From Candidatus Latescibacterota bacterium (lineage in GTDB: Bacteria > Krumholzibacteriota > Krumholzibacteriia > WVZY01 > JAKEHA01): a stretch of DNA of 64,000 nucleotides. Shown in pieces: positions 1 to 64,000 of this stretch; within the stretch, counting starts at the first letter, position 1; every line of letters begins with the position of its first letter. The notes under the pieces are model-generated. The model saw nothing but the letters and a program-made list of their open reading frames with translations. It was not told the origin of the DNA and did no database searches. The position numbers and the translations under genes are program-made. Location of the stretch: the NCBI GenBank assembly GCA_963736125.1, contig CAVTNQ010000005.1, positions 192,218-256,217 of the forward strand. The letters are read 5' to 3'.

Positions 1-1158
1 CACGCGGCGCAGTGTGGCCGCGGGGTCGTATGCGAGAAGGAAGCGCATCCACGGTGTGTTCAGCATCTGCACCGTCCCGTCGAACATGCTCTCGCTGGCA
101 CCCATCGTCTTCTTGTCCGAGTCCGTCATCTCGCCCAGCATCCATCGACCGGTTTCTCGCAGTTGTTCTTCCGTGGTTTTCGGATCCGAGTTCGACTTGG
201 CGATGGCGCACATCTTCACGAGCGTTTGGTCGTTCAAGTCGATATAGCTCGCGGGCGCTCCACTCACCTTGAGGATCAGACGTGTTTGCTCGCGCAGCAG
301 GTCCTCCATCGGCACACCGACGCCGGCCATCAATACAATGAACGCGACATCGCTCGAGCGCGTCGCGACGAGCGGGGCGGTGACACCGCCTTCGCTGTGT
401 CCGATCAAGCCGATCCGTTTGGCGTCGACCTCACGCCGGCCCTTGAGGAAGACGACTCCCGCGAGTGCGTCGGCCGCGAAATCTTCCGTGGTCGCGGTGG
501 CGAAAACGCCCGTCGACTTGCCGACGCCGCGATCGTCGACGCGGAGCACCTCGATGCCGTTGCGCGTGAGGTGGTCGGCCAGCACGAGGAACGGCTTGTG
601 GCCGAGGATGGCTTCGTCGCGATCTTGCGGCCCGGAGCCGGTAATCAAGAGGACCGCGGGGTGCGGCCCGGCCGAGCGCGGAATCGTCAGCGTTCCGGCG
701 AGCTTCACGTCTCCGTTGACGAAGGAGACCTCTTCGACGTCGTACGGAAACGGCGGCTTGGGCTCCTGCGGTCGCTTCGGCATGAACGACGAGGCGTCGT
801 TGGTGCGGGTGAACCGAAGTGGAAGCGCCGCCGTACCCTGCTTCCACGTTCCCGTAAGCTCGTCTGCGGCATCGTTGAGGGTGCCTTGATAGTCTCCGCC
901 GATGCTTGCCAATTGCAGGTGAAGCAACTTGCCTTCGAACGTGATCACGTCGACCGGTATTCCCGTCACACCCTGATCGACGCTGTCCAACGTCGCGCGC
1001 AGGCCGGCATCGCCGCCCGTGACATGGAGGATGAGCCGAAGCTTCGTCCCGCCGACGTCGAGCGCGCCCACCCAGTCGCCGACCACGGGCGAAGCCGCGT
1101 GCCCGAGCACCGGAGTCGCGAGAATCAAGAAACTCAATAGAATGGAGAATCTGCGCAT
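1..1158 (-). CDS. Secreted alpha/beta hydrolase (S9/prolyl-oligopeptidase-like serine hydrolase). It is 3'-truncated by the window edge.
   Basis: My own minus-strand translation starts at ATG (complement of 1156-1158): MRRFSILLSFLILATPVLG (signal peptide), GPHPAVLLITGSGPQDRD, and the GHSEGG nucleophile elbow (GxSxG). No stop is reached before position 1, so it is absent from the ORF track. Confidence 0.75.
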   Translation of the reverse strand, partial: MRRFSILLSFLILATPVLGHAASPVVGDWVGALDVGGTKLRLILHVTGGDAGLRATLDSVDQGVTGIPVDVITFEGKLLHLQLASIGGDYQGTLNDAADELTGTWKQGTAALPLRFTRTNDASSFMPKRPQEPKPPFPYDVEEVSFVNGDVKLAGTLTIPRSAGPHPAVLLITGSGPQDRDEAILGHKPFLVLADHLTRNGIEVLRVDDRGVGKSTGVFATATTEDFAADALAGVVFLKGRREVDAKRIGLIGHSEGGVTAPLVATRSSDVAFIVLMAGVGVPMEDLLREQTRLILKVSGAPASYIDLNDQTLVKMCAIAKSNSDPKTTEEQLRETGRWMLGEMTDSDKKTMGASESMFDGTVQMLNTPWMRFLLAYDPAATLRRV

Positions 1159-1168
1159 GGTCTTGCCT

Positions 1169-2509
1169 CTATTCGTACGAACTCTTGGGTAGCGTTTCTC
1201 GCGTCTCGGTCCGCTTCGCATACATCTCGTAGAACCGCCCCTTGACGGTGTTCAGCGCGGGCGCCGATGCCTTGCGCTCGTAGTTCGAATCCAACTGCTG
1301 CACCACGAAGTACGTCAGTGCGATGAAGAACGCCGGGATGAGATACGGGAGGCGTCGTCGCCACGGCTTCTGATAGAGCAGCCGTGCCGCGAGCACGGTC
1401 CCGGAGGCGAGAATCATCTGAAAGCCGACCGACACCAAATAGAGGAATCGAATGTCGAGCCAGTCGGACGGGAAGCGAAAGAAGCAGAACGGCGTCACCA
1501 CGATGTACATCCACGCGATGAAGAACCGAATCACGCGGTTGCCGAAGATGAAACCGAAGACGGAGTACGAGACGATGCTGAGAAAGATGACCACCCGAAT
1601 CGCGGTCGCGAACTCGTAGATGAAGCGAACCGCCCAGCCGGCGTCGGAGACCAGGGTCGAGGAGTGGATCGGGAACACCATGCGAACGAGGTAGGCGGGA
1701 TAGTTCTTGAGGACCGACCACGGCGACATGTCGAGATCCTGCGAACCCGGCACCGCCCCCTGCGCCACGAGCTTCACCACCAGGACCCCGGCCGCAAACG
1801 TGGCGAGGGCGACGAAGTTCGCATCCAGGAGCTTGCGCCCGGTCTGCTCCCGGAACAGGAGGTTGAAGGCAAACATGAGTCCAATGACCGAGAAGGAGGT
1901 GGTTTTCGAGAGGAGGCTAAGCGTAAAGAACACCATGCAAAAAAGGAAGTTACGAGTCCACAGGGCGCCTCGGTCCTGGAGCTCGTTGCGGATGTAGAAG
2001 ATCATCGTCAAGAGTGTCAAGGCGGTGATGACGAGGTCGCTGACGTCCGACACCGTCATGACTGACTTCCCGTAGTTCCCCACCGCGAACACGAACAGGA
2101 GTCCCGACAGCACCGCGATCGCCCGGTCCCTCAAGAGCGTCCGCACCAGGGTATAGACGAGGAACGCGTTTGCGGAATGCACGAGGACGTTGAACAGGTA
2201 GTAGCGTTCCGCATCGAGTTGGAAGGCCCGAAACTCGAGGAAGAAGATCAGATTGGGCAGCGGCTGGAACGTCTGGTGGAGTCGAGTCGAAAAAATCTCC
2301 CGCCAGTTGCCTTCGATCCGAAGCGCTTGGATCAGGTATTCCCAGTCGTCGCCGTGCCAGAAGGAATTGTTACGGACAAGAGAGAAGAATAGGAGCCCGG
2401 CCAGGTTCAGCAGGACGTAGAACGCGACGTCCTGGCGGCGGGACGAAGGATTCGAATCGGGTTGAGTCGGCATCCGGGAGTCCTCGGAAGACGAGGCGGG
2501 ATGCATCAT
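1169..2509 (-). CDS. Polytopic membrane protein, possibly a GT-C fold glycosyltransferase (ArnT/PMT-like).
   Basis: 446-aa ORF with more than 10 predicted TM helices and the N-terminal loop WHGDDWEY. Its codon usage matches the genome. The function is only inferred from topology. Confidence 0.55.
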   Translation of the reverse strand: MMHPASSSEDSRMPTQPDSNPSSRRQDVAFYVLLNLAGLLFFSLVRNNSFWHGDDWEYLIQALRIEGNWREIFSTRLHQTFQPLPNLIFFLEFRAFQLDAERYYLFNVLVHSANAFLVYTLVRTLLRDRAIAVLSGLLFVFAVGNYGKSVMTVSDVSDLVITALTLLTMIFYIRNELQDRGALWTRNFLFCMVFFTLSLLSKTTSFSVIGLMFAFNLLFREQTGRKLLDANFVALATFAAGVLVVKLVAQGAVPGSQDLDMSPWSVLKNYPAYLVRMVFPIHSSTLVSDAGWAVRFIYEFATAIRVVIFLSIVSYSVFGFIFGNRVIRFFIAWMYIVVTPFCFFRFPSDWLDIRFLYLVSVGFQMILASGTVLAARLLYQKPWRRRLPYLIPAFFIALTYFVVQQLDSNYERKASAPALNTVKGRFYEMYAKRTETRETLPKSSYE

Positions 2510-2641
2510 AACCCAAGTGGAATAACGCTTGCTGTAATTTTTGGGCCGGTGCTATAAGCAGCACACTTTGGCGCGCGGGCGTGGTGCACGGCGCGTCGAA
2601 GGTCCCGAACGACAACGAACCCGTCCTTTGGAGGACGTCCC

Positions 2642-3451
2642 GTGAGCCAGCTCCGTCTCGGCGCCGCCGACTTCATCGCCAACCGGCCGCTCGTGTGCGG
2701 GCTCTCGAACGGACACGCCAACGGGGCGTGCCTCACCTTCGAATCCCAGGCCACCCTGGTCGACTCCTTCGAACGCGGTCGCTACGACGCCGTGCTGATG
2801 CCGAGCATCGAGTACCTCCGCGGCGCGGGGCGCTTTCTCCTCCCGGGCCCCGCGCTGGTCGGACGCTCGGCGCCCGGCGGCATCGTGCTGGTCTCGCAGA
2901 AGCCGCTCGAAGAACTCAGGCGCGTCGCCGTGGGCGAGTGCTGTCGCACACCAGTCGCCGCCCTCCGCATCGTGCTCGCCGAACAGCAGCACGTCCTCCC
3001 CGACTTGCTGGTCGAGAAGCGCTTGAACGAAGACGACTGGCGCGACCGTTACGACGCCGCCCTGATCACGGGCGACGCGGCGTTGCGCGAAGCCGCCTCG
3101 CCCGCCACCGAAGGGTTGATCCGTTTCAACGTCACCGAGATGTGGAAGTCGCTCACCAAGACCCCGCTCGTGCATTCGGTGTGGGTGTGCGACGAAGAAT
3201 CGCGCCTCGACGAGATTCGCACCACACTCACGACGCTGTGCGCATACGGCCTCGAGCGACTGGCCTCACTCGCCGAAGAAATCGCCGCCCTGCTTTCGAT
3301 GGACGCGATGGTCGCCTACGACTATCTCACGCGCGCGTGGTCCTACGACCTCGGCAGCGCGGAGATGGACGGGCTTCGTGCGCTCTCCGACTTCGCGCGC
3401 AAGTACGACTTGGTGCGCGCGAGTCGCTTCACGAACGTCGTCAGCGCCTAG
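2642..3451 (+). CDS. MqnA/MqnD-family protein (chorismate dehydratase-like). This is a second paralog.
   Basis: 269 aa. LRLGAADFIANRPL...DAVLMPSIEYLR matches the MqnA pattern (RIGxIPYLN...SSIEY). It resembles the mqnA at 21836. Confidence 0.65.
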   Translation: MSQLRLGAADFIANRPLVCGLSNGHANGACLTFESQATLVDSFERGRYDAVLMPSIEYLRGAGRFLLPGPALVGRSAPGGIVLVSQKPLEELRRVAVGECCRTPVAALRIVLAEQQHVLPDLLVEKRLNEDDWRDRYDAALITGDAALREAASPATEGLIRFNVTEMWKSLTKTPLVHSVWVCDEESRLDEIRTTLTTLCAYGLERLASLAEEIAALLSMDAMVAYDYLTRAWSYDLGSAEMDGLRALSDFARKYDLVRASRFTNVVSA

Positions 3452-3553
3452 TTCCCCCGATCATTCGACCCGTTCCAGGACCGCGCTGCGGCGCGCGGTA
3501 GCGCAAATCCCACGGTTAGGCTATCCTTTGGCCTTCGTATCACGGAGGCCGCC

Positions 3554-3904
3554 ATGTCCGACATCGTCCGCGAGTTCAACGAATACCGCCAGAGGATGAA
3601 CGATCGCATCCTCGCGACCGACAACTTGGTCGTGAAGCGCTTCTTCAATCTCGACACGAACACGTACCAAGAGGGCGCACTTCCGGCGAAGACGAAGGAG
3701 ATGCTGGGGCTGGTCGCGTCGATGGTGCTGCGCTGCGACGATTGCATCGCCTACCACGTCCAGGAGTGTCACCAGGCCGGCGTCACGCGCGAGGAGTTCT
3801 TCGAGATTTTCAGCGTGGGGCTCGTCGTGGGCGGGTCGATCACGATTCCGCACATGCGCCGCGCGGTCGAATTCCTGGACTCCTTGGAGTCGGTCTCGAA
3901 GTAA
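3554..3904 (+). CDS. Carboxymuconolactone decarboxylase / AhpD-like family protein.
   Basis: 116 aa. The motif LVASMVLRCDDCIAYH (CxxC in the AhpD-core helix) is present. Confidence 0.8.
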   Translation: MSDIVREFNEYRQRMNDRILATDNLVVKRFFNLDTNTYQEGALPAKTKEMLGLVASMVLRCDDCIAYHVQECHQAGVTREEFFEIFSVGLVVGGSITIPHMRRAVEFLDSLESVSK

Positions 3905-3907
3905 CCC

Positions 3908-4897
3908 ATGTGGAATCCGATCCGACAGTTCATCGATCGCCACGACGCTTTCGTGGTGACCTCGCACATCAACCCCGACGGCGACGCCATCGGCTCCGAG
4001 ATGGGCCTCACACACTTTCTCCGCCAGCTGGGGAAGAAAGTCGTCGTCATGAACTCGACCGAGACCCCGGAGGTCCTGCGCTTCCTCGCTGCGGACGACG
4101 AGATTCGTATCTACGGCGATGGGGCGTCGAAAGCGCTCCTCGATACGGTCGACGCGTGCATCATCGTCGACGTCAATAATTGGGAACAGCTAGGCAACAT
4201 CGGTCGCGGGCTGCAGTCGCGCTCGCTCCCGCGTGCGTGCATCGACCATCACCAGGGCGCCACGAACGGCTTCGCCGATTACACGGTGACCGACACCTCG
4301 GCGGCCGCCACGGGTCTCCTCATCTACGAAATGATTCGCGCGTACGAGGGCACCATGACGAAGCCCATCGCCGAGGCACTCTACGCCGCCATCATCACCG
4401 ACACCGGCACGTTTCGCTTTTCGAACACCGATGCACGCGTGTTGCGCACAGCCGCGGACTTGTGCGACGTCGGGGTGATTCCTTTCGAAATGCATCGTAA
4501 GGTTTTCGGGAGCAAGAGTTGGGGCGCGGGCCGTTTGCTGGGTCCGGTCTTGAGCACGCTGGAGTCGGAAGCGGGGGGCAAGCTCGCCATATTTTCGGCG
4601 ACGCTCGAAATGGTCAACAACGCGGGTGCCACCTACGACGACATGGACGGCTTCGTCGACTTGGTGCGCGCGATCAAGGGCGTCGAGCTGGTGCTCTTTT
4701 TCAAGGAGACCGAAGAAGGCGACATCAAAGTGTCCCTACGATCGAACGGCAAGGTCGACGCGCACGCGATCGCGACGGTGTTCGGCGGCGGCGGGCACAC
4801 GATGGCGTCGGGGATGCGCCTGCCGGGTCCGATGCAGCGCGCTATCGATACGGTGATCTCGGCGTGTCGCAACCTCTCCGATTTCTCGACGCGCTAG
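3908..4897 (+). CDS. DHH-family phosphoesterase (NrnA-like oligoribonuclease / pAp phosphatase).
   Basis: DHH motifs: VTSHINPDGDAIGS, IDHH, and GGGGH in the DHHA1 domain. Confidence 0.85.
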   Translation: MWNPIRQFIDRHDAFVVTSHINPDGDAIGSEMGLTHFLRQLGKKVVVMNSTETPEVLRFLAADDEIRIYGDGASKALLDTVDACIIVDVNNWEQLGNIGRGLQSRSLPRACIDHHQGATNGFADYTVTDTSAAATGLLIYEMIRAYEGTMTKPIAEALYAAIITDTGTFRFSNTDARVLRTAADLCDVGVIPFEMHRKVFGSKSWGAGRLLGPVLSTLESEAGGKLAIFSATLEMVNNAGATYDDMDGFVDLVRAIKGVELVLFFKETEEGDIKVSLRSNGKVDAHAIATVFGGGGHTMASGMRLPGPMQRAIDTVISACRNLSDFSTR

Positions 4898-4901
4898 TGC
4901 G

Positions 4902-6845
4902 TCACTCTCCCACCACTTCCCACACCGCGATCTCCCGCGTGGCGAAACGCCCGCGAAACCGGCGGTCGTTTTCGAAGCGCTCGTGCGCGTCGATCATGTC
5001 GTCGGGGTGGAGTCGATAGATCACGTACACGGGCCGTTCGAGCGCACGCAGTCGCAGCAAGTCGACGTCGGTCGGCCCGCGCTGGGAGAAGACGGCGTCG
5101 CGCACACGTTTGCGCTCGAGCATCTCGTCGTGCGGATACGCCCAGTTGCGCGCGTAGCTTTCGGTCCCCCAATACACGTCGCGCGACGCGAGGACCGGGA
5201 CGCGCACGTTGTCGTCATCTTCCAGGACGACGGCGTTGGGCGGCGTGCTTTTTTCCATCCATTTATAGAGCGCGCGTTCGGAGTCGCTCACGTCGAACGC
5301 CGTCGTGTCGCGCATCGCTTGCGAGAAGTAGACCGCGTGGAGCGGAATCGTGGCGGACGCGACTAGCACGACGGCGAGTCGACGCGTGCGCGGTACCTCC
5401 CACCATCGATCGAGCGCGCCGACGGAAAACGCTGCGAGCGGAAGATAGAGTAGAAAGACAAACTTGGTCTCGTTGTTGGTAGCGAGGTCGACGGTCACCG
5501 CGACCAAGGCGACCAGGAGTGTCCACACGAGCACGATGCTTCGCGCGTGCCGCAGGTAGACGATCGCGAGCACCAACGCGGGCAGTACACCGAAGAACAA
5601 CCCGATCGCTTGCGATCGCTGCAGCGCGAAAGCGAGCGACGAGCCTCCTGCGCGCGGCATCACCGAATAGAGGTACGGCGCCGTCGCGGCCAGCCCGAGC
5701 GCGATCCACCCCACCAAGCGGGCGTACGGCGGCCCGCCCGGCGACGGCTGCGCGCGGATCACGAGCAGAATTGCTAAGACCGCCGCCGTGGCGATCGCCA
5801 TCGTCAAGCCGGTCACCGAGTGCAACAGGATCGCGCCGGCGATGCATAGCACGAAGGCAACGTCGTGCGACGCACTCCATTCGCCGCGCCGCGCGCGCAC
5901 GAGGAGCAGCAACAACGTCGCGGCGAGGCCGAGTGTCAACGAGAGTGCGGTACCGATCATGAACTTGTCGAGGAACATGAACTGATTGCCTTCGACCGAC
6001 AGGAGCGACATCGCCGTGGCATGTCCAGCGGGGGTCCATGGGAACATGCGGCGCAACGTTTCCAGTCCGTGGCTGTCGCCGAACACGGCGCGCGCGAGTC
6101 GAATCGGATACGAGAGATAGAACCAACCGTTCAGTCCGAAGATCCACAGACACGTTCCCAGCAACCGCGGGCCGACGCGCCGCGCGAACTCGCCGGCCAG
6201 CGCGAGGAACGCGAACACGGTCGACGTGAGTGCGATCGCGTTCGCGAGAATCATCGCGCGAAAATAGTCCGCGCCGGCGAGCGACGCGCACGCCGCGACG
6301 ATCGCGTGGTAGGCGTACATGTATTGAATGCGAAGCCCCGCGAAATACGGATCGGTCAACGGGACTCCGTCGCGCGTGAGCTTGTTCGCGACGGCGGCGT
6401 GGAACCAGCTGTCTTCGCGCACGCGCCACCACGTCTTGGCAAGCGGCAACGAAAACGCGAGCACGGCGGCGAGCAACAGAATGACGAAGCCGCCCACCAG
6501 CACGCGCCGGTCGTCGGCAGATAGCGATTGCGGCCGTCCGCCGAGCGTGACGAAGAGAACGAGCCCGATACTGCCGGCGATGAGCGCGGCGTGGTGCACA
6601 TTCGCACCGGCGAACATCGCGCCGAGAACGAGCACGCCGAAGATCACCGGCGACAGCGAGGCGCCGATGCCGAACGCTGCGTCCACAGATAGTCGCGACC
6701 GCGACACGACGGCCCAGCCTGGGAGCAGACCGACCACGAGGAAGGTCGCCACGACGCGGGTCGCCACCGATGGAATCCAGAACAGCGCAAAAACGATCGC
6801 CGCGATCGCGGCGCGATGAAACGTGCGCTCGATCGAGATCGTCAT
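4902..6845 (-). CDS. Large polytopic membrane protein with a C-terminal soluble domain, possibly a GT-C-like glycosyltransferase.
   Basis: 647 aa with about 14 TM segments followed by a roughly 150-aa hydrophilic tail. There are no recognisable catalytic motifs. Confidence 0.55.
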   Translation of the reverse strand: MTISIERTFHRAAIAAIVFALFWIPSVATRVVATFLVVGLLPGWAVVSRSRLSVDAAFGIGASLSPVIFGVLVLGAMFAGANVHHAALIAGSIGLVLFVTLGGRPQSLSADDRRVLVGGFVILLLAAVLAFSLPLAKTWWRVREDSWFHAAVANKLTRDGVPLTDPYFAGLRIQYMYAYHAIVAACASLAGADYFRAMILANAIALTSTVFAFLALAGEFARRVGPRLLGTCLWIFGLNGWFYLSYPIRLARAVFGDSHGLETLRRMFPWTPAGHATAMSLLSVEGNQFMFLDKFMIGTALSLTLGLAATLLLLLVRARRGEWSASHDVAFVLCIAGAILLHSVTGLTMAIATAAVLAILLVIRAQPSPGGPPYARLVGWIALGLAATAPYLYSVMPRAGGSSLAFALQRSQAIGLFFGVLPALVLAIVYLRHARSIVLVWTLLVALVAVTVDLATNNETKFVFLLYLPLAAFSVGALDRWWEVPRTRRLAVVLVASATIPLHAVYFSQAMRDTTAFDVSDSERALYKWMEKSTPPNAVVLEDDDNVRVPVLASRDVYWGTESYARNWAYPHDEMLERKRVRDAVFSQRGPTDVDLLRLRALERPVYVIYRLHPDDMIDAHERFENDRRFRGRFATREIAVWEVVGE

Positions 6846-6936
6846 TAGAAGGAGCGACGAATCACGAGCCGTACATACACATGTGCTGATCGATTGTCCG
6901 ACGACACCGGAGAGCGATACGCGCCGAAGGTACGAC

Positions 6937-6986
6937 GGCTCTGGAATTGCAAGCGCGGGGAGCGCAAGGGTCTCAATTCCAGAGCC
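6937..6986. repeat. Perfect 13-bp inverted repeat (GGCTCTGGAATTG ... CAATTCCAGAGCC) with a 24-nt spacer, in an intergenic region.
   Basis: I read it directly from the sequence. It lies between the stop of the 7042 gene and the start of the 4902-6845 gene. Confidence 0.6.
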
Positions 6987-7041
6987 GTGCGGTGATGGAG
7001 GTTGCTAGTGTCTCCTTCTACGATCGACCGCACGGAAAGTT

Positions 7042-7686
7042 TCAAGCGGGTGTAATCTCGCTCACACTGGAGGCGGGCTTCAAACTTCGATAGACATGGG
7101 CGAGTGCCAAGCCGCTCATCGGAAGCGTCACGAGAATCCCGATGCCCAAACAAATGGCACCCAAGAGGTTCAGTCCGATCAAGATGAAGAACAGGACGAG
7201 CAAATCCATCGTTCGCCCGCGCGAGATGTCCCAACTTTGCTGAATGGCGTCGAGCGGTCCCGACCTCTTGTCCACGATCACGAAACCGACGAACCACAAT
7301 CGAATCAAGATGACGACGCCGGGGACGATGAGGAGTATCAGTCCCATGACGACCGCGACCGACGCGATGATCGAGGCCCCCAGGTACTTGAGAAACTGGG
7401 AGATGCCGTCGAAGAGGTTCTCGAAGATGGGTCGCTCGCCGTCGCGAAAGCGGAGGTAGATCTTCGCGAGCCCGAGGGTGAGCGTCGCCGATACGGCCAT
7501 CGATATCAGCCGGATCGCGAACTGCGGGGCCCCGTCGTGAAGGGCGACGTCCCCACCCCACTTGATCAGGGACGGGACGCCCCATGCCACAAGCAGCGTC
7601 CCGACTAGAAATAGCGGATACTCACGAACCGTGCGCCACCCGAACTGGACCGCTTCCGCGAGGGGAAGCCCCGGCGTCTTGGTCAT
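7042..7686 (-). CDS. Hypothetical integral membrane protein.
   Basis: 214 aa with 4-5 TM helices. No motif was recognised. Confidence 0.5.
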   Translation of the reverse strand: MTKTPGLPLAEAVQFGWRTVREYPLFLVGTLLVAWGVPSLIKWGGDVALHDGAPQFAIRLISMAVSATLTLGLAKIYLRFRDGERPIFENLFDGISQFLKYLGASIIASVAVVMGLILLIVPGVVILIRLWFVGFVIVDKRSGPLDAIQQSWDISRGRTMDLLVLFFILIGLNLLGAICLGIGILVTLPMSGLALAHVYRSLKPASSVSEITPA

Positions 7687-7786
7687 TTTTTCCTCCTCGG
7701 CGGGAGGTTACACTAGACCGCCCGCAGAGGGTATACGGGATTATGGTGGTTCGGGTTAACCCAATCTTGAACGAGGGCCGCCTACA

Positions 7787-8515
7787 ATGAACGACGTCGC
7801 GCCACGACTTCTGTTGTTGAGCAACTCGCGTAACTTCGGCGGCGGGTATATGGAGCACGCCGAACCGTGGATTCGCGCCTTCTTCGCGGGGACGAAGCGG
7901 GCGGCGTTCGTCCCCTACGCGGGGGTTACACTGGATTGGGACGAGTATGCGGGCATGGTCAGGGAGAGGTTCGGGCCGATGGGGATCGAGGTCCAGTCCG
8001 TGCATCGCATCAAACACCCCGTCCAGGAGATCGAATCGGCGGACGCCGTCTTGGTCGGCGGAGGGAACACGTTCCACTTGTTGAAGCACCTGTACGACAC
8101 CGGGTTATTGTGGGCGATTCGGTCGCGCGTCCGGGCGGGGGTGCCGTATATGGGTTGGAGCGCGGGCTCCAACGTTGCATGCCCTACCATCAAGACGACC
8201 AACGACATGCCGGTCGTGGAGCCGGCGCGGTTGGACGCGATGCGCCTGGTTCCCTTCCAAGTAAATCCACATTATACCGATGTCACTCTTCCCAACCACG
8301 GCGGAGAGACGCGCGCCCAGCGCCTGGCCGAGTTCACGAAATCCAATCCCGGTGTTTATGTCGTAGGGTTGCGTGAAGGCAGCGCTGTGGAAGTCTCGAA
8401 CGGAACGACGAAGCTCTTGGGACCGCACAGCGCCCGGATATTCTTCGGAAGTCGAGAACCCGTGGAGTGCGCGCCGAGCGAGTCGATGGAGTTTCTATGG
8501 AACGTAACAACGTGA
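7787..8515 (+). CDS. pepE: Peptidase E (S51 family dipeptidase).
   Basis: [13 protein letters not shown]...[14 protein letters not shown]...PFQVNPHY are typical S51 motifs. Confidence 0.85.
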
Positions 8516-9828
8516 AGCAGGGGGCGCTTCAAACCGTGGAAGCCGTGACGCCCCGGCGTGCGCCCGCGGGTTTGCACTTCTTCGGGTGCGCCGTCGCGCT
8601 GACGGCGCTCGCGTGCCTCGCGGCGACGAACGCATTCGCGCAGGCGCCGCCGGCAGCAGCGGCGTCGAACGTGGATATGATCCAGACGGTCACCAGTGAA
8701 TCTTCGCGCGCGTCGCTTTTGGAGCTCTACACGTCGGAAGGCTGCTCGAGCTGCCCGCCCGCCGAGGCCTGGCTTTCGAAGCTCCCCACCGATGCCCGTT
8801 TGTGGAAGGACGTCGTGCCGGTGGCGTTCCACGTCGACTATTGGGACTACTTGGGATGGGTCGACGTCTTCGCGCGTCCCGAATACAGCGAGCGACAGCG
8901 CGATTACGGAATGGCGTGGAAGGCGGAAACCATCTATACGCCGGCCTTCGTCGCCAACGGATCCGAATGGTCCGGGTGGAGAGATGGAAAACCGTGGCCC
9001 GCTGCGACTGCGGCGCAAGGCGGCAAACTCATATTCGACGTTCTTGCGGGATCAACGGTTGTTCGATTTCAGCCGAGCAGCGGAACCAAGCTGCACGGGA
9101 AGCCAGTGGCCTACGTTGCGATACTGGGAATGGGGATGTCGCGCAAGATCACGGCCGGTGAGAACGAAGGCACAACGCAAACGCACGACTTCGTCGCCAT
9201 GGACTTGCAACGAATCGCTCTCGGCGAAATGGGCGACGCATGGGTCGGCCAGGGAACCTGGCAAATCGTGAAAGCCGCCAATCCGTTGCGCTACGCGGTG
9301 GCCGTTTGGGTGGCGGATGACAGCCGCGTGCCGCTTCAAGTTGCCGGCGACTGGCTCAACACCGAGGCAGCGGCGGCACTCAAAGTGACACTAGAAAGGA
9401 ATGATTCCATGTCGAAGATCACCAAGAGCGACGCAGAATGGAAAGCGATTCTCTCTCCCGACGCCTATCGCGTGGCGCGCGAAAAAGGAACCGAAGCCGC
9501 GTTCACGGGTGCCTACTGGAACAACCACGATAAGGGGATGTACGTCTGCAGTTCGTGCGGACAGCCGTTGTTCTCGTCGGACACCAAGTTCGACTCGGGC
9601 ACCGGGTGGCCCAGCTTCTACGAGCCGGTCGACAACAAGAACGTCGAGGTCGAGGGCGACCAAAGCCACGGCATGCGGCGTACGGAAGTGCTTTGCAGCC
9701 GGTGCGCGGCGCACCTGGGCCACGTGTTCGACGACGGTCCCAAGCCGACCGGACTCCGCTATTGCATCAACTCGGTATCGCTGAAGTTCGTCCCCAAGGA
9801 CGTTAAGGACGACAAGTCGAAGAAGTAG
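8467..9828 (+). CDS. msrB: Secreted DUF1223 thioredoxin-like domain fused to methionine-R-sulfoxide reductase MsrB.
   Basis: The N-terminal part carries a signal peptide and [15 protein letters not shown] (the DUF1223 CxxC). The C-terminal part is SelR/MsrB: [19 protein letters not shown]...[16 protein letters not shown] (zinc CxxC x2 plus the catalytic Cys). There is no stop between the two parts. The start could alternatively be the internal Met at 8497. Confidence 0.75.
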
Positions 9829-9839
9829 TCCTTCGCGTC

Positions 9840-9972
9840 CCTCACCGACGTTCCACTAACTACCATTTCTATTGAAGATTAGACAAGATAACCGAGAATA
9901 GTAGTAGCTTGGACAGCTACTAGTGATAGAGTTGTTGACCGAGTCCAGTCATAAGTAGTAGTCCTAGCTACT
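9840..9972. promoter_or_regulatory. AT-rich island with TAGTAG/CTACTA inverted repeats upstream of the TrmB-like regulator gene.
   Basis: TAGTAGCT-N5-AGCTACTA at 9902-9923 and TAGTAG-N6-CTACTA at 9956-9973. A TTGACC -35-like hexamer sits at 9935-9940. Local GC is far below the window average. Confidence 0.5.
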
Positions 9973-10746
9973 ATGAATCTCGCCGCCGCCTTGGAAGCGC
10001 TTGGTCTCGCCCACATCGAGGCGCTCTCCTACACCCATCTCGTAGGCCATCCGTCGACGAGCGGCTATCGCGTCGCGCGCGGAATCGGCAAACCCACCGC
10101 CAACGTGTATCGCGCACTCGAAACGCTCGAGCGAAAAGGTCTCGTCGTTCGGGATCGTGGAACGCCGCCGGCTTATCGCGCGCTACCCCCCGACGAAATG
10201 CTGGAGCGACTCGAGCGCGAGTTCATGGAGCGAAAGGCGCGCGCAGCGCAAGAGCTTGCTGCTCTCAAGCCCGGTGTGGACGACGAGAAACTCTACGCGC
10301 TCAAGTCGCACGACCACGTAATTGCGCGGGCGCATCTGTTGCTCGCGGCGTCGCGTCGCATCGTGCTGCTGGAAGCACCGCATGCATCGGTCGCACGGCT
10401 GACGGCTGCCGTCCACGACGCGCGCGCTCGAGGCGTGCGCGTCGTCATTGTTACCGACGAAGCAGTCGCGCACGCGGACACCATCGTCGAGGCGAGGCGA
10501 CCGATTGGGTCGATCCGCATGGTGGCCGACGCGCGCGAGTCGCTCCTATCCGCACTGCCCAACGACGCCGGCGGCGTGCGCGAAGCGATCTGGACGCGCA
10601 GCGCGCTCTTGGGGCGTATGCTGCACGACGCGCTGGCGTCGGAACTCTTCTACGTATTGGTCGAGCGTGCGCTGGACGACGGCGTCAGCGTCGATGAAGT
10701 GGAAGCGGCGTTCGAGAGGTGCAAGACGGCGCGCGAGAGTCTGTGA
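9973..10746 (+). CDS. TrmB-family transcriptional regulator.
   Basis: The N-terminal wHTH GYRVARGIGKPTANVYRALETLERKGLV is typical of the TrmB N-terminal domain. Confidence 0.6.
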   Translation: MNLAAALEALGLAHIEALSYTHLVGHPSTSGYRVARGIGKPTANVYRALETLERKGLVVRDRGTPPAYRALPPDEMLERLEREFMERKARAAQELAALKPGVDDEKLYALKSHDHVIARAHLLLAASRRIVLLEAPHASVARLTAAVHDARARGVRVVIVTDEAVAHADTIVEARRPIGSIRMVADARESLLSALPNDAGGVREAIWTRSALLGRMLHDALASELFYVLVERALDDGVSVDEVEAAFERCKTARESL

Positions 10747-10767
10747 GCACGTCGCGTCGCCACACCG

Positions 10768-11520
10768 CTAGCGTCGCGGAGTTGCAGTCATCGCGAACTC
10801 GTCGACGGAGGCACGCGCCGGCGTGCGTCGCAGCCGACAGGCGACCGACGTCCCGCTGTGAACGCGCCCGTCGTCGCGAACGGTCCAAAGATCCTGCGCG
10901 GCGTCGAACTCGCACGTGATGCCCGACGACGAGAGCCAGAACGCCTCGGTGCTGCGTGCGAGTAAGATCAAGCGCGCCGCCGGCGGATCCATCGATCGAG
11001 CGCGCGCGCGACGCGCGAGCTCTTCGGCCGCGTCGCGCGGGGTGCCCAATCGAAGCTTCTCAGCCAGAACGGCGAAAATGCCGCGGCCGTCGTCGGTCAC
11101 GATGAGGTCGATTTGGCGCGCGGTCGTCGCGAGCTCGAAGGAGATCCACGATGCCCCCGCGTGCACGATCGCATTTTCGACGAGTTCCCTGAAGGTTCCC
11201 CGGCACGTGTCGATCACGACCGCCCGATCCCCCAAGAGGATCGGCGTCGCGTGCTCGGCCCACACCCGGGCGGCGTTCAGCACGGGTGTCACGCGAAACT
11301 CGCGCGAAAGCGTCGACATGCGCCTGAGCGCATACTCCCGCGCGCGAGTTTGGCCGGCCTGGTCGAGTACTCCGGCGTAGACGAGAGAGTCGAGGTGTCG
11401 GTTTGCGGCCTGTCGGGAAATCCCGTATGCTTGCGCGACTCGGCGGGCGATACCCTTGGGATCGTCATCGACGTGGTCCACGATGAAGCCTTGGATCGAA
11501 CGGGTACGGGTGCGCTCCAC
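10768..11520 (-). CDS. HTH domain fused to a GHKL (HATPase_c, RsbW-like) ATPase. A regulator or Ser-kinase-like protein.
   Basis: GTG start. The HTH is GIARRVAQAYGISRQAANRHLDSL. The N-box is ELVENAIVHAG and the G1-box is VTDDGRGI. Confidence 0.65.
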   Translation of the reverse strand: MERTRTRSIQGFIVDHVDDDPKGIARRVAQAYGISRQAANRHLDSLVYAGVLDQAGQTRAREYALRRMSTLSREFRVTPVLNAARVWAEHATPILLGDRAVVIDTCRGTFRELVENAIVHAGASWISFELATTARQIDLIVTDDGRGIFAVLAEKLRLGTPRDAAEELARRARARSMDPPAARLILLARSTEAFWLSSSGITCEFDAAQDLWTVRDDGRVHSGTSVACRLRRTPARASVDEFAMTATPRR

Positions 11521-11548
11521 GAAATTCCGTTTAGAGTCAGACCGCCGA

Positions 11549-11672
11549 CATTGTCAACAAGTTTTGGGTCGATGAGGATGCGGCATCCAAGTCTTTGTCA
11601 ACATTGGGCCACGTTTATTGTCAACAATTCTAAGCCGGCATTGTCAACATTATGACAGCACAGATTGTCAAC
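11549..11672. repeat. Array of five direct repeats [A/T]TTGTCAAC[A/T] (consensus ATTGTCAACA) in the divergent promoter region.
   Basis: Copies start at approximately 11551, 11595, 11619, 11641 and 11665, with spacings of 44, 24, 22 and 24 bp. The complement of each copy contains TTGACA. Confidence 0.8.
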
Positions 11673-11711
11673 TTTATTCCAGAAGACCATTCTTTATAAG
11701 AGATTGCAGAA

Positions 11712-12560
11712 ATGAGAAGCCTTCGCGAATTTCTCCAGACCATCCGGGTCGAGCACACCATCTTCGCACTTCCCTTCGCCTACGCCACCCTATTCCTTGC
11801 GGAGCGCGGCTGGCCCACGGCTTGGAACGCGCTCTGGATCACCGTCGCGATGGTGGCCGGCCGGACGGTCGGGATGGCAGCCAACCGGGTGATCGACGCC
11901 GAGGTGGATGCCAAGAACCCGCGGACAGCGTCGCGGTCGATTCCTGCCGGGCGCTTGCGCCTTTCGCGGGCGATCACCTTCACGCTTGTCGCCCTCGCCG
12001 TATTCGTGGTCGCCGTGTGGCAGCTCGATCCGATCTGTCGAAAGCTGTGGCCGGTCGTCGTCGTCGCGATGGTGGCCTACCCGTACGCGAAGCGCGTGAC
12101 ACCGTTCGCCCACCTCGTCCTGGGCGTCGTCTACTTCATGGTGCCGACGTCGGTGTGGCTCGCGGTGACCGGAGAGCTTTCGACGGCGTCCGTGCTCCTC
12201 GGCGTCGGAGCTGCGTTGTGGGTGGCCGGCTTCGACATCATCTATGCGTGCCAGGACGTCGACGTCGACCGACGCGAGGGACTGCACTCGATTCCCGCCG
12301 ACTTCGGCGTTGCCCGAGGTCTCGCGGTTGCACATGGACTCCATCTCACCTTCGTGGCGTGCCTATTCATGGCCGGTTCGATCCTATCGGCCGGACGTTG
12401 GTACTATGTCGGAGTCTTGTTGACCACGATACTCCTCATCCATGAGCACCGGCTCGTCAAACCCAACGACCTTTCGAAAGTGAACGCAGCCTTCTTCACC
12501 ACCAACGGAATCGTGAGCATCGCGCTCTTCGCGTTGATCGCGCTGGATACGGTGGTGTAA
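11712..12560 (+). CDS. UbiA-family aromatic prenyltransferase. A candidate menaquinone (futalosine late-step) prenyltransferase.
   Basis: 282 aa with 8-9 TM helices. NRVIDAEVDAKNPRT and DIIYACQDVDVDRREG are the Asp-rich UbiA motifs. It forms an operon with ubiX. Confidence 0.85.
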   Translation: MRSLREFLQTIRVEHTIFALPFAYATLFLAERGWPTAWNALWITVAMVAGRTVGMAANRVIDAEVDAKNPRTASRSIPAGRLRLSRAITFTLVALAVFVVAVWQLDPICRKLWPVVVVAMVAYPYAKRVTPFAHLVLGVVYFMVPTSVWLAVTGELSTASVLLGVGAALWVAGFDIIYACQDVDVDRREGLHSIPADFGVARGLAVAHGLHLTFVACLFMAGSILSAGRWYYVGVLLTTILLIHEHRLVKPNDLSKVNAAFFTTNGIVSIALFALIALDTVV

Positions 12561-12562
12561 CG

Positions 12563-13204
12563 ATGTCCGTCTACGCGGTGGGAATTACGGGAGGGAGTGG
12601 AGCGCCGTACGCTCTACGACTGCTAAACGCGCTCGTCTCGTCGGGACACGACGCGCACGTCGTCATTTCGTCGGCAGGGGAGAAGGTGCTGCAGCTCGAG
12701 AGCGGGCTGAAACTGGGTCGCACGCTGCACGAAAAAGAAGAAGCGCTGACGCGCGCGCTCGAACTCGTCGGCGAAAGAAGGGGATCGCTGCGTCTCTTCG
12801 ACCCCACGAATCTCGCCGCCCCGATTTCCAGCGGGTCGTTTCCGTGCGCGGGGATGGTGATCGTGCCGTGCTCGACGGGAACGCTGGGGCGCGTCGCCAA
12901 CGGCATTTCGTCGAACCTGATCGAACGCGCCGCCGACGTCGCCCTCAAGGAGCGACGACGTCTCGTCGTCGTCCCGCGCGAGACACCGCTCTCCGAGATC
13001 CATTTGCGCAACATGCTGGCACTTCGACAAGCCGGCGCCGACATCCTGCCCGCCATGCCCGCGTTCTACCACCGTCCGCGCACCATCGCGGATATGGTCG
13101 ACATGATCGTCGGCCGCATCCTCGATCGACTCGGCGTCGAAAACTCGCTCTTCTTCCGATGGGGAAAAGACACGGCGGCGAGCGACGTCGACATGAACGA
13201 CTAG
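12563..13204 (+). CDS. ubiX: Flavin prenyltransferase UbiX.
   Basis: VGITGGSGAPYALRLL...MVIVPCSTGTLGRVANG is typical of UbiX/Pad1. It starts 3 bp after the ubiA stop. Confidence 0.9.
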   Translation: MSVYAVGITGGSGAPYALRLLNALVSSGHDAHVVISSAGEKVLQLESGLKLGRTLHEKEEALTRALELVGERRGSLRLFDPTNLAAPISSGSFPCAGMVIVPCSTGTLGRVANGISSNLIERAADVALKERRRLVVVPRETPLSEIHLRNMLALRQAGADILPAMPAFYHRPRTIADMVDMIVGRILDRLGVENSLFFRWGKDTAASDVDMND

Positions 13205-13217
13205 CAGAAAGAAAAAA

Positions 13218-13247
13218 CCCCGCGCCGTTTCCGACGCGGGGCTCTTT
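13218..13247. terminator. Bidirectional rho-independent terminator hairpin.
   Basis: AAAACCCCGCGCCGTTTCCGACGCGGGGCTCTTT lies between the convergent ubiX and outer-membrane-protein genes. Confidence 0.55.
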
Positions 13248-13275
13248 CGAACCGAATCGACAGATCCGATTTGGA

Positions 13276-13830
13276 CTACAGGCTCCAGGCCAGGCCCGCA
13301 CGAAGCGACCAGTTCTTCACGTCGTTGGTGTCGTCGCTGATGACGTTGTACCAACCGGACGCGATGGCGCTCATGCTCTCGTTCATGCCGACTTTGACGC
13401 CGGCGCCACCCTGGTACCCGAACTTCGTGTCGCTGTTGCTCTCGAAGCCGGTCTGTTCCGAGTTCACCATGTTGGCCGAGATGCCACCCGCGATGAACGG
13501 CTGGAAGCGGACCGACGCGGTCGGGATCGTGAACTTGACGTTCGCGCCGATCGAGACGTCGCGCAGTGACACGTCGCTGGTCGGATCCACTGCCGTGGTC
13601 GACGACCAATAGTTCGCGAACGGGCTAATCTGGAAGTTCGCCATGGGCAAACCGAAATCCATGAAAACGCCCGCCATCCACGTGCTGTTTGGGTTGAAGC
13701 TGGGAGCGTTGCTCACGCTCGGGCTTACGTAGCCGGCTTCGAAGCCGACCGAACGAATCGGGCTGGCCGCGAACGCGTTCGCCGAAACGAACACGCAGCA
13801 GACTGCGAGAATCAAAAAGAGCTTCTTCAT
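13276..13830 (-). CDS. Small outer-membrane beta-barrel protein (OmpW/OmpA-like barrel).
   Basis: Start MKKLFLILAVCCVFVSANAFA (signal peptide). Alternating amphipathic strands run to the C-terminus GLAWSL. Confidence 0.65.
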   Translation of the reverse strand: MKKLFLILAVCCVFVSANAFAASPIRSVGFEAGYVSPSVSNAPSFNPNSTWMAGVFMDFGLPMANFQISPFANYWSSTTAVDPTSDVSLRDVSIGANVKFTIPTASVRFQPFIAGGISANMVNSEQTGFESNSDTKFGYQGGAGVKVGMNESMSAIASGWYNVISDDTNDVKNWSLRAGLAWSL

Positions 13831-14103
13831 TCGAGAAAACCTCCCTCGATGGGTCCCGGCGGAACTTCTTGAGGTGCCACTCGGCACCACCCACCGCGCG
13901 GGGTTCCCTCCACTGGTTTTAAGTGACCGGGATCACATTGCAAACCTGAGGCCAGACCCGGCCGCGTGGCGTGCCCGGAGCCCGCAACCATCATGGGGAA
14001 GCATCGGTTACAGGCGGATCGAACGGGCCCGGATGGGCCCTTGGGTACGGGCTGGGGTGGTGTCGCATTGTGCGGCGGGCGGAAGGGAGCTACAGTGACC
14101 CCC

Positions 14104-15915
14104 ATGTCTTTCCGCGACCTCCGGTCTTTTCTCGCCGATCTCGAAGCGATCGGGCAGTTGAAGCGCGTCCGCGTCGAAATCGATCCGCGCTTCGAAGTCG
14201 CGGAGATCGCCCAGCGCGTCGTCCGCGAAGAGGGACCGGCGCTCCTCTTCGAGCGCGTCAAGGGCTCGCGATTCCCGATCGCGATCAACTTCTTCGGGAG
14301 CTTCGCGCGTATCGAGCGCGCGATCGGGATGCACCCGGAGGAGCTGGGCGCGCGGTTGGTTCGATTCGCGGAGGAGTTGAATCCTCCCAGCCTCGGCCGG
14401 CTCGCGGCCGCCAGCGACTTTCTCCCGCGCCTGCTCGCATTTCGACCCGCGCGCGCGGCGCGCGGTGCCAGCCAGGCGGTCGTGGAAGGGAACCCCGACC
14501 TCGACGCCTTGCCGATCATCACCTGCTGGCCGCAAGACGGCGGTCGCTTCATCACGTTCCCGCTTGTGTTCACGCGCCACCCGCGCACGGGGAAGTCGAA
14601 TGTCGGCATTTATCGCATGCAGGTGTTCGACGGCACGTCGACCGGCATGCACTGGCAAATCCACAAAGGCGGCGGGTTCCACTATCGCGAAGCGGAGATG
14701 GCGGGGCACGCGTTGCCGGTGTCGGTGGCTCTCGGCGCCGACCCCGCGCTCATGCTGGCCGGCATCTTCCCGCTTCCCGAAGCACTCGAAGAAATCGCCT
14801 TCGCGGGCATTCTCGCCGCGCGCCGCACACGCCTCGCGCGCGCGCGATCGATCGACCTCGACGTCTTGGCCGACGCGGAGTTTGTAATAGAAGGAGAAGT
14901 GCGACCGCGCGAGCGTCACCCCGAAGGTCCCTTCGGCGATCACTTCGGACACTACTGCGACGTGGCGGACTTTCCCGTGTTCCGTGTCAAGACCATCACG
15001 CGCCGCGCCAACGCCATCTACCCGGCTGCGGTGGTAGGGAAGCCGCCGCAGGAAGATCGCTACATGGGCGATGCGTCGCAGATGATCTTGGGGCCGCTGA
15101 TTCGGCTGATTCGTCCCGAAGTGCGCGACGTGTGGGCCTACTACGAAGCCGGCTTCCACAACTTGCTGGTCGCGTCCGTCGAGGCGCGTTACACGCGCGA
15201 GCCCATTCGCACCGCGATGGGGCTCTTGGGCGAAGGACAGCTCGGGTTGAGCAAGGTGCTGGTCTTGGTCGACCGTAACGTCGACGCGCGGCGTTTCCGC
15301 AACGTGCTGCGCGCGATTCGCGACCACTTCGACCCGCGCGAGAATTTCCACCTCATCTCGCGCGCACCGCTCGACACGCTCGATTTCACCAGTTTCAAGA
15401 TGCATCTGGGCAGTCGCATGATCCTCGATGCGACGGGCAGCCGCGCGCAGTACTCGGGCGGGTCGCCCGCCGCGCACGACGCCGAGGCGCCACACGCGCA
15501 CGCCGCACCGCTTGCGCACGACCCGCGCGAGATGGCGCCGCACGTCAAGGCGTGGCGCGTGTGGGAGGACACCATGCTGGTGGTGCAGGTCGACCGCGTC
15601 GAGCGCGACATCGGGCGTCGTGTGCTGGAACCGCTGGTCAAGGCGCGCGGGACGGCGCACTTGAAGATCGTCGCGGTGGTGAGCCCCGACGTGAATCTCG
15701 ACGACGACGTCGACACGCTGTGGGGAATCTTCACGCGCTTCGACCCCGCGCGCGACCTCATGTTCACCGAGTCGTCGATGCAAGGTGTCCAGCCGCTGTA
15801 CGCCGGTGTGATGGGCATCGACGCCACCTGGAAGCCCGGTTACCCCGACGCCGTCGCCATGGACCCTGAGGTGGTCCGGCGCGTCGACGCGGGCTGGAAC
15901 GACTACTGGGAGTGA
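14104..15915 (+). CDS. UbiD-family (prFMN-dependent) decarboxylase.
   Basis: MSFRDLRSFLADLEAIGQL is the UbiD N-terminal signature. Also present are IITCWPQDGG, GIYRMQV, and HKGGG. The ORF-track start at 13966 is probably too far upstream. The protein has a C-terminal extension beyond a typical UbiD length. Confidence 0.85.
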   Translation: MSFRDLRSFLADLEAIGQLKRVRVEIDPRFEVAEIAQRVVREEGPALLFERVKGSRFPIAINFFGSFARIERAIGMHPEELGARLVRFAEELNPPSLGRLAAASDFLPRLLAFRPARAARGASQAVVEGNPDLDALPIITCWPQDGGRFITFPLVFTRHPRTGKSNVGIYRMQVFDGTSTGMHWQIHKGGGFHYREAEMAGHALPVSVALGADPALMLAGIFPLPEALEEIAFAGILAARRTRLARARSIDLDVLADAEFVIEGEVRPRERHPEGPFGDHFGHYCDVADFPVFRVKTITRRANAIYPAAVVGKPPQEDRYMGDASQMILGPLIRLIRPEVRDVWAYYEAGFHNLLVASVEARYTREPIRTAMGLLGEGQLGLSKVLVLVDRNVDARRFRNVLRAIRDHFDPRENFHLISRAPLDTLDFTSFKMHLGSRMILDATGSRAQYSGGSPAAHDAEAPHAHAAPLAHDPREMAPHVKAWRVWEDTMLVVQVDRVERDIGRRVLEPLVKARGTAHLKIVAVVSPDVNLDDDVDTLWGIFTRFDPARDLMFTESSMQGVQPLYAGVMGIDATWKPGYPDAVAMDPEVVRRVDAGWNDYWE

Positions 15916-15931
15916 CCGGCGAAAAATGGGT

Positions 15932-15960
15932 TTGACACCGGTTCGGCAGGCGGCTATCGT
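15932..15960 (+). promoter_or_regulatory. Candidate sigma70-type promoter (TTGACA-N17-TATCGT) for the RRM RNA-binding protein gene, which has a long 5' UTR.
   Basis: TTGACA is at 15932-15937 and TATCGT at 15955-15960. The 5' UTR contains a GUGC-UUCG-GCAC tetraloop hairpin near 16060. Confidence 0.4.
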
Positions 15961-16109
15961 TGATGCCGTTAGCTAAGTCTGCGTTCAATCTCGAATCGAA
16001 TCGCCCTCCTGTTTAGGTCCGCGACCCCAGTTTGAAGATGAGCGCTCGGAAGAAGGGTTCGGTGCTTCGGCACGCTGACCCGATACGTTAGTGGTCTGAA
16101 AGGAAACTC

Positions 16110-16454
16110 ATGAATTCGAAACTGTATGTCGGTAACCTGAACTACCAGACGACCGAAGAGCAGCTGCGTCAGTTGTTCTCCGAGGTAGCTCCCGTGACCT
16201 CCGTCGCTCTGATCACCGATCGCGAAACCGGCCGCCCGAAGGGCTTCGGCTTCGTCGAGATGGAGACAAGCGAAGGCGCCCGCGAGGCGATCGAGAAGCT
16301 GAACAACCGCGAGGTTGACCAGCGCACGATCACCGTCAGCGAAGCGCGTCCCAAGAAGGAGTTCGGCGGTGGCCGTGGTGGCGACGGCGGCGGCTTCGGC
16401 GGCGGCGGTCGTGGCGGTTACGGCGGTGGCGGCGGCGGACGTCGTCGTTACTAA
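16110..16454 (+). CDS. RRM-domain RNA-binding protein with a glycine-rich tail.
   Basis: RNP2 is LYVGNL and RNP1 is KGFGFVEM. The C-terminus is GGGRGGDGGGFGGGGRGGYGGGGGG. Confidence 0.9.
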   Translation: MNSKLYVGNLNYQTTEEQLRQLFSEVAPVTSVALITDRETGRPKGFGFVEMETSEGAREAIEKLNNREVDQRTITVSEARPKKEFGGGRGGDGGGFGGGGRGGYGGGGGGRRRY

Positions 16455-16485
16455 GAACGCAGCGAAACCAATTCGCTTCTAAAGA

Positions 16486-16516
16486 GCGCGGGGCTTTCGG
16501 GCCCCGCGCTTTTTCT
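16486..16516 (+). terminator. Rho-independent terminator.
   Basis: GCGCGGGGC-TTTC-GGGCCCCGCGC is followed by TTTTTCTTT. Confidence 0.65.
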
Positions 16517-16596
16517 TTGGGGGCCGCCGTGTGCGACATCCAAAACCTTGCATTCCCTCGTAGATAGGGTTGGAGTAGACTGACGAAGGAGAACAC

Positions 16597-17214
16597 ATGA
16601 GAACCCGCATGTTGACAGCAGTCGTCGCCGTGGCATTGGCGTTCGCCGTGGCGTCGCACGCCGACGAGAAGAAGCAGGACAAGAAGACCGCCGTCGCCAC
16701 CTTCGCAGGCGGTTGCTTCTGGTGCATGGAGCCGCCGTTCGACTTCATCAAGGGTGTGAAGCGCACGACGTCGGGTTACACCGGCGGCACGGTCAAGAAT
16801 CCCAGCTACGAGCAAGTGTGCACCGGCAAGACCGGCCACGCCGAAGCCATCGAGATCGAGTACGATCCCACGCAGGTGACGTACAACCAACTGCTCGACG
16901 TGTACTGGCACAACATCGATCCCACCGTCAGCAACCGCCAATTCGTCGACCGCGGGACGCAGTATCGAACCGTGATCTTCTATCACGACGAAGAGCAGAA
17001 GCGGCTGGCGGAGGAATCGAAGAAGGACGTGGAGAAGATCTTCGGAACGGTCGAGGTGCAGATCGAACCGGCCGGCCCGTTCTATCCAGCCGAGGAATAT
17101 CATCAGGACTTCTACATGACCAACCCCGACCACTACAATGCCTACCACAATGGAAGCGGTCGCGACCAACGCCTGAAGGAGTTGTGGGGCAAAGACGCTC
17201 CGCCGTCGCACTGA
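16597..17214 (+). CDS. msrA: Peptide methionine-S-sulfoxide reductase MsrA with a signal peptide.
   Basis: The signal peptide is MLTAVVAVALAFAVASHA. The GGCFWC active site and YHQDFY are present. An AAGGAG RBS is upstream. Confidence 0.9.
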   Translation: MRTRMLTAVVAVALAFAVASHADEKKQDKKTAVATFAGGCFWCMEPPFDFIKGVKRTTSGYTGGTVKNPSYEQVCTGKTGHAEAIEIEYDPTQVTYNQLLDVYWHNIDPTVSNRQFVDRGTQYRTVIFYHDEEQKRLAEESKKDVEKIFGTVEVQIEPAGPFYPAEEYHQDFYMTNPDHYNAYHNGSGRDQRLKELWGKDAPPSH

Positions 17215-17236
17215 TCGCGTCGACGCCCCCTCGACG

Positions 17237-17716
17237 ATGAACCCCATCGACTCACTCGACGCCCTCTCTCCGCAGTTCTGGATCCCGGTCGGCGTGTCGA
17301 TCGTGTGCGGTGCCATCGTCGGCTTCGAGCGCCAGCTGCGCGGCAAGCCGCTCGACGTTCGCACCGCCGTGCTCGTTTGCCTCGGCACCCACTTCTTCAT
17401 TCGCCTCGGCGTCGTGATCTCCGGAGAGCACACCGACACCATGCGTATCCTCGGGCAAGTCGTGACCGGGATCGGCTTCCTCGGAGCCGGCATGATCTTC
17501 CAGCGCGGCGCGCACGTGCAGGGACTCACCACCGCAGCCGTCGTGTGGACGCTGGCCGCGATCGGCGCCGCCATCGGATTCGGCCGCTACTCGGCGGCTA
17601 TCGCGATATCGCTGGTCGTGTTCCTAGTATTGAACGCGTTGGAATGGTTCGAGAATCGCGTGGAAAGAATGCGCCGCGGCGCGCACGCGCACGACGACGT
17701 CGAGCCGAGGCTTTAG
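17237..17716 (+). CDS. MgtC/SapB-family membrane protein.
   Basis: GAIVGFERQLRGKPLDVRTAVLVCLG...GIGFLGAGMIF is the MgtC signature. Confidence 0.85.
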   Translation: MNPIDSLDALSPQFWIPVGVSIVCGAIVGFERQLRGKPLDVRTAVLVCLGTHFFIRLGVVISGEHTDTMRILGQVVTGIGFLGAGMIFQRGAHVQGLTTAAVVWTLAAIGAAIGFGRYSAAIAISLVVFLVLNALEWFENRVERMRRGAHAHDDVEPRL

Positions 17717-18792
17717 TTCGTTAGCACTTCGAAGCGCTCCAGTTCCGCGTTGAACAACCCGAGCGCATTGATCACGTAGCCCACCACAATCCCGTTGTAC
17801 TCCAGTCCGACATAGCCGACTTCGCCGCGCGAAGTCGCGAGCCCGTTTCGGTACGCGGGAGCGCCGGTGTAGGGATTGAGCCGGTTGTATACGAGATCTC
17901 GCAACGTGTCGCCCGAAGGCGTTTGGTCGATGTCGATGTCGCGTGGGTACTCGCCCCCGTTCTGCGAAGCGAACGCTTCAGCGGCGGATCTCAACAGCAG
18001 AGCGGCCGATCGCACGACTTCGTCCTCGGGAGATTCACGCCTTCTCACCGCGATCTTGGAAATCCAGTCTGCACCAATTGATTCGATCAAGTAACCATCG
18101 TAGACGCCGTCCGCGTTTCGGTCCTGCGCGGTGTAACCCACGATGCCCGGTACACCCGTGGGATCTCCGTCCACGGGACTGGCCCGCAAGCCACCCAGAA
18201 ATGGAGTTGCGAGCAACTCGCCGCCAGGAAGAAGGTCAGAGAGTACGTCGCCGGACGGAAGCGGATCTGCACCAACGTCGGCAGGAAAATGCCCAGCCTG
18301 CCGATAGAACTCTTCGACTGCGGCGACGATCGTCTCGGAGTTTGCCAACACTGAATCATACTGAGCGACCAAGAGCGGTGAGACCATCGATACGTTGTCG
18401 AGCGTAATGAGAACGCCGTCTCGTCCACGCCCCGTTACCCTGTATCCGGCCGGCGGGTCGCGCCAACTCTCAGAAAAGAACGGGAGCACGCCAATCTCGC
18501 CCGGCCACTGGGGATCGTAGAAGACCGGCACCGTCGCGAGACCGGTGTAACGATTCGTGAGGTTCGAGCCTCCAGGAAGAAACGGGAGAATTGCCGAAAC
18601 TTGAGCGGGGTAGACCCCACCATTCGCGGCGGCGTAGGCTTCCAGCGCGTCGCGGACGACGTAGCAGTCGGCGATGATCTGCTCGTCCGTCGTCGGAGCA
18701 GGTGGGTCAATCGGTCGCGCTGTCTCGTCGTTGTCGCAACTCGAAACGACGAAGGTCGCGAGTAGTATTATGGGAAGCCACCGTTGGTGCAT
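17713..18792 (-). CDS. Hypothetical lipoprotein with an internal tandem duplication.
   Basis: Start MHQRWLPIILLATFVVSSC (lipobox). There are two roughly 150-aa repeats (ADCYVVRDALEAYAAANGGVYPAQV and LLLRSAAEAFASQNGGEYPRDI). Confidence 0.55.
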   Translation of the reverse strand: MHQRWLPIILLATFVVSSCDNDETARPIDPPAPTTDEQIIADCYVVRDALEAYAAANGGVYPAQVSAILPFLPGGSNLTNRYTGLATVPVFYDPQWPGEIGVLPFFSESWRDPPAGYRVTGRGRDGVLITLDNVSMVSPLLVAQYDSVLANSETIVAAVEEFYRQAGHFPADVGADPLPSGDVLSDLLPGGELLATPFLGGLRASPVDGDPTGVPGIVGYTAQDRNADGVYDGYLIESIGADWISKIAVRRRESPEDEVVRSAALLLRSAAEAFASQNGGEYPRDIDIDQTPSGDTLRDLVYNRLNPYTGAPAYRNGLATSRGEVGYVGLEYNGIVVGYVINALGLFNAELERFEVLTN

Positions 18793-18838
18793 ACCAATCA
18801 CCATACGGATGACATGGCATCGATCGTGCCAAGATTGC

Positions 18839-19738
18839 CTAGTGGGCCTTCGCGGCGGCGCGGCGCCGTCCTTCGTGGAAGACGCCTGCGACGCCAAGGA
18901 GAACCAAGAGGGATCCGGCGATCGTCCACGGTGTGATGCGCTCGCCGAGAATTAGCCAGCCGAGCAGGATGGCGATCACGGGATTGACGTAGGCGTAGGT
19001 CGCGACGACGTGCACGGGCAGCAACTGGAGTGCCTTCACGAACGACGTGAATGCGATCACGGAGCCGAACACGACCAAGTAGCCCCACGCCAGCCAGGCT
19101 TCGGTGGTCGGATGCGGGCGCGGTTCGCCGGAGAGCAATGACGCGGCGAGCAGGAAGAACGCGCCGAAGAGGAGCTGGTAGCCGGAATTCACTTCGGCCG
19201 ACACGGTGACGGGACGGCGCTTCTGCATCACGGACCCGATGCCCCAGCTGCAGACGGCGAGCAGCAGGATCAAGCACGCGACCAAGTCGGCGTGCGATCC
19301 GTGTCGAATGACGGGAAAATTCAAAACCACGATCCCGGCCATTCCAATCAGGAGCGATCCGACCAATCGCAACGTGGGCTTCCGGCGGTCGAGGAACGAC
19401 TCGAGCGTCGTCGTCCACAGGGGAAGCGTCGACACGAGCAGCGCCGCGTAGCCGGACGCCGCGCGCTTCTCCGCGACGGTCACAAGCCCGTTTCCACCGA
19501 GCCACAGCAAGACGCCGGAGGCGATGAACATCTGGACGTCGTTGCGCGTGGGCCGAAGCGACTTTTTCGCCAACGCGCCCCACGTGAGCAGGATCAAGCT
19601 GGCGACGAACACGCGCGAGCCGGCCATCGCGAAGGCGGGGAAGCCGGTGCCGTCGCGGACGGCAATTCGAATGGCGAGGTAGGTACTCCCCCAAACGGTG
19701 TAGACGACGAGGAGATGGACGAAACCGCGGAATCGCAC
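18839..19738 (-). CDS. DMT-superfamily (EamA) transporter.
   Basis: Ten TM helices with two EamA repeats. The GTG start at 19738 is my own choice; the ORF-track start at 19852 gives an implausible N-terminus. Confidence 0.75.
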   Translation of the reverse strand: MRFRGFVHLLVVYTVWGSTYLAIRIAVRDGTGFPAFAMAGSRVFVASLILLTWGALAKKSLRPTRNDVQMFIASGVLLWLGGNGLVTVAEKRAASGYAALLVSTLPLWTTTLESFLDRRKPTLRLVGSLLIGMAGIVVLNFPVIRHGSHADLVACLILLLAVCSWGIGSVMQKRRPVTVSAEVNSGYQLLFGAFFLLAASLLSGEPRPHPTTEAWLAWGYLVVFGSVIAFTSFVKALQLLPVHVVATYAYVNPVIAILLGWLILGERITPWTIAGSLLVLLGVAGVFHEGRRRAAAKAH

Positions 19739-19850
19739 GGAAGGGCCCCCGGGGAAAAAAGGAGAGGTAGCACAGGCCCCGGATGTTGTCCAGGCGTTCG
19801 ACTGCGCCTTGTGAAGGAATTCGGTTCGCTCTATACTGCAGCCCGTCGCC

Positions 19851-21050
19851 ATGTTTCACACCGTCCACGGCATCACCTTCTCCGACCGCAGCCTGATCCC
19901 GATTTGGGAAAAAGTTCGTGCGGGTGAACGAATCTCGCCCGCAGAAGGCGTTCGCCTCTTCGAGTCCGACGACCTGACGGCGGTCGGTCGCATGGCCGAC
20001 CACGTCGCGCGTGCGCGAAGCGGCGACCGCGTCTACTTCGTCATCAATACCCACGTCAACCCCACGAATGTATGTGTGCTGAACTGCAAGTTCTGCGACT
20101 ACGTCCACAGTAGGAACGACGCGGGCGCGTGGGAGATGACGGTGGACGAAATTCTCGCGCACATTACACCCGAGATGACGGAAGTCCACATCGTCGGCGG
20201 CCACCACCCCGACTGGACCTTCGAGTACCACGAGAACTACATCCGTGCCATCCGCGAAGCGCATCCGCACATCCAGATCAAGGCCTTCACCGCGGCGGAG
20301 ATCGATTACTTCGCCAAGCGCTGGAAGCTCTCGGTCGACGAAATCTTGGATCGACTGATCGCGGCGGGACTGAATTCGATGCCGGGCGGCGGCGCGGAAA
20401 TCTTCTCGAAGCGCATCGCCAAAGAATTGCGTTACATCGGCAAGGCGCAGAGCGACCGCTGGCTTGAGATTCACGCCGCGGCGCACGCGCGCGGGATTCC
20501 GTCGAACGCGACCATGCTCTACGGCCACATCGAGACGTACGCGGAGCGCGTGGAACATCTGCGGCTGTTGCGCGAGCAGCAGGATAAGAGCGGCGGATTC
20601 CTCGCCTTCATTCCGCTCGAGTATCAAATCAGCGCGGAGAAGATCGTGCCGCGGCACGCGACAGCACTCGACGACTTGAAAACGATCGCGGTGTCGCGCT
20701 TGATGCTGGACAACTTTCCGCACGTGAAAGCGTACTGGATCATGCTGCAGGAAGACACGGCCGGCATCGCGCTCAATTTTGGTGCGGACGACGTCGACGG
20801 AACGATAGCGAAGGAACGTATCGCGCACGCGGCCGACGCGCGCAGCCCCGTCGGCGTCACGCGGAAGAAGCTGGTGCGACTGATTCGCGACGCCGAGAAG
20901 ACGCCGGTCGAACGCGACGCCTTGTACAACGTGGTCAAGGTCTACGAAGACGCCGACGTGGCGGCGGTGGTGGAAGACACCTATCGTCCGGTGCAGCGCA
21001 GCCGCGAATCTCCCCGCGCCGGCGCACCGTTGGCAAAGAACGTGAGCTGA
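19851..21050 (+). CDS. Radical-SAM menaquinone biosynthesis enzyme of the MqnC/MqnE family (cyclic dehypoxanthinyl futalosine synthase or aminofutalosine synthase).
   Basis: NPTNVCVLNCKFCDY (Cx3Cx2C), GGHHPDW, and the MLYGHIET...FIPLEYQ motif are shared with CofH/MqnC/MqnE. Confidence 0.85.
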   Translation: MFHTVHGITFSDRSLIPIWEKVRAGERISPAEGVRLFESDDLTAVGRMADHVARARSGDRVYFVINTHVNPTNVCVLNCKFCDYVHSRNDAGAWEMTVDEILAHITPEMTEVHIVGGHHPDWTFEYHENYIRAIREAHPHIQIKAFTAAEIDYFAKRWKLSVDEILDRLIAAGLNSMPGGGAEIFSKRIAKELRYIGKAQSDRWLEIHAAAHARGIPSNATMLYGHIETYAERVEHLRLLREQQDKSGGFLAFIPLEYQISAEKIVPRHATALDDLKTIAVSRLMLDNFPHVKAYWIMLQEDTAGIALNFGADDVDGTIAKERIAHAADARSPVGVTRKKLVRLIRDAEKTPVERDALYNVVKVYEDADVAAVVEDTYRPVQRSRESPRAGAPLAKNVS

Positions 21051-21090
21051 ACCGCGGCACTCGCTTGCGACGCGCGCGCCCCGAACCCGC

Positions 21091-21825
21091 ATGAAGCGAA
21101 AACTCATCGTCGCGGCCCTCGCTTTGCTGATGGTGATCGTCGGCATTGCGGTGTTTCTCTATAACTCGATCGATTCGATCGTCGAAGCAGCCATCGAGAA
21201 AGAAGGCTCGCGCGTGCTGGGGACGCGGTTGAGTGTGGGGTCGGTCGACATTTCGCTCAAGTCGGGGCGCGGGACCATTCGCGACGTTTCGATGGCGAAT
21301 CCAAAGGGCTTCTCGTCGAACGAGATGTTCACGCTGGGCGAGATCACGGTCGACATCGACGTCAAGTCGCTCAACCGCGACCCCGTCGTCATCGACGAGA
21401 TCACGATTTCAGCTCCCAAAGTCCGCGCCGAGATGAACGCGCAAGCGCAGACCAACGTGGGTGTCGTCAAGAGTACGGTCGACAAATACCAAAGCGCACC
21501 GGCGCCGAAAGAGCGCAAGGAAGATAGCGGTTTCGAGAAGCGCTTCGTCATCGAGAAGTTTGTATTCGAAGAAGGCACGGTCGACCTCGACGCGACTGCG
21601 ATGGGCGTCGAGGCAACACAGGTGGCACTGCCGCCGGTTCGCTTGAACCACGTCGGCGGATCGAAGGGCGACTCGCCGGACGGCATCGCCAAGACGGTGT
21701 CGCGCGCGTTCCTGGGCGCGGTCACCGATGTGGTCGCGGACGAGGCCAAGCGTCGCGCCACCGACAAGGCCAAAGAAGAGTTGAACAACAAGGCCAAAGA
21801 ACTCATCCACAATCTCGTCAAATAG
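21091..21825 (+). CDS. Hypothetical membrane-anchored protein (N-terminal TM, AsmA-like/DUF).
   Basis: 244 aa. MKRKLIVAALALLMVIVGIAVFLY forms the anchor. An elongated hydrophilic domain follows. Confidence 0.55.
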   Translation: MKRKLIVAALALLMVIVGIAVFLYNSIDSIVEAAIEKEGSRVLGTRLSVGSVDISLKSGRGTIRDVSMANPKGFSSNEMFTLGEITVDIDVKSLNRDPVVIDEITISAPKVRAEMNAQAQTNVGVVKSTVDKYQSAPAPKERKEDSGFEKRFVIEKFVFEEGTVDLDATAMGVEATQVALPPVRLNHVGGSKGDSPDGIAKTVSRAFLGAVTDVVADEAKRRATDKAKEELNNKAKELIHNLVK

Positions 21826-21835
21826 AAAGCAGCCC

Positions 21836-22615
21836 ATGATTCGCATCGGAAAGATTCCGTACTTGAACAGCATCTTGTTCTATCACGGCCTCGAGAACGA
21901 GCCAGACGTTCGCTTGGAATCGCTCGTCCCGCGTGCGCTTTCCAGCGCCGCGCTCGAAGGCGAAGTCGACGCGGGTCCGGTTCCGCTCGTGACGGCGTGG
22001 GAGATCGAGGATCGCTTTGCGCCGCTCGGCGACTTCTGTATCTCCACCATCGACCGCGCGCACAGCATTCTCTTCTTCTCGAAGCGCCCGTTCGATCAGC
22101 TCGACGGCGCCGAGATCGGCGTTACCAACCAAACTTCGACGTCGGTGCGCTTGCTGCGAGCTCTGCTCACGCACGCCTGGCGCGTGCGCCCCGCGCGCTT
22201 CACGCACGTCGACTGGCCCACCAACGACGCGTTCCTCCTGATCGGCGACGAAGCGCTGGTGCACCGGCGGGGTGTGAAGGACTATCCGCACGTCGCCGAC
22301 TTGGGCGACGTGTGGCACAAGTGGACCGGACTCCCGTTCGTGTTCGCGCGTTGGATGGTTCGCACGTCGCTCGCCGACGCCGACAAGGCGCGCTTGATCA
22401 CGATGCTCGATCAATCACTCGCGGAAGGGTGGACGCATTTCGAGCGCGTGGTGTCGCCGCGCGCGCACGACCTCCACATGACGATCGAAGAAATGCGCGA
22501 GTACCTGCAGGCGTTTCGCTTCCGCATGACGGCCGCCGAGCACCAGGCGATCGGGAAGTTTCGCCAGTTCGACGACGCGGCGCGTAAAGCGGACAGCGCG
22601 CCCGTCGCGCCCTAG
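21836..22615 (+). CDS. mqnA: Chorismate dehydratase MqnA (futalosine pathway).
   Basis: MIRIGKIPYLNSILFYHGL is the classic MqnA N-terminus. It is the periplasmic-binding-fold type. Confidence 0.85.
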   Translation: MIRIGKIPYLNSILFYHGLENEPDVRLESLVPRALSSAALEGEVDAGPVPLVTAWEIEDRFAPLGDFCISTIDRAHSILFFSKRPFDQLDGAEIGVTNQTSTSVRLLRALLTHAWRVRPARFTHVDWPTNDAFLLIGDEALVHRRGVKDYPHVADLGDVWHKWTGLPFVFARWMVRTSLADADKARLITMLDQSLAEGWTHFERVVSPRAHDLHMTIEEMREYLQAFRFRMTAAEHQAIGKFRQFDDAARKADSAPVAP

Positions 22616-22617
22616 GG

Positions 22618-23163
22618 ATGGGCACGCGCCGAAAGAGCCCGCGCGCCGGCAAAGCGCCGCGCAAGGCACGCGCGAAACGCGCGCCCCACCCCGCCAAAAC
22701 GTCGAAGCCGTCGCGCGCCCGCGCGAGCGTGACACCATTGCTCCGTGTCACCGGACTCGGCGGCGTGTTTTTCAAGTCCGACGACCCCAAGACGCTCATC
22801 GAGTGGTATCGCAAGCACCTCGGCATCGAGCCCGATTCGTACGGCGGCGTGTCGTTCCAGTGGCGCGAGAAGCGTCGCCCGCAGCGCATCGGCTACACGG
22901 TATGGAGTCCGTTCGAACGCAGTACGGACTACTTGGACCCCAGCGAGCTGCCCTACATGTTCAACTTCCGCGTCGCCGACCTGAAATCGCTGCTCACACA
23001 ATTGCGACGCGAGGGCGTGCACGTGATCGACAAGGTCGAAGAATTCCCGTTCGGGAAATTCGGCTGGATCATCGACCCGGAGGGGCGCAAGATCGAACTC
23101 TGGGAGCCGCCCGACACCGACGACCCGTTCGGCGGCCGCGAAAAAACGAAGCGGAACGAATAG
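22618..23163 (+). CDS. VOC/glyoxalase-family protein with a basic N-terminal extension.
   Basis: The C-terminal 120 aa (LLRVTGLGGVFFKSDDP...FGWIIDPEGRKIELWEP) look like a glyoxalase fold. The N-terminus is Lys/Arg-rich and the true start is uncertain. Confidence 0.55.
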   Translation: MGTRRKSPRAGKAPRKARAKRAPHPAKTSKPSRARASVTPLLRVTGLGGVFFKSDDPKTLIEWYRKHLGIEPDSYGGVSFQWREKRRPQRIGYTVWSPFERSTDYLDPSELPYMFNFRVADLKSLLTQLRREGVHVIDKVEEFPFGKFGWIIDPEGRKIELWEPPDTDDPFGGREKTKRNE

Positions 23164-23195
23164 TCCGCGCGGCGCTGCCGCAACAAACGAGATAA

Positions 23196-24875
23196 TTGCA
23201 GTCACGATTTAAACCCAAGATTGTTACCGTCCTGCGCGAAGGCTACACGCGCCATCTCTTCCTTCGCGACCTCGGCGCCGGCACCATCGTCGGGGTGCTC
23301 GCTCTCCCGCTGGCGCTGGCCTTCGCGATCGCGTCGGGTGTGAAACCCGAACAAGGACTGTTCACCGCGATCGTCGCCGGGTTCGTGATCTCCGCGCTCT
23401 CGGGAAGCCGTGTCCAAATCGGTGGACCGACCGGTGCGTTCATCGTCATCGTTTATGGCGTCGTACAACGCTTCGGGTACGATGGGCTTGCCGTCGCGAC
23501 GCTGATCGCCGGCGTGTTGCTGGTCATCATGGGCATCGCGCGTCTGGGGTCGGTCATTCAGTTCATGCCGTATCCAGTGACGGTCGGATTCACCGCGGGC
23601 ATCGCGCTCATCATCCTGACTTCGCAGCTGCGCGACTTCCTCGGTCTTCAGATGAGCAACGTGCCGGCCGAGTTCGTCGACAAATGGGTCGCGTACGCCG
23701 TAGCGTTTCCGACTTACAATCTCTCCGCCGTCGGCGTAGCGCTTGCAACCGTCCTCATTCTGGTTTACTGGGCGCGCCTGAGCCGAAAGGTGCCGAGCCC
23801 GATCGTCGCTATCGTTGTGACCACCGCGGCCGTGCACCTGCTTCACCTTCCGGTCGAGACGATCGGGAGCCGGTTCGGAAGCGTGCCCAGTTCGCTGCCC
23901 ATGCCGCGGCTACCCCACGTGGATCTGACGTCGGTACGTCAGCTCTTTTCGCCCGCAGTGTCCATTGCGCTCCTCGCGGGAATCGAATCGCTTCTCTCGG
24001 CCGTCGTGGCCGACGGCATGACGGGCCGACGCCATCGGCCCAACACAGAGCTGATCGCGCAGGGTGTCGCCAACATCGCGTCACCGATCTTCGGCGGCAT
24101 TCCCGCGACCGGTGCGATTGCGCGCACCGCCACCAACGTGAAGAACGGCGGCCAAACGCCGTTCGCGGGCATCATCCACGCGGCCGTGCTGCTGCTCATC
24201 ATGGTCTTCTTCGCCAAGTGGGCCGCCCTGGTCCCGATGGCGACCCTCGCGGGCATCCTCGTGGTCACCGCGTATCACATGAGCGAGTGGCGGCTTGCGG
24301 CGCGCGTCTTTCGCAGTACGAAGAGCGACACCGCCGTCATGGCGACGACCTTCCTCTTGACCGTAATGGTGGACCTCTCCCTCGCGATTCAGGTCGGCGT
24401 CGTGCTGGCGTCGCTGCTATTCATCAAGCGTATGGCCGACGTCACCCACACGACGGCGTATCTCGAGGACATGATGGACGATTCGGAACCCGAGGACGCG
24501 GACAGTATCCGGCTTCGCGACGTTCCCAAGGGCGTGGCCGTGTTCGAGATCAACGGGGCGTTCTTCTTCGGCGCCGCCGACAAGTTCAAGAGCACGCTGA
24601 ACACCGTGCAGAAGAAGCCGAAGGTGCTCATTCTGCGCATGCGACATGTCCTGTCGCTGGACGCCACCGCGCTGCGTGCCCTCGAAGACGTGTTCCACAA
24701 GGCGCGTCGGGATGGCACCACGGTCGTGCTCTCGGGCGTGCACGCGCAGCCACTGGTCGTCATGAAGCAATCCGGCTTCGCCGATTTGGTCGGAGTGGAC
24801 AACATGGTGAGCACCATCGATCAAGCCCTGGCGCGGGCGCGCACTCTGACGGAAGGACGTGAGGCCCACGCATAA
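23196..24875 (+). CDS. SulP-family anion transporter with a C-terminal STAS domain.
   Basis: GVLALPLALAFAIASGV... is SulP TM core motif 1. The C-terminal STAS is VFEINGAFFFGAADKF. Confidence 0.9.
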   Translation: MQSRFKPKIVTVLREGYTRHLFLRDLGAGTIVGVLALPLALAFAIASGVKPEQGLFTAIVAGFVISALSGSRVQIGGPTGAFIVIVYGVVQRFGYDGLAVATLIAGVLLVIMGIARLGSVIQFMPYPVTVGFTAGIALIILTSQLRDFLGLQMSNVPAEFVDKWVAYAVAFPTYNLSAVGVALATVLILVYWARLSRKVPSPIVAIVVTTAAVHLLHLPVETIGSRFGSVPSSLPMPRLPHVDLTSVRQLFSPAVSIALLAGIESLLSAVVADGMTGRRHRPNTELIAQGVANIASPIFGGIPATGAIARTATNVKNGGQTPFAGIIHAAVLLLIMVFFAKWAALVPMATLAGILVVTAYHMSEWRLAARVFRSTKSDTAVMATTFLLTVMVDLSLAIQVGVVLASLLFIKRMADVTHTTAYLEDMMDDSEPEDADSIRLRDVPKGVAVFEINGAFFFGAADKFKSTLNTVQKKPKVLILRMRHVLSLDATALRALEDVFHKARRDGTTVVLSGVHAQPLVVMKQSGFADLVGVDNMVSTIDQALARARTLTEGREAHA

Positions 24876-24962
24876 GCTCAAGGACAGTTCGAACCCGTGC
24901 TGCGGCGTACCGCCGACGCGCCCTCCCGAAGACGCGAACGCTTCCATGAACGGAACTGCGGA

Positions 24963-26909
24963 ATGACGCCAGGTCTATTTCTTCTTGTCGCGGGCGCGTG
25001 CGCCGCGCTCGGCCTGTTCGTCTTTCGAGCGCCGCGCGTGTGGTTGGTCGCCACGATGGTCGGAGCGGCCGCGGCACTCGCGGCCTCGGGGTGGGTACTC
25101 GTCTCCGGCCAGACCTGGGATTGGCGACTCGCTGTGACGCTGGGGGGCGAAGGACTCCACCTTCGTTTGGACGCCATCAGCGCTTTCTTCCTCGCACTGC
25201 TCGCGACCATCGGCGGTGCGTGCAGTCTGTACGCGCACGGATATTGGACGGACGCAGAGCACCCTGCTTCGGCCCCTTCCGGTCGTGCCTGGTTGAGCGC
25301 CGTTATGGCTAGCATGGCCTTGGTGCTGCTCTCCACCAACGGGCTGCATTTCCTCATCGCGTGGGAAGCGTTTTCAGTCGGCGTGTACTTCCTCATCACG
25401 CTCGAACGTCACAAGAGCGAAGTTCGTTCGTCGGGTTGGCTCTTCTTCGCGGCATCGCGCGCGGGGACCCTGTGCTTGGTGGTGTTTTTCGTCGGCCTGG
25501 CGACGCGGACGGGAAGCTGGGAACTGGGACCGATGCGAGATCGTCCGGAGCTCGCGCCGTGGTTCTGGCTCGCGCTATGCGGTTTCGGTCTCAAGGCTGG
25601 GATGTATCCGCTCCACATTTGGCTCCCATCCGCGCACGGCAACGCACCTAGCCATGTTTCGGCCTTCCTATCCGGCGTCGCCATCAAGATGGGAATCTAC
25701 GGCTTGGTGCGATTCAGCGGATGGCTGCCCACACCCGAAGCAGCCGGCTGGGTCGTCGCCGCGCTGGGCGCGACCAGCGCCGTGCTAGGTGTGGCGTTCG
25801 CGCTTGGCCAGCACGACCTCAAGCGGCTGCTCGCATACCACAGCGTAGAGAACATCGGCATCATCCTCATGGGACTCGGTTTCGCGATGATGGCCGCGGC
25901 CCACGGCCATGCACTTTGGGGGCAGCTTGCGTTGGCGGGCAGCCTGTTGCACGTGTGGAATCATGGCCTCTTCAAGGCGCTCCTGTTTCTCGGCGCCGGG
26001 TCGGTGCTGCATTCCACGGGCACGCGCGAAATGAGCCGGCTCGGCGGGCTTTGGCGCACCATGCCGTGGACCGCGGGCATGTTTGCACTCGGGGCAGTTG
26101 CCATCGCAGGGCTTCCGCCGCTGAACGGTTTCATAAGCGAGTTGCTCGTGTATCTCGGTCTCTTCGGCGCCGCGTCGTCGCATGGTCCTCTGTCATGGGT
26201 TGCCGCGCCGGCGGCGATCCTTCTTTGCATGACGGGCGCTCTCGCGTTGGCGTGCTTCGTCAAAGCTTGCGGCGTCGTCTTCCTCGGACTCCCACGCAGC
26301 GAGGCTGCGGCCAAGGCGCACGAGAGCGGTTGGGTCATGCGTGTGCCCATGCTGCTGCTGGGTCTGGCGTGCGTGATCATCGGCCTCGCGCCGGCACAAG
26401 TGTGGCCATTGCTGGCAAGCCCGATATCGGCGTGGAGTTCGGCGTGGACAGGGGGCGCCGTCCCTGTTCCGCTGGCTGCATTGGGCGGATTCAACATCGG
26501 CCTCGTGGTGCTTTCCGTGCTGGTGGCCGTCGGTCTTCGGCGCCGCGTCAGGCACAATGGAATCGAGCGGGCGGTCACGTGGGACTGCGGGTACGTCCGG
26601 CCGACGCCGCGCATGCAGTACACGGCCGGCTCCTTCGCCGCGATCATCACCGCGTGGTTTTCGTGGGCACTCCGCCCCCGCCGACACACGCGCTTGCCGA
26701 AGACACAGTTTCCGGCCCATGCGAGCTTCGAAGAACATACGCCCGAGACCATCCTGGCCTACGTGGTCGAACCCGGGGGCCGGCTCGTCATGCATGCCGT
26801 CGGTGCGGCGCGACGCCTTCAACACGGACGCATCCAAGCCTACGTCCTTTATGTGTTGATCGGTGTCGTGGGGTTAGCACTTCTCTCGGTCATCGGAGCA
26901 AGTCGATGA
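24963..26909 (+). CDS. Hyf/Hyc-type complex antiporter-like subunit (HyfB/HycC/NuoL-like).
   Basis: About 650 aa with about 16 TM helices. LLAYHSVENIGIILMG...WNHGLFKALLFLGAGSV are NuoL/M signatures. It starts at MTPGLFLL. Confidence 0.85.
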   Translation: MTPGLFLLVAGACAALGLFVFRAPRVWLVATMVGAAAALAASGWVLVSGQTWDWRLAVTLGGEGLHLRLDAISAFFLALLATIGGACSLYAHGYWTDAEHPASAPSGRAWLSAVMASMALVLLSTNGLHFLIAWEAFSVGVYFLITLERHKSEVRSSGWLFFAASRAGTLCLVVFFVGLATRTGSWELGPMRDRPELAPWFWLALCGFGLKAGMYPLHIWLPSAHGNAPSHVSAFLSGVAIKMGIYGLVRFSGWLPTPEAAGWVVAALGATSAVLGVAFALGQHDLKRLLAYHSVENIGIILMGLGFAMMAAAHGHALWGQLALAGSLLHVWNHGLFKALLFLGAGSVLHSTGTREMSRLGGLWRTMPWTAGMFALGAVAIAGLPPLNGFISELLVYLGLFGAASSHGPLSWVAAPAAILLCMTGALALACFVKACGVVFLGLPRSEAAAKAHESGWVMRVPMLLLGLACVIIGLAPAQVWPLLASPISAWSSAWTGGAVPVPLAALGGFNIGLVVLSVLVAVGLRRRVRHNGIERAVTWDCGYVRPTPRMQYTAGSFAAIITAWFSWALRPRRHTRLPKTQFPAHASFEEHTPETILAYVVEPGGRLVMHAVGAARRLQHGRIQAYVLYVLIGVVGLALLSVIGASR

Positions 26910-27823
26910 ACGTCACGCTCCATGCAATCCGCGTGTTCATGAGCATCGCGATCTGGTTGCTGATTGCCCCGCTGGTGCCGGGTGTCATCAACAAGGTGAA
27001 GGCGTGGATCGCGGGGCGAACGGGGCCGCCCGTCCTGCAGCTCTACTCCGACCTCGCGCGATTGTGGCGCAAGGGAGTCGTGTTGAGCACGGCCGTCTCC
27101 CCCGGCCACGTGGTGGGGCCGGCGGTGGCGTTCGTCTCGCTCGTCGGGGCGTCGTTGCTTCTGCCGGTGGGGCGAAGCGGAGCGCCAATCGCGTTCGAAG
27201 GCGACGCGGTGCTGTTCGTGTACTTGATGGCTCTGGCGCGCTTCTCGATGTCCTACGCCGCCCTGGAAACCGGATCGGCATTCGAGGGAATGGGTGCCGC
27301 GCGCGAGGTGAGCTTCGCGGTGCTCGCGGAGATCGCCGTCATGACCGCGTTGCTGGTGCTCAGCGTCAAGACGGGCAGCGTGTCCTTGACGAAGATGCTC
27401 GCGCCGGCCGCGGGACCGGGCACCGCGCTGCTCGCGGCCGGACTCTATATGGTGCTCCTGGCGGAGAATTGCCGCGTGCCGTTCGACGACCCGAACACAC
27501 ACTTGGAACTAACCATGATTCACGAAGTCATGGTGCTCGACCACAGCGGTCCGCCTCTGGCGATGATTCTGCACGGCGCCGCGCTCAAGCTCTTGGTATT
27601 CTGCGTTCTGTTGACGGAGGCCGTGGTTCCCCTCGGCGGTTTGTCGCCGGTCGTCGTGGCGGCGACTCTCTTGGGTGGTGTGCTCGCGACGGCGGTGAGC
27701 GTGGGTGTGGTCGAATCGATGCAGGCGCGACTGCCATTCCGTCGCGTGCCGATGCTGCTGACGACGGCATTCTTGCTCTGCCTCTTCGCGCTCATGATCG
27801 CATGGGAAGGGAGTCCGCGATGA
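26906..27823 (+). CDS. HyfC/HycD-like membrane subunit (NuoH-like).
   Basis: The ATGA overlap with the upstream gene indicates coupling. 8 TM helices. RVPFDDPNTHLELTMIHEV resembles the NuoH/HycD loop. Confidence 0.8.
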   Translation: MNVTLHAIRVFMSIAIWLLIAPLVPGVINKVKAWIAGRTGPPVLQLYSDLARLWRKGVVLSTAVSPGHVVGPAVAFVSLVGASLLLPVGRSGAPIAFEGDAVLFVYLMALARFSMSYAALETGSAFEGMGAAREVSFAVLAEIAVMTALLVLSVKTGSVSLTKMLAPAAGPGTALLAAGLYMVLLAENCRVPFDDPNTHLELTMIHEVMVLDHSGPPLAMILHGAALKLLVFCVLLTEAVVPLGGLSPVVVAATLLGGVLATAVSVGVVESMQARLPFRRVPMLLTTAFLLCLFALMIAWEGSPR

Positions 27824-28461
27824 GCGACGCCGGCAACCTCCTCGTCGGAGTCGCCATGGGGTTGAACCTGATCGGCCTGGCCAGCAGCCGGCTGACGTCG
27901 CTCATTCGCGCGGCGGCAATTCAGGGGATGGTGCTCGGCATCCTCCCGCTGTTGCTCGGGCACGGGTCGAATTGGTGGGTGATCATGGTCTCGGCGGCGA
28001 CCGTCGCCGTGAAGGGATTCCTGATACCCGCCCTGTTGCGCAAGGCGCTGCGCTCGGCCCACATCGACCGCGAAGTACAACCGCTCATTCCATTCGTCCC
28101 CTCGCTTTTGCTCGGTGCGGCCGCGACCGTCGGCGCCGTGGCGCTCGGCGGTGTACTGCCGCTGCGACCCGAACACGCGCACTCGCTCGTCGTACCGGGT
28201 GCCTTCGCGACCGTCGTGTCCGGCTTCCTGCTCTTGATGGGGCGCGCCAAGGCGATCGCGCAGGTCTGCGGCTACCTCATGCTCGAAAACGGCATCTACA
28301 TGTTCGGTCTGTTGCTCATCGGCTCCACACCGATCATGGTCGAGGCCGGGATCCTGCTCGACCTCACCGTGGCGGTATTCGTGGTCGGCATCATCGTGGA
28401 TCGAATCCAGCGCGAGTTCGATTCGCTCGACACCCGTCGTCTCACCGCGTTGCACGAATGA
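27820..28461 (+). CDS. HyfE/MbhE-like small membrane subunit (NuoK-like with an extension).
   Basis: ATGA overlap with the upstream gene. 214 aa with 6 TM helices. GYLMLENGIYMFGLLL resembles NuoK. Confidence 0.7.
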   Translation: MSDAGNLLVGVAMGLNLIGLASSRLTSLIRAAAIQGMVLGILPLLLGHGSNWWVIMVSAATVAVKGFLIPALLRKALRSAHIDREVQPLIPFVPSLLLGAAATVGAVALGGVLPLRPEHAHSLVVPGAFATVVSGFLLLMGRAKAIAQVCGYLMLENGIYMFGLLLIGSTPIMVEAGILLDLTVAVFVVGIIVDRIQREFDSLDTRRLTALHE

Positions 28462-29903
28462 TCGAGATCGCCCTCATCGTCGTACCGCTATTGCTAGCGG
28501 CCCTCGCGATGGCGTGGCCGTCGCAACGAACGCGACCGTGGCTCCTTCCGGTCGGCGGCGCAGCGCACGCGTTGCTCGTGTCCACGCTCTTGCTGCGGCC
28601 GCCCGCGCAGCCCTTCAGCGCGTGGCTCGGATTCGACGAATTGACGCGGGCCGTGTTGCCGATGGTTTCGATCTTGTTTCTGGTGTGCTCGATCTACGCC
28701 GTCGCGTATCTGCGGATTCGATCGAACCAATCCAACCGTGTGTTCGTCGCGATGCTGCTTTCGCTGCATGCCCTGTTCAGCTTCGCACTGCAAGCGCGTC
28801 ATCTCGGTTTGCTGTGGATTGGGGTCGAAGCCGCCACGCTGTTGACGGTTCCCCTGCTGCACTTCAACAACACCGCGCGCGCCATCGAAGCGACCTGGAA
28901 ATATCTGATCGTCGGCGGAACGGGGATCGCGCTCTCATTGCTCGGCTCGTTTTGCTTGGGCTACGCGTCGCTCCTCGGCGGCGGAAGCGGCGACCTCACC
29001 TTCGCCGGATTGGTGAGCCGGGGCTCGACACTCTCACCGCCGTGGTTGGTGGCCGCGTGGGTGTTGCTGCTCGCGGGATACGGCACGAAGATGGGACTCG
29101 CGCCGATGCACACCTGGAAGCCCGACGCGTACGGAGAAGCGCCGGGCGTCGTCGGAGCCATCCTCGCGGGCGGCGCGACAACGATCGCGTTCGTCGCCGT
29201 GCTGCGCGTGAAGCAGGTCGTGGACGCCGCGGGCGCGGGGCCGATGACGGAGCGAACGCTGCTCGTCTTCGGATTGTTTTCGATGGTGGTGGCGGCGCTG
29301 TTTCTCCTCGGCACGCGGGACTTCAAGCGAATGCTCGCTTACTCCAGCGTAGAGCACATGGGTATTCTCGCGGTGGGCGCCGCGTTTGGAGCCGCGGGTC
29401 TGTCGGCGGCATTGTTCCACGTGTGGAACAACGGCCTGACCAAGGGTGCCCTCTTCCTGAGTGCCGGCAATATTCGGCGCGCCGCGCGGGCCCGGACCGT
29501 CGACACCGTGTCCGGGATGGTGTGGTGTTCGCCAGTTTCCGCGCGCCTGCTCATCGTGGGACTCTTTGCAATCACCGCTATCCCGCCGTTCGGTCCATTC
29601 TTCAGCGAACTGCGCATCGTGGGAGCCGGACTGGAAAGGGGGCACGAGGGCGCGATCGTCGTGTTCATCATCTGCGTCTTCCTGGCGTTCCTAGGTCTCG
29701 CGCGGTTGATGTTCGCCATCGTGGATGGGCGCCCGCGCCCGCCCGCCCGCGAGGAACTTCGCGCCAGCGGCGGCGAGACAGCGGGCGTCGTGGTCCCTCC
29801 GCTGTTGTTCCTCGGCTTTTCGCTGTGGCTCGGCCTGGCCGCGCCCTCGTGGCTGCAACAATCCTGGAGCGCGGCCGCCGCGTTTCTCCACCCCGTACGA
29901 TGA
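28458..29903 (+). CDS. HyfF-like antiporter-like subunit (NuoN/M-like).
   Basis: ATGA overlap with the upstream gene. MLAYSSVEHMGILAVG...WNNGLTKGALFLSAGN are NuoM/N signatures. Confidence 0.85.
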   Translation: MIEIALIVVPLLLAALAMAWPSQRTRPWLLPVGGAAHALLVSTLLLRPPAQPFSAWLGFDELTRAVLPMVSILFLVCSIYAVAYLRIRSNQSNRVFVAMLLSLHALFSFALQARHLGLLWIGVEAATLLTVPLLHFNNTARAIEATWKYLIVGGTGIALSLLGSFCLGYASLLGGGSGDLTFAGLVSRGSTLSPPWLVAAWVLLLAGYGTKMGLAPMHTWKPDAYGEAPGVVGAILAGGATTIAFVAVLRVKQVVDAAGAGPMTERTLLVFGLFSMVVAALFLLGTRDFKRMLAYSSVEHMGILAVGAAFGAAGLSAALFHVWNNGLTKGALFLSAGNIRRAARARTVDTVSGMVWCSPVSARLLIVGLFAITAIPPFGPFFSELRIVGAGLERGHEGAIVVFIICVFLAFLGLARLMFAIVDGRPRPPAREELRASGGETAGVVVPPLLFLGFSLWLGLAAPSWLQQSWSAAAAFLHPVR

Positions 29904-31369
29904 ACACGTCGCGCGAATTCGCCGTGTCGAGAAACGGCAAGAGCCTTCCGTGGAGGGACGTGCCGGAGTGGGACCCGGACAACTTCGTTGCCGCGGTCGG
30001 CGCGCAGTTGAACGCCGGTGCGCGCCTGTGCGCGTTGTTCGGCGTGCCGGAGGGCGAGGCCACGTACCTGGTAGCTGTGGTCGCATTCGACACCACCGGC
30101 ACGCTGGCGGTCGGACGGAGCGCGCCCATCCGAGGGCGGTATCACGCGCTCACACCGCGATACCCGCAAGCGCACCTGTTCGAGCGCGAATTGTGTGAGA
30201 CGCACGGTCTCGTCCCCGAGGGTCACCCGTGGCTCAAACCGGTGCGCGCCGATACCGGCGCGGCCGCGTTCTTCGAAGTCGCAGGAGGCGAGATCCACGA
30301 GGTCGCGGTCGGTCCCGTGCACGCCGGCATCATCGAACCCGGCCACTTCCGTTTTCAATGTAACGGCGAAGAGGTGCTGTTCCTCCAAATCGCCCTGGGG
30401 TTTCAGCACCGCGGGATCGAAGCGGCGCTCTCGGGCGGCCCGCACCGGGCGACGATGAGCCAGATGGAAACTATCGCGGGAGATACGACCAGCGCCCACG
30501 CAACCGCCTACGCGATGGTGCTCGAAGCGCTCGCGAACGTGGAAACGCCGCTGCGCGCGCAGTGGATTCGTGCGATCGCACTCGAGTTGGAGCGCTTGGC
30601 CAATCACACCGGCGACCTCGGCGCGTTGGCCAACGACGTCGCGTTCTTGCCGACCTCCGCCGCGTGCGGCCGCATCCGGGGCGACTTCCTCAATCTTACC
30701 GCGACGCTATGCGGCAATCGGTTCGGGCGCGGGCTGGTGCGTCCGGGCGGGTGTCGATTGGACCTCGAGCCGGAGCGAGCGGCGCGCGTGTGGGATCAAC
30801 TGCGCATCTCGCTGGCGGAGGCGGACGAAGCCGCTTCGTGGCTGTGGGAGTCGAACTCGACGCGCACGCGCTTCGAAGGCGTCGGTGTGGTGACGAACGA
30901 GCAGGCGGAATCGTTGGGCATGGTCGGCCCGGCGGCGCGCGCGTCCGGCCTCTCGCGCGACGTGCGCGTCGATCACCCGGCCGGGTGGCATCGCTCCGCG
31001 CAGATCCCGATTGCGATCGCACCGGGCGGCGACGTCTTCGCGCGCGCGCGTGTTCGCTGGCTCGAGCTCCAACGTTCCGGCCAATTCTTGGTCGAGCAGC
31101 TCGAGTCCGCGCCGCGTGGCGAGATCCGCGTACCGCTCGCCACGCTGGCCGCGGACACGCTGTCGGTCGCGCTCGTCGAGGGCTGGCGCGGCGAAGTCTG
31201 CCACGTGGCACTCACCGACGAATCCGGTCGGCTGCGCCGATACAAGATCGTGGACCCGTCCTTCCACAACTGGTCCGCGCTCGCTATGGCCATGCGCACG
31301 CAAGCGATCTCAGATTTTCCTTTGTGCAACAAGAGCTTCAACCTTTCATACTGCGGCTTCGATCTCTGA
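29900..31369 (+). CDS. NuoC-NuoD-type fused 'large subunit' of a group-4-hydrogenase-like complex that has lost the [NiFe]-binding cysteines (Ehr-type).
   Basis: GPVHAGIIEPGHFRF is conserved. The L1 position reads ETIAGDTTSAH instead of ERxCGxCxxxH. The C-terminal L2 reads DPSFHNW instead of DPCxxC. ATGA overlap with the upstream gene. Confidence 0.8.
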   Translation: MNTSREFAVSRNGKSLPWRDVPEWDPDNFVAAVGAQLNAGARLCALFGVPEGEATYLVAVVAFDTTGTLAVGRSAPIRGRYHALTPRYPQAHLFERELCETHGLVPEGHPWLKPVRADTGAAAFFEVAGGEIHEVAVGPVHAGIIEPGHFRFQCNGEEVLFLQIALGFQHRGIEAALSGGPHRATMSQMETIAGDTTSAHATAYAMVLEALANVETPLRAQWIRAIALELERLANHTGDLGALANDVAFLPTSAACGRIRGDFLNLTATLCGNRFGRGLVRPGGCRLDLEPERAARVWDQLRISLAEADEAASWLWESNSTRTRFEGVGVVTNEQAESLGMVGPAARASGLSRDVRVDHPAGWHRSAQIPIAIAPGGDVFARARVRWLELQRSGQFLVEQLESAPRGEIRVPLATLAADTLSVALVEGWRGEVCHVALTDESGRLRRYKIVDPSFHNWSALAMAMRTQAISDFPLCNKSFNLSYCGFDL

Positions 31370-31371
31370 CC

Positions 31372-32172
31372 ATGTCTATTATAGAAACCATCAAATATCG
31401 GCTTCGGCGCGGGTGCGCGACGATGGACTATCCCGACGGCCCGGCCCCGGCCCTGCCCGACCGGCACGGCGGTGCATTGCGAGTCGAACCCTCGAAATGC
31501 GTCGACGGTTGCACGGCGTGCGAATCCGTTTGCCCCACACTCGCCATCACGCGACCGTCTGGTGGCACGGTGGCACTCGACTTGGGTCGGTGTCTGTTTT
31601 GCTCCGCGTGCGTAGAAGTTTGCCCGACGCACGCCATCACGCATACCGGCGACCACCGCATCGCCGCAATGCGTCGCGAGGACTTGATCCTCGGCGAGGG
31701 CGCCGAAGAAGTTCGCCTCGCGGGTGCCTTGGACGAGAAGTTGCGCGCGCTGTTCGGACGGTCGTTGCGCTTGCGGCAAGTTAGTGCGGGCGGGTGCAAC
31801 GGGTGCGAGAGCGACATCAACGTGCTCGGCACCATCGGCTGGGACTTGAGCCGCTTCGGCATCCAGTTCGTGGCCTCCCCCCGCCACGCCGACGGTCTGC
31901 TGGTGACCGGCCCGGTGACGCGCAACATGCGAGCTGCGCTGGAGAAGACGTACGCCGCGGTGCCGGCCCCGAAGATCGTCATCGCCGCGGGCGCTTGCGC
32001 CATCGCGGGCGGTCCATTCGTCGATCTGCCGCAGGTCGGTAACGGGGCCGCGAGTGTGGTGCCCGTCGACCTCTACATCGCCGGCTGCCCGCCCCACCCG
32101 TTGACGGTTCTCGACGGCCTGCTCCGACTCCTCGGGCGGCTGGAGGATCAACAACGCACACCGCAGCGGTAG
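31372..32172 (+). CDS. Fusion of a 2x[4Fe-4S] ferredoxin (HycF/NuoI-like) and a hydrogenase small subunit (HycG/NuoB-like).
   Basis: CVDGCTACESVCP and CLFCSACVEVCP are the ferredoxin motifs. GGCNGCE...GACAIAGGPF...GCPPHP matches the NuoB/HycG cluster-ligand pattern. Confidence 0.85.
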   Translation: MSIIETIKYRLRRGCATMDYPDGPAPALPDRHGGALRVEPSKCVDGCTACESVCPTLAITRPSGGTVALDLGRCLFCSACVEVCPTHAITHTGDHRIAAMRREDLILGEGAEEVRLAGALDEKLRALFGRSLRLRQVSAGGCNGCESDINVLGTIGWDLSRFGIQFVASPRHADGLLVTGPVTRNMRAALEKTYAAVPAPKIVIAAGACAIAGGPFVDLPQVGNGAASVVPVDLYIAGCPPHPLTVLDGLLRLLGRLEDQQRTPQR

Positions 32173-32199
32173 TTCGCACGTTGTGCTAGACTGACGGCC

Positions 32200-33312
32200 A
32201 TGCTGGACACGATTCGCACCAAGATCGAACGCGGCGAGCGCATCACGCGCGACGAGGGCCTGTTCCTCCTGCGCGATGCTCCTCTGCTCGAATTGGCCCC
32301 GCTCGCGATGGCGACGCGCTGGCGGTTGAACCCCGAGCGCCGCGTCACGTTCGTCATCGACACCAATCTCAATTACACCAACACCTGCGACGCGTTCTGC
32401 GCGTTTTGTGCGTTCTATCGGACACCGGGACAGCAGGGCGAATACACCTACACCATCGAGCAGATGATGGAGCAATTCGCACGCGCGCGTGAGATGGGCG
32501 TCACCACCGTGCTCCTGCAGGGCGGGCTCAACAGCGCGATACCGTTCGAGTACTACCTCGACTTGGTGCGCACGACACGGGAGCGTTTCCCCGACGTTCA
32601 TCCGCACTTCTTTTCGGCGCCCGAAGTGATGAAGATGACCGAAGTGTCGGGCCTATCGCTCGACGAAGTCATCGCGCGCCTCTACCGTGCCGGCCTGCGC
32701 TCGATTCCCGGCGGGGGCGCCGAGATCTTGACCGACCGCGTGAAGCAGGAGATCTCGAAGCTGTGGCCCAAGGGAACCACCAAAGATTGGGTCGACGTGC
32801 ATCGCGCCGCGCACAAGGGCGGCATGCGTTCGACCGCGACCATGATGTACGGCCACATCGAGACCGACGAAGACGTGATCGAACACTTGGACGTCGTGCG
32901 CGCGCTGCAGGACGACACCGGCGGATTCACCGCCTTCATTCCGTGGAGCTACAAGCGCGACCAGAATCCGCTCGCGCGCCGCGTGACGACCGAAGCGGGG
33001 CCCAATCGATACCTGCGCATGATCGCGGTGTCGCGCATCTACCTGGATAACATCCAGCACGTGCAGGCGTCGTGGTTCTCGGAAGGAAAGAAGACCGGTG
33101 TCGTCGCGCTCCATTTCGGCGGCGACGATTTCGGCGGCACCATCTTCGACGAAAACGTGATGCAGGAAGCCGGCTTCTATAATAGAACCACCATCGACGA
33201 GACCGTGGCACTCATACGCGACGCCGGCTTCGCCCCCGCCCAGCGCACGACGCTGTACGAGATCGTGCGGGCGTTCCCCGTGAGTGAGTTGGCGTCGTCG
33301 CGAAGCGCCTAG
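32200..33312 (+). CDS. Radical-SAM menaquinone enzyme, MqnE/MqnC family. Tentatively aminofutalosine synthase MqnE because of its CofH-like CxFCAF motif.
   Basis: NYTNTCDAFCAFCAFY (Cx3Cx2C), GGLNSAIPFEYY, and MMYGHIETDED...FIPWSYK. The assignment to E versus C is inference only. Confidence 0.85.
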   Translation: MLDTIRTKIERGERITRDEGLFLLRDAPLLELAPLAMATRWRLNPERRVTFVIDTNLNYTNTCDAFCAFCAFYRTPGQQGEYTYTIEQMMEQFARAREMGVTTVLLQGGLNSAIPFEYYLDLVRTTRERFPDVHPHFFSAPEVMKMTEVSGLSLDEVIARLYRAGLRSIPGGGAEILTDRVKQEISKLWPKGTTKDWVDVHRAAHKGGMRSTATMMYGHIETDEDVIEHLDVVRALQDDTGGFTAFIPWSYKRDQNPLARRVTTEAGPNRYLRMIAVSRIYLDNIQHVQASWFSEGKKTGVVALHFGGDDFGGTIFDENVMQEAGFYNRTTIDETVALIRDAGFAPAQRTTLYEIVRAFPVSELASSRSA

Positions 33313-33315
33313 CAG

Positions 33316-33345
33316 AAAGGCCCCGTAGGAACGGGGCCTTTCTGT
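33316..33345. terminator. Bidirectional terminator hairpin between convergent genes.
   Basis: AAAGGCCCCGT-AGGA-ACGGGGCCTTTCTGTT. Confidence 0.55.
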
Positions 33346-33351
33346 TGTGCT

Positions 33352-34482
33352 TCAATGATCGTCGGGACGCTTGGGCAGCGGTGTGGTTCCGTCGTCGTCG
33401 GGCGGCCCGATGGGAATAACGAACACCGGCCCGCCGAGTTTGTCCAAACCCCACTTGGCTAGCTCTCGAAGGTCGACCTCCTCGAACTTGACCAGCGTGA
33501 ACGTCGGATAACAATCCTCTCCGGTTTCACGCACGTGCGGGTCGTTGCACGGATCAAGCTTGCCTCCCGTGCGAATGAAATAGTCGAAGGCCATTCCATG
33601 AATCGTGTTCGTGCAGGGGTCTTCACCCGGCACCGGCTTGCGTCGTCCCCAACAATGCAGCATTGCGACTTCTCGCGCCTTCTCCGGGTCGACCGGCGGC
33701 ACCTTGCAGGATTCTGTCCCGGGCTCGGCGGGATCCGCCACTTCAGGATCGAGACAACCGTTCAGCTTGTCGAGAAACGCTTTGCACTGCGGGTTGTTCC
33801 ATCCATCTCGATTGCACTCGCCCACGAACTCGCTGACTTGCTGGCAGAGACTCTCCGATTCGCGCGTCGGACGAGCCACGCCGGTATTGCCGCCCGGGGG
33901 GACGTAGTCGCCCGGCTCAGAGGGCTCCGAGTCGGGCCCCCACATCTCGTCCGCCCAGAATTCCAACTCGGCTTTCTCCTCATCTGTCAGACCGCCCTTA
34001 GCTTTCTGGTACTGCGCGTACGCCTGGGCTCTAACCTTCTGCATCTGTGCTTTTTCGAAGTCGGCGCGTTTCTGCAAGTCGAAGGAAGCAAGTTGAGCAC
34101 CCGCCGTCAGGTACATCATGTACCACTGCTGGGCCGACGTGAACTCGGAGCTGTGTTCAACCGGCGCGTTGCTGTTCCAGTCGCCGTAACAATCCGACAA
34201 CCGAACCCCGTCGCTGCCCGGCATGAGATCGAGCGCATCCAATCCGGTTCCCGACAAGTCGGGCGGCATCAGCGTTGCGCAGTCCTTGATGGCGTCTTCG
34301 ATCTTCTTGCCGCCTTGCACCTCTTGAGCGACGCAGTCCTCGAAAGAACCTTCCTTGACCAATCGACCTGAAATCATGAGAACGAGGGGCCCGCGCCTTT
34401 GACCTGCGGATGGGGGCGAACACGTGAGCGTGGCAACGATGAGCAGGGCAAGCGGGACGCGGACGAGGAAACTCTTTCGCAT
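33352..34482 (-). CDS. Secreted/lipoprotein-like cysteine-rich hypothetical protein.
   Basis: A GGGAGG RBS precedes the ATG at 34482. The signal is MRKSFLVRVPLALLIVATLTCS. About 14 Cys are present. No known domain was recognised. Confidence 0.6.
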   Translation of the reverse strand: MRKSFLVRVPLALLIVATLTCSPPSAGQRRGPLVLMISGRLVKEGSFEDCVAQEVQGGKKIEDAIKDCATLMPPDLSGTGLDALDLMPGSDGVRLSDCYGDWNSNAPVEHSSEFTSAQQWYMMYLTAGAQLASFDLQKRADFEKAQMQKVRAQAYAQYQKAKGGLTDEEKAELEFWADEMWGPDSEPSEPGDYVPPGGNTGVARPTRESESLCQQVSEFVGECNRDGWNNPQCKAFLDKLNGCLDPEVADPAEPGTESCKVPPVDPEKAREVAMLHCWGRRKPVPGEDPCTNTIHGMAFDYFIRTGGKLDPCNDPHVRETGEDCYPTFTLVKFEEVDLRELAKWGLDKLGGPVFVIPIGPPDDDGTTPLPKRPDDH

Positions 34483-34613
34483 GGCTTTACCTCCCGGGTG
34501 AAAGACCATGTCTCCCGCGGCGAGTATAGACCCCGACCGCGCGAGCCCATACAAACATTTTGTCACCGGGGTGGGGGGCGCCGTATCCTCCCCACGAACC
34601 AGAGGAGGTCCCC

Positions 34614-35057
34614 ATGTTTGGAAAGCTGTTCTCGAGCGAAGGTGTGGCGAAAGACTTCGGGCTCTTGCTGATCCGACTCGGCATCGGCACGAGCATGTTC
34701 ATCTTTCATGGCTACGGAAAAATGAAGGGCGGCCCCGAGATGTGGGAGGGTGTGGGGGGAGCGGCTTCGAATCTCGGCATCACGTTCTTGCCGGTGGCGT
34801 GGGGCTTCATGGCCGCGTTCGCGGAGTCGGTGGGTTCGATCTTGCTCGTGCTGGGGCCGTTGTTTCGCTTCGCGACCCTGATACTCGCGTTCAACATGTT
34901 CGTCGCGTTGCTCCACCATATCAGCCTGCCCGCCGATCAACCGGGCGCGGGCTGGCAAGCGGGGTCACATGCGTTCGAGCTGATGATCGTGTACCTGGGC
35001 CTCTTCTTCACGGGGCCCGGTCGCTTCGCGGCGAAGTTGAGCAAAGCGGAACGTTAG
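34614..35057 (+). CDS. DoxX-family membrane protein.
   Basis: A GGAGG RBS is present. LLLIRLGIGTSMFIFHGYGKM is DoxX-like. 4 TM helices. Confidence 0.75.
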   Translation: MFGKLFSSEGVAKDFGLLLIRLGIGTSMFIFHGYGKMKGGPEMWEGVGGAASNLGITFLPVAWGFMAAFAESVGSILLVLGPLFRFATLILAFNMFVALLHHISLPADQPGAGWQAGSHAFELMIVYLGLFFTGPGRFAAKLSKAER

Positions 35058-35158
35058 TATTCCCGACGGGCCGTCGTCGGGCCGGCAGCGAAGCCACTCC
35101 GCGCTGGCGAAGCGCCCGCATCTGCGCTACCATCGTCTTCCCGGCGAGTGGGAGGACC

Positions 35159-35542
35159 ATGCCCGTCGCGATACAGATCGAACCGGAACACAAGCTCGTC
35201 ACCTTCGAGTGCAGCGGCACCGTCGTCTTCGACGACGTGCGCGGCGCTTTCCAAGGCATGTTCGACGACCCGCGCTTTACGCCGGGGATCAATGCGCTGT
35301 GGGATCTGCGCCACGCGTCCATCGGCGTTCGCATGCAGGAGATTCCCGGGCTCCTCGACATGATCAGCTCGCGCCAGGGCGACCGCGGCAAGGACTACCG
35401 CGTGGCGCTACTCGTATCCGCGAGCCCCGACTTCGGACTCTCGACGCTCTTCGAGATGAGTGCGCACGCGATGCCGTTCGCCGTACGCGTGTTTCGCAGT
35501 CGCACGGAAGCCACGCACTGGCTCGCGGGCGAAGAGGTGTGA
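35159..35542 (+). CDS. Hypothetical 127-aa soluble protein, possibly STAS-like.
   Basis: A GGAGG RBS is present. The codon usage is clean. No confident domain was found. Confidence 0.5.
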   Translation: MPVAIQIEPEHKLVTFECSGTVVFDDVRGAFQGMFDDPRFTPGINALWDLRHASIGVRMQEIPGLLDMISSRQGDRGKDYRVALLVSASPDFGLSTLFEMSAHAMPFAVRVFRSRTEATHWLAGEEV

Positions 35543-35546
35543 CGCG

Positions 35547-35966
35547 GTGCTGCGCTGGTTTCGCGCGGGTGCGGTCGGGCTAATGGTGGTCGCCGTGCTC
35601 CACGCGGTGGCACACTTCGGCGGACCACCGAAGGATCCCGGCGCGGTCGCACTCCAATTCGCGATGGACTCCTATCGCTACGACATCTTCGGCATGCACC
35701 CGAGCGCCGGCGACATCACGCGCAGCTTGAGCCTCGCGATATCGATCTTCCTCTTGTTCGTCGGTGTGCTCGACTTGGTCGCGGTCGCGTCGTTGTCGCA
35801 CGACGCGCGCGCGCTGCGACGACTCGCGTGGGTGAACATGGTCGGCGTGGGAGCGCTGGCGTTTCTGTTCGCCTGCTACCGCGTCCTGCCGCCGTGCGTG
35901 ATGCTGGCGGTGGTGTGCGGTCTCTTCATCGTCTGCGTGCTGCGCCCCGCACAGCGCCGGTTCTAA
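35547..35966 (+). CDS. Hypothetical small membrane protein.
   Basis: Three hydrophobic helices. GTG or ATG start at 35547 or 35583. This call is weak. Confidence 0.35.
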   Translation: MLRWFRAGAVGLMVVAVLHAVAHFGGPPKDPGAVALQFAMDSYRYDIFGMHPSAGDITRSLSLAISIFLLFVGVLDLVAVASLSHDARALRRLAWVNMVGVGALAFLFACYRVLPPCVMLAVVCGLFIVCVLRPAQRRF

Positions 35967-36010
35967 CCGGGGGGTTGGCAGGCGCGTAGGCGCGTGCTAG
36001 TATTTCCGCC

Positions 36011-37027
36011 ATGAAATCGCAAGTGGGCGCAACACCGGTCAAGCCGGCGGTTTCGGCCAAGACACCGGTCACCGCATTCCTTCGTCATCATTTCCGCCAT
36101 TTCAACGCGGCCGCGTTGATCGACGCGGCGGATGCGTACCGTCATCACCTCGACGGTGGCGGCAAGATGATGGTGACGATCGCCGGTGCCATGAGCACGG
36201 CCGAGCTCGGCATCTCGCTGGCCGAGATGATCCGCCGCGACAAGGTCCACGCCATCTCGTGCACGGGTGCCAACCTCGAGGAAGATGTCTACAACCTCAT
36301 CGCGCACGACTTCTACGAGCGCATTCCCAATTATCGCGACCTCACCCCGCACGACGAGAAGCGCCTGCTCGATCGTCATCTGAACCGAGTGACGGACACG
36401 TGCATTCCGGAAGAAGAAGCGATGCGTCGCCTGGAATCGGCGGTGCTCGAAGAGTGGATGCGCGCCGACAAGAAGGGCGAGCGTTACTTCCCGCACGAAT
36501 TCATCTTCAAGGTGATTCGCTCCGGCGCGCTCAAGCAGCACTACCAGATCGATCCGAAAGACTCGTGGATCACGGCCGCGGCGGAGAAGAACCTGCCGAT
36601 GGTCGTGCCGGGGTGGGAAGATTCGACGCTCGGGAACATGTTCGCGGCATCGATGATCCGCGGCGACGTCAAGAATCCCGGCACGCTGCGCTCCGGGGTC
36701 GAATACATGGTCGACCTCGCCAACTGGTATCAATCGACGGCGGCCAAGTCGTCGATTGGGTTTTTCCAGATTGGTGGCGGCATCGCAGGCGACTTTCCGA
36801 TTTGCGTCGTTCCCATGATCCACCAAGACCTGCGTCGCGAGACGCGCGTGTGGGGCTACTTCTGTCAGATCAGCGACTCGACCACGAGCTACGGCTCCTA
36901 CTCCGGGGCCGTGCCGAACGAAAAGATCACGTGGGGCAAGCTCGAGGTCGGCACGCCGCGCTTCGTGATCGAATCCGATGCCACCATCGTCGCCCCGCTC
37001 ATTTTCGCCATCGTCCTTGATTGGTAG
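36011..37027 (+). CDS. Deoxyhypusine synthase-like protein (homospermidine synthase family).
   Basis: TIAGAMSTAELG...SCTGANLEED...FQIGGGIAGDF are typical of the DHS-like NAD-binding family. Confidence 0.85.
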   Translation: MKSQVGATPVKPAVSAKTPVTAFLRHHFRHFNAAALIDAADAYRHHLDGGGKMMVTIAGAMSTAELGISLAEMIRRDKVHAISCTGANLEEDVYNLIAHDFYERIPNYRDLTPHDEKRLLDRHLNRVTDTCIPEEEAMRRLESAVLEEWMRADKKGERYFPHEFIFKVIRSGALKQHYQIDPKDSWITAAAEKNLPMVVPGWEDSTLGNMFAASMIRGDVKNPGTLRSGVEYMVDLANWYQSTAAKSSIGFFQIGGGIAGDFPICVVPMIHQDLRRETRVWGYFCQISDSTTSYGSYSGAVPNEKITWGKLEVGTPRFVIESDATIVAPLIFAIVLDW

Positions 37028-37033
37028 GTTGAT

Positions 37034-37477
37034 GTGCGGCGGATGTTGGAACTCGAGCCGCCCCTCGCAGTGCGAATGGCCACGCTCGCGAAGCGCGTGG
37101 TACGGGTGCTACTCGCGCTCTCGGTAGGAGCACTTGGCTGCGGCGGTTCGGGAGACCTGCCGCTCGACCAAGTCGACCCCAACGCCGCGCCCAGCAATCC
37201 CACCTACGACCAGGTCTTCGCGCTCATGCACAATAACTGCACCAACTGCCACACCGGCGGCGACGGGGGCGAATATGTGCTGACGCGGCGCGCGACCACC
37301 AGCAACGCGACTCCCGATCTGTCGAACTGCGTGCAGATCGTCGCGTTCGCCGGCGACATCCTCGACCAAGTCGATCGCGACCTGATGCCCCCGGGCGCGA
37401 TGCCGCGTTTGACTAGCGCCGAAAAGCTCCTCATTCGTCGCTGGGTAGAGAACGGAGCACCCGCACCGTGCAATTGA
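37034..37477 (+). CDS. Monoheme c-type cytochrome, probably a lipoprotein.
   Basis: The signal is LLALSVGALGCGGSG. The single CxxCH is HNNCTNCH. DLMPPGAMP is a candidate Met ligand. It overlaps the downstream gene by 10 nt. Confidence 0.65.
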   Translation: MRRMLELEPPLAVRMATLAKRVVRVLLALSVGALGCGGSGDLPLDQVDPNAAPSNPTYDQVFALMHNNCTNCHTGGDGGEYVLTRRATTSNATPDLSNCVQIVAFAGDILDQVDRDLMPPGAMPRLTSAEKLLIRRWVENGAPAPCN

Positions 37478-38886
37478 AGCGGGCTCTGGGCATCGCCGTC
37501 ATTCTTGCGCTCGCGGCCGCTGCACTCGGGCGTGTGGCTCAAGCCCTCCCGCAATATTCGGCGCAGGCGGGTCGCACGTGCGACGACTGCCACATCTTGC
37601 CGGATTGGGACACGCCGAAGTTCGCGAGCCGCAAGCGCAACATGTCGTGTCAGACTTGCCACGTCGACCCGGCGGGCGGCGGCATGCGCACGACGGCGGG
37701 TCGCTACTACGGTCGCGCGACGCTAGCCATGATCGCAACCAGCCCGCGCCCCATGGACGACTGGGATCACAACTTCCCGGGCCTGGGCCGTCGCGACAAG
37801 GCGACGCCATACAACGACTACATGCCGGTTGGCCCGCACAACATCGCGCAAGCCGTCGCTTATCGCGATTCGCTCCACGACAAGTGGGCGTGGGGATTGC
37901 CGAAGGGCGAAACGCCCAACGCGCCCTTCCCGGGACGCTACGCGAAACTCAACCCCGACCCGATTCTGCGCATTGGCGCCGACCTTCGCTTCGCGACGCT
38001 GATCTCACAATCGACGCTCATGTTCCCGATGCAGTTCGACATCGGCACCGTGTTTCATCCCATTCATCACGCGACGGTGCTCATGAACATCGGCGCGCGC
38101 GGCCAGTCGAGCGGCTACTCCGACACCATCGACGACTCGCATTCGCCGTATTTTCGCGAGCTGTTCGCGATGACGAGCGAGTGGCCCTACCAGGCCTACG
38201 CGAAGGCGGGGCGCTTCGTGCCGTCGTTCGGGCTGCGGCTCGACGACCACACCACGCGCACCCGACGCGAGTTCGAGCTCGACGGCTCGTTGCCCGACAC
38301 GCGCGTGCTCGGCGTCGAAGTGGGGGCGGTGGCCAGCTATCCCTTCGTGCAGGCGTCGTACTTCAAGTTGCCTTCGAAGTACCAGGAGCCGGACCCGTGG
38401 GACATCTTCGACGTCGGCGATGGATGGGGCGCTGCGCTCAACACGGGCTGGCGCGATCTCGGGTGGTCCATCGGCGGGAGTGCGATGATTCGACGACGGC
38501 CGCTCGACCAAGGCGGCGACACCGACACGTACGGGCTCTACGGCTCGCTCAACCCGTGGTACTACGCGCAGCGCATTCCGCTGACGCTGCAAGGCGAGAT
38601 CGACTTCGGTACGTTCCAGCGCATCAGCGGCGTGCAAGCCGACAAGCTCGTGTGGTACGGCGAGCTCGACTGGCGAATTTGGAACGGCGTCAACATGCTG
38701 GTCGCGTACGATTGGACCGACCCCGATCGCGACGTGATCGACGATCAATCGGGGCGTTACCAATTCGGCGGACAGCTGGTCATCATTCCGGGTGTGACGC
38801 TCGATGGCCGCGTTCGTTTCCTCGACGTGACCCCTCCCGAAGGCGACGGCACGGATTTCTTCATGCAAATGCACATCTGGTTCTAG
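37468..38886 (+). CDS. Fused cytochrome-porin (Cyc2-like). An N-terminal diheme segment is followed by an outer-membrane beta-barrel.
   Basis: A signal peptide is present. CDDCH and CQTCH fall within the first 65 residues. About 400 aa of alternating amphipathic strands follow. The C-terminus ends ...FFMQMHIWF (OMP signature, terminal Phe). Confidence 0.7.
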   Translation: MQLKRALGIAVILALAAAALGRVAQALPQYSAQAGRTCDDCHILPDWDTPKFASRKRNMSCQTCHVDPAGGGMRTTAGRYYGRATLAMIATSPRPMDDWDHNFPGLGRRDKATPYNDYMPVGPHNIAQAVAYRDSLHDKWAWGLPKGETPNAPFPGRYAKLNPDPILRIGADLRFATLISQSTLMFPMQFDIGTVFHPIHHATVLMNIGARGQSSGYSDTIDDSHSPYFRELFAMTSEWPYQAYAKAGRFVPSFGLRLDDHTTRTRREFELDGSLPDTRVLGVEVGAVASYPFVQASYFKLPSKYQEPDPWDIFDVGDGWGAALNTGWRDLGWSIGGSAMIRRRPLDQGGDTDTYGLYGSLNPWYYAQRIPLTLQGEIDFGTFQRISGVQADKLVWYGELDWRIWNGVNMLVAYDWTDPDRDVIDDQSGRYQFGGQLVIIPGVTLDGRVRFLDVTPPEGDGTDFFMQMHIWF

Positions 38887-39030
38887 CGCGCGCCGCTGCG
38901 ATCTACCTCACATCTGAGCCGACACAAGGGTTGCACAGGCCCCCGTCGCGGTGGTACGTTCGTGCGGCGAAAAAACATATCCACAGACATCTCAACGGAG
39001 GAATCATGAGAAGAATCGCCGTATACGCGA

Positions 39031-39681
39031 TTGGTTATCGCGACAGCGGTGGCGAGTGTGAGTTGCAGCAGCATGAGCAATACGCAGAAGGGTGCGGCGG
39101 GCGGTGCGGCCGCCGGCGGTGCCATCGGCGCTGTGATCGGCCACCAGTCGGGTAACACGGCGGTGGGCGCGATCATCGGCGCGGCCGTGGGTGGCGCGGC
39201 GGGCGCCTACATCGGCCACTACATGGACAAGCAGGCCGAAGAAATTCAGCGCGACCTCGCGGGTGCCAAGGTCGAGCGCATCGGCGAAGGGATCAAGATC
39301 ACCTTCGACTCGGGATTGTTGTTCGACCGCAACAAGTCCATCTTGAAGCCGGCCAGCAAAGAAAACCTGACCAAGCTGGCCGTGACCTTGAACAAGTATC
39401 CCGACACCGACATTCTGCTGGAGGGACACACCGACTCCGACGGAACCGTAGAGCACAACATGGAGCTCTCGCAGCGACGCGCGAATTCCGTGGCGGTGTT
39501 CTTGTCGTCGAAACAAGTGATGGAGACGCGCTTCACCACCATGGCGTACGGCGAATCGCAGCCGATCGCCGATAACGGAACCTCCGCGGGCAGGGCGCAG
39601 AATCGCCGCGTCGAAGTCGCGATCTATGCCAACGACAAGCTCAAGAAGGAAGCGGCCAAGAAGGCCGACACGGGCGGATAG
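39031..39681 (+). CDS. OmpA-family lipoprotein (OmpA-like peptidoglycan-binding domain).
   Basis: TTG start. ...ASVSCSS is the lipobox. There is a Gly-rich linker. FDSGLLFDRNKSILKP...LLEGHTDSDG...NRRVEV are OmpA_C motifs. Confidence 0.8.
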   Translation: MVIATAVASVSCSSMSNTQKGAAGGAAAGGAIGAVIGHQSGNTAVGAIIGAAVGGAAGAYIGHYMDKQAEEIQRDLAGAKVERIGEGIKITFDSGLLFDRNKSILKPASKENLTKLAVTLNKYPDTDILLEGHTDSDGTVEHNMELSQRRANSVAVFLSSKQVMETRFTTMAYGESQPIADNGTSAGRAQNRRVEVAIYANDKLKKEAAKKADTGG

Positions 39682-39686
39682 TCGAC

Positions 39687-40346
39687 GTGATGGAAGCGAC
39701 GCAAGCCAACGAGAGGATCGAACGTACCGTCCGCGACGTGCTCGCGGACGGCGTGTTTCTCTGCGTTCGTTTGGGCGCGGGAGCACCGATCGTCGACGCA
39801 TGCCGGGCCGCGGTGCGCGGCGGATTGTCGGTGCTCGAAATCACGCTGACGACGCCGGGTGCGTTGCAAGCCATGGCGACGCTCGCGCGCGACGGCAATG
39901 CCATCGTGGGAGGCGGGACGGTGCTCACGCGCGACGACGTTCGTGCGGTGGCGGAAGCGGGTGGACGTTTTGCACTCTCGCCCGTGTTCGACCCTGACGT
40001 CGTCGACGAATCGCACCGACTGGGTCTTCTAGCCGTCCCGGGGACGTCGACCGCGACGGAGATCCTGGCCGCGCACCGGTCGGGTGCGCGTTTGGTGAAG
40101 GTCTTTCCCGCCGCTGCGCTGGGAGGTCCCGCCTACCTGCGGGCGATTCGCGGCCCGCTTCCCGATATCCCCTTGGTTCCCACCAACGGGATCACAGCGG
40201 AGACCATTCGCGATTATGTCGCTGCGGGAGCAGTGGCGGTCGGTGTCGGCGCAGATGTGTTCCCGCCCGGATTCACGCTCGACCACGTCCAAAACGCCGC
40301 GCGCCGCATCCGCGATGCCATGGATGCGGCGCGTCGTTCGCGCTAA
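39687..40346 (+). CDS. eda: KDPG/KHG aldolase (Eda).
   Basis: VLEITLTTPGA...LVKVFPA...LVPTNGIT are typical of Eda. Confidence 0.85.
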   Translation: MMEATQANERIERTVRDVLADGVFLCVRLGAGAPIVDACRAAVRGGLSVLEITLTTPGALQAMATLARDGNAIVGGGTVLTRDDVRAVAEAGGRFALSPVFDPDVVDESHRLGLLAVPGTSTATEILAAHRSGARLVKVFPAAALGGPAYLRAIRGPLPDIPLVPTNGITAETIRDYVAAGAVAVGVGADVFPPGFTLDHVQNAARRIRDAMDAARRSR

Positions 40347-40351
40347 CTACT

Positions 40352-40543
40352 TCACGCCGGCTTGGCGTCGTCCGGTGGTTGGGAATCGGGCGGCAGCGAA
40401 ATCCCGCGCCGTTTCCGCAGCGCCTCGCGCAAGAGATACTCGATTTGCCCGTTCAGGCTGCGCAGGTCGTCGCGCGCCCAGCGATTGAGCTCTTCGAGCA
40501 ACTCCTCCGGAAGTCGGACTAGAAAAGATTTTCTTCCGGACAT
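40352..40543 (-). CDS. Ribbon-helix-helix (Arc/MetJ/CopG-like) small DNA-binding protein.
   Basis: 63 aa. KSFLVRLPEELLEELNRWA forms the RHH beta-strand plus helix. Confidence 0.6.
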   Translation of the reverse strand: MSGRKSFLVRLPEELLEELNRWARDDLRSLNGQIEYLLREALRKRRGISLPPDSQPPDDAKPA

Positions 40544-40557
40544 GGCTGCTCACGTAC

Positions 40558-41433
40558 CTACGAGTATATCGTGCCCGTGTTGACGACCGGCTGCGCCGAC
40601 CGGTCGCCGCACAAGACGACCAGCAAATTGCTGACCATGGCCGCGCGACGCTCGTCGTCCAACTTGACCGTCGAACGCTTGTCGAGACGTTCGAGCGCCA
40701 TCTCGACCATACCGACCGCACCGTCGACGATGCGCGTGCGCGCGGCGACGATCGCTTCCGCCTGCTGGCGTTGCAGCATGGCATGCGCGATTTCGGGTGC
40801 ATAGGCGAGGTGGCTCAGGCGCGCCTCGTCGATCTTGACGCCGGCCAGTATCACGCGATCCTGCAGCTCCTTCGTGAGCGACTCGGAGACTTCGTCCATG
40901 CTACCGCGCAAGGACTTCTGGCCTTCTTCGGTGGTGTCGTACGGGTACGCGCTAGCGAGGTGACGCAACGCCGACTCGCTCTGCACTGTCACGTAGTGCA
41001 CGAATTCGTCGACATCGAAGATGGCCTGCGCGGTGTTGGTAACGCGCCACACGATCACGGCGGCGATCTCGATGGGATTGCCTCGCAAGTCGTTCACCTT
41101 GATGTGCTCGTGGTTCATGTTGCGCGCGCGCAGCGAGACACGCGTCTTGCTCAAGAACGGATTGGCCCAGTGAAAGCCGCTCGTCTTGACCGTGCCGGAG
41201 TAGTGGCCGAAGAGGACGAGCACCGCAGCCATGTTGGGCTGGAGTGCGAAGAACCCGCCGAGCAACGCCGCCCACACCATCATGGCGAGAGCCCAGGTGA
41301 TGATGAACGCGGCGGTCGGACCGCTCTGGATAATCTCGATGAACCAGAGCGCCAGTCCGACGCCCGCTCCCAGCAACAGGACCAGCATCGCCCAGCCGTT
41401 CATGGTTCTGACTTCATGTTCTCTTGTGATCAT
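40558..41433 (-). CDS. SPFH/Band-7 domain protein (stomatin/HflK-C-like).
   Basis: An N-terminal TM is present. The SPFH core is [12 protein letters not shown]...[21 protein letters not shown]. Confidence 0.85.
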
Positions 41434-41473
41434 TGGGGACCTCCTTCAGCGAAAGATAGCGTAACTATATCAG

Positions 41474-41485
41474 TATGATATCATA
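41474..41485. promoter_or_regulatory. Perfect palindrome TATGATATCATA in the AT-richer promoter region of the SPFH-RHH operon.
   Basis: I read it directly from the sequence. It lies 40-50 bp upstream of the SPFH start. Confidence 0.35.
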
Positions 41486-41537
41486 CGGTCAAGGAGAATT
41501 TCGGGGTGAGTAACTCGCTTTGAGAATGTCGGTTAGC

Positions 41538-42374
41538 CTAGACCCAGAGGATGTCGAGGTTGGGAAGAGCCGTGAGAAGGCCGCGCTTCACGGCCCGAGA
41601 GTAGAGAGTCTCGAGAGCCCTTCGACCCTCGTCTCCCATGTCGACGGTGTCGTCGTTCACGTACATGCGGACGAACTTGCGGCAGACCTCGCGTTCGACG
41701 CCCCGCCCGAACTGCATCGCGTAGTCGACCGCGTCCTCTTCTTCGCTGTGCGCGAGCTGAATACTCTGCTTGAGCGCCCGCGCGACGGCGTCCATGGTGG
41801 CACTGCCGAGGCCGCGTCGAACGACGTCGAGGCCGAGCGGGATCGGGAGTCCGGTGTCTTCCGTCCACGCCGCTCCCAGATCGACGACGACCTGGAGCCC
41901 GCTCGAAGGCCACGTGAGCTGGCCTTCGTGGATGACGATCCCCGCGTCGACCTCGCCGCTCGCGACGGCTCCCATAATCTTATCGAAGTCCATCATGACG
42001 GGCGTGATCTCGCCGGGGACATAGAGTCGAAACAGGAGGTAAGCGGTCGTGCGCGGACCCGGCACCGCGACGCGCCGGCCGGCGAGTTCGGAGACCGAAT
42101 AGGGTTCGCGAGCGAGCACGATCGGGCCGTAGCGACGGCCCACCGACGCCCCGCACGACATGATTCGATATAGGTGCTGGATCTCGGGGTAGGCCGCGGC
42201 CGAGATCGCCGTCACGTCCAGCTCCGCTCCGTGCGCGCGTCGATTCAGCGTCTCGATGTCGTCGAGCACGTGGTCGACCCGATAGCCCGGAACGGCGACA
42301 CGCCCCGACGCGAGGCCGTAGAACATGAATGCGTCGTCGGCGTCGGGACTATGACCGATGGAAAGCGTTTTCAT
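41538..42374 (-). CDS. mqnD: 1,4-dihydroxy-6-naphthoate synthase MqnD (futalosine pathway).
   Basis: LSIGHSPDADDAFMFYGL is the hallmark MqnD N-terminus. 278 aa. Confidence 0.9.
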   Translation of the reverse strand: MKTLSIGHSPDADDAFMFYGLASGRVAVPGYRVDHVLDDIETLNRRAHGAELDVTAISAAAYPEIQHLYRIMSCGASVGRRYGPIVLAREPYSVSELAGRRVAVPGPRTTAYLLFRLYVPGEITPVMMDFDKIMGAVASGEVDAGIVIHEGQLTWPSSGLQVVVDLGAAWTEDTGLPIPLGLDVVRRGLGSATMDAVARALKQSIQLAHSEEEDAVDYAMQFGRGVEREVCRKFVRMYVNDDTVDMGDEGRRALETLYSRAVKRGLLTALPNLDILWV

Positions 42375-42386
42375 CTGAATCGAGAA

Positions 42387-42950
42387 TCAGTTGGAGACTT
42401 GGAACCAAGATGCCGCGACGACGTGCTTCTCGGCGGCGCCTTCCAAAGCCTCGATTTCGAGCGTGTAGTCGCCCGGGGGAAAATGCCGCGAGAACAACCG
42501 CAACATGAACCGGCCTTCGGTGAAGTACGACACGGGAACGTCGTCGCGAAACTTCTCGCCGCCATCCGTACCGCGAATGACGACTTCGCGCTCCGTGTCC
42601 TGCCGCGGAAGGTAGTCCAGATCCACGCCGACCACCAAGTGGTCGATTCCCTTGAGGTCGAGAACGGCGTCGTACGTTTGCGCAGGACGCACGGCACCGT
42701 CCGAGCCGGCCAGCCGAATCGGAAGGTCCTGAAGTGGGTCGCGCGAATCCACCACGTCGACCGAAGCCCACTCCGCCACACGCCGCACGGACACGATCTC
42801 GAGCACGATCAGCGCCGCCACGACGGCCCCCAGGACCGCCAAACCGATCGTCACGTTGCGACGCCCCCCCGGCACGCGGTCGGCGAGCTCGTCCATCCAG
42901 GGCCGGGTCGGTCGAGCGGACGCGTGCGAGGCGATGCGCCGGGTAGTCAT
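42387..42950 (-). CDS. Hypothetical membrane-anchored protein, co-transcribed upstream of mqnD.
   Basis: 187 aa. VTIGLAVLGAVVAALIVLEIV forms the anchor. There is a 13-bp gap to mqnD. Confidence 0.5.
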   Translation of the reverse strand: MTTRRIASHASARPTRPWMDELADRVPGGRRNVTIGLAVLGAVVAALIVLEIVSVRRVAEWASVDVVDSRDPLQDLPIRLAGSDGAVRPAQTYDAVLDLKGIDHLVVGVDLDYLPRQDTEREVVIRGTDGGEKFRDDVPVSYFTEGRFMLRLFSRHFPPGDYTLEIEALEGAAEKHVVAASWFQVSN

Positions 42951-42984
42951 GCCGTGATGCTAACACACGTGGTACGATCGCGTC

Positions 42985-43635
42985 ATGCCGCCCGAAGCGC
43001 GTCCGACCGGCTCCTCCCTCCCGAGCACGATTCGCGTCTTGGGGATCGCAGGGCCATCGGGGTCGGGAAAGACCACCCTCGCGCACGCGGTGGCAACACG
43101 CTGTGACGGCGTCGTCTTCGCGCTCGACGCCTACTACCACGACCAGCGCGATGTCGACGAGTCCGCGATCAACGTCGACGTTCCCGAAGCGATCGACGTG
43201 GCGCTCGCGCTCGAACATCTGCGCGGGCTCGTCGCCGGCCGAACGGTCGACCAGCCCGTCTACGATTTCGCCACCCACGCTCGCACCGACGAGACTCGCG
43301 CACTCGCACCGGCACGGTTCGTTTTCGTCGAGGGACTGTTCGCGCTTTACTGGCCGGAATTGCGCGCGTTGATGCATGCGCGGGTCTTCGTCGACCTCGA
43401 CCACGACGAATGCCTGCGTCGGCGCATCGATCGCGACGTGCGGCAACGCGGCCGCACGCGCGCCGAAGTCACCTCGCAGTACGAGCGCAAGGTGCGCCCG
43501 ATGTACGAGCGCCACGTGGAGCCGACGCGACGCCACGCGGACGTCGTACTCGATGGGTGCCTCGATCTCCATCGCTTGGTCGAAGGGCTTGCGGACGCCC
43601 TCGCGCGTCAATTGCCCGGTGACGGACGGCGATAG
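42985..43635 (+). CDS. udk: Uridine kinase.
   Basis: The P-loop is GIAGPSGSGKTTLA. The layout is Udk/PRK-family. Confidence 0.85.
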   Translation: MPPEARPTGSSLPSTIRVLGIAGPSGSGKTTLAHAVATRCDGVVFALDAYYHDQRDVDESAINVDVPEAIDVALALEHLRGLVAGRTVDQPVYDFATHARTDETRALAPARFVFVEGLFALYWPELRALMHARVFVDLDHDECLRRRIDRDVRQRGRTRAEVTSQYERKVRPMYERHVEPTRRHADVVLDGCLDLHRLVEGLADALARQLPGDGRR

Positions 43636-43639
43636 ATAG

Positions 43640-44128
43640 AAAAACAAAAGGCCCTCCGGGGAGGACCCTTCGTTGGTGCTTCGGAAGGAAGGGTGTTGCG
43701 AGCGGGTCGGTTACGGAACGAGAACGTGTTCCGCGGTAGGTCGTTCGTCGATCAACCGCCGCCCGGCCAAATAGACCGGAGAATCCGGAGTTCGCTGCGT
43801 AAGGCCCGCCGAGAGATGCTGGTGCCACGCGGTACCGAACGATGGCGCGGGGCTCGCCGTGCGTGATGTCACTTTTTGATGTCCGAGCCCACTAGGTCAT
43901 CGAATTCGAAGCAAATCGGCTGCTAGTACCACCGGCTTCACCGCACTGCAGGACGCTCACGATCTACTCCACCGGGAGCGGCTTCGCTTAGTGGATCCGG
44001 ACGCGAGGGAGGGATTGACGGTTCGGTCATATCTGGGCTTCCTCGCAGTCCGGATCGCTAATCCGTGACGAACCCTGTTACAGGATTCGATATGCGAGGG
44101 AGTCTAGACGGGGAGTGTGAACCGAAAA
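43640..44128. other. ORF-poor, lower-GC 490-bp gap between convergent genes. Candidate small RNA locus.
   Basis: There is no credible ORF. It contains CGGAAGGAAG (a 10-mer identical to the SRP RNA domain-IV core) near 43672 and GUCCGAGCCC near 43885. The class is not assigned. Confidence 0.3.
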
Positions 44129-45277
44129 TTAAGCGGAAATGAAATTGCGGCGCATACGGGCCACAATGCCGGGAATCTGCTCGATACAGTAGCCGATCTC
44201 GTCCTCGGTGGTCAGCGCGGAGAGGGAGAAGCGTAGCGACGAGCCCGCTTCCTCCGGGGACAGCCCCATCGCGGCCAGCACGTGCGACGGGAGCCCCGCG
44301 CCCGACTTGCAGGCCGAGCCGGCCGAGACGCAAATGCCGACTTCGTCGAGGAGCACCAAGAGCGCGTTGCCGTCGACGCCGAGAAAACCCAAGCTCGAGG
44401 TATTGGGCAGTCGCTCCGACGCCCCCCCGTTGACGAACGAATCCGGGATGCGCTCGAGCAACTCGGTTTCCAAACGGTCGCGCAGTCGACGCACTTCGGT
44501 CTGGTAGTGCGCGAGATGGGATTCGGCGAAGTCGCACGCAGCCGCCATCGCGACGATCCCCGCCACGTTCTCGGTGCCGGGGCGTCGATTGCGCTCCTGC
44601 CCGCCGCCGAGGAACACGGGCGCCCAGCGCGTGCCTTTGCGCACCACCAAGACACCCACACCCTTCGGTCCGTGGAACTTGTGCGCCGAGAACGAGACCA
44701 AGTCGGCGCCGAACGTCTTGAGATCGATCGGAACCTTGCCCACGCCCTGCACGCAATCGACATGCAGCGGAATGCCGCGCTCATGCACGATCTCCCCGAT
44801 ACGATCGATGGGAAAGATGACGCCGGTCTCGTTATTCGCGAACATCGTCGAGACCAGCGCGGTGTCGTCGCGCAACGAATCGCGCAGCTCGTCGAGATTG
44901 ATGCGGCCCCCGCGATCCACCGGGAGCACGGTCACGTCGTAGCCGAGCGAACCCATGCGCTTGACCGGATTGATCACGGCGGAATGTTCGACCGCGGTCG
45001 TGACGAGGTGGCGGCCCTTGGCCGCGTCGAGCACCCCGCGCAGCGCGATGTTGTTCGACTCGGTGCCGCAGCTCGTGAAGATGACCTCGGCGTCCGTGCA
45101 GCCGAGAAATGCGGCCATGCGCGCGCGCGCGTCGCGCACCGCCGACGCCGGTTTGTCGCCCATGTGGTGCGGGCTCGACGGGTTGCCGTAGTACTCGGTA
45201 AAGTACGGCCGCATGGCGTCGAAGACGGACGGGACGACGGGTGTCGTGGCGTTGTTGTCGAGATAAATGGTGCGCAT
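44129..45277 (-). CDS. Cysteine desulfurase (NifS/IscS family, PLP-dependent).
   Basis: IYLDNNATTP...SFSAHKFHGPKGVGVL (PLP Lys)...SAGSACKSG (active-site Cys loop). Confidence 0.9.
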   Translation of the reverse strand: MRTIYLDNNATTPVVPSVFDAMRPYFTEYYGNPSSPHHMGDKPASAVRDARARMAAFLGCTDAEVIFTSCGTESNNIALRGVLDAAKGRHLVTTAVEHSAVINPVKRMGSLGYDVTVLPVDRGGRINLDELRDSLRDDTALVSTMFANNETGVIFPIDRIGEIVHERGIPLHVDCVQGVGKVPIDLKTFGADLVSFSAHKFHGPKGVGVLVVRKGTRWAPVFLGGGQERNRRPGTENVAGIVAMAAACDFAESHLAHYQTEVRRLRDRLETELLERIPDSFVNGGASERLPNTSSLGFLGVDGNALLVLLDEVGICVSAGSACKSGAGLPSHVLAAMGLSPEEAGSSLRFSLSALTTEDEIGYCIEQIPGIVARMRRNFISA

Positions 45278-45392
45278 GGCGGTCATGCGGCCCGCGCTTG
45301 TACGCGGGTGCCGCATGGTGCTATTTTAGGCCGCGAGCGACCGCGGCACAATCGCAAAAGCGGCGCACGAACGCCACCTAAGATCGACGATC

Positions 45393-45950
45393 ATGAGCGA
45401 GTCTTCCGAGAAGAAAAAGAATCCCAAGGGCCGCCGCGTCGGCCTGGTCATCATCCATACCGGTAACGGGAAGGGAAAGACCACGGCGGCTATCGGGACC
45501 GCCTTTCGCGCCGTCGGTGTAGGGTTCAAGGTGAAGATGATCCAGTTCATCAAGGGCTCGTGGGACTACGGCGAGCTGCATTCCGCGCAGAAGCTCGGCA
45601 ACTTCGAGATCGTCCCGATGGGCGAGGGCTTCACGTGGGAGACCAAGGACCGCGAGCGCGACACGGCGGTGGCGTGGAAGGCGTGGGAAGCGTGCCGTGA
45701 CGCCATCGAAGAGAATCGGCACGACCTCTTGATCTTCGACGAGATCAACAACGCGATCCACTACGGCTATCTCGACGTGCGCGCGGTAATCGACGCCCTG
45801 GCCAAGAAGCCGACGGAGATGCACATCATCCTGACCGGCCGCGATGCACACCCAGACCTCGTCGACGTCGCCGACTTGGTGACGGAGATGCGCGAGATCA
45901 AACACCCGTTCCACCGCGGCATCTACGCCCAGCGGGGAATCGAGTACTGA
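45393..45950 (+). CDS. cobO: Cob(I)yrinic acid a,c-diamide adenosyltransferase (CobO/BtuR type).
   Basis: The P-loop is HTGNGKGKTTAAIG. ILDEINNAIHYGYL is characteristic. Confidence 0.85.
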   Translation: MSESSEKKKNPKGRRVGLVIIHTGNGKGKTTAAIGTAFRAVGVGFKVKMIQFIKGSWDYGELHSAQKLGNFEIVPMGEGFTWETKDRERDTAVAWKAWEACRDAIEENRHDLLIFDEINNAIHYGYLDVRAVIDALAKKPTEMHIILTGRDAHPDLVDVADLVTEMREIKHPFHRGIYAQRGIEY

Positions 45951-45951
45951 G

Positions 45952-46131
45952 CTAAAACAGCGCGTAGATGAACGGCGCCAGCGCGGATCCTTCGGTGAAG
46001 ACGATCAGCACGCCGAGCAGAACCAGGAAAATCATGATGGGGCCGAGCCACCACTTCTTGCGAACCTTCATAAAGGCCCAGAGTTCGCCGAAGATCGAAA
46101 AACGGCCCTTCATGTCCTGCCACATACCCAT
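45952..46131 (-). CDS. Small membrane protein (DUF5989-like).
   Basis: An AGGAG RBS is 7 nt upstream. MGMWQDMKGRFSIFGELWAFMKVRKKWWLGPIMIFLVLLG. 59 aa. Confidence 0.5.
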   Translation of the reverse strand: MGMWQDMKGRFSIFGELWAFMKVRKKWWLGPIMIFLVLLGVLIVFTEGSALAPFIYALF

Positions 46132-46260
46132 GAGATGCTCCTGAGCGGGTCTAGAGGTAAGGTGGCCGCGCGACAGCGCGGCATTCCGTGCCAACGATTA
46201 TAGTGCATGAGGAAGCCTGAAGTCTACCCGGCAGGGTAGCGTGAAGTTCCAGGAGGAAAA

Positions 46261-47055
46261 ATGGATTTTGGACTACAGGGCCGTGCCGCGGCCGTCGCGG
46301 CGTCGAGCCAGGGCTTGGGATTCGCCTGCGCGCTCGAACTCGCGCGCGAAGGAGCGTCGGTGGCAATTTGTTCGCGCGATCGCACTCGCGTGGACGACGC
46401 GGCACGCCGCATCCGCGACCTCGTGCGCGACGCCAAGGTGCACGCCGTCGTGGCCGACTTGTCGAAAGAGGCGGATTGCAAGCGCTTCGTCGACGAGACC
46501 GCGCAAGCGTTCGGGCGCCTCGACATCATCGTCACCAATTCGGGTGGGCCGACGCCGGGCGCCTTCGACCAAGTCTCGCTCGCCGACATCCGCCGCGGTG
46601 TCGACACGACTCTCATGAGCTCGATCGCGCTCATGACCGCCGCGGTCCCGCACTTGCGCGAGAATCGGTGGGGACGAATCGTCAACATTCTTTCAGTGAC
46701 CGTGAAGCAGCCCAAGACGTCGTTGCTCGTTTCCAACACCATGCGCCCCGGCGTCCTCGGATTCGCAAAGTCGATCTCGATCGAGCTTGCGAAGGACGGC
46801 ATCACCGTCAACAACGTCGCGCCCGGCTACACGCGCACGGAACGACTGGACGAATTGGCGCAGCATCTGTCGTCGACGCAGAAGCGCTCGCAGGAAGACG
46901 TGGTCGCGGAGTGGGAGAAGACGATTCCGGCGGGGCGACTCGGGCGCTCCGAAGAATTGGCCGCGGTGGTGGCGTTCTTGTGCTCGGAGCGCGCGAGCTA
47001 CGTCACCGGTGTGACGATTCAAGTCGACGGCGGGCAGGTGCAGAGTCTGTTGTAG
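46261..47055 (+). CDS. SDR-family oxidoreductase.
   Basis: AAVAASSQGLGFA resembles TGxxxGIG. NSGG and the Y-x3-K catalytic pattern are present. Confidence 0.85.
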   Translation: MDFGLQGRAAAVAASSQGLGFACALELAREGASVAICSRDRTRVDDAARRIRDLVRDAKVHAVVADLSKEADCKRFVDETAQAFGRLDIIVTNSGGPTPGAFDQVSLADIRRGVDTTLMSSIALMTAAVPHLRENRWGRIVNILSVTVKQPKTSLLVSNTMRPGVLGFAKSISIELAKDGITVNNVAPGYTRTERLDELAQHLSSTQKRSQEDVVAEWEKTIPAGRLGRSEELAAVVAFLCSERASYVTGVTIQVDGGQVQSLL

Positions 47056-47057
47056 GG

Positions 47058-47966
47058 CTACGAATTCTGGGCTGGATAGACGCCGGTGATGTTGCTGCGG
47101 TCTTTCTGGCTCTGGAGTTTGCGGATGGTCGCGCGCATCCATTCGGCTTGTTCGGTGTGACGAATCGCGGCACCCACGTTCTCAGCGAACACTTGCAGCG
47201 CGCGCAGGTCGTCGTCTTCGAAGTTGATCTCGGGAGTGCGTGTGCTCACGTTGATCACACCCACCAGCTCTTCGCGCAGAATGACGGGGACGATCATGGC
47301 GGCCGTCAAGTCCCGATTCTTTAGCTCGAGCCCGGGAATGCTTGTCTTCTGATCGGCGCGCAGAATGAGCGGTTCGCGGCGCTGTGCCACGAAGCCGGCC
47401 ACACCCTTGCCGAGCGGTTGACGCGTCCCCAAGATTCCTTCGGGCACCATCTTGCCGCTCACCGCGCGCACCACCAACGACGTGCTCTCGCGGTCGAACA
47501 GCATCAACGACGCCTGATCGCACGCGAATGCGTCGACGCAAATCTTGGTGATGGAATCGAAGACGGTCTGCAGGTCGTTTTGTTCGACCATGACGCGGCT
47601 CACGTTCAAGAGCGCGTAGGTGCGGGCCGCCTGCCGTTGCATGCGTTCGCGCTCGCTGCGCTGAATCGCCTCGAACTGGCGACGAAGCACCGCGAGGTAG
47701 CGGCGCTGGTGCGCGAGTCCGACCAAGAGAATCAACGCGAGCGTCAACCCCGCGATCACCAGCATCTGCGGCTTCGAGAAGAGCCAGATCTGCGCGAAGC
47801 GGTCGCTCAAGACCGGGGGCAACACCGACACCAGGCTGACCAGCGTCAACAGCACGACGGTTCCGATCAGGAACCAGTTCGTGTAGGCGCTCTGGTGGAT
47901 CCTCGCCTCCACCTGCTGTTGGCGGGCGTCGGGTTGCGACTTCGCAGACCGGTTCGTTGGGGTCAT
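47058..47966 (-). CDS. Membrane-anchored GAF-domain protein.
   Basis: Two N-terminal TM helices are followed by a GAF domain (ICVDAFACDQASLMLFD...GVINVSTR). Confidence 0.6.
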   Translation of the reverse strand: MTPTNRSAKSQPDARQQQVEARIHQSAYTNWFLIGTVVLLTLVSLVSVLPPVLSDRFAQIWLFSKPQMLVIAGLTLALILLVGLAHQRRYLAVLRRQFEAIQRSERERMQRQAARTYALLNVSRVMVEQNDLQTVFDSITKICVDAFACDQASLMLFDRESTSLVVRAVSGKMVPEGILGTRQPLGKGVAGFVAQRREPLILRADQKTSIPGLELKNRDLTAAMIVPVILREELVGVINVSTRTPEINFEDDDLRALQVFAENVGAAIRHTEQAEWMRATIRKLQSQKDRSNITGVYPAQNS

Positions 47967-48150
47967 GGTCGGGGTCCTCACCCCTCGTGCGGCCCGACAA
48001 ACCGCGGGCCTGCGTATGGGATTCGGAGCCATGAAGGCAAGTAGCATGCCACGGGCGAAAAGGGGCGGCATCACGCGGAATTCCCGGGGTCGATCGGCTG
48101 CGTTGCGTTGCAGAAAGGAAGGACCGGTTGCAGAGGGCGAAGGCGCCGAA

Positions 48151-49158
48151 TCAGACGTTGGGACGGTAGCTTCCTTCGAGCATCGAACGGAAGGCTCGCA
48201 GCGACGTCCGCGCCGTGATGGTGTAGCGCGAGATCTCGAGCGGCGTCGAGCTGCTTCCTGCAGCCATCGTCGCGCGCGCATTGGGACGCGCGTGCAGCGT
48301 GCACGTGCCCGTGAACCCGGCCTCCTGGGCGATACGATCGAGCTCCGGTGTCGCGGCGCCATAAGGCCAGGCCAAAAACGACGGCGCCCGCCCGATGTAG
48401 TGTTCGATCTCGGAGCGCGACCGCTCGAAGTCGCTGCGCACGGCCTGCTCCCAATCGACGTAACCGCCGAGCTTGAATCCGTGCTCGCTGGCCGCGACGA
48501 ACACGGCCCGCTGCGCGCCGTCGGAGTCCACCTTGTAATGCATGTCGTGCGTGTGCGACTCGATGCGGAACACGCCGCTCTCCTCGAGCTCGCGAAGGCG
48601 ATCCCAATCGAGGCACTGCACGTTGTCCCAGCGCGTGCCCACCTTCGACGTCACCACGAACAACGACGCGCGAAATCCCATGCGCGAAAGAATCGGGAGG
48701 GCCAAGTCGTAGGCGCTTTCTTCGCCGTCGTCGAATGTGATGACAATCGGTTTGGTCGGGAGTTCGCGTTGTCCCATTTGCCATTCGTACAATTCGTCGA
48801 GCGTCACGGAGTGGTATCCCTGTGCCTTGAGATACTCCATCTGCCGCTCGAACTCGGTGACACTCGTGGTCCACAGTTCGTTTTCGTTCAGCAGCGGGAG
48901 ACTCAAGACGACGTAGCCGAAGACGCGCACGAGTCGCAGCGGGTCGGATTTGTCGCGCAGGTAGTGGTAGCAGAGCACGGGCACGCCGGCCGCGGAACGC
49001 TGGTCGGCCAGGACACCGGCGGGCGCGGGTTCGTCGATGCGAACGGTCCCCGTCGAATCGAAACCGCGCGACACCACCAGGCCCATGCCGGCGACGAACG
49101 CCGTCGCCGCGACGGCGGTAATGAGCAACCCGATCGCGAAGTCTCGCCGTGTCATCAT
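48151..49158 (-). CDS. Polysaccharide deacetylase (NodB-homology; IcaB/PgaB-N-like).
   Basis: VITFDDGEES (motif 1 DD) ...HTHDMH... are present. An N-terminal TM is predicted. Confidence 0.85.
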   Translation of the reverse strand: MMTRRDFAIGLLITAVAATAFVAGMGLVVSRGFDSTGTVRIDEPAPAGVLADQRSAAGVPVLCYHYLRDKSDPLRLVRVFGYVVLSLPLLNENELWTTSVTEFERQMEYLKAQGYHSVTLDELYEWQMGQRELPTKPIVITFDDGEESAYDLALPILSRMGFRASLFVVTSKVGTRWDNVQCLDWDRLRELEESGVFRIESHTHDMHYKVDSDGAQRAVFVAASEHGFKLGGYVDWEQAVRSDFERSRSEIEHYIGRAPSFLAWPYGAATPELDRIAQEAGFTGTCTLHARPNARATMAAGSSSTPLEISRYTITARTSLRAFRSMLEGSYRPNV

Positions 49159-49165
49159 AGAGAGG

Positions 49166-50779
49166 TTACCAGAACAGATAGCCCAGCGTGACGTAGAAGC
49201 CGTCGATCTCGTAGCCGGGACGCGCGTCGAGGCGCGAGTTCGCGTTGGTGTATCCGGCCGTGAGGGCGAGGCCGCGGTAGATGTCCCACGACGCCGACAC
49301 TTCGACGCGGCCGGTCAGGAACCAATCGTCGAAGTTTTCCTTGTCGAGCGACATGCGCCCCGCAATGCGCCCGCGCACGCGCGGCGAGAACGTCATCTTG
49401 AGCGCGACCTCTTCGTAGAAACTCAAGTACTGCTGCGGGTCGTAGTAGCCGTGGTCGTTGGTGTTCTTGAAACCGTAGTACGCGAATCCCGTCGACGAGC
49501 TGAAGCGGTGATTGAGTTTCACCGGCATGCGCCACAACGGTTCCCACAGCGCGCGCGTCCCCAACCCGAAGGAGCTGTTGCCGTCGTTGTACCACGCCGC
49601 CTCCATCGAGGAGATCCAAATCAGGTTCGAGCGGAGGTGTTGGTCGATGCCGGCCGCGAGCTCGGTGCGCGCGATGCCGCGAAAGATGGCGTCCGGGTTG
49701 TCGACGGGACCGCGGTTCAAGCCCACGTCGATGCGCGTCCAGTCGCGCGGCGTGAGGGTCGCGTAGACGTCGTACGTGAACAGGTTGAACTCGTCGAGCC
49801 AATAGCTCTCGGGTCCGAGCGCCGAGCGATCGTACGAGTTCAATTGGTAGCCGACGTTCGCGTTGAGCGCGAGCGTCGTCGAGAGCCGTCGCTCGAGCAC
49901 CGCGCCGAACCAGTTGCGCGACACGTCGGGGCGTCCGGGTTGATCGAAGTGCGCGTGTCCGTAGTACGCGCTCAAGCGCGTCAGCAGATCGAACGAGTAT
50001 CCCGCGCGAATCGTATTGTAGCGACGATGGATGTCGTCGCTGTCGTGGTTCTGCTCGTAGGAGTACGTGACCCCGGGGGCGCTCTCACGTTCGATGTCGG
50101 TCTTGAGGTTGTCGAGCACCGGCGCAGGCGACGAATCCGCCCGTGCGACTGCCGAATCCGGGCGACCCATCCAGCGCAGCGCTTGCATCAAGCCGGCCTG
50201 CGCGTCCACGTTGTCCGGGCTGTCGGCGAGAATCGCGCGATACTGCGCGGCGGCCTTGCGATGGCGACCGGACCAGTTGATGACTTGCGCCTTGCCCAGG
50301 CGCGCGGCGAGGTTGGTCGAGTCGGCGGCGAGGACTTGGTCGTACAGGCGTTCCGCGCCGTCCACGTCGTCGCGCCAACTCGTCAAGCGCGCGGCGCCGA
50401 TGATCGCGTCGGCGTCGTTGGGGTGATGGGCGAGGTGCTGCTTGTACCACGTCATCGCGGAGTCCGGTTTGTCCGCCCACGTGTACTGATTTCCCAATTC
50501 GACGCCGATGTCGTCGCCGAGCGGCGGATACAACTTGATGGCGCGCTTGTAGAGTCGAATCGCGTCGGCGTGGCGGTCGGCGGCCGCGGCTGCGCGCGCG
50601 CTGTCCAAGACCGCGAGTGCCCGCGGCATGTCGGGGGCGAGTACGGGATCCGGCATGGCGACGCGCGTCGTGTCGGTCGCCGGCGCGGCGTGCGCCGACC
50701 GCGACTTCGCGACACCGCCGTGTGCGCTCGCGACCAACATCGTCGCGCACACGAGCGCGCACGCGACGGCGCGACTCAC
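49166..50779 (-). CDS. PgaA-like exopolysaccharide export protein (TPR repeats plus a C-terminal beta-barrel porin).
   Basis: A signal peptide is present. TPR-like helices (AIRLYKRAIKLYP...) are followed by a barrel ending GFYVTLGYLFW. Confidence 0.7.
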   Translation of the reverse strand: MSRAVACALVCATMLVASAHGGVAKSRSAHAAPATDTTRVAMPDPVLAPDMPRALAVLDSARAAAAADRHADAIRLYKRAIKLYPPLGDDIGVELGNQYTWADKPDSAMTWYKQHLAHHPNDADAIIGAARLTSWRDDVDGAERLYDQVLAADSTNLAARLGKAQVINWSGRHRKAAAQYRAILADSPDNVDAQAGLMQALRWMGRPDSAVARADSSPAPVLDNLKTDIERESAPGVTYSYEQNHDSDDIHRRYNTIRAGYSFDLLTRLSAYYGHAHFDQPGRPDVSRNWFGAVLERRLSTTLALNANVGYQLNSYDRSALGPESYWLDEFNLFTYDVYATLTPRDWTRIDVGLNRGPVDNPDAIFRGIARTELAAGIDQHLRSNLIWISSMEAAWYNDGNSSFGLGTRALWEPLWRMPVKLNHRFSSSTGFAYYGFKNTNDHGYYDPQQYLSFYEEVALKMTFSPRVRGRIAGRMSLDKENFDDWFLTGRVEVSASWDIYRGLALTAGYTNANSRLDARPGYEIDGFYVTLGYLFW

Positions 50780-52047
50780 AGCACCTCACCGCCTCGAATC
50801 GGCTTCCAACGCACCGGCACCCGCTTCGGTCTCTGCATCATGGCACCCGGCGTCGAGGACGACGTCACGATGGCCATGATGATCCAGTAGATCAGCGGAT
50901 AGAACACGGCCGTGAAGTAGTAGAGCGGGATGCGCTTGTCGTAGCGACGATCGAGCAGCACGCCGGTCAAGAGTTGGATCAGGCACATCGTGCCGATCAA
51001 CATACCCCACCAGTTCGGGATGGGCGAGGCACCGATGGGCGGATAGCCGACCGCATAGCAGAAGATCCACAGCGACGTGAGGATGATGAAGCAATACGCC
51101 CACGCGATCGACAGCCACGACTCGATCAAGAGCGGCCACAGGCGCCGGCGCTGCCACGTCGTCGCTTCGCCGCCGTGGCGTCGAAGCACCTGTCCCAAGC
51201 CGCGCGCCCAGCGGCGGCGCTGGCGCCACAAGCCGCCGAACGTCGACGGCACGCGCATCCACACCACCGCGCGCGGCTCGTAGCGAATGTCCCAGAAGCG
51301 AAGCTGCAACTTCCACGAGAGGTCGATGTCTTCGGTGGCCATATCGGGGCTGTAGAAGCCGACGTCGACCAGTGCCGTGCGATGAAACGCGCCCACCACA
51401 CCGCTCATGGTGAGAATGCGGCCCCACACGCGCTGCGCGCGACGCTGCAGCGAAATGATGGCGGTGAACTCGATCGCCTGCAGCTTGCTCAAGATCGTGT
51501 CGCGGTTGATCACGCGCGGGTTGCCGGTGACCGCCCCCACACGCGGATACTTGAAGTGCGGCACCATGTGCTGAAGGATCAGCGGATCGGGGATGGCGTC
51601 CGCGTCCATGATCAGTATGATCTCGCCGCTCGTGCAGCGCAGACCGTCGTTCAACGCCATCGCCTTGCCTTCGTTGACGAGCTTGCGCACGAAGCGAACC
51701 TTGCCTTGCCGAACGAACGGCATCACCTTGGCCGCGGTGTCGTCGGCGCTGCCGTCGTCGATGACGACGACTTCGTAGTCGGGATAGTCGATCTCGAGGA
51801 TGCCGCGGATCGTCGCCTCGATGTGGTTCGACTCGTTGAACGCGGCCACCACCACCGAGCACTTGGGCGTGAACTTGGGGTCGACCTCGGGCTTGTTGGT
51901 GGGGCGCTCGCGGCGGAAGTGATACAGCATCGCGACCAGTACCAGCGTGCCGCTCGAGATGAGCGGATACCATGCGAAGAACGACAGCAGCGCTAGGTAG
52001 ACGACGTTGGACTCGATCGCGTCGAGAATGGCGATGATGTCGATCAT
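50776..52047 (-). CDS. Family-2 glycosyltransferase, PgaC/IcaA-like poly-beta-1,6-GlcNAc synthase.
   Basis: VVVAAFNE...VVVIDDGSADDT...IMDADA (DxD)...QRRRWARG (QxxRW). The start is at MIDIIAIL, not the upstream track ATG. Confidence 0.85.
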   Translation of the reverse strand: MIDIIAILDAIESNVVYLALLSFFAWYPLISSGTLVLVAMLYHFRRERPTNKPEVDPKFTPKCSVVVAAFNESNHIEATIRGILEIDYPDYEVVVIDDGSADDTAAKVMPFVRQGKVRFVRKLVNEGKAMALNDGLRCTSGEIILIMDADAIPDPLILQHMVPHFKYPRVGAVTGNPRVINRDTILSKLQAIEFTAIISLQRRAQRVWGRILTMSGVVGAFHRTALVDVGFYSPDMATEDIDLSWKLQLRFWDIRYEPRAVVWMRVPSTFGGLWRQRRRWARGLGQVLRRHGGEATTWQRRRLWPLLIESWLSIAWAYCFIILTSLWIFCYAVGYPPIGASPIPNWWGMLIGTMCLIQLLTGVLLDRRYDKRIPLYYFTAVFYPLIYWIIMAIVTSSSTPGAMMQRPKRVPVRWKPIRGGEVL

Positions 52048-52436
52048 CGGGTGTCCGGCTCCAGCTCGGAGATGCGCAGGAGCTTGTGCTTGACCGCATG
52101 CTCGCCGTCCGCGATTTCGACCACGTGCACTTCGATGTAGCGCGCAGAGCGCAGCGTCTCTTCGCTTTGCGCGATGAAGGCGCGACCCAGGAAATCTTCG
52201 AGGGGCGGTTCGGCCGTGGTCTGGCGCGTGCGGCGGTTGCCGAAGCGCGCGATGCGAACATTGTGGACGATCCAGAGGGCATCGACGATCGTGATGACGG
52301 CCACGATCGCGCCCACGATCATGAGCGCGCGTTTGGTTTCGTCGGTCACGGGCTGCTGCATGACCAGGTACCAGTAGTACCCGAACACCAGCCACAAGAG
52401 CGCGCCGAGCAGAATATGAAGAGTCGTACGAATCAT
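52044..52436 (-). CDS. PgaD-like small two-TM membrane protein.
   Basis: ILLGALLWLVFGYYWYLV is comparable with the PgaD TM hairpin. Its stop overlaps the pgaC-like start (ATGA). The start is uncertain (52436 or 52508). Confidence 0.45.
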   Translation of the reverse strand: MIRTTLHILLGALLWLVFGYYWYLVMQQPVTDETKRALMIVGAIVAVITIVDALWIVHNVRIARFGNRRTRQTTAEPPLEDFLGRAFIAQSEETLRSARYIEVHVVEIADGEHAVKHKLLRISELEPDTR

Positions 52437-52684
52437 CGAGGAGCGACTACCGGCCAAAGGATGAATAGCGTTAAGTAGAACTGCAATGCCCATGCCCCGG
52501 GCGAACACGGGGCCGGAGGGGACGGTTGGGAGGGAGACTACCCGATCGCGGTGCGATGCGTGGGGACCTTGACCCGTCGTCCGCGACGGTGCGCCAAGTT
52601 TCCCCCCACGGAGGTTCAGGGCGGCGGCGGCGAATGGACGCGCAGGGCGCGGAGTGCCTCGTGGTGGCGCGGAATCGACGAGCG

Positions 52685-54004
52685 CTACTTCAACAGCACC
52701 ATCTTCCGCGTGCGTGACTCGCCGCCCGCGTTCAATCTATATAGGTAGATTCCGGAGCTGACGACGCGGCCCGCGTCGTCGCGGCCGTCCCACGTCGCGG
52801 AGCCCGCGCCGGCGTCGCGCGTATCGTCGAAGAGGGTGCGCACGAGTGCGCCGCGCACGTCGTAGATGCGGAGCGTCGCGTGCCCGCGCGACACCAGCTC
52901 GAATTGAATCATTGTCGACGGATTGAACGGATTGGGGAAGTTGGGAGAGAGCATCAACGCGGTCGGCGTGGTCGGCTGCGCGCCCGTTTTCGTGTTAGAA
53001 AGATTCCGCAGCGCCCACACGTCGTTTTTCACCACACCGTCGTTGCCGCCGAAGACGATCATGCGATCGTGGGCGCCGTCGTAGATGCCGGCGGAGCCGA
53101 AGCGCGCCGTCGGCGGCGTTCCGGTCGGCGAGAGTTGCGTCCACGCATTCGTCCATAGATCGAATACCCAGACATCGTTGACGGGTGTGAGCAAGGTCTG
53201 TCCGCCGAAAACGGTCGCGCGATGGTTGGCGGCGTCGTACACCATGGACGCGAAGTAGCGACCGCTCGGTTTCGACGCCGGCGTGAGATTGGTCCATGTG
53301 TCGGTGTCGAGGTCGAGCGCCCACACGTCGTCGAGGGGCCCAAAGTTATTCTGCCCCGCGTACATGATCATGCGGTGACGAAGCGCGTCGTAGCACGCGG
53401 CGTGCAGGCAGCGCTCGCCGGGTCCCGTCGCGGGCGAGACGTCGGTCCACGTTTCCGCTTGGTCGTTGAAGCGCCACACGTCGTGGAAGCGGCCGAGGTT
53501 GGTGAAGCCGGCGAACGTCACCAAGTCGCGCGCTTTCGGATCGAAGGTGTAGCCCACACCGTAACGAATGTTGGGCGGCCCGCCGGTCGGCGTGAATTGC
53601 GACCACGCGTTCGCATTCAAATCGAACGACCACACATCGTTGAAGAACACTCCCTGCGCCTGCCCCGACCACGTGATCATCTGGCGGCCGAAAGGGTCGT
53701 AGATGCTGGCGGGGAACAGGCGCGGCGCGGGCACGGGTGGGCCGGCCGCCGGAGTCAAATTGACCCACGTATTGGTGTCGAGATCGAAGCCCCAGACGTC
53801 GTTCAAGACATTCGCAGCCGTCCCGGTGGTCCCGCCGAAGATCACTATTCGATTTTCGACCGGGTCCAAGATCGCAGAGGCGTTGCGACGCGCGGACGGG
53901 GCCGGGCCGGACGCCGGCGTCAGATTGACCCACGACTGCGCGAACGCGGGTTCCGCGGACGTGAACAGAGCAACACACACCGGCAGGGCGATTCGGCGAA
54001 GCAT
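52685..54004 (-). CDS. Secreted Kelch-repeat beta-propeller protein with a T9SS C-terminal sorting domain.
   Basis: A signal peptide is present. There are about 6 Kelch blades (WxxL..P.....R..H..). The C-terminal about 85 aa are NFPNPFNPSTMIQF...LRIYDVRGALVRTL...WDGRDDAGRVVSSGIYLYRL...KMVLLK (Por_Secre_tail). Confidence 0.75.
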   Translation of the reverse strand: MLRRIALPVCVALFTSAEPAFAQSWVNLTPASGPAPSARRNASAILDPVENRIVIFGGTTGTAANVLNDVWGFDLDTNTWVNLTPAAGPPVPAPRLFPASIYDPFGRQMITWSGQAQGVFFNDVWSFDLNANAWSQFTPTGGPPNIRYGVGYTFDPKARDLVTFAGFTNLGRFHDVWRFNDQAETWTDVSPATGPGERCLHAACYDALRHRMIMYAGQNNFGPLDDVWALDLDTDTWTNLTPASKPSGRYFASMVYDAANHRATVFGGQTLLTPVNDVWVFDLWTNAWTQLSPTGTPPTARFGSAGIYDGAHDRMIVFGGNDGVVKNDVWALRNLSNTKTGAQPTTPTALMLSPNFPNPFNPSTMIQFELVSRGHATLRIYDVRGALVRTLFDDTRDAGAGSATWDGRDDAGRVVSSGIYLYRLNAGGESRTRKMVLLK

Positions 54005-54089
54005 GATGGCCTCCAGCGACGGGGTCGTTGCAATGCGAGGGGCAAAAATTCTACGGACCCAACACGGCGATTGGATCAGGAAAGATGCG

Positions 54090-54662
54090 CTACTGCATCC
54101 GCCGCAAGCGGACCGGATCGCTGAACGCCTCGGTGCTCTTGGCGTACTTGCGCACGAGACTTTGGAGATCTTTCGTGGGCGCGGTGAGAAGGACGGCCCC
54201 GTCGAGGGGCACGTGGTCGATCGACACCTTCTTCTGGTCGATCATCGTCTCCAGCCATTCCGCGTCGAAATCGGCGACCCACAGTGTGTCGACATCACGA
54301 TGGAGTCTTAGAATGTTGTGCACGCGCAGAAGGTGGTCCTTGTAGAAGCCGTTCTCGCTCTGCGGCTCTTCGGGATAAATGTCGAGGAAGTTCTGTCCGC
54401 CGAGCTCGACCAGGAACGCTTCGAAACGTCCCTGCGCGCCGCTCTCGTCGCACAGGAGTGCGTACGTGCCTTGCGCCGTGTCGACCAACGTGAACACGAA
54501 CTCTTCGTCGTCTTCGGCCACCCACGTCCCGACCAGGTCGGCGTCGTATGTGACAATGTCGTCGGTGACGAGCGTGTTGAGCGATTGGACGTAACAGCCG
54601 GCGAGCGCCAGGCACACCGCCGAAGCGGCCAGAGCAATTCGTAATCGTGGAGACGCGGACAT
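54090..54662 (-). CDS. Hypothetical lipoprotein.
   Basis: Start MSASPRLRIALAASAVCLALAGC (lipobox). 190 aa. Confidence 0.5.
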   Translation of the reverse strand: MSASPRLRIALAASAVCLALAGCYVQSLNTLVTDDIVTYDADLVGTWVAEDDEEFVFTLVDTAQGTYALLCDESGAQGRFEAFLVELGGQNFLDIYPEEPQSENGFYKDHLLRVHNILRLHRDVDTLWVADFDAEWLETMIDQKKVSIDHVPLDGAVLLTAPTKDLQSLVRKYAKSTEAFSDPVRLRRMQ

Positions 54663-54715
54663 AGCGGTACAACCGCCGTCAATCGTAGCGCGTTCTATCT
54701 CGGTCGTGCAAGAGC

Positions 54716-55691
54716 CTAATGGTGTTGTTCGCCCCACATCTTCTCGCCCGCCTCGACGCGCATCGGAAGAACGTTGGTGCGGGTGGGAAGCGGGCACGTC
54801 GCGTACGGCGTGAACACGCAGGGCGGATTGTACGACTTGTTGAAGTCGATGACCGTGTTGCCGTCGGCGTCGGCGTCGGGAATGTAGACGAAGCGGCCGC
54901 CGCCGTAGGTGTCGTGTCCGTTGGTGGCGTCGCCGTACACGATCCACAGCTCGTCTCCCTCTTGCGACATGGGCTCGAGACGTACTCCGTGTCGTTGATC
55001 TTGAACGTCAGCACACCGGGGCATTGGGAGATTTCATCGAAGCCGAGCACGTTGGGAACGGTCATCTTCTTGGGCGGGTCGTAGCGATCGAGGTGCGCGG
55101 GCACCCGCCACGCGCGCGTCACCTTGAAGCGATCGATGCCCTTGAAGTTCTCGCGCACCGGGCTGGCGGAATCTTTGACGCGAAGATAGAGACTTCCCGG
55201 GGCGATCGATGGCGTAGAAGCGAATCGTGCCGAGGGTGATCAGCGTCGGGTCGGCGCCGTCCTTGTCGGTCGCGAGTGCGATCTGGTCGACGGGTGTCGC
55301 CGTCCATCGTGAGTCCCGCGCCGGGTTCGCCTTCGAGTCGCACGGCGCCGTTCTCCACCACGACGGCGCCCGCGTGCGCGGGAGCGCTCTTCGGAAATAC
55401 GCACTCGTTGTCCCCGGCCGACCCGAAGGTGTGACGCCCTTCGGAAAGCGGAAACAGGCCGACGAGCGTCAGCCATCCGTCTTCTTTCTCCAAGCGCTCG
55501 ATGCGTTTGCGATACCACTCATCGACGTCGCGACGGTGCTCGTCCGAACTCATCGCCATTCCGGCTCCTCCCGCGCTCGCACCGCCGGCGCCCACACTCA
55601 CGCCGCCTCCGCCCACCGCGCCGCCCACGCTGACCGACCCGCCGCAAGCAAGGGCGGCCGCGATCGCTATGACCCCGATTGTGGCAACCAT
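54716..55691 (-). pseudogene. DUF1684-family lipoprotein gene interrupted by two frameshifts.
   Basis: The homologous reading continues across three frames. Frame 1 runs from MVATIGVIAIAAALACGG to LTMDGD. A 1-nt shift follows near 55290. Frame 2 covers PVDQIALATDKDG...TFKINDTEY. A second 1-nt shift follows near 54975. Frame 3 covers RLEPMSQEGDELWIVYGDATNGHD. Confidence 0.55.
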
Positions 55692-55782
55692 CTTCCACGC
55701 ATGACGCACAGCACTTCCTCCTGTTAGTAGGCGCGAGAGCCACGATGATGCGGACCCGCGCAGGCGAAAGTCAAGGGGGGCG

Positions 55783-56604
55783 CTAGAAGCGGAACGAGAG
55801 CGTGACGGTAGGAGCGACCGGGCCGCCGTCGCCGTTGTCGGGGCACTGATGACGATCGACCAAGAGCTCCGAGATTGCGTAGCCGAAAAACGCCCCCGAA
55901 ATGACATCCGACATCCAGTGGCTGCGCGAGTCGACGCGCTGCAAGCCGGCCGCCACCGCGAAGGTGTAGGCGGGGAGTTCGACGTACCAATGCGGATGGC
56001 GGCCCGCGGCCGCACCCGCGCCCGCGAACGCGACCGCGGTGTGACCGGAGAGAAACGATTGCGTGGCCGCGTCGCCGGGCGAGACGAGGAAGTCGAACGA
56101 ATGCGGGCCCGCGCCCGTGTACGGCCGCTTGCGCCCAACGATCAGCTTGACGGCGACGTCCAAGCCGAACGTGAACAGTCCCGACTCCGCCATGATGGCC
56201 GCCGTGTCGACCACGTAGTCGTCATCGGCGATCCAGCCGCCGAGTGCGACGACACTCGTCACGGCGGTATAGGCGATGAAGGCGTGCTTGTTGCTTTCGC
56301 CGTACCACGAGGCCAGCCGCGAGAGCTGGTGCATGGCGTTGTACGCAAACGAATCGGGTTCTCGCTGCACCATGTCGTCGATATCGTCGTCCCACCAAAT
56401 GATCGACGCCCCCGTCAGCGCGGTCGCACCGAGGGTCCAGTAGGCCGACTGCTTGTCCATGTGGAACGGCGCTTCCAAGAGCGCTTCGAAATCCTCGCCC
56501 ACCGACGACCAGGTGACGTCGCACGAATCGTCCGCGCGCACGGGATCCGCGAGGGCGACGAAGAGCGCGAGCGCGCACGCGGCGCCTCGGATCAGTCGCT
56601 CCAT
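55783..56604 (-). CDS. PAP2-family phosphatase (acid phosphatase / phosphatidic acid phosphatase type 2), secreted.
   Basis: A signal peptide is present. GRKRPY...SFLSGHTAVA...QRVDSRSHWMSDV are the three PAP2 motifs. Confidence 0.8.
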   Translation of the reverse strand: MERLIRGAACALALFVALADPVRADDSCDVTWSSVGEDFEALLEAPFHMDKQSAYWTLGATALTGASIIWWDDDIDDMVQREPDSFAYNAMHQLSRLASWYGESNKHAFIAYTAVTSVVALGGWIADDDYVVDTAAIMAESGLFTFGLDVAVKLIVGRKRPYTGAGPHSFDFLVSPGDAATQSFLSGHTAVAFAGAGAAAGRHPHWYVELPAYTFAVAAGLQRVDSRSHWMSDVISGAFFGYAISELLVDRHQCPDNGDGGPVAPTVTLSFRF

Positions 56605-58560
56605 CGAAGCCTCGCTTGCAGTATCAACGTCATGTCGAACGACGCCCCCGCGGGATGATAGCGCACGTCGGCGTCGAACAGGTTGCGCGCGATCACGTCG
56701 ACCCACAAGCGCTGGCGCCACATGCCGTGCTGTACCATCGCGTCGACGAAGGTCGCAGCACCGACCTGTTCGTGGTAGGTGGCGTTGTCGCCGCACGCGA
56801 CCCCGTCGACGCCGGCGTAGTCGGTCCACAAGGTCGCGGAATAGTGGCACAGGCGCGCCCACAGCGACCACGTCGGGCTCGGTCGGGCCCACACCGTGTA
56901 GCGAAGGCGGTGGCGCGGGACGGTCTGCCACGTCGTGCCGAGCGCGGGGTCGGAGTCGAACTCCTCCACGTAGGTCCACGAGAAATCTCCGCCCGAGTGA
57001 TCGCCGAGCGCGTGATAGAGCCGCGCTTCGACGACACCGACGTTGCCGGACTGCCCGGTGACGATGCGCGTCGGCGAGGCGAAGGTGCACGTCGCGGCGT
57101 CGTAGGTGAACGCGCGCGACTCGACGTAGGCGTCGTCGAAGCGGCGCCACCCGACGTTGAGCGACGCCCCGCCCAAGACACCGCTCGACGACCAGCCCGC
57201 GTCGGCGGACGAGACGCGCGTGCGCGTCACGGGGCCGTCGATCGAATAGGAGACGCCCTGACGCGCGAGCAGGCCGTAACCGCGTTCCGACCACAACCAC
57301 AGGTCGTTGTTTTCGGTGAACAAGCGTTCCTGCACCGCGACGCGCACCCACACGGTGTCGGCCGGGCGCACCACCCAGTGCACGCGCGCGGCGGCGGCGT
57401 TGGCGTCGTTGTCGCCGTCCGACGTGGTCGCGAGTTCGAGATCGGCGCTGCTCGAACGTCCGAGCGCTCGCTCGACGCGCACACCGGCGCGCACGAAGGT
57501 GTCTTCTTTGGTGGTGAGTGCGTCGATTGTTTCGACGCTGCGATTCTCGACGTTTGCGAACGCGACGGCACTCGTGCGGCCGAAGTCGTGGGTCACATCG
57601 ACGCCGCCCTCGAGTCGCCGCGTCGACCATTCGTAGTCGAAGGCGAGCGCGTCCTCTTGGTCGGTCAAGTCCTCGCTCGACGCGAGCGCGCGGTAATCGA
57701 TACGCGTGCGCGCACCGGTCGCGAACGAGCCGGTGACGCCGCCGAGCAGCATGCGCTGGTCGGTGGGGACTTCGCTGCCGAAGGGTTCGGAATAGTGGAA
57801 GTAGCGACGGGCGTCCGCCACGGCGGCGATGGCTTCGTGCCAGCCGCCGCCGGCGCGAATGCCCACGCGCGCGCTGGACGACAGTCGCAATACGGCCGGC
57901 CACGCCGGGTCGTAGAACCCCGACGACGACGGCTCGGTCGCACCGGGACGCAGCGTCGAGAGCGCGTCGGAGGTTTGCTCGCGCATCGCGGGGTCGGTGT
58001 AGGGGTGCTGCATCATCGCTCCCGAGAACGACGCGTACCAATTGCGCGCACCGCGCGCAATCCATATCGACGCGTCGGGGCCGATGGCATCGGGCGCATC
58101 GTCGCCGATCTCGTCCGCCGCCGCTCGCGGTCGCAGCGGTCGTCCACCCGGGTGCGGCGCGCGCGGCGTAAATCTCGATGCGCGCACTCGACGATTCCCA
58201 CGCGGCGCCCGCGCTCGATTGGTCGACGTCGTCGACGAAGACGATGGAGTCGACTTCGGCGATCGACACCGGCACCAATTCGAGATGGGTGGCGTCGAAC
58301 ACGGTGACGTCGAGCAGCTGGCCGTTCAGCACCACCGACCAGTTGGTGGCGCGCGGTTGCGTGAGGGCGCGTGCCGTCGGCATCCACGTATAGCCGTCGT
58401 TGGAGGCGGGCGCCCACGCGTCGACGAGCTGCATCGCGTCGGAGAGTCGCGTGACCGCGGCCGCTTCGAGCTGCGCGCGCGTCAGGACGACGCGACGCGC
58501 GAGCGCGACGTTGGCGTGTACAAGGAGTGTGACGGCGAATGCCGCGACGAGAGCGCGCAT
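56592..58560 (-). pseudogene. Putative large outer-membrane protein split by a frameshift in a (CG)n tract.
   Basis: An N-terminal 139-aa segment with a signal peptide (MRALVAAFAVTLLVHANVALA) is in one frame. The remaining 531 aa are in another. The junction is at tacGCCGCGCGCGCCGCaccc near 58150. Confidence 0.45.
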
Positions 58561-58619
58561 AGGAGAGGAGAGTACGCGACGCGCGTCGAACCGAAAAGCG
58601 TGTCTTGCGGCGCGGGAGG

Positions 58620-59051
58620 CTAGCCGGAGCCCGAGGTGCGGTCGTAGGCGACGAACGCGCGCACGCGGTTTTTTCCGTCCGCCCGGACGTACTCCAGATC
58701 GCGCGCCATCTTCTTGATGATCGCAACACCGAGCCCGCCGCTCTTGCCCGCTTCCAGCAGCTCGTTGATCTTCGGCGGGGAGACCGTGCGCGGATCGAAG
58801 GGCCTGCCGTCGTCTTCGACTACGACCGCAAGACCGCCCGGTTCGGTGCGAACGTCGAGGAGGATGGTGTGCTTGGCGTCGTCGTCGAAGGCGTGCTGGA
58901 TCACGTTGACGACCAATTCTTCGACCACCAGCTTGACGCGATGCGACATCGCGGGCGTCACCCCCTCTTCATCGAGGAACTCCGCCAATGCGAAGCCGAG
59001 GCGCCGGATTTCCGCGAGCTGGTTCGAAATGGTCACGCGTAGGATGGCCAT
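58620..59051 (-). CDS. Anti-sigma regulatory factor / serine-protein kinase (RsbW/SpoIIAB-like, HATPase_c).
   Basis: VEELVVNVIQHAF...VVEDDGRPFD...GGLGV are the GHKL N/G1/G2 boxes. Confidence 0.8.
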   Translation of the reverse strand: MAILRVTISNQLAEIRRLGFALAEFLDEEGVTPAMSHRVKLVVEELVVNVIQHAFDDDAKHTILLDVRTEPGGLAVVVEDDGRPFDPRTVSPPKINELLEAGKSGGLGVAIIKKMARDLEYVRADGKNRVRAFVAYDRTSGSG

Positions 59052-59054
59052 CGT

Positions 59055-59411
59055 TCACGGCCGCGCGCCGCGCGCCAGTTGCAGCGCTTCCTCCAACGTG
59101 GCGGCGAAGGGGACTACTTCGTGAACCCCCACGGTTCGAAGCGCGGCATCCACGAACCCGTAACTGCCGAGCAGGACCATGGTGTGGCCTTTCCGTCGTA
59201 GCGACTTCGCGCAACCGAACAACATCCCAATTCCGATGGACGTGATGAACTCGAGCCCGGAAACGTCGACGATGGCGGAGCGGTCGCGCGCGGCGACTTC
59301 GCCCTCGAACTGAACGTCGAGTCCCTTCAGGGCCACCATATCCAGGCGCCCGGCGAGTCGGACGTGCGAGACGCCGGCATCGTTCGGAACAACGACGAGT
59401 TCGGCACTCAC
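59055..59411 (-). CDS. STAS-domain anti-sigma-factor antagonist (RsbV/SpoIIAA-like).
   Basis: The GTG start overlaps the upstream stop (GTGA). DVSGLEFITSIGIGML is typical of STAS. Confidence 0.7.
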   Translation of the reverse strand: MSAELVVVPNDAGVSHVRLAGRLDMVALKGLDVQFEGEVAARDRSAIVDVSGLEFITSIGIGMLFGCAKSLRRKGHTMVLLGSYGFVDAALRTVGVHEVVPFAATLEEALQLARGARP

Positions 59412-60461
59412 GGTGATTCCTTTTCGTCGCGATAAATGAACGTGTGGGGTTTGCCGTCCGCGGTGACGAAGCCGCGATACATGCCCGGCGTGTTGCACTC
59501 CATGGCGAAGCGGCCCTTGCGGTCGAGCGCGATCAAGCCGCCCGTCGCTTCGCCGCCGAGCTGCCCCAGCTCGTCTTGTACGACGCGTTGCGCGGCTTTT
59601 TCGACCGAGAGGTGTTGGTAGCGCATGAGTGCCGAGACCTCGTACGCGGCGACGTCGCGGATGAAGATCTCGCCGCGCCCCGTACACGACACCGCGCAGG
59701 TCGCGTTGTCCGCATAGGTCCCGGCGCCGATGATGGGCGAATCGCCCACGCGGCCCCAGCGCTTGTTGGTCAGCCCTCCGGTCGACGTGGCCGCCGCCAA
59801 ATTGCCGCTGCGATCCAGCGCCACCGCACCGACCGTTCCAAAATGCGTGTGCGGAAACTCGAGGGAGCCGTACTCCTTCTTCTTCTCTTTTTCTTTTTCC
59901 TGCGTGCCGCTTGAGCTCGTCCCAGCGTTCCTGGGTGAAGAAGTACGCGCTGTCTTCGAATTGGAGTCCTTGCTCGCGCGCGAACGTCTCCGCGCCTTCG
60001 CCGACCAGCATCACGTGGCTCGTCTGCTCCATGACCTTGCGCGCGGCGCGCACCGGATTCTTGATCCCTTGCACCGACGCGACCGCACCGGCCTTGCGCG
60101 TGGCACCGTCCATGATGGCGGCGTCCATCTCGTTCTTGCCTGCGCTCGTGAAGACCGAGCCGCGCCCGGCGTTGAAAAGCGGGCTGTCTTCAAGGACGAC
60201 GATGGCCGCTTCGACAGCGTCCAGGCTGGTGCCGCCGCTTTCGAGGATGCGATAGCCGGCGTTGAGCGCTTCGGTGAGAGCACCGCGCAGAGCGGCTTCG
60301 CGCTCGGGCGTCATCTTTTCGCGCAGGATGGTGCCGGCCCCGCCGTGGATGACGAGCGTCGGCTTGGCCGAATCGGCGGCGTGCGCTGAACTCGTGGGGA
60401 GTACGAGCGAGATCAACGTCAATAACAGGGGGAGTAGATGAGCGTGCGTGCCGGTATTCAT
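59408..60461 (-). pseudogene. Isoaspartyl peptidase / L-asparaginase (Ntn hydrolase) with a frameshift in an A5 homopolymer.
   Basis: The N-terminal part is in one frame (signal peptide, TLVIHGGAG...). The C-terminal part (HFGTVGAVALD nucleophile motif ...GAGTYADN) is in a frame offset by 1 nt. The switch falls inside GGAAAAAGAAAAAGAG around 59870-59890. Confidence 0.6.
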
Positions 60462-60746
60462 CCCGATCCGACGAGCTGTTCGCCGGAGCGCGGATTATAC
60501 ACGAAGAACTCGCGGGTTGGTTAGCCGCGAGTTCGAGGGTGGTGGGGTCTCGATTTTTCGCGTCCGCCCGACGCAAACGCCGGGAGGTCAGTGTGAGTTG
60601 GACCGGGCGGCGGGCCCGTTACGTCTCGCCCCTTTAGACGGATTCGAAACCGCTTATCACCCGATCCTGGCTGAAAGGGTCGGACGGACTCCGCGGAATT
60701 CCCGAGAGAATTCCTTCGCGCCGAAAAAGAACTGGAAGAACGTGGA

Positions 60747-61676
60747 TTAACCGTTGAGGAGGTCGGAGATTAGCGTTTGCGCACGGGCCTCCAGGGGTGA
60801 CCCCGGGAACTGGGATCGCACCAGTTCGAGGGTTCGGCGGGCCGAATCCACTTGGCCCGTTTCGTATTGGACCAAAGCCAGATTCAACAGCGCGGCGCCG
60901 TTTTGCGGGTCGGCCTCGAGGGCGGACTGCAGCAAGCGCTCCGCGCGATCGAATTCATCGGAGCGATAGGCGACGATCGCATCCAGCACGAGGAAGCGAG
61001 CGTCGTCGGAGAAACGCAGACGGGCGTCTTCGGCAAACAGGCGTGCCTGCTCGAGGTCGCCGGTAGCCAAGAAGCCGCTAATCAGCCAGTGCGCCACTTC
61101 CGGGTTGGCATCTTCGCGGTAGGCCCGCTTGAGCTGGAAGAGCGCGGCGGCGATGTTCTCGTCGCTTGCGACGATACCGCTACGATGGAGCGGCGAGGTC
61201 ATGGCGGCGGCGTCCTCGGTTCCCGGCAGGACGATCGAGCCCTCGATCGACGCGCTCACCGCGGCCTGCTGGAGAGGCGAGAAGTAGGGCTCGTAGCGGT
61301 TGCCACCTCGAATCCCGGACTGCCACCACACGACGGCGGCGACCAGAACCACCGCAACCGCCTCGCCCGCCAAGACGGGCGGCGCGAACCACCGAGAGCG
61401 CGACTTTGCGCGCGGTTTCCGCTCGACGGCGTCGTAGCCCACACTCCACTTGGCCGGCTTGGCGATCGAGCGCGCGAGCCGAATCATCTCGTCCGGCGCC
61501 CGGAACACGGAGGCGTCGGCGAGCAGGATCGCGCGGTAGCGAATCGCATCCAAGTAGCTATCGTGGCAGGCGTTGCACGAGCGGACGTGCTCGATCAGGA
61601 GAGCGCGGTCGGCCTCCGACATGGAGTCGTCGGCAAGTGCCGCAAGCTGTTCGTCGGTGAGGTGTAGCTCGGTCAT
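60747..61676 (-). CDS. Anti-sigma factor with an N-terminal zinc-finger (ZAS-like), a TM helix and a C-terminal TPR domain.
   Basis: HVRSCNACHD (H-x3-C-x2-C). One TM (AVAVVLVAAVVWW). TPR-like helices run to the end. Confidence 0.7.
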   Translation of the reverse strand: MTELHLTDEQLAALADDSMSEADRALLIEHVRSCNACHDSYLDAIRYRAILLADASVFRAPDEMIRLARSIAKPAKWSVGYDAVERKPRAKSRSRWFAPPVLAGEAVAVVLVAAVVWWQSGIRGGNRYEPYFSPLQQAAVSASIEGSIVLPGTEDAAAMTSPLHRSGIVASDENIAAALFQLKRAYREDANPEVAHWLISGFLATGDLEQARLFAEDARLRFSDDARFLVLDAIVAYRSDEFDRAERLLQSALEADPQNGAALLNLALVQYETGQVDSARRTLELVRSQFPGSPLEARAQTLISDLLNG

Positions 61677-61774
61677 AGCTGCTGGTTCCCGGGCGTCCTA
61701 AACGCCCGCGTCGAGTTCGTTCGCTGATCTAGAGACGGACCCCGCCGCCCGATTCCACGGCCATCTCGGGGATC

Positions 61775-62569
61775 CTAGTCGTCCCCCTCCCGCTCCAACA
61801 ACCGCCGGAGCTTGCGCAAGGCGCCATCCAGGATGGTGTAGACCTTGCGCTGTCCGGAAAGCCCGCGCTCTTCGGCGATCCGCTGCGCCGTCCATCCTTC
61901 CTCGAAGCGCATCCGCACGACCTCGCGCTCGTCGTCGGAGAGTTCGGCGAGTAACTCGCGCACGCGCGCCGCCATCTTGTCGATGCCGTCGCGCGTGAAG
62001 GCTTCGTCCGGATCGCCTTCGCCGCGCTCGCGCTCGAATTCCATGTGCTTCAAGTAGTCGAGCAGTCGGCCCGACACGACACCGAGCGCGGGGGCCTTGG
62101 CGTCGGATTCGAGGCGTCGCAGGTAGTGCTTGTCGACAGTGCCTTCGATCTTCAAGACCGCGTGCGCGACCATCTCGGCGTTCGCACGCGTACCGGCCGA
62201 GTGGAGCGACTGAATCACCGCGTCGAAGCCCAAGCCTTCGACGAAATGAAACTTGAACACGAGGCGCTCGAGTGGCGAGAGGTCATCCCAGCCTTGCGGG
62301 TTCTTGCGGCGGCCTTGGATGTGGCGAAGGTGATCGAGGGCCTTGCCGCGTGAGACGACGATGAGCCACGTCGACAATTCGGAGCTGCCGCGAAACTCGG
62401 AGAGCTTGCCGCGATAGAGCGATTCGAGGACATCCGCGAAGACGGTGCGGATGTCGTCTTCTTCTTCGGCGAAGAGCTGGCGTCGAATGACGCTGTAGAT
62501 CAACCCCGCATAGCGATCGACGAAGGCGTGCCAGTGCGCGGTCGACCCGCCCAGGACCATTTCGATCAA
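61775..62569 (-). CDS. ECF-type RNA polymerase sigma factor (sigma-70 family) with an insertion between regions 2 and 4.
   Basis: Region 2 is YAGLIYSVIRRQL...DVLESLYRG. Region 4 is REVVRMRFEEGWTAQRIAEERGLS. Confidence 0.75.
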   Translation of the reverse strand: MIEMVLGGSTAHWHAFVDRYAGLIYSVIRRQLFAEEEDDIRTVFADVLESLYRGKLSEFRGSSELSTWLIVVSRGKALDHLRHIQGRRKNPQGWDDLSPLERLVFKFHFVEGLGFDAVIQSLHSAGTRANAEMVAHAVLKIEGTVDKHYLRRLESDAKAPALGVVSGRLLDYLKHMEFERERGEGDPDEAFTRDGIDKMAARVRELLAELSDDEREVVRMRFEEGWTAQRIAEERGLSGQRKVYTILDGALRKLRRLLEREGDD

Positions 62570-62746
62570 GGCGAGGTCTTCTTGGACGCGGGTCTCTCGC
62601 TGCGGCCGAATTCGCGGGAGACTTGGACGAGTTGGGCTTACTCGGTTTCATGGATTTCCCGGCACTGGCAGGTGGGGGGCCAGCGGACGCTACTATTGTA
62701 TGGGGGCGGCCCGCGCGGGGCAAGCCTCCTCTACGGCGTGCGACGG

Positions 62747-62869
62747 CTATCGGGGCCGTTCCGCGGAGTCGATCTCGGCCGTGAGCGAGCGTCGCAAACG
62801 TGCGAGGCGAATGCAGTAGAGCCCCACTGCGATTACCACCGCTGCATATGCGGCGACCAACCAGCTCAT
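62747..62869 (-). CDS. ccmD: Heme exporter protein D (CcmD).
   Basis: 41 aa, MSWLVAAYAAVVIAVGLYCIRLARLRR. There is an ATGA overlap with the ccmC stop. Confidence 0.55.
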   Translation of the reverse strand: MSWLVAAYAAVVIAVGLYCIRLARLRRSLTAEIDSAERPR

Positions 62870-63576
62870 GACTTCGCTCCTTCCGCGCGCGACGCTTCCG
62901 CGTCGTCGCGAAGCACCTCCACGCGCGCGCGCAGTTTCTCGATCTCGAGGCGGCGTCGATATAACGCGACGAACAAGAGCGTAAACGCGAGGACGCACAC
63001 CCACAGCGTGTTCGCCATGCGCGGGTCGAGCCCCGAGCCCTCGCCGCCCGCGATGACGGGTTGCGGGTGCTGGGTCCGCCACCACCGAATCGCGAAGTAC
63101 ACCAACGGTACGTCGATGAAGCCGGTGACGCCAACCACGGCCGCGAGCACCGCGCGACGATCGGGCGCGTCGACGTAGCGTCGCAGCATGAGGTAGCCCA
63201 TGTAGATGAGCCACAGCACCAGTGTGAGCGTGAGGCGGGCGTCCCACGTCCACCAAATGCCCCATACCGGCTTGGCCCAGATCGGGCCCGTGATCAGCAC
63301 GAGAGTGGTAAACAGCACGCCGACTTCGGCCGCCGACAACGCGCGCGCGTCCCACTTGGGGTCGCGCGTGGCGAGATAACGAAAGCTGGCGAAAAATACG
63401 ATCGCGAAGCCCAAGAACGCGTTCCACGCCAGCGGAACGTGGAAGTAGAAGATCTTCTGCACGATCCCCATCTTGCTTTCGATAGGAGCGTAGAAAAAGA
63501 TCATGCCCACTGCCACCGCCATCGCGACGAACAGCGCGGCGTCGAGAATCGTGGAACTCACACGGCGTCGACCCAT
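62866..63576 (-). CDS. ccmC: Heme exporter protein C (CcmC).
   Basis: FYFHVPLAW... and the WGxxWxWD tryptophan-rich motif (WGIWWTWDARL). Confidence 0.9.
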   Translation of the reverse strand: MGRRRVSSTILDAALFVAMAVAVGMIFFYAPIESKMGIVQKIFYFHVPLAWNAFLGFAIVFFASFRYLATRDPKWDARALSAAEVGVLFTTLVLITGPIWAKPVWGIWWTWDARLTLTLVLWLIYMGYLMLRRYVDAPDRRAVLAAVVGVTGFIDVPLVYFAIRWWRTQHPQPVIAGGEGSGLDPRMANTLWVCVLAFTLLFVALYRRRLEIEKLRARVEVLRDDAEASRAEGAKS

Positions 63577-64000
63577 CTATTCCTCCAGCACGAATTCGAA
63601 CACGAGCAGCGACGCGGTCAAGAAGACCACGTCGTAGACTATCAGAAGCGTGAACCAGAACGAAGCGCTCTCCGTGTTGCCCAGGGCGAAAGACGTCGTC
63701 TCGACGGCGCCGATCAACGCCGGCACCGACAGCGGCAAGAACAGGAGCGGCAGCAGAAACTCGCGCATGCGCGTGTTGGACGCAATGGCCGAGAAGAGCG
63801 TTCCGCTGGCCGCAAACGCGAGCGAACCCAGCGCGAACGATGCCGCCATCGCCCACGCGCGCACGATCGACACGTCGAAGAAGATCACGAACAACGGTAG
63901 TGCCACCAGTTGCGTCGCGAGCAAGAACAGCGCGTTCGCGAAACACTTGCCGAGAAAGACGCCGGCCGGGTCGACGGGGGCCAAGCGCCAGCGCGCGACC
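63577..64000 (-). CDS. ccmB: Heme exporter protein B (CcmB), 5'-truncated at the window edge.
   Basis: It is a multi-TM protein, and FSAIASNTRMREFLLPLLFLPLSVP is typical of CcmB. It abuts the ccmC start. Confidence 0.75.
   Translation of the reverse strand, partial: VARWRLAPVDPAGVFLGKCFANALFLLATQLVALPLFVIFFDVSIVRAWAMAASFALGSLAFAASGTLFSAIASNTRMREFLLPLLFLPLSVPALIGAVETTSFALGNTESASFWFTLLIVYDVVFLTASLLVFEFVLEE

Follow-up and report, generated by a model that had tools for sequence, protein, structure and literature searches.

Autoregulators of the ArsR/SmtB and MarR families carry an N-terminal winged helix-turn-helix (HTH) and act as dimers on operators of one or two inverted repeats that overlap −35 and −10 elements, their genes being divergent from the presumed target and their effector module being a metal or ligand site within the HTH dimer. 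SpoIIAB and RsbW, by contrast, are anti-sigma factor kinases of partner-switching modules with STAS-domain antagonists; the proteins of these modules are separate, sequester a sigma factor and do not themselves bind DNA. Direct repeats characterize two further systems: plasmid iterons, such as those of RepA, RepE and pi, occur as three to six copies with a period of ~21–22 bp, next to a winged-HTH gene and with autoregulatory overlap, and OmpR/PhoB boxes are phased direct repeats that lie on one helix face, overlap the −35 region, have an 11-bp unit and are occupied by tandem receiver-domain dimers.

Here we describe a repeat array, and the regulator gene next to it, in a 64-kb stretch of DNA that was analysed as a whole and is called the window throughout. 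Like the ArsR/SmtB and MarR autoregulators, the regulator begins with a winged HTH whose recognition helix is ArsR-like, its gene is divergent from the presumed target, and the putative sites overlap −35/−10-like elements; unlike theirs, its candidate sites are three to six direct rather than inverted repeats, with an 8–9-bp core at two-turn spacing, and a SpoIIAB-like GHKL fold is predicted where they have the metal or ligand site. In the structure model the C-terminal domain superimposes best on SpoIIAB and RsbW, and the long forms of the family share with these modules a HATPase_c_2 match, a STAS-like DUF4325 domain and conserved N-box and G1-box residues. However, the kinase-like and STAS-like parts are here fused to a DNA-binding domain, and the short form encoded in the window has lost both the STAS-like domain and a glycine-rich segment. 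The likeness to plasmid iterons is one of analogy, in repeat geometry, in the adjacent winged-HTH gene and in sites that would overlap its own promoter, whereas replication context and Rep domains are missing, only the 8–9-bp core rather than the whole unit is conserved, and loci of the regulator family occur in contigs of up to 3.2 Mb. With OmpR/PhoB boxes the array shares phased direct repeats on one helix face over a −35 region, but it has two-turn spacing in place of an 11-bp unit, and a one-component regulator. In function the element would resemble the operator of a divergent winged-HTH autoregulator, and in geometry it is like plasmid iterons, but it is a member of neither class; the regulator–operator pair would combine an unusual effector module with an operator built from promoter hexamers. 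A literature search found no description of the HTH-GHKL(-DUF4325) family, its architecture or its motif.

A phased direct-repeat array between a regulator gene and ubiA

The array occupies a 191-bp gap between the GTG start codon of the gene for a 250-aa protein (11520, − strand) and the ATG of ubiA (11712, + strand). Within 123 bp it holds five exact copies of TTGTCAAC, all on the + strand and starting at 11551, 11595, 11618, 11641 and 11665, and the 64-kb window contains no further copy on either strand outside 11551–11672. The expected count was 1.12, and none of 100 dinucleotide-preserving shuffles of the window yielded five or more copies. Each copy is part of a 10-mer WTTGTCAACW (starts at 11550, 11594, 11617, 11640 and 11664), with start-to-start spacings of 44, 23, 23 and 24 bp, and reads GTTGACAAT on the regulator strand. 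GC content across the array is 0.37–0.44, as against ~0.63 for the window.

These data agree with a preliminary description, made from the sequence alone, of five repeats in a divergent promoter region, phased as in protein-binding arrays, spaced by 22–24 and 44 bp (essentially the measured values) and reading GTTGACAAT on the complementary strand; as to position, the region was right and the start, given as 11549, was not, since the first 10-mer begins one base rightward at 11550. The same description had named dispersal as a REP-like element as grounds for abandoning its reading. No dispersal was seen, and we discarded the REP-like alternative, there being no outside copy in 64 kb and the five copies sharing one intergenic gap in each of three related loci (L001–L003). 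A riboswitch or small RNA is likewise unsupported, a search of the whole window against Rfam at gathering thresholds having returned no RNA family. Between copies 1 and 2, a hairpin (GGATGCGGCATCC, 11576–11588) followed by a T-rich stretch gave a weak terminator-scan match; neither L001 nor L081 shares it. A 16-bp palindrome (TGTCAacattaTGACA, 11642–11657), formed by copy 4 with its spacer, resembles a CRP/FNR-type site, a candidate that was dropped because the palindrome is missing from the other copies and from relatives.

Table 1. Features of the array and its flanking genes (positions in the window).
Feature	Position	Strand	Remarks
TrmB-like regulator gene	9973..10746	+	Convergent with the regulator gene
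Regulator gene, short form	10768..11520	-	250 aa; winged HTH and SpoIIAB/RsbW-like GHKL domain
−10-like hexamer CTAAAC, putative regulator promoter	11529..11534	-	GCGTTTAG kept in window, L001 and L081
Repeat copy 1	11550..11558	+	ATTGTCAAC; GTTGACAAT on regulator strand; exact match
Repeat copy 2	11594..11602	+	TTTGTCAAC; 44 bp from copy 1
Repeat copy 3	11617..11625	+	ATTGTCAAC; kept in L001–L003 and L081–L083
Repeat copy 4	11640..11648	+	ATTGTCAAC; putative −35-like TTGTCA of ubiA promoter
Repeat copy 5	11664..11672	+	ATTGTCAAC; overlaps putative −10-like GATTGT (11663–11668) of ubiA promoter
UbiA/MqnP-like prenyltransferase gene	11712..12560	+	Pfam E 9.5e-51; TIGR01475 above cutoff
UbiX-family flavin prenyltransferase gene	12563..13204	+	E 1.1e-44
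Outer-membrane beta-barrel gene (OMP_b-brl)	13276-13890	-	Between ubiX and ubiD
UbiD-family (menaquinone-type) decarboxylase gene	14101..15915	+	E 1.5e-75

Gene order around the array

Profile matches confirmed the identities first proposed for UbiA, UbiX and UbiD (Table 1), the UbiD protein scoring 490.5 bits against mena_SCO4490, slightly below the cutoff of 495.9. The divergent operon begins with ubiA, the presumed regulated target, and ubiX, which starts 3 bp past ubiA, is presumably co-transcribed with it. The insertion of an opposite-strand outer-membrane protein (OMP) gene between ubiX and ubiD also occurs in three related loci (L081–L083), and this conserved gene probably places ubiD outside the ubiA–ubiX transcript. 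On the other side of the regulator gene, the TrmB-like neighbour is conserved in the Krumholzibacteria clade only and is absent beside the array-carrying long-form homologues described below.

The array is conserved in Krumholzibacteria-type relatives

The closest relatives of UbiA were found in Krumholzibacteria-type metagenome-assembled genomes (MAGs), all related sequences being metagenomic, and the array is conserved, with diverged spacers, in all eight Krumholzibacteria-type loci. Three of these (L001, L002 and L003, with UbiA identities of 82%, 71% and 67%) each have five copies of TTGTCAAC, oriented as in the window and likewise located between ubiA and the regulator gene; in a fourth UbiA relative (L004, 63%) the upstream gene is a different one, and both regulator and array are missing. 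Loci of regulator homologues (L081–L084; 67%, 55%, 53% and 40% identity) show the gene order UbiD, OMP, UbiX, UbiA, divergent regulator and convergent TrmB-like gene, and their arrays consist of ATTGTCAAC or ATTGTCAAT units, with five copies in the same orientation in each of L081, L082 and L083, and three plus degenerate ones in L084. Presence of the array in L001–L003 and L081–L084 thus bears out the conservation in related genomes on which the preliminary description had made its reading depend.

Across the eight loci the heptamer TTGACAA is kept in 38 of 38 units, and the unit consensus on the regulator strand is nAnGTTGACAAT. Inner spacings are 22–23 bp, the last spacing (copy 4 to copy 5) is 24–25 bp in seven of the eight, and the gap between copies 1 and 2 is 33, 44, 45 or 55 bp, values near multiples of 11. 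In an ungapped comparison, which covers the window and L081 only, L001 having been left out because one spacing differs by 1 bp, motif columns were 98% identical and the other intergenic columns 41%. The motif is conserved amid diverging non-coding sequence, as is expected of an operator.

Domain organization of the regulator

By Pfam alone, the 250-aa regulator gave a HATPase_c match below the cutoff (E 3.6e-4). Its homologues gave winged-HTH matches (HTH_20, HTH_24, MarR_2 and HTH_5, weak in Pfam) followed by HATPase_c_2, and an AlphaFold2 model of the regulator, built with 66 family sequences, was confident (pLDDT 90.7, pTM 0.82). The top three Foldseek matches to this model, all with E <1e-3, were SpoIIAB chains (1til, 1l0o and 1th8), with weaker matches to further SpoIIAB/RsbW chains (1tid_A, 1tid_C and 6m37, the last being RsbW), and target TM-scores for the SpoIIAB/RsbW matches were 0.55–0.68. 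The earlier assignment as an HTH-GHKL protein, weak by Pfam alone, was in this way confirmed through the homologues and the model, according to which the C-terminal domain is a SpoIIAB/RsbW-like GHKL domain with the Bergerat fold.

The regulator is a short form without the STAS-like DUF4325 domain. It conserves N116 and H120 of the N box and D143, G145 and G147 of the G1 box, and has PPAARLIL in place of the HTGEGIFF of long forms, so that the set of nucleotide-binding motifs is incomplete. With both the glycine-rich HTGEGIFF segment and the STAS-like domain lost, the short form may no longer bind nucleotide. The recognition helix, ISRQAxNxHL or more fully ISRQA(V/A)NxHL, does not vary between the window protein and even the most distant family members, short and long forms having in common the residues that are R36, Q37, A38, N40 and H42 in the window regulator, and this invariance matches that of the TTGACAAT core in the DNA.

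Sequence searches of the PDB gave weak matches to histidine-kinase GHKL domains only, no curated NCBIfam family covers the regulator, and PADLOC gave only marginal, HTH-level matches. Moreover, tblastn matched a long form (L193) to none of 72,556 plasmids and none of 50,697 phage records, and a scan of viral contigs with the family alignment found no regulator relatives; a plasmid, phage or defence origin of the family was rejected on these results.

The array accompanies the regulator family

A metagenome scan for three TTGTCAA spaced 21–26 bp apart returned at least 120 stretches. Thirteen among the matches listed had diverged spacers and a distant regulator homologue (23–33% identity; hmmsearch E 1e-17 to 3e-45) adjoining the array in the same relative orientation, with no adjacent ubiA and with far-side genes that differ in every locus. 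Ten of these 13 genes are complete and encode long forms of 333–367 aa, the other three running off the contig end, and the long forms that were scanned with Pfam have an extra C-terminal STAS-like DUF4325 domain. Most other stretches were true tandem repeats (minisatellites) with near-identical spacers, unrelated to the array. Such TTGTCAA minisatellites, with a 20–26-bp period and many of low GC, were seen in >100 unrelated contigs among L087–L206, and their abundance makes the bare pattern unspecific unless the spacers are required to differ.

Because the 13 loci had been selected by motif, the test was repeated with loci chosen by protein similarity only. Homologues from two long-form subfamilies (P0142, P0171, P0215, P0186 and P0135; then P0308, P0323 and P0350) gave eight loci, at 58–100% identity to their queries (L207–L211, L214/215, L216 and L217), all of which (8/8) have two to four TTGACAA(T) units at 21–22 bp abutting the start codon. 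Overall, the distant homologues (333–370 aa, with winged HTH, SpoIIAB/RsbW-like GHKL and STAS-like DUF4325 domains) have two to six TTGACAAT repeats spaced by 21–22 bp directly before their own start codon, and they come from Acidobacteria- and Betaproteobacteria-labelled MAGs, where their neighbours are unrelated. The array goes with the regulator gene family and not with ubiA or the menaquinone genes, since L004 lacks both regulator and array, and the distant homologues keep the array beside unrelated neighbours. The link is strict across several lineages, the array being found in 8/8 Krumholzibacteria-clade and 8/8 long-form loci and absent where the gene is absent (L004). The preliminary description had framed the array in terms of menaquinone genes: the adjacency holds in the window, but the array tracks the regulator family instead.

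This family is large: clustering at 50% identity gives at least 3,723 clusters with E ≤ 1e-3, 1,499 of them with E ≤ 1e-10, and clustering at 90% identity gives >8,000. The only source labels that its members have are DUF4325/STAS-like domain protein and anti-sigma regulatory factor. The family can thereby be paired with a precise DNA motif, TTGACAAT at 21–22 bp.

Several observations concern individual long-form loci. The promoter-proximal units of L209 (2974–2980) and L211 (2973–2979 and 2994–3000) read TTGTCAA and not TTGACAA on the gene strand; being in phase with the others (21–22 bp), they suggest either that the centre base of TTGNCAA is flexible or that units can flip. The called start of the family gene in L217 (2501) lies inside the array (2490–2538), with the conserved N-terminus ~65 nt downstream, so that the publicly called gene probably extends too far; several stop-to-stop open reading frames of L106 and L119 show a like pattern. 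Long-form genes lie beside GmrSD_N and AbiJ in L211–L213 (4173–6850) and beside a TacA-acetyltransferase pair and HipA in L210 (4113–7041), a proximity to defence and toxin–antitoxin genes that may point to variable genome islands as the home of part of the family.

Promoter-like geometry on both strands

On the regulator strand, all eight Krumholzibacteria-type loci show the same layout, in which the TTGACA of copy 1 is followed after 17 nt by a TAnAnn-type hexamer (CTAAAC, TAGACG, ATAAAC, TAGAAA, CTACAA or TTACAA) and, 6–12 nt further on, by the start codon. Copy 1 would thus provide the −35 element of the regulator's own promoter, which is where the preliminary description had placed it, and the short distance between the −10-like hexamer and the start codon suggests a leaderless or nearly leaderless regulator mRNA. 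In L084, which still has a long form, the −10 position lies within a one-mismatch repeat (TTTACAA) located 22 bp from copy 1, and the −10 element of the window clade therefore looks like, and probably is, a decayed sixth repeat.

On the ubiA strand, six of the eight loci have the TTGTCA of copy 4, which matches the −35 consensus at five of six bases, 16–17 nt and then nATTGT of copy 5; the misfits are L003, with a last spacing of 14 bp, and L084, with a 14-nt spacer. In the relatives only 14–39 nt separate the end of the last repeat from the ubiA ATG, a distance that obliges the ubiA promoter to overlap the repeats. Among long-form loci, the 21–22-bp period puts a GACAAT 17–18 nt after the TTGACA of the preceding unit, and several of these loci have their start codon 6–8 nt past the GACAAT of the final unit, which fits the last two repeats serving as −35 and −10 of a leaderless transcript. 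The layouts were read by eye and by script, and the proposed −10 elements are weak, matching at 3–4 of 6 bases. A scan of 11300–11900 with a consensus that may not be that of the host phylum found no sigma-70 promoter.

This geometry raises the question of whether the repeats could be RNA-polymerase promoter elements only, that is, −35 and −10 hexamers stacked into sigma-70-type promoters, tandem or bidirectional, with no dedicated regulator. We regard this as unlikely. The TTGACA of each unit is indeed the exact −35 consensus, at 21–22 bp the GACAAT of the next unit, 17–18 nt downstream, retains A2 and T6 of a −10 element, and the position of several long-form start codons just past the last unit suits a promoter as well. 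Nonetheless, base-for-base conservation between distant lineages is not a property of ordinary promoters, nor do these come as three to six phased copies; the 22–24-bp spacings of the window clade would give spacers of 18–20 nt on the regulator strand, which are too long, and yet the copies are still perfect; the in-phase TTGTCAA units of L209 and L211 weaken the −10 likeness while retaining the TTGNCAA core; and the co-occurrence of the array is specific to a single HTH family, in which the recognition helix does not vary. Some of the motif conservation could, however, reflect a promoter rather than an operator role.

A probable operator for the HTH-GHKL regulator

We consider it likely that the divergent winged-HTH/GHKL regulator has its cognate operators in these five repeats and that in this locus it probably also controls the late menaquinone-synthesis genes. 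A somewhat smaller likelihood than that given to promoter elements alone attaches to recognition of the repeats by a different protein, either the TrmB-like neighbour or a global regulator, with the HTH-GHKL gene merely one of its targets. The TrmB-like gene is the conserved convergent neighbour in every Krumholzibacteria-clade locus and could contribute, but long-form loci keep the array without TrmB or any other shared neighbour, and the one gene that always accompanies the array is that for HTH-GHKL(-DUF4325).

The preliminary description had also offered a cluster of DnaA boxes as an alternative, with a switch in GC skew as its test. Within the repeats TTGTCAACA differs at one position from TTGTCCACA, the DnaA box of high-GC type, the array region is locally AT-rich, and a 21–22-bp periodicity with winged-HTH binders recalls plasmid iterons. 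The register is nevertheless wrong: the conserved stretch is A/T-TTGTCAA-C/T followed by a variable base, position 6 of the units being always A and the base after AAC varying among the eight loci, so that the ACA end of the DnaA box is not conserved. Neither strand of the 64-kb window matches TTATCCACA, TTWTNCACA or TTGTCCACA; a six-frame regular-expression search of the window for DnaA hallmark peptide motifs, a weak test, found none; and cumulative GC skew, computed over these 64 kb only, drifts upward, its trend showing no lasting change at 11.6 kb. The neighbours of the array are a regulator gene and quinone genes rather than origin genes, and the adjacent protein has HTH and GHKL domains, not those of a Rep initiator. 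Since the same array also precedes homologous regulator genes at many unrelated chromosomal sites, and L193 and the family scan of viral contigs gave the null results reported above, a replication origin, a DnaA-titrating site or plasmid-type replication iterons were rejected here as very improbable.

Under the operator reading, one HTH would dock on each GTTGACAAT unit, with the units aligned on one helix face 22–24 bp (about two turns) apart and the distal unit 33–55 bp away in steps of ~11 bp. We infer from their positions that occupied units would mask, at copy 1, the regulator's own −35 element and, at copies 4 and 5, the ubiA promoter, and hence would shut off both the regulator promoter and the mqnP(ubiA)–ubiX operon, combining autoregulation with operon control, until the regulator is released by a signal sensed through its GHKL-like domain. 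Given the operator reading, repression and activation appear about equally probable. The regulator and its array offer a concrete candidate for transcriptional control of late futalosine-pathway genes (mqnP/ubiA and ubiX) in an uncultured phylum. Moreover, a single 8-bp word would act as operator, as −35 and as −10-like element, and on both strands, which is relevant to promoter and operator engineering.

A more speculative extension, to which we assign a low probability, is that the family forms a new class of DNA-tethered partner-switching regulators, in which the winged HTH would anchor a SpoIIAB-like domain on an operator built from −35 and −10 elements. The ancestral long form would then unite an anti-sigma/kinase domain with a STAS-like antagonist, and its operator would be composed of −35 (TTGACA) and −10-like (GACAAT) hexamers with a 21-bp periodicity. 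At its own leaderless promoter, such a protein might compete with the housekeeping sigma factor, capture it or hand it over, and the trimmed version in Krumholzibacteria might have been taken on as a switch for late menaquinone (futalosine-pathway) genes.

Other features of the window

Upstream of the regulator gene, the 3′ end of the TrmB-like gene contains a 21-bp tandem repeat (10691–10738; 2.3 copies, 78% matches). The gene at 8467–9828 (+ strand) encodes DUF1223 fused to a SelR/MsrB methionine-sulfoxide reductase domain and is preceded by a peptidase S51 gene, and both are kept upstream of the TrmB-like gene in L081–L083. Past ubiD, a CGG-rich repeat at 16361–16442, with a 33-bp period and a 3-bp inner period, probably encodes a Gly/Arg-rich low-complexity stretch. 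The sole tRNA gene of the window, for tRNA-Ala(GGC), lies at 57845–57933 (− strand) and is unusually long, with 89 nt according to ARAGORN.

Follow-up and report, generated by a model that had tools for sequence, protein, structure and literature searches.

The window analyzed here, a 64-kb stretch of DNA, carries a cassette of six co-directional genes on the plus strand (positions 24963-32172), which are listed in Table 1 together with their neighbors. The number and common direction of these genes agree with the initial sequence-only reading of the locus. That reading had also proposed ATGA coupling of all six genes; ATGA overlaps were found at four of the five cassette junctions, whereas the junction between the large-subunit and Fe-S-subunit genes is TGAccATG, with a gap of 2 nt. 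The reading frames of all the cassette genes are intact.

Table 1. Coordinates of the cassette genes and of selected neighboring genes in the window.
Feature	Position	Strand	Remarks
MqnE	19851-21050	+	TIGR03700, 457 bits (cutoff 434.6)
DUF748 gene	21091-21825	+	between the MqnE and MqnA/D-type genes
PF02621 MqnA/D-type gene	21836-22615	+	VitK2_biosynth, 5e-52
SulP-family anion transporter with STAS domain, DauA-like	23196-24875	+	Pfam, NCBIfam
HyfB-like (EhrA) antiporter-like subunit	24963-26909	+	648 aa
HyfC/HycD/NuoH-like (EhrB) membrane subunit	26906-27823	+	305 aa; ATGA overlap with the HyfB gene
HyfE-like (EhrC) membrane subunit	27820-28461	+	213 aa; ATGA overlap
HyfF-like (EhrD) antiporter-like subunit	28458-29903	+	481 aa; ATGA overlap
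NuoC-NuoD-type fused large subunit (EhrL)	29900-31369	+	489 aa; without C-terminal extension
EhrS: HycF/NuoI-like 2x[4Fe-4S] domain fused to HycG/NuoB-like small-subunit domain	31372-32172	+	266 aa
MqnC (cyclic dehypoxanthinyl futalosine synthase)	32200-33312	+	TIGR03699; 27 nt past the cassette

Neighboring genes and family membership

The cassette lies inside a string of 12 co-directional genes that runs from MqnE to MqnC with intergenic gaps of at most 87 nt, and the window holds eight menaquinone genes in all. The downstream gene, previously described as an MqnE/C-type radical-SAM gene, is MqnC (TIGR03699, 438.6 bits against a cutoff of 428.1) and not MqnE. MqnC follows the cassette only in the relatives L081, L082 and L083; at a distance of up to 10 kb from the cassette, neither the 80 other loci nor Geobacter pickeringii had a menaquinone gene. 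MqnC is thus a neighbor and not a conserved component of the complex. The SulP protein (Pfam Sulfate_transp, 1.8e-84, plus STAS) matches the NCBIfam DauA model with 511 bits, below the equivalog cutoff of 614. Among about 24 verrucomicrobial loci, 11 have a SulP gene ahead of the cassette in the same orientation, and in L082 the SulP stop codon overlaps the HyfB start codon (ATGA), which makes the link with SulP stronger than initially claimed. In this lineage, SulP probably opens the operon and is co-transcribed with the complex.

The search for partner genes was performed by tblastn with E. coli HypA-E, HycI, HycH, HycB and NuoE/F/G, a query set without HypF and FdhF, and returned nothing else in the 64 kb. 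Pfam scans of 48 window ORFs, including the cassette and its flanks, detected no maturation or donor module. Both results are in line with the earlier statement that hyp genes, an endopeptidase and a donor module are absent from the window, and genes for NuoA, NuoJ, NuoK, NuoE, NuoF and NuoG were not found there either. When the flanking ORFs of 80 relatives were clustered, neither a conserved dehydrogenase or NuoEFG/HycB/FdhF partner nor conserved sulfur-metabolism genes could be observed near the cassette, and in none of the 80 was a partner dehydrogenase encoded close by. A gene encoding HTH_17 and PTS_EIIA_2 domains is conserved upstream of the cassette across phyla, in some loci also upstream of SulP; it was found in most relatives and is not present in this window.

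As judged from its sequence, the locus is an intact member of the already known and widespread energy-converting hydrogenase-related (Ehr) family. Over its full length, the large subunit shares 51% identity with a protein of the cultured G. pickeringii, and its C-terminal end, ...FPLCNKSFNLSYCGFDL, is identical in the two. The gene order is common to 80 loci of about 15 phyla, the family extends to at least 588 species, and the GC3 of the cassette resembles that of its flanks. Compared with relatives of 98% and 78% identity, every cassette gene showed a dN/dS of 0.10-0.15; the cassette is therefore under strong purifying selection. These data bear on the possibility that the locus is a decaying, functionless relic of a hydrogenase operon, a view that could draw on the loss of the catalytic metal site and on a 2026 paper in which the Ehr of Geobacter KN400 is regarded as non-functional (PMC13194489). 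We consider it very improbable, as it is contradicted by the selection on every gene, by the intact and overlapping frames, by the gene order kept across phyla, and by the detection of all Ehr subunits of G. sulfurreducens as proteins, more abundant on formate (PMC7894505).

The large subunit and the Ni-Fe site

The large subunit matches Complex1_49kDa and, weakly, Complex1_30kDa (Pfam). Its similarity is highest to HycE (7z0s_E, E 3.4e-43), with weaker matches to MbhL (6.5e-31), Nqo4 (E 4.3e-30) and MbsL (6u8y_L, 2.1e-21), and its AF2 model (pTM 0.84) has HycE as the best fold match (TM 0.83). The group-4 hallmark GPVHAGIIEPGHFRF is present, as noted before. The L1 motif ETIAGDTTSAH aligns with DRVCGICGFAH of HycE, confirming that L1 lacks the Ni-Fe cysteines. 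The L2 motif, on the other hand, had been misplaced: DPSFHNW, taken earlier for L2, pairs with AATYANW of HycE and TPSFAHL of NuoCD, and the true counterpart of HycE DPCYSC is the C-terminal NLSYCG, in which S483 and G486 replace C531 and C534. The conclusion that Ni-Fe cannot be bound stands despite this shift, the four ligand columns being occupied by A193, T196, S483 and G486; a cysteine was found in any of these columns in none of 79 family members (the window and 78 relatives).

Across phyla, conservation reaches at least 97% at about 160 of the 489 positions. Residues of the second shell (E146, H200 and R430) are kept, and so are the L1 His, the PRG Arg and the GPxHxxxxEPGHFR motif. The column of NuoCD H224 is occupied by an invariant Ile (I145) and that of Y273 by an invariant Gly (G194), so that, by this alignment, the Ehr family lacks the His and Tyr with which complex I binds quinone. 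An invariant D246 corresponds to NuoCD D325, in a column occupied by Phe in HycE and HyfG; together with the E-channel residues described below, it hints at a complex I-like coupling.

Given its overall homology to HycE/HyfG, NuoCD and the Hyf membrane subunits, the locus might be taken for a true [NiFe] hydrogenase of group 4 (Hyf/FHL type) or for part of a canonical complex I operon. Either assignment is refuted at the sequence level, and we regard its probability as negligible. Besides the missing ligand cysteines and quinone residues, the large subunit has no C-terminal extension, hyp, hycI and the six nuo genes named above are absent from the window, and the small-subunit domain of EhrS has a CxxC motif instead of the tandem CC of NuoB. 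Moreover, in a neighbor-joining tree the Ehr family formed its own tight clade, apart from HycE/HyfG and from NuoCD.

Six family-specific invariant cysteines (C154, C256, C271, C434, C476 and C485) were identified that are not found in HycE, HyfG or NuoCD, and C485 lies one residue ahead of the fourth ligand column. Together with the retained second-shell residues and the detectable homology to MbsL, they could indicate a reductase of a sulfur- or thiol-type substrate, like Pyrococcus MBS (formerly MBX), working through pocket cysteines instead of a quinone. Such an activity appears improbable: HycE is far closer than MbsL, the gene content is Hyf-like and not MBS-like, and sulfur-metabolism genes are not conserved nearby. 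Furthermore, C256 and C271 lie at the two ends of a single predicted helix in the AF2 model, so that one site cannot be made up of all six cysteines.

Membrane and iron-sulfur subunits

The Pfam and NCBIfam matches corroborated the HyfB-like, HyfF-like and NuoH-like HyfC assignments. A Proton_antipo_M domain was found in two proteins, the HyfB-like (3.8e-49; best NCBIfam match hydrogenase-4 subunit B, 530 bits) and the HyfF-like subunit (4.2e-46; HyfF models, 240-252 bits). The channel residues E114, K190, K221, H309, H313 and E372 of the former are invariant in 59 relatives; the latter has an invariant E105 and K192, and its E365 is found in 66 of 68 relatives. The NuoH-like subunit (Pfam NADHdh, 2e-24) has E142, D194, E201, D212 and R275 aligned with NuoH E157, D213, E220, E228 and R291, all five being at least 95% conserved among relatives. 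Thus, the two antiporter-like subunits retain all the channel Lys, Glu and His residues, and the NuoH-like subunit retains the E-channel acids. Of the label "NuoK-like HyfE", only the second half could be retained: the subunit matches the NCBIfam hydrogenase-4 membrane subunit model (E 7.5e-19) and E. coli HyfE (hhalign probability 98%), whereas no resemblance to NuoK could be detected (hhalign probability 0.3%).

EhrS matches Oxidored_q6 (5.6e-27) and Fer4 families, including a Fer4 dicluster (Pfam). C142, C145, C209 and C239 align with the proximal-cluster cysteines of HycG/HyfI, in agreement with the pattern noticed initially, and eight of eight NuoI-type cysteines are present, aligned with those of HycF. 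EhrS therefore has all twelve cysteines predicted to ligate three [4Fe-4S] clusters. In 12 of 72 relatives, which represent at least two separate clades, the proximal-cluster cysteines have been lost, while every other conserved feature is kept. Such losses are hard to square with a path of electrons to the large-subunit pocket that is obligatory throughout the family. The eight NuoI-type cysteines, however, are at least 95% conserved, also in the members without a proximal cluster.

The losses could be accommodated by a non-redox or redox-regulated, Mrp-like cation/proton transporter, in which the work is done by the membrane arm and the peripheral arm serves as a cap with a structural or regulatory role; for example, the complex might maintain a Na+ or H+ gradient for a co-transcribed SulP symporter. 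In favor of such a transporter, the 12 relatives keep the antiporter and NuoH-like residues and all the large-subunit invariants, SulP recurs upstream with translational coupling in L082, and the HTH-EIIA gene lies ahead of the cassette in different phyla; proteins of the EIIA-Ntr type are regulators of ion transporters. The EIIA gene is, however, not in this window, whose EhrS retains all its Fe-S cysteines; the NuoI-type cysteines are conserved in the family, and the number of invariant large-subunit positions would be unusual for a mere structural cap. We therefore consider this explanation unlikely, while giving it some weight.

Proposed function and comparison with known systems

The core of the initial reading, an Ehr-type complex that does not bind Ni-Fe, has an intact proximal motif and lacks nearby maturation and donor genes, is supported. 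We favor, with reasonable though not high confidence, a functional Ehr complex of Hyf/Hyc-type group-4 architecture that lacks a Ni-Fe center and performs redox-driven ion translocation. By analogy with Ech and Mbh, ferredoxin or, less likely, another soluble carrier of low potential would dock at the HycF/NuoI-like domain, and the three clusters would pass electrons to a rebuilt pocket at the junction of the NuoH-like subunit with the large subunit and the small-subunit domain. In this pocket, an acceptor other than protons would be reduced, and its reduction would drive H+ or Na+ translocation via the HyfC-, HyfE-, HyfB- and HyfF-like subunits; the complex could also run backwards, and the resulting gradient could energize SulP uptake. 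For this organism, menaquinone is our best, albeit tentative, candidate as the acceptor. The menaquinone adjacency invoked earlier for a quinone-linked module is real and more extensive than described, but it is weak evidence because it is confined to close relatives (98% and 78% identity). The missing quinone His and Tyr also speak against menaquinone. Ehr complexes, perhaps of another subfamily, have been reported in bacteria without an identified complete quinone pathway (PMC6349859).

Like the window cassette, Ech, Mbh (PDB 6cfw) and MBS (PDB 6u8y) are minimal and have no donor module of their own. The Ni-Fe cysteines are still present in Mbh and Ech, the membrane arm of MBS differs in being Mrp-rich, and the Ehr-specific invariant cysteines are missing from all three. 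With complex I (NuoB, NuoCD, NuoH, NuoI, NuoL/M/N) the cassette has in common the modular design, a large subunit without a metal center, the aspartate D325/D246, and the E-channel and antiporter residues; it differs by the replacement of H224 by Ile, of Y273 by Gly and of the N2 tandem CC by CxxC, as well as by the lack of NuoA, NuoJ, NuoK, NuoE, NuoF and NuoG. In 2013, Marreiros and co-workers reportedly called the wider Ehr class a "missing link" to complex I.

Homologues of HyfB, HyfC, HyfE and HyfF of E. coli hydrogenase 4 (HyfA-J) occur in the window in the same order, and HycE of hydrogenase 3/formate hydrogenlyase (HycB-G; PDB 7z0s), like hydrogenase 4 a group 4a [NiFe]-hydrogenase, is the best match in both sequence and fold. 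Unlike these E. coli systems, the window has the four ligand cysteines replaced, the C-terminal extension missing, and the HycF-like and HycG-like parts fused, and its locus has no HyfA/HycB, FdhF, HycH/HyfJ, HycI or Hyp genes.

The closest likeness is to the Geobacter Ehr, whose genes ehrA-1, ehrA-2, ehrB, ehrC, ehrD, ehrL and ehrS are attributed to Coppi 2005 (PMC13194489). The two agree in the types and order of their subunits, in the absence of the Ni-Fe cysteines and in the proximal-cluster cysteines of the small subunit. Sequences were compared with G. pickeringii, and the likeness to G. sulfurreducens is drawn from its published subunit list, with which the G. pickeringii neighborhood agrees: two HyfB-like genes, the one further upstream being encoded on the other strand, followed by NuoH-like, HyfE-like, HyfF-like, large- and small-subunit genes. 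The HTH-EIIA gene is missing from G. pickeringii as it is from the window. In contrast to the Geobacter Ehr, the window cassette has a single HyfB-like gene, follows SulP and sits among menaquinone biosynthesis genes.

Gene organization and family assignment of the cassette

The six co-directional genes and their profile-search assignments are listed in the table below, and both the coordinates and the assignments bear out the Hyf/Hyc-like character that the sequence-only reading had given them. The proposed coupling of all the genes by ATGA overlaps holds for the first four of the five junctions, but not for the fifth, which reads TGAccATG and leaves a gap of 2 nt. An hhalign comparison of the HyfE-like subunit gave no signal for any of NuoK, NuoJ or NuoA. 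The hallmark set of Ehr complexes is present in one cluster, namely a small-subunit homologue together with a 2x[4Fe-4S] subunit, a NuoH-like subunit and two antiporter-like subunits.

Coordinates of the features discussed (positions in the window, unless a relative's locus is named)
Feature	Position	Strand or place	Assignment
SulP with STAS domain	23196-24875	precedes cassette	
HyfB-like, antiporter-like	24963-26909	+	530 bits
NuoH/HyfC-like	26906-27823	+	Pfam NADHdh, 2e-24
HyfE-like	27820-28461	+	7.5e-19; hhalign 98% to E. coli HyfE
HyfF-like, antiporter-like	28458-29903	+	252 bits
Large subunit	29900-31369	+	Complex1_49kDa (3.8e-34), weak NuoC-like N-terminus
Fe-S subunit	31372-32172	+	Fer4 dicluster domain, then Oxidored_q6
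Proximal-cluster Cys columns C142, C145, C209, C239	31795-32088		
MqnC	32200-33312	after cassette	score above curated MqnC cutoff
PF02621	2642-3451		
UbiA	11712-12560		
UbiX-like flavoprotein	12563-13204		
UbiD	13966-15915		
MqnE	19851-21050		
PF02621	21836-22615		
PF02621	41538-42374	-	
HTH-EIIA gene	L005:3936-4715		
HTH-EIIA gene	L006:4070-4864		
HTH-EIIA gene	L072:3558-4193		

The large subunit has at least 8000 database relatives, some of which may be broader homologues of the NuoD/HycE type, and its relatives span at least 588 GTDB species. Its homologues are overwhelmingly from Verrucomicrobiota (64-75% identity to the window protein), one fragment being labelled Krumholzibacteria, and sequences with 52-60% identity come from Planctomycetota, Myxococcota, Acidobacteriota, Binatia, Methylomirabilota, Nitrospiraceae, Elusimicrobia, Fibrobacteres and Geobacteraceae. 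The order HyfB-HyfC-HyfE-HyfF-large-Fe-S is held in 80 loci where the contig allows, and the Geobacteraceae locus L072 shows the same order. The exception is L001 (75% identity), where the cassette is split (L001:266-11479), with HyfE and HyfF at 266-2244, the large subunit at 10001 and, between HyfF and the large subunit, another HyfB/HyfC-like pair that is divergent, at 41% and 39% identity.

In a neighbour-joining tree that included hydrogenases and NuoCD, the Ehr family formed one tight clade apart from HycE/HyfG and NuoCD, and the large subunit did not fall within NuoCD. The protein P0162 of Geobacter pickeringii, a cultured organism, is 51% identical to the window large subunit over its whole length and is encoded beside the same neighbouring genes; this match, together with the absence of the Ni-Fe cysteines, upholds the earlier Ehr-type reading. 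Judged by sequence, the window cassette is a member of the Ehr family.

Ehr complexes were named in Geobacter, a naming attributed to Coppi 2005 in a passage of PMC13194489. They have been reported in Geobacter, Nitrospira, mycobacteria, ammonia-oxidising archaea and relatives of Cyanobacteria. The Geobacter complex has been called non-functional in a 2026 paper (PMC13194489), and this view of a dead hydrogenase is unsupported by our data, given that dN/dS, measured against relatives with 98% and 78% identity, is 0.10-0.15 in every cassette gene, that conservation across phyla reaches at least 97% at about 160 of the 489 positions of the large subunit, and that the GC3 of the cassette (0.76-0.86) is like that of its flanks (0.80-0.85). 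The GC3 comparison with the flanks also gave no compositional sign of a recent horizontal transfer. In the relative of 98% identity (L081, 6449-8383), both the Fe-S subunit gene and MqnC show frame breaks; these are probably assembly indels and not pseudogenes, since the flanking genes are intact.

The large subunit and its former active site

The active-site columns were examined in an alignment that set 79 sequences of the family beside HycE, HyfG and NuoCD of E. coli, and HMMER alignments to the PDB chains 7z0s_E, 6cfw_L and 2fug_4 concur with it. In L1, the first of the two motifs that carry the four Ni-Fe-ligating cysteines in group 4 hydrogenases, ETIAGDTTSAH of the window lies over HycE DRVCGICGFAH, so that A193 and T196 replace C241 and C244, as had been read from the sequence. 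For L2 the ligand cysteines are likewise missing, but the segment first taken as its equivalent, DPSFHNW, aligns with HycE AATYANW; the true counterpart of HycE DPCYSC is the C-terminal NLSYCG, with S483 for C531 and G486 for C534. None of the 79 family sequences has a cysteine in any of the four ligand columns. A group 4 [NiFe]-hydrogenase was rejected on these grounds, RxCGxCxxxH being replaced by ETIAGDTTSAH in L1 and DPCxxCxx(H/R) by NLSYCGFDL in L2. The large subunit terminates at ...CGFDL, which is the position of the HycE processing site, and it has therefore no extension to cleave. The 64-kb window was also probed by tblastn, the queries being E. coli proteins of the Hyp (HypA-E), Hyc, Hyf and Nuo sets, and all matches fell on the cassette genes. 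HypA-E, HycI, HycH and NuoE/F/G found no match, in line with the earlier statement that maturation, endopeptidase and donor genes are lacking in the window, and the HycB query gave one marginal match, which lies within the Fe-S subunit gene.

Respiratory complex I was rejected as well, because the large subunit lacks the quinone His and Tyr, the small-subunit domain lacks the tandem-Cys N2 motif, and NuoA/J/K and NuoEFG are missing from the window. The quinone-headgroup ligands NuoCD H224 and Y273 correspond to an invariant I145 and an invariant G194, and no tblastn match to NuoA, NuoJ, NuoK, NuoE, NuoF or NuoG was found in the window. The hydrogenase second-shell residues E146, H200 and R430 are retained, and NuoCD D325 is represented by D246, which is invariant in the Ehr family and Phe in HycE and HyfG. 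Sequence and fold both place HycE nearest among the proteins of solved structure: the large subunit matches HycE at 3.4e-43, Nqo4 at 4.3e-30 and MbsL (6u8y_L) at 2.1e-21, below HycE, and the gene content of the cassette is Hyf-like. The AF2 model (pTM 0.84) has a confidently predicted fold whose top Foldseek match is HycE (7z0s_E, TM 0.83), above E. coli NuoCD. HycE is also the closest PDB entry, with an identity of 26%, so that up to April 2026 there was apparently no structure of a close relative.

Six cysteines of the large subunit (C154, C256, C271, C434, C476 and C485) are at least 97% conserved in the Ehr family and all absent from HycE, HyfG and NuoCD, and the same is true of several polar residues, including D195 and H456. 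The six cysteines cannot form a single site, since a single predicted helix carries C256 at one end and C271 at the other. The positions of the former Ni-Fe cavity are occupied by the small residues A, T, S and G, and the invariant residues D195, H456, C485, C476, C434 and C154 would flank it. The loops that are conserved most strongly (114-149, 455-459 and 474-489) are precisely those where the AF2 pLDDT drops below 50, which suggests that their folding depends on contact with partner subunits or a cofactor.

Fe-S chain, membrane arm and loss of the proximal cluster

All eight NuoI-type cysteines of the Fe-S subunit are at least 95% conserved among 72 relatives. In its small-subunit domain, C142, C145, C209 and C239 of the window protein align with the cysteines of HycG/HyfI, in agreement with the proximal-cluster pattern noted before, and C142-x2-C145 stands where NuoB has a tandem CC. 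In the membrane arm, both antiporter-like subunits show little or no variation at the TM5 Glu, TM7 Lys and TM12 Glu, the HyfB-like subunit also has an invariant TM8 Lys and an invariant TM11 His, and the E-channel acidic residues are kept in the NuoH-like subunit. These sequence comparisons show a locus in which both the three-cluster chain and the ion-translocation arm are intact, and which has neither a Ni-Fe site, a canonical quinone site nor a cis-encoded donor. In such a complex, electrons from a ferredoxin-type donor would enter through the NuoI-like domain, on the model of Ech and Mbh, and reach an acceptor other than protons in the rebuilt large-subunit pocket, coupled to the movement of H+ or Na+; the coupled reaction may be reversible.

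The window retains all four proximal-cluster cysteines, whereas they are replaced in 12 of the 72 relatives (L003, L008, L010, L012, L013, L014, L017, L025, L031, L035, L068 and L074), which belong to at least two clades and comprise an Opitutaceae-rich clade, L035 and two Planctomycetota. Typical replacements are D or N for C142, E or A for C145, E for C209 and W for C239 (e.g. NEEW for CCCC). These relatives retain the eight NuoI-type cysteines and all the large-subunit and membrane-arm invariants, the sole coupled change elsewhere being T191 to A or V in L1. They sustain a different reading, which we keep alive, in which the Ehr membrane arm is a regulated cation transporter serving SulP. 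The Fe-S subunit, run as a query against 1.84 billion representative proteins, gave 318 matches at E <= 1e-30; the best 150 of them were mostly fragments, and the four cysteines were all present in 80 of 121 covered matches, a proportion too noisy to give a frequency of cluster loss. Beside a cluster ligand, A237 of the window protein (32080-32082), shared with L082, replaces the Pro of I-P-G-C-P-P-H-P that is conserved in 71 of 72 sequences, and is a lineage-specific change.

Neighbouring genes and possible function

The window is a menaquinone (futalosine-pathway) neighbourhood with eight pathway or late genes in a 40-kb stretch, among them three PF02621 paralogues. A fused DUF1223-SelR (MsrB) protein (8467-9828) and a separate MsrA (16597-17214) are encoded amid the menaquinone genes. 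From MqnE to MqnC, 12 co-directional genes with gaps of at most 87 nt form a string that has the SulP-Ehr block inside it. The same layout was found in L082 (78% identity), and in L081, whose contig begins at HyfB, MqnC is again downstream. The window's menaquinone genes do not occur within 10 kb of the cassette in any of the 80 other loci, nor in G. pickeringii, and the gene link is therefore lineage-specific and weak functional evidence. The adjacency of MqnC that had been remarked upon is thus real and confined to close relatives, and its functional weight has to be lowered; apart from this, the L2 position and the overlap count, the overall interpretation of the sequence-only reading is supported. 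As the acceptor in this organism, menaquinone is our best guess, a tentative one. A promoter and terminator scan of 19.5-34.5 kb found one promoter-like site before MqnE and counts no higher than in shuffles, and so speaks neither for nor against co-transcription.

When all the flanking ORFs of 81 loci were clustered, SulP alone recurred (11 loci), the other families being limited to at most 6 of the 81 loci, HTH-EIIA aside. No conserved donor or acceptor enzyme was found in these flanks, and the lack of a further recurrent ORF family argues for a soluble redox partner. The SulP gene reported immediately upstream of the cassette was confirmed; of about 24 verrucomicrobial loci, 11 have it in this place, as against none of about 40 from other phyla, and in L082 the start of HyfB overlaps the stop codon of SulP.

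A targeted search revealed, across phyla, a gene for a protein of about 215-260 aa that combines an HTH_17 with a PTS_EIIA_2 domain; it stands immediately upstream of the cassette in about 55 of about 60 loci having enough upstream DNA. In loci with a duplicated HyfB it lies beside or between the HyfB copies, and in L023 and L036 a copy precedes SulP too. Both copies that were read (L005 and L006) keep the ALPH/AVPH histidine. The gene has no copy in the window (1-64000) and is absent also at L082; the nearest match to the window HyfB is the single HyfB of SulP-EIIA-HyfB loci, which makes a deletion of the EIIA gene in this lineage probable.

A transport role would rest on the coupling to SulP and on the conserved partner gene HTH-EIIA, and a new cofactor, ligand-binding or conformational-coupling site would follow from a large-subunit site that is unchanged in lineages without the proximal [4Fe-4S] cluster. 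That Ehr is a machine with such a newly built site, serving regulated ion or anion transport instead of respiration, and not a stripped-down hydrogenase in want of a substrate, is in our estimate rather improbable.

The window itself adds just one further Ehr member, and the leads come from the comparison it prompted: a wide spread with strong purifying selection; an active site with neither hydrogenase nor complex I chemistry; invariant residues of the family's own; a proximal cluster lost in some members; and the partners HTH-EIIA (across phyla) and SulP (in Verrucomicrobiota). These leads are testable in cultured Geobacter or Opitutaceae. The cluster of G. pickeringii (CP009788), the Geobacter cluster compared directly, has the composition of the published G. 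sulfurreducens Ehr cluster (GSU0739-45). Like the window, it lacks the HTH-EIIA gene. It differs from the window cassette at L087, 2228-4885, where an upstream HyfB-like gene of the ehrA-1 type lies on the opposite strand and a PemK-family toxin gene separates it from the rest of the cluster.

Follow-up and report, generated by a model that had tools for sequence, protein, structure and literature searches.

A candidate three-heme outer-membrane electron conduit encoded by two overlapping genes, a monoheme cytochrome and a diheme cytochrome-porin

In a 64,000-nucleotide stretch of bacterial DNA (hereafter, the window), we found two adjoining genes, ORF A and ORF B, which on balance we judge somewhat likely to form a translationally coupled two-gene module acting as a three-heme outer-membrane electron conduit. 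The individual proteins stand on firmer ground. The evidence strongly supports ORF B as an exported protein that the Ccm system matures and that resides in the outer membrane as a 16-strand OprP-like barrel. Equally well supported is the assignment of the neighboring ORF A as a monoheme cytochrome c, with a leader running to an invariant cysteine and an invariant Met-Pro pair.

The gene pair and its heme-binding sites

ORF B (37468..38886, plus strand; 472 aa) encodes a diheme cytochrome fused to a 16-strand outer-membrane β-barrel. It starts at a GTG with GGAG ~10 nt upstream, shares 10 nt with the 3′ end of ORF A, as the initial annotation of this locus had reported, and begins with an MQLKR common to homologues. 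By sequence inspection, aa 1-26 (37468..37545, plus strand) form a signal peptide cleaved at AQA/LP, and alignment with a Cyc2 HMM places this boundary in register with the Cyc2 pattern A-x-A/xP-x-F-A-R. A Cyc2-like N-terminal motif together with the first heme site, AQALPQYSAQAGRTCDDCH, covers aa 24-42 (37537..37593, plus strand) and aligns in hmmsearch and hhalign with the Cyc2 counterpart AsAvPsFARQTGqaCsaCH. Heme site 1 itself, CDDCH (aa 38-42; 37579-37593, plus strand), lies within an insertion of ~24 aa that monoheme relatives do not have. Heme site 2 (CQTCH, aa 61-65) opens the family signature, CQTCHVDPAGGGMR, at aa 61-74 (37648..37689, plus strand). Because the signal peptide ends after aa 26, CDDCH and CQTCH both lie past the cleavage site, in the mature protein and not in the cleaved region. 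The signal peptide, the two motifs within the first 65 residues, and the C-terminal ...MHIWF are as originally described.

The six heme-site cysteines and histidines of ORF B are all invariant in 43 homologues at 48-89% identity, and heme site 2 is invariant in 306 full-length relatives; the CxxCH motifs are therefore not chance occurrences. Across the same 306 relatives, which include monoheme and diheme forms, C61, C64, H65, P68, GGG, and R74 are 96-100% conserved. In Pfam and NCBIfam, the matches of ORF B were all sub-threshold and confined to CxxCH motifs (Paired_CXXCH_1, cytochrome c7/c3, and NrfH); the barrel had none. The hemes are followed by a Pro/Asp/Arg/Trp-rich non-strand segment at aa 75-165 (37690..37962, plus strand), which has low pLDDT and no regular secondary structure, contains many invariant residues including ATSPRP..DW, and may serve as a plug or linker.

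ORF A (37034..37477, plus strand) encodes 147 aa from a GTG at 37034 and is a monoheme c-type cytochrome and a probable lipoprotein; starting instead at an internal ATG (37076) would leave a canonical lipoprotein leader of 22 aa. The putative lipid-attachment residue, Cys36 (37139..37141, plus strand; lipobox assigned by sequence inspection), comes after the hydrophobic leader and is followed by a conserved (G)SGD. The heme-binding motif CTNCH occupies aa 69-73 (37238..37252, plus strand), and an MPP at aa 118-120 (37385..37393, plus strand) contains the candidate distal ligand M118, a role suggested by the MPP motif of Haem_bd/PSCyt1-type cytochromes. Cys36, C69, C72, H73, M118, and P119 are each invariant in sets of 15 and 39 homologues, in full agreement with the earlier description of ORF A as a small monoheme cytochrome with CTNCH, MPP, and a lipoprotein-like signal. 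In Pfam, ORF A matched Haem_bd (E 0.052) and Cytochrome_CBB3 (E 0.0036), both under the gathering cut-off; within its family, Haem_bd matches 37/39 members (best 5.5e-5) and PSCyt1 7/39, while the ORF A HMM matches the L126 PSCyt1 partner at 6e-4. The Haem_bd (PF14376), PSCyt1 (PF07635), and PccH-type small monoheme cytochromes are the candidate kin with which ORF A was compared.

The predicted barrel and its candidate heme ligands

The 16-strand β-barrel spans aa 166-472 (37963..38883, plus strand) and ends in ...MHIWF. As the initial annotation had expected, structure prediction returned a closed barrel. Its best structural match was OprP, which is also the template reported for Cyc2. The strand region is, however, ~307 aa long rather than the ~400 aa first estimated; between the hemes and strand 1 lie ~100 residues (aa 66-165) that form no strands. 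In the heme region of ORF B, pLDDT is <50, a point against the conduit. Sequence searches of the PDB turned up no solved structure related to the barrel, and their matches covered the CxxCH motifs only.

The predicted structure bears on two further views: that ORF B, like MtrB or PioB, is a porin ensheathing some other, multiheme cytochrome, or that it is a heme-free barrel whose CxxCH motifs are fortuitous. Apart from the presence of an outer-membrane barrel beside a cytochrome gene, nothing speaks for them. ORF B shows neither a Pfam MtrB_PioB match nor a large barrel around a separate decaheme cytochrome; the Pfam scan, the predicted barrel with its structural match, and the conservation in 306 relatives effectively refute both versions, to which we assign practically no probability.

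We found that M188, H261, and H469 of the barrel are 91-100% conserved in the 306 relatives, while H201 is conserved in 83% of diheme forms versus 9% of monoheme forms. Within aa 27-165 of the homologue alignment, the CxxCH histidines are the only conserved His or Met. Thus, if the distal heme ligands are conserved residues, the candidates are limited to M188, H261, H469, and the diheme-specific H201. In the conduit that we propose, the diheme N-terminal segment would run from the periplasmic rim, directly after the cleavage site, and pack inside or against the barrel lumen, where these barrel residues could supply the distal ligands. ORF A would act as a His/Met-ligated lipoprotein docked at one mouth of the barrel, more likely on the periplasmic side but possibly at the surface. 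Electrons would be exchanged between carriers in the periplasm and a soluble redox species outside the cell. If the analogy with Cyc2 holds, the module would most plausibly oxidize dissolved Fe(II) and so take up electrons, with electron export as the alternative. Surveys describe the lineages in which the family is common as heterotrophs, so a dedicated lithotrophic Fe(II) oxidase would be a poor fit.

The barrel is also unusually conserved. Its median identity within the diheme clade is 57%, far above what a passive sheath would need, and many Asp, His, Arg, and Gln residues are invariant (FPMQxD, RLDDHT, and DPDRD), a pattern that could point to a catalytic or binding role instead. This conservation is one point for a different interpretation, in which the barrel acts as an enzyme of redox chemistry or as a channel that is gated or senses redox state, with catalytic or sensory hemes serving peroxide, superoxide, or nitrogen-oxide detoxification or assimilatory iron redox. 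Also consistent with it are the wide distribution of the family in heterotroph-described lineages and the lack of linked respiratory genes; neither respiratory nor metal-related genes were linked to the module in the neighborhoods examined, which also speaks against the conduit. Most diheme members (78%) have an additional Cys four residues ahead of heme 2, a possible Cys ligand; in the window protein, however, this position is Arg, and the Cys is therefore dispensable. No known heme enzyme is similar (CCP_MauG matched ORF B at E 0.16, and the PDB matches are confined to CxxCH), and the obligatory small cytochrome partners suggest an electron relay. We consider such an enzyme or sensor quite unlikely; an envelope redox enzyme of this sort, if real, would add a new kind of heme protein to those of the outer membrane.

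Gene neighborhood and direction of electron flow

The pairing of the two genes, whose conservation in related genomes had been suggested as a check, held throughout: in 9/9 diheme loci examined, an ORF A homologue lies directly upstream, overlapping or abutting, while the wider neighborhood varies. In 2/3 loci of monoheme relatives, Haem_bd and/or PSCyt1 monoheme cytochromes lie alongside; counting these flanking cytochromes, such modules also carry three hemes. Outside the module, as supporting context, System I maturation genes occupy 62747..63984 on the minus strand. The ccmBCD operon of the initial annotation was recovered in part: ccmC (62866-63576, minus strand; Pfam Cytochrom_C_asm, 1.7e-33) and a truncated ccmB (63577-63984, minus strand; Pfam CcmB, 3.5e-17) were identified by Pfam, whereas the ORF in the ccmD position (62747-62869, minus strand), a 40-aa membrane peptide, had no Pfam CcmD match and is assigned by its position and membrane-peptide character. 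We counted both the 9/9 pairing and the presence of ccmB and ccmC in the window in favor of the conduit.

Linkage of the module to a deoxyhypusine-synthase-like gene, an OmpA/YiaD-like gene, and a KDPG-aldolase gene is kept in close relatives only. We rejected these three neighbors as module parts and attribute their position to clade synteny. A promoter and terminator scan was uninformative apart from a single promoter-like site ahead of the deoxyhypusine-synthase-like gene. The window also contains menaquinone genes of the futalosine pathway.

Electrons could instead flow outward. In that case, periplasmic carriers would reduce the barrel hemes, and ORF A, as a surface lipoprotein, would pass electrons to Fe(III), Mn(IV), humics, or a partner cell, making the module a miniature counterpart of MtrCAB. 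The invariant lipidation Cys of ORF A and the conserved S-G-D...D...D behind it fit this direction; we take the latter to resemble the acidic lipoprotein export signals of Bacteroidota. The menaquinone genes likewise fit, and menaquinone is typical of metal reducers. A Krumholzibacteria metagenome-assembled genome enriched in an iron-fed reactor had markers of both reduction and oxidation. In addition, a Y-A-x-x-x-G-x-x-CxxCH...CxxCH start similar to that of ORF B occurs in a multiheme cytochrome, PDB 6qvm_A; N-terminal motifs of this kind are thus also found outside Cyc2-type proteins. Against export, a set of three hemes is small for electron transfer to solid acceptors, the module has no linked gene for an inner-membrane quinol dehydrogenase or a periplasmic multiheme carrier, and Cyc2, the closest relative of known function, runs in the uptake direction. 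We therefore regard export as unlikely and retain the three-heme conduit with uptake as its leading candidate activity.

Relation to Cyc2 and other outer-membrane systems

Cyc2, in the definition of Keffer et al. (2021, PMC8406198), has a signal peptide followed by an N-terminal CXXCH that binds a single heme. Ahead of CXXCH stands the motif A-X-P-X-F-A-R-[Q/K]-[T/Y], described as exclusive to Cyc2 and required for inclusion, and ~4 residues after CXXCH comes a P-X-L motif. The porin domain has 16 strands and is structurally like OprP/OprO, and the whole protein is no shorter than 365 aa. The definition further includes a match to the FeGenie Cyc2 cluster 1-3 HMMs above their calibrated cut-offs, Fe(II) oxidase activity, and heme-containing outer-membrane localisation. 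Characterised members come from Mariprofundus ferrooxydans PV-1, Acidithiobacillus ferrooxidans, and 'Ca. Mariimomonas ferrooxydans' (PMC8406198, PMC13647500). ORF B shares the signal peptide followed by CXXCH and the OprP/OprO-like 16-strand barrel in a protein of at least 365 aa, but has neither the single heme nor the two Cyc2 motifs. For comparison, we collected 88 Cyc2 ORFs by matching DNA to a degenerate pattern that encodes FARQTGxxCxxCH; this set is biased toward exactly that motif and may contain too few of the divergent Cyc2 of cluster 2.

The strict motif P-x-F-A-R-[QK]-[TY] occurred in 0/318 members of the ORF B family. The counterpart in the window, ALPQYSAQA, matches at A, P, and Q, with Y replacing F, and a relaxed pattern, P.[FY]...[TYAS]G..C..CH, was present in 136/318. 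A P-x-L within 3-6 residues after the heme was found in 83/88 Cyc2 but in 0/318 family members, which carry Pro at +3 after both hemes instead. All 88 Cyc2 have one CxxCH, against the two invariant ones of ORF B, a difference that the initial annotation had correctly pointed out. The Cyc2 HMM, built from these FARQTG-type sequences rather than taken from the FeGenie cluster 1-3 HMMs, scored ORF B at 15.9 bits; it put heme 1 and the upstream motif in register and covered only the signal peptide and heme motif.

In profile-profile comparison by hhalign, superfamily profile A2 aligned with the 88 Cyc2 at 97.2% probability (E 3e-11, 333 collinear columns) and profile A1 at 93%; the signal peptide contributes part of the whole-protein score, and the N-terminal motif without it still gave ~90-93%. 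The barrel alone reached 26% probability. Set against reversed or block-shuffled controls, which scored 14-22, it scored 35 over 236 collinear columns. At the sequence level, these data support remote homology of the whole of ORF B to Cyc2, and that of the barrel alone weakly.

If ORF B were a plain Cyc2 orthologue, it would be a known and unremarkable outer-membrane Fe(II) oxidase that FeGenie/LithoGenie would detect. The shared architecture and best structural template, the hhalign probability of 97%, and the 'Cyc2' or 'Cyc2-like' genes that surveys list for Krumholzibacteria/Krumholzibacteriota, Gemmatimonadota, and other FCB phyla favor this identity. Opposed to it are the complete lack of both Cyc2 motifs in the family, the low HMM score and its limited coverage, the second heme, the weak barrel-only similarity, and the invariant signature CxxCH[VI][ND]PxGGGxR; moreover, an ORF A-type partner was absent from 120 Cyc2 loci. 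We consider orthology improbable and conclude that ORF B is a distant Cyc2 relative in a separate family. The fused cytochrome-porin architecture of the initial annotation stands, with a signal peptide, hemes, and a 16-strand OprP-like barrel, but ORF B is not a canonical Cyc2.

This family is unannotated and comprises >1,000 clusters, in a monoheme form of ~376 aa and a diheme form of ~473 aa, and its members are named 'hypothetical protein' throughout the databases, including in the profile A2 protein search. ORF B of the window matches P0001 at 100% identity and 42 homologues at 48-89%, and named homologues from 'Candidatus Krumholzibacteria' share 54-70% identity. It carries the signature CxxCH-[VI]-[ND]-P-x-G-G-G-x-R, FPMQxD, (D)DH(T), and a C-terminal His three residues from the end. 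All of these features are 88-100% conserved over the 306 relatives, with the exception of T262 in monoheme forms (64%). The family thus appears to be distinct, with its own signature. The lineage had been presented initially as one with no characterised route of this kind, yet 'Cyc2-like' HMM hits were already flagged in Krumholzibacteria/Krumholzibacteriota (PMC7914226, PMC9769843); in connection with those hits, we found no mention of two hemes or a partner cytochrome. The survey genes called 'Cyc2' or 'Cyc2-like' in Krumholzibacteriota, Gemmatimonadota, and other members of the FCB group (the Fibrobacterota-Chlorobiota-Bacteroidota superphylum) may belong to the ORF B family.

A broader proposal, which we advance only tentatively and consider doubtful, is that the module represents a distinct and widespread class of minimal conduit. 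Its lumen hemes would be ligated by barrel residues and served by one or two Haem_bd/PSCyt1-type monoheme cytochromes, always with three hemes in total; it would be distant from Cyc2, mechanistically separate from MtrCAB, and would give abundant FCB-group sediment and soil heterotrophs (Krumholzibacteriota, Latescibacterota, Gemmatimonadota, and Ignavibacteria/Bacteroidota) an unrecognised extracellular electron exchange. Cyc2 is the main genetic marker for inferring microbial iron oxidation from metagenomes, and the ORF B family has the Cyc2 architecture without the defining motifs, with one or two hemes and dedicated partner cytochromes. If outer-membrane electron transfer is its true function, many uncultured lineages described as heterotrophs gain an unrecognised iron or extracellular redox route, and the 'Cyc2-like' hits that surveys report from these phyla have to be interpreted anew. 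The mono- and diheme forms would then be a natural experiment on the number of hemes required to cross a 16-strand barrel. With two genes and three hemes, the module is small and could thus be produced in Escherichia coli by established Cyc2 protocols.

Among known systems, OprP/OprO phosphate-selective and other 16-strand general porins share 16% sequence identity with ORF B, which has no Pfam porin match and bears an N-terminal diheme extension. MtrCAB, PioAB, and MtoAB are similar in concept, combining a barrel with c-type cytochromes for outer-membrane electron transfer, and one component of the module may be a lipoprotein cytochrome, like MtrC. The closest parallel is Cyc2: in ORF B, too, the heme motif starts ~12 residues past the cleavage site and is preceded by a motif matching that of Cyc2 in shape and register (A-x-P-x-[FY]-...-G-x-x-CxxCH), and overall size is similar. 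In contrast to Cyc2, ORF B has two heme sites, replaces the Cyc2 motifs with its own signature, inserts ~100 extra conserved non-strand residues before the barrel, has a highly conserved barrel with conserved His and Met, and is accompanied by an obligatory adjoining small cytochrome of the Haem_bd/PSCyt1 type.

The cytochrome–heme-porin gene pair and its family

ORF B (37468-38886, + strand; 472 aa) and ORF A just upstream (37034-37477, + strand; 147 aa) are both genuine open reading frames, and their third-position GC is high, as it is in the window's other genes. ORF B begins at a GTG that overlaps the final 10 nt of ORF A, with GGAG ~10 nt upstream, and its N-terminal MQLKR recurs in homologues; therefore, the start is well placed. 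Sequence inspection revealed a signal peptide composed of Lys/Arg, a 16-residue hydrophobic core, and a predicted cleavage site between AQA and LP after residue 26. Thus, the two heme motifs, CDDCH (aa 38-42, heme 1) and CQTCH (aa 61-65, heme 2), lie in the mature protein and outside the cleaved region, which clears one of the refuting conditions named in the initial annotation. Across 43 aligned homologues (48-89% identity), all six heme-site Cys/His are invariant, together with ~100 further positions, indicating that the motifs are under selection.

A search of a 90%-clustered database yielded 177 ORF B homologues (E ≤ 0.001), all unannotated; those with named hosts were found in metagenome-assembled genomes bearing the labels Candidatus Krumholzibacteria, Latescibacterota, and Gemmatimonadota. 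Exhaustive searching returned 528 relatives (50%-identity representatives), and profile search more than 1,000 clusters, reaching Ignavibacteria/Bacteroidota, Nitrospirae, and Myxococcales. We then counted CxxCH motifs in 318 family sequences of at least 340 aa: 188 carried two (median length 473 aa), 118 carried one (376 aa), and the 12 with none were N-terminally truncated gene calls. Heme 2 is the site conserved family-wide, and its signature is CxxCH-[VI]-[ND]-P-x-G-G-G-x-R, while heme 1 sits within a ~24-residue insertion found in diheme forms only. In 78% of diheme members, an extra cysteine, which could be a heme ligand or a disulfide partner, precedes the heme 2 CxxCH by 4 residues (R-K-C-x-L-S-C-x-x-C-H); this position (aa 57, 37636-37638) is Arg in the window protein and in its closest relatives.

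ORF A was proposed to be an overlapping monoheme cytochrome with a lipoprotein-like signal, and our analysis supports this. Its single CxxCH is CTNCH (aa 69-73), its leader ends at Cys36, and translation from an internal ATG at 37076 would yield a canonical lipoprotein leader of 22 residues. We found 76 homologues, many sharing contigs with ORF B homologues. The invariant residues (leader Cys36 followed by S-G-D, CxxCH, C99, M118-P119, and the C-terminal C146) fit a monoheme lipoprotein with putative His/Met ligation and one putative disulfide. Many homologues in the ORF A alignment (A3) also carry a poly-Asp/Glu insertion of variable length directly past CxxCH (for example, at the homologous locus L001, 7477-7917, and in database protein P0160), which is short in the window protein and might bind cations.

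The pairing is kept in relatives: an ORF A homologue lies directly upstream of ORF B, overlapping or abutting it, in all nine readable diheme loci (the window, L001, L122-L125, and L128-L130, where ORF B shares 23-78% identity with the window protein), and the ORF A HMM matched 8/8 fetched diheme loci. The surrounding genes vary. Deoxyhypusine-synthase-like, OmpA/YiaD-like, and KDPG-aldolase genes are neighbors in close relatives only; the first, a deoxyhypusine-synthase/homospermidine-synthase-like gene (36011-37027, + strand), follows the sole promoter-like site (35975-36003), ends 6 nt ahead of ORF A, and also adjoins it in the close relatives L129 and L130 but not in distant ones.

Around monoheme relatives, the overlapping upstream neighbor in locus L131 (4541-6580) encodes a bona fide Haem_bd cytochrome (1.4e-43), and a PSCyt1 cytochrome (6e-10) is encoded downstream. 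In L126 (5001-6955), a PSCyt1 cytochrome is encoded by the second gene downstream; the Nitrospirae locus L127 has neither type. Because such partners recur around both forms, the module is a heme-porin plus small Haem_bd/PSCyt1-type cytochromes. In the few cases seen (n = 2 monoheme and 9 diheme loci), it totals three hemes: diheme forms come with a single partner (2+1), and monoheme relatives with two small monoheme cytochromes, Haem_bd upstream and PSCyt1 downstream (1+1+1). Set beside this recurrent company of small cytochromes, the possibility that ORF B is an envelope redox enzyme or sensor appears rather doubtful.

Barrel and predicted heme placement

AlphaFold2, run with a 43-sequence alignment, predicted 16 beta-strands forming a closed barrel (pTM 0.69; pLDDT 75-90 over aa 166-472), as the initial annotation had expected. 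The heme region (aa 24-165) had pLDDT below 50, as expected for a model without cofactors. An Mtr/Pio-type reading is excluded; that ORF B is an MtrB-type porin, or that its invariant CxxCH motifs arose by chance, is highly improbable.

Within aa 27-165, the CxxCH histidines are the sole conserved His/Met. Conservation across 306 relatives left only four candidate distal (axial) ligands, all in the barrel: M188 (38029-38031, FPMQxD, strand 2) and H261 (38248-38250, DDHT), each conserved in 100% of diheme and 94% of monoheme forms; H469 (38872-38874, strand 16, three residues from the C terminus; 91% and 99%); and H201 (38068-38070, strand 3), which is present in 83% of diheme versus 9% of monoheme forms, where it is usually Lys, so that its distribution follows that of heme 1. 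Residues of the C-terminal strand usually alternate in orientation, which should turn H469 and the invariant Q467 toward the lumen, close to the periplasmic rim. The restriction of candidate ligands to the barrel domain, together with its very high conservation (median pairwise identity of the diheme clade, 57%), speaks for hemes packed within the barrel or against it, and against an independent periplasmic domain.

Genomic setting and proposed function

Elsewhere in the 64 kb, CxxCH occurs in one ORF, which encodes a zf-HC2 anti-sigma factor whose single motif belongs to the zinc finger and is no heme site. This zf-HC2/TPR protein and a sigma-70-family, possibly ECF-type, sigma factor are together encoded at 60747-62569 (- strand), immediately downstream of ccm. 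Of the ccmBCD operon annotated at the window end, Pfam confirmed ccmC and an incomplete ccmB (- strand; 1.7e-33 and 3.5e-17, respectively), while ccmD is represented by position only: a 40-aa membrane peptide (62747-62869, - strand) that overlaps the ccmC stop codon and lacks a Pfam CcmD match. Neither Pfam nor NCBIfam gave a match for a Cys-rich secreted protein of 404 aa (33352-34566, - strand).

We consider it moderately probable, and the best-supported reading, that ORF A and ORF B form a three-heme conduit carrying electrons across the outer membrane, in which the partner cytochrome would dock at one barrel mouth and relay electrons through the two barrel-associated hemes. Uptake, or oxidation of dissolved Fe(II), is suggested by analogy with Cyc2 and by the weak links of the partner type to PccH. 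Futalosine-pathway genes scattered through the window (32200-33312, +; 41538-42374, -; 19851-21050; 21836-22615; 2642-3451) suggest a menaquinone-based respiratory chain; Pfam backs two of the five, an MqnC/CofH-like radical SAM gene and a VitK2_biosynth gene, and the other three were assigned by appearance only. These genes, the description of the host lineages as heterotrophs, and a possible surface position of the ORF A lipoprotein would suit an export conduit with ORF A exposed at the surface, which we nevertheless regard as unlikely.

Relation to Cyc2

FeGenie/LithoGenie surveys list "Cyc2" or "Cyc2-like" genes for a Krumholzibacteria genome that was assembled from an iron-fed reactor (PMC7914226) and, from vent chimneys, for Krumholzibacteriota, Gemmatimonadota, Eisenbacteria, Calditrichota, and Bacteroidota (PMC9769843). 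These matches may include ORF B family members. Our literature search found no paper on a Cyc2-type protein with two hemes, on the GGGxR signature, or on conserved partner cytochromes. The module is uncharacterised, widespread, and open to experiment.

Cyc2 is a 16-strand porin, with OprP/OprO as structural template, fused to an N-terminal monoheme domain and defined by A-x-P-x-F-A-R-[Q/K]-[T/Y] upstream of a single CXXCH, P-x-L just after it, and a length of at least 365 aa (Keffer et al., PMC8406198). From the peptide QTGAACLSCHFQTFPALNAFGR, listed for Mariprofundus ferrooxydans PV-1 Cyc2 (Table S1 of the same paper), we built a degenerate DNA pattern for FARQTGxxCxxCH. Run on species-representative genomes, it gave 120 loci, including Zetaproteobacteria, Gallionellaceae, Acidithiobacillus, and Chlorobiota; the ORF A profile had no match in them. 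The 88 complete Cyc2 ORFs of this FARQTGxxCxxCH-defined set all carry exactly one CxxCH, supporting the proposed contrast with the two hemes of ORF B.

An HMM of these 88 sequences scored the window protein at 15.9 bits, over the signal peptide and AQALPQYSAQAGRTCDDCH only, with the Cyc2 consensus AsAvPsFARQTGqaCsaCH aligned in register with the cleavage site; the top family member reached 28 bits. With hhalign, the close-family profile (A1) matched Cyc2 at 93% over the N-terminal 46 columns, and the superfamily profile (A2) at 97.2% (E 3e-11) over 333 collinear columns. The N-terminal motif without the signal peptide gave about 90-93% over 17-18 columns, and the barrel alone gave 26% (score 35 across 236 collinear columns), compared with scores of 14-22 for reversed or block-shuffled barrel controls. 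Residues 6-63 of PDB 6qvm_A ("Multiheme cytochrome cf") also matched ORF B aa 8-65 (E 4.7e-6), sharing a signal peptide, Y-A-x-x-x-G-x-x-CxxCH, ~17 residues, and CxxCH. Thus, the N-terminal motif by itself is weaker evidence than its claimed uniqueness to Cyc2 (Keffer et al., PMC8406198) implies, and it may be a more general module at cytochrome starts.

Strict P.FAR[QK][TY] occurs in 0/318 family members, and P-x-L 3-6 residues past CxxCH in 0/318 versus 83/88 Cyc2. A plain Cyc2 orthologue, which the common architecture would suit, is therefore improbable. The Cyc2-type assignment stands for architecture and for a remote common ancestry, which the profile alignments make likely, but not for the defining motifs. 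By the published definition, ORF B is outside the Cyc2 family and belongs to a sister family, which has the overall architecture in common with Cyc2 and differs from it in a signature of its own, CxxCH-[VI]-[ND]-P-x-G-G-G-x-R.
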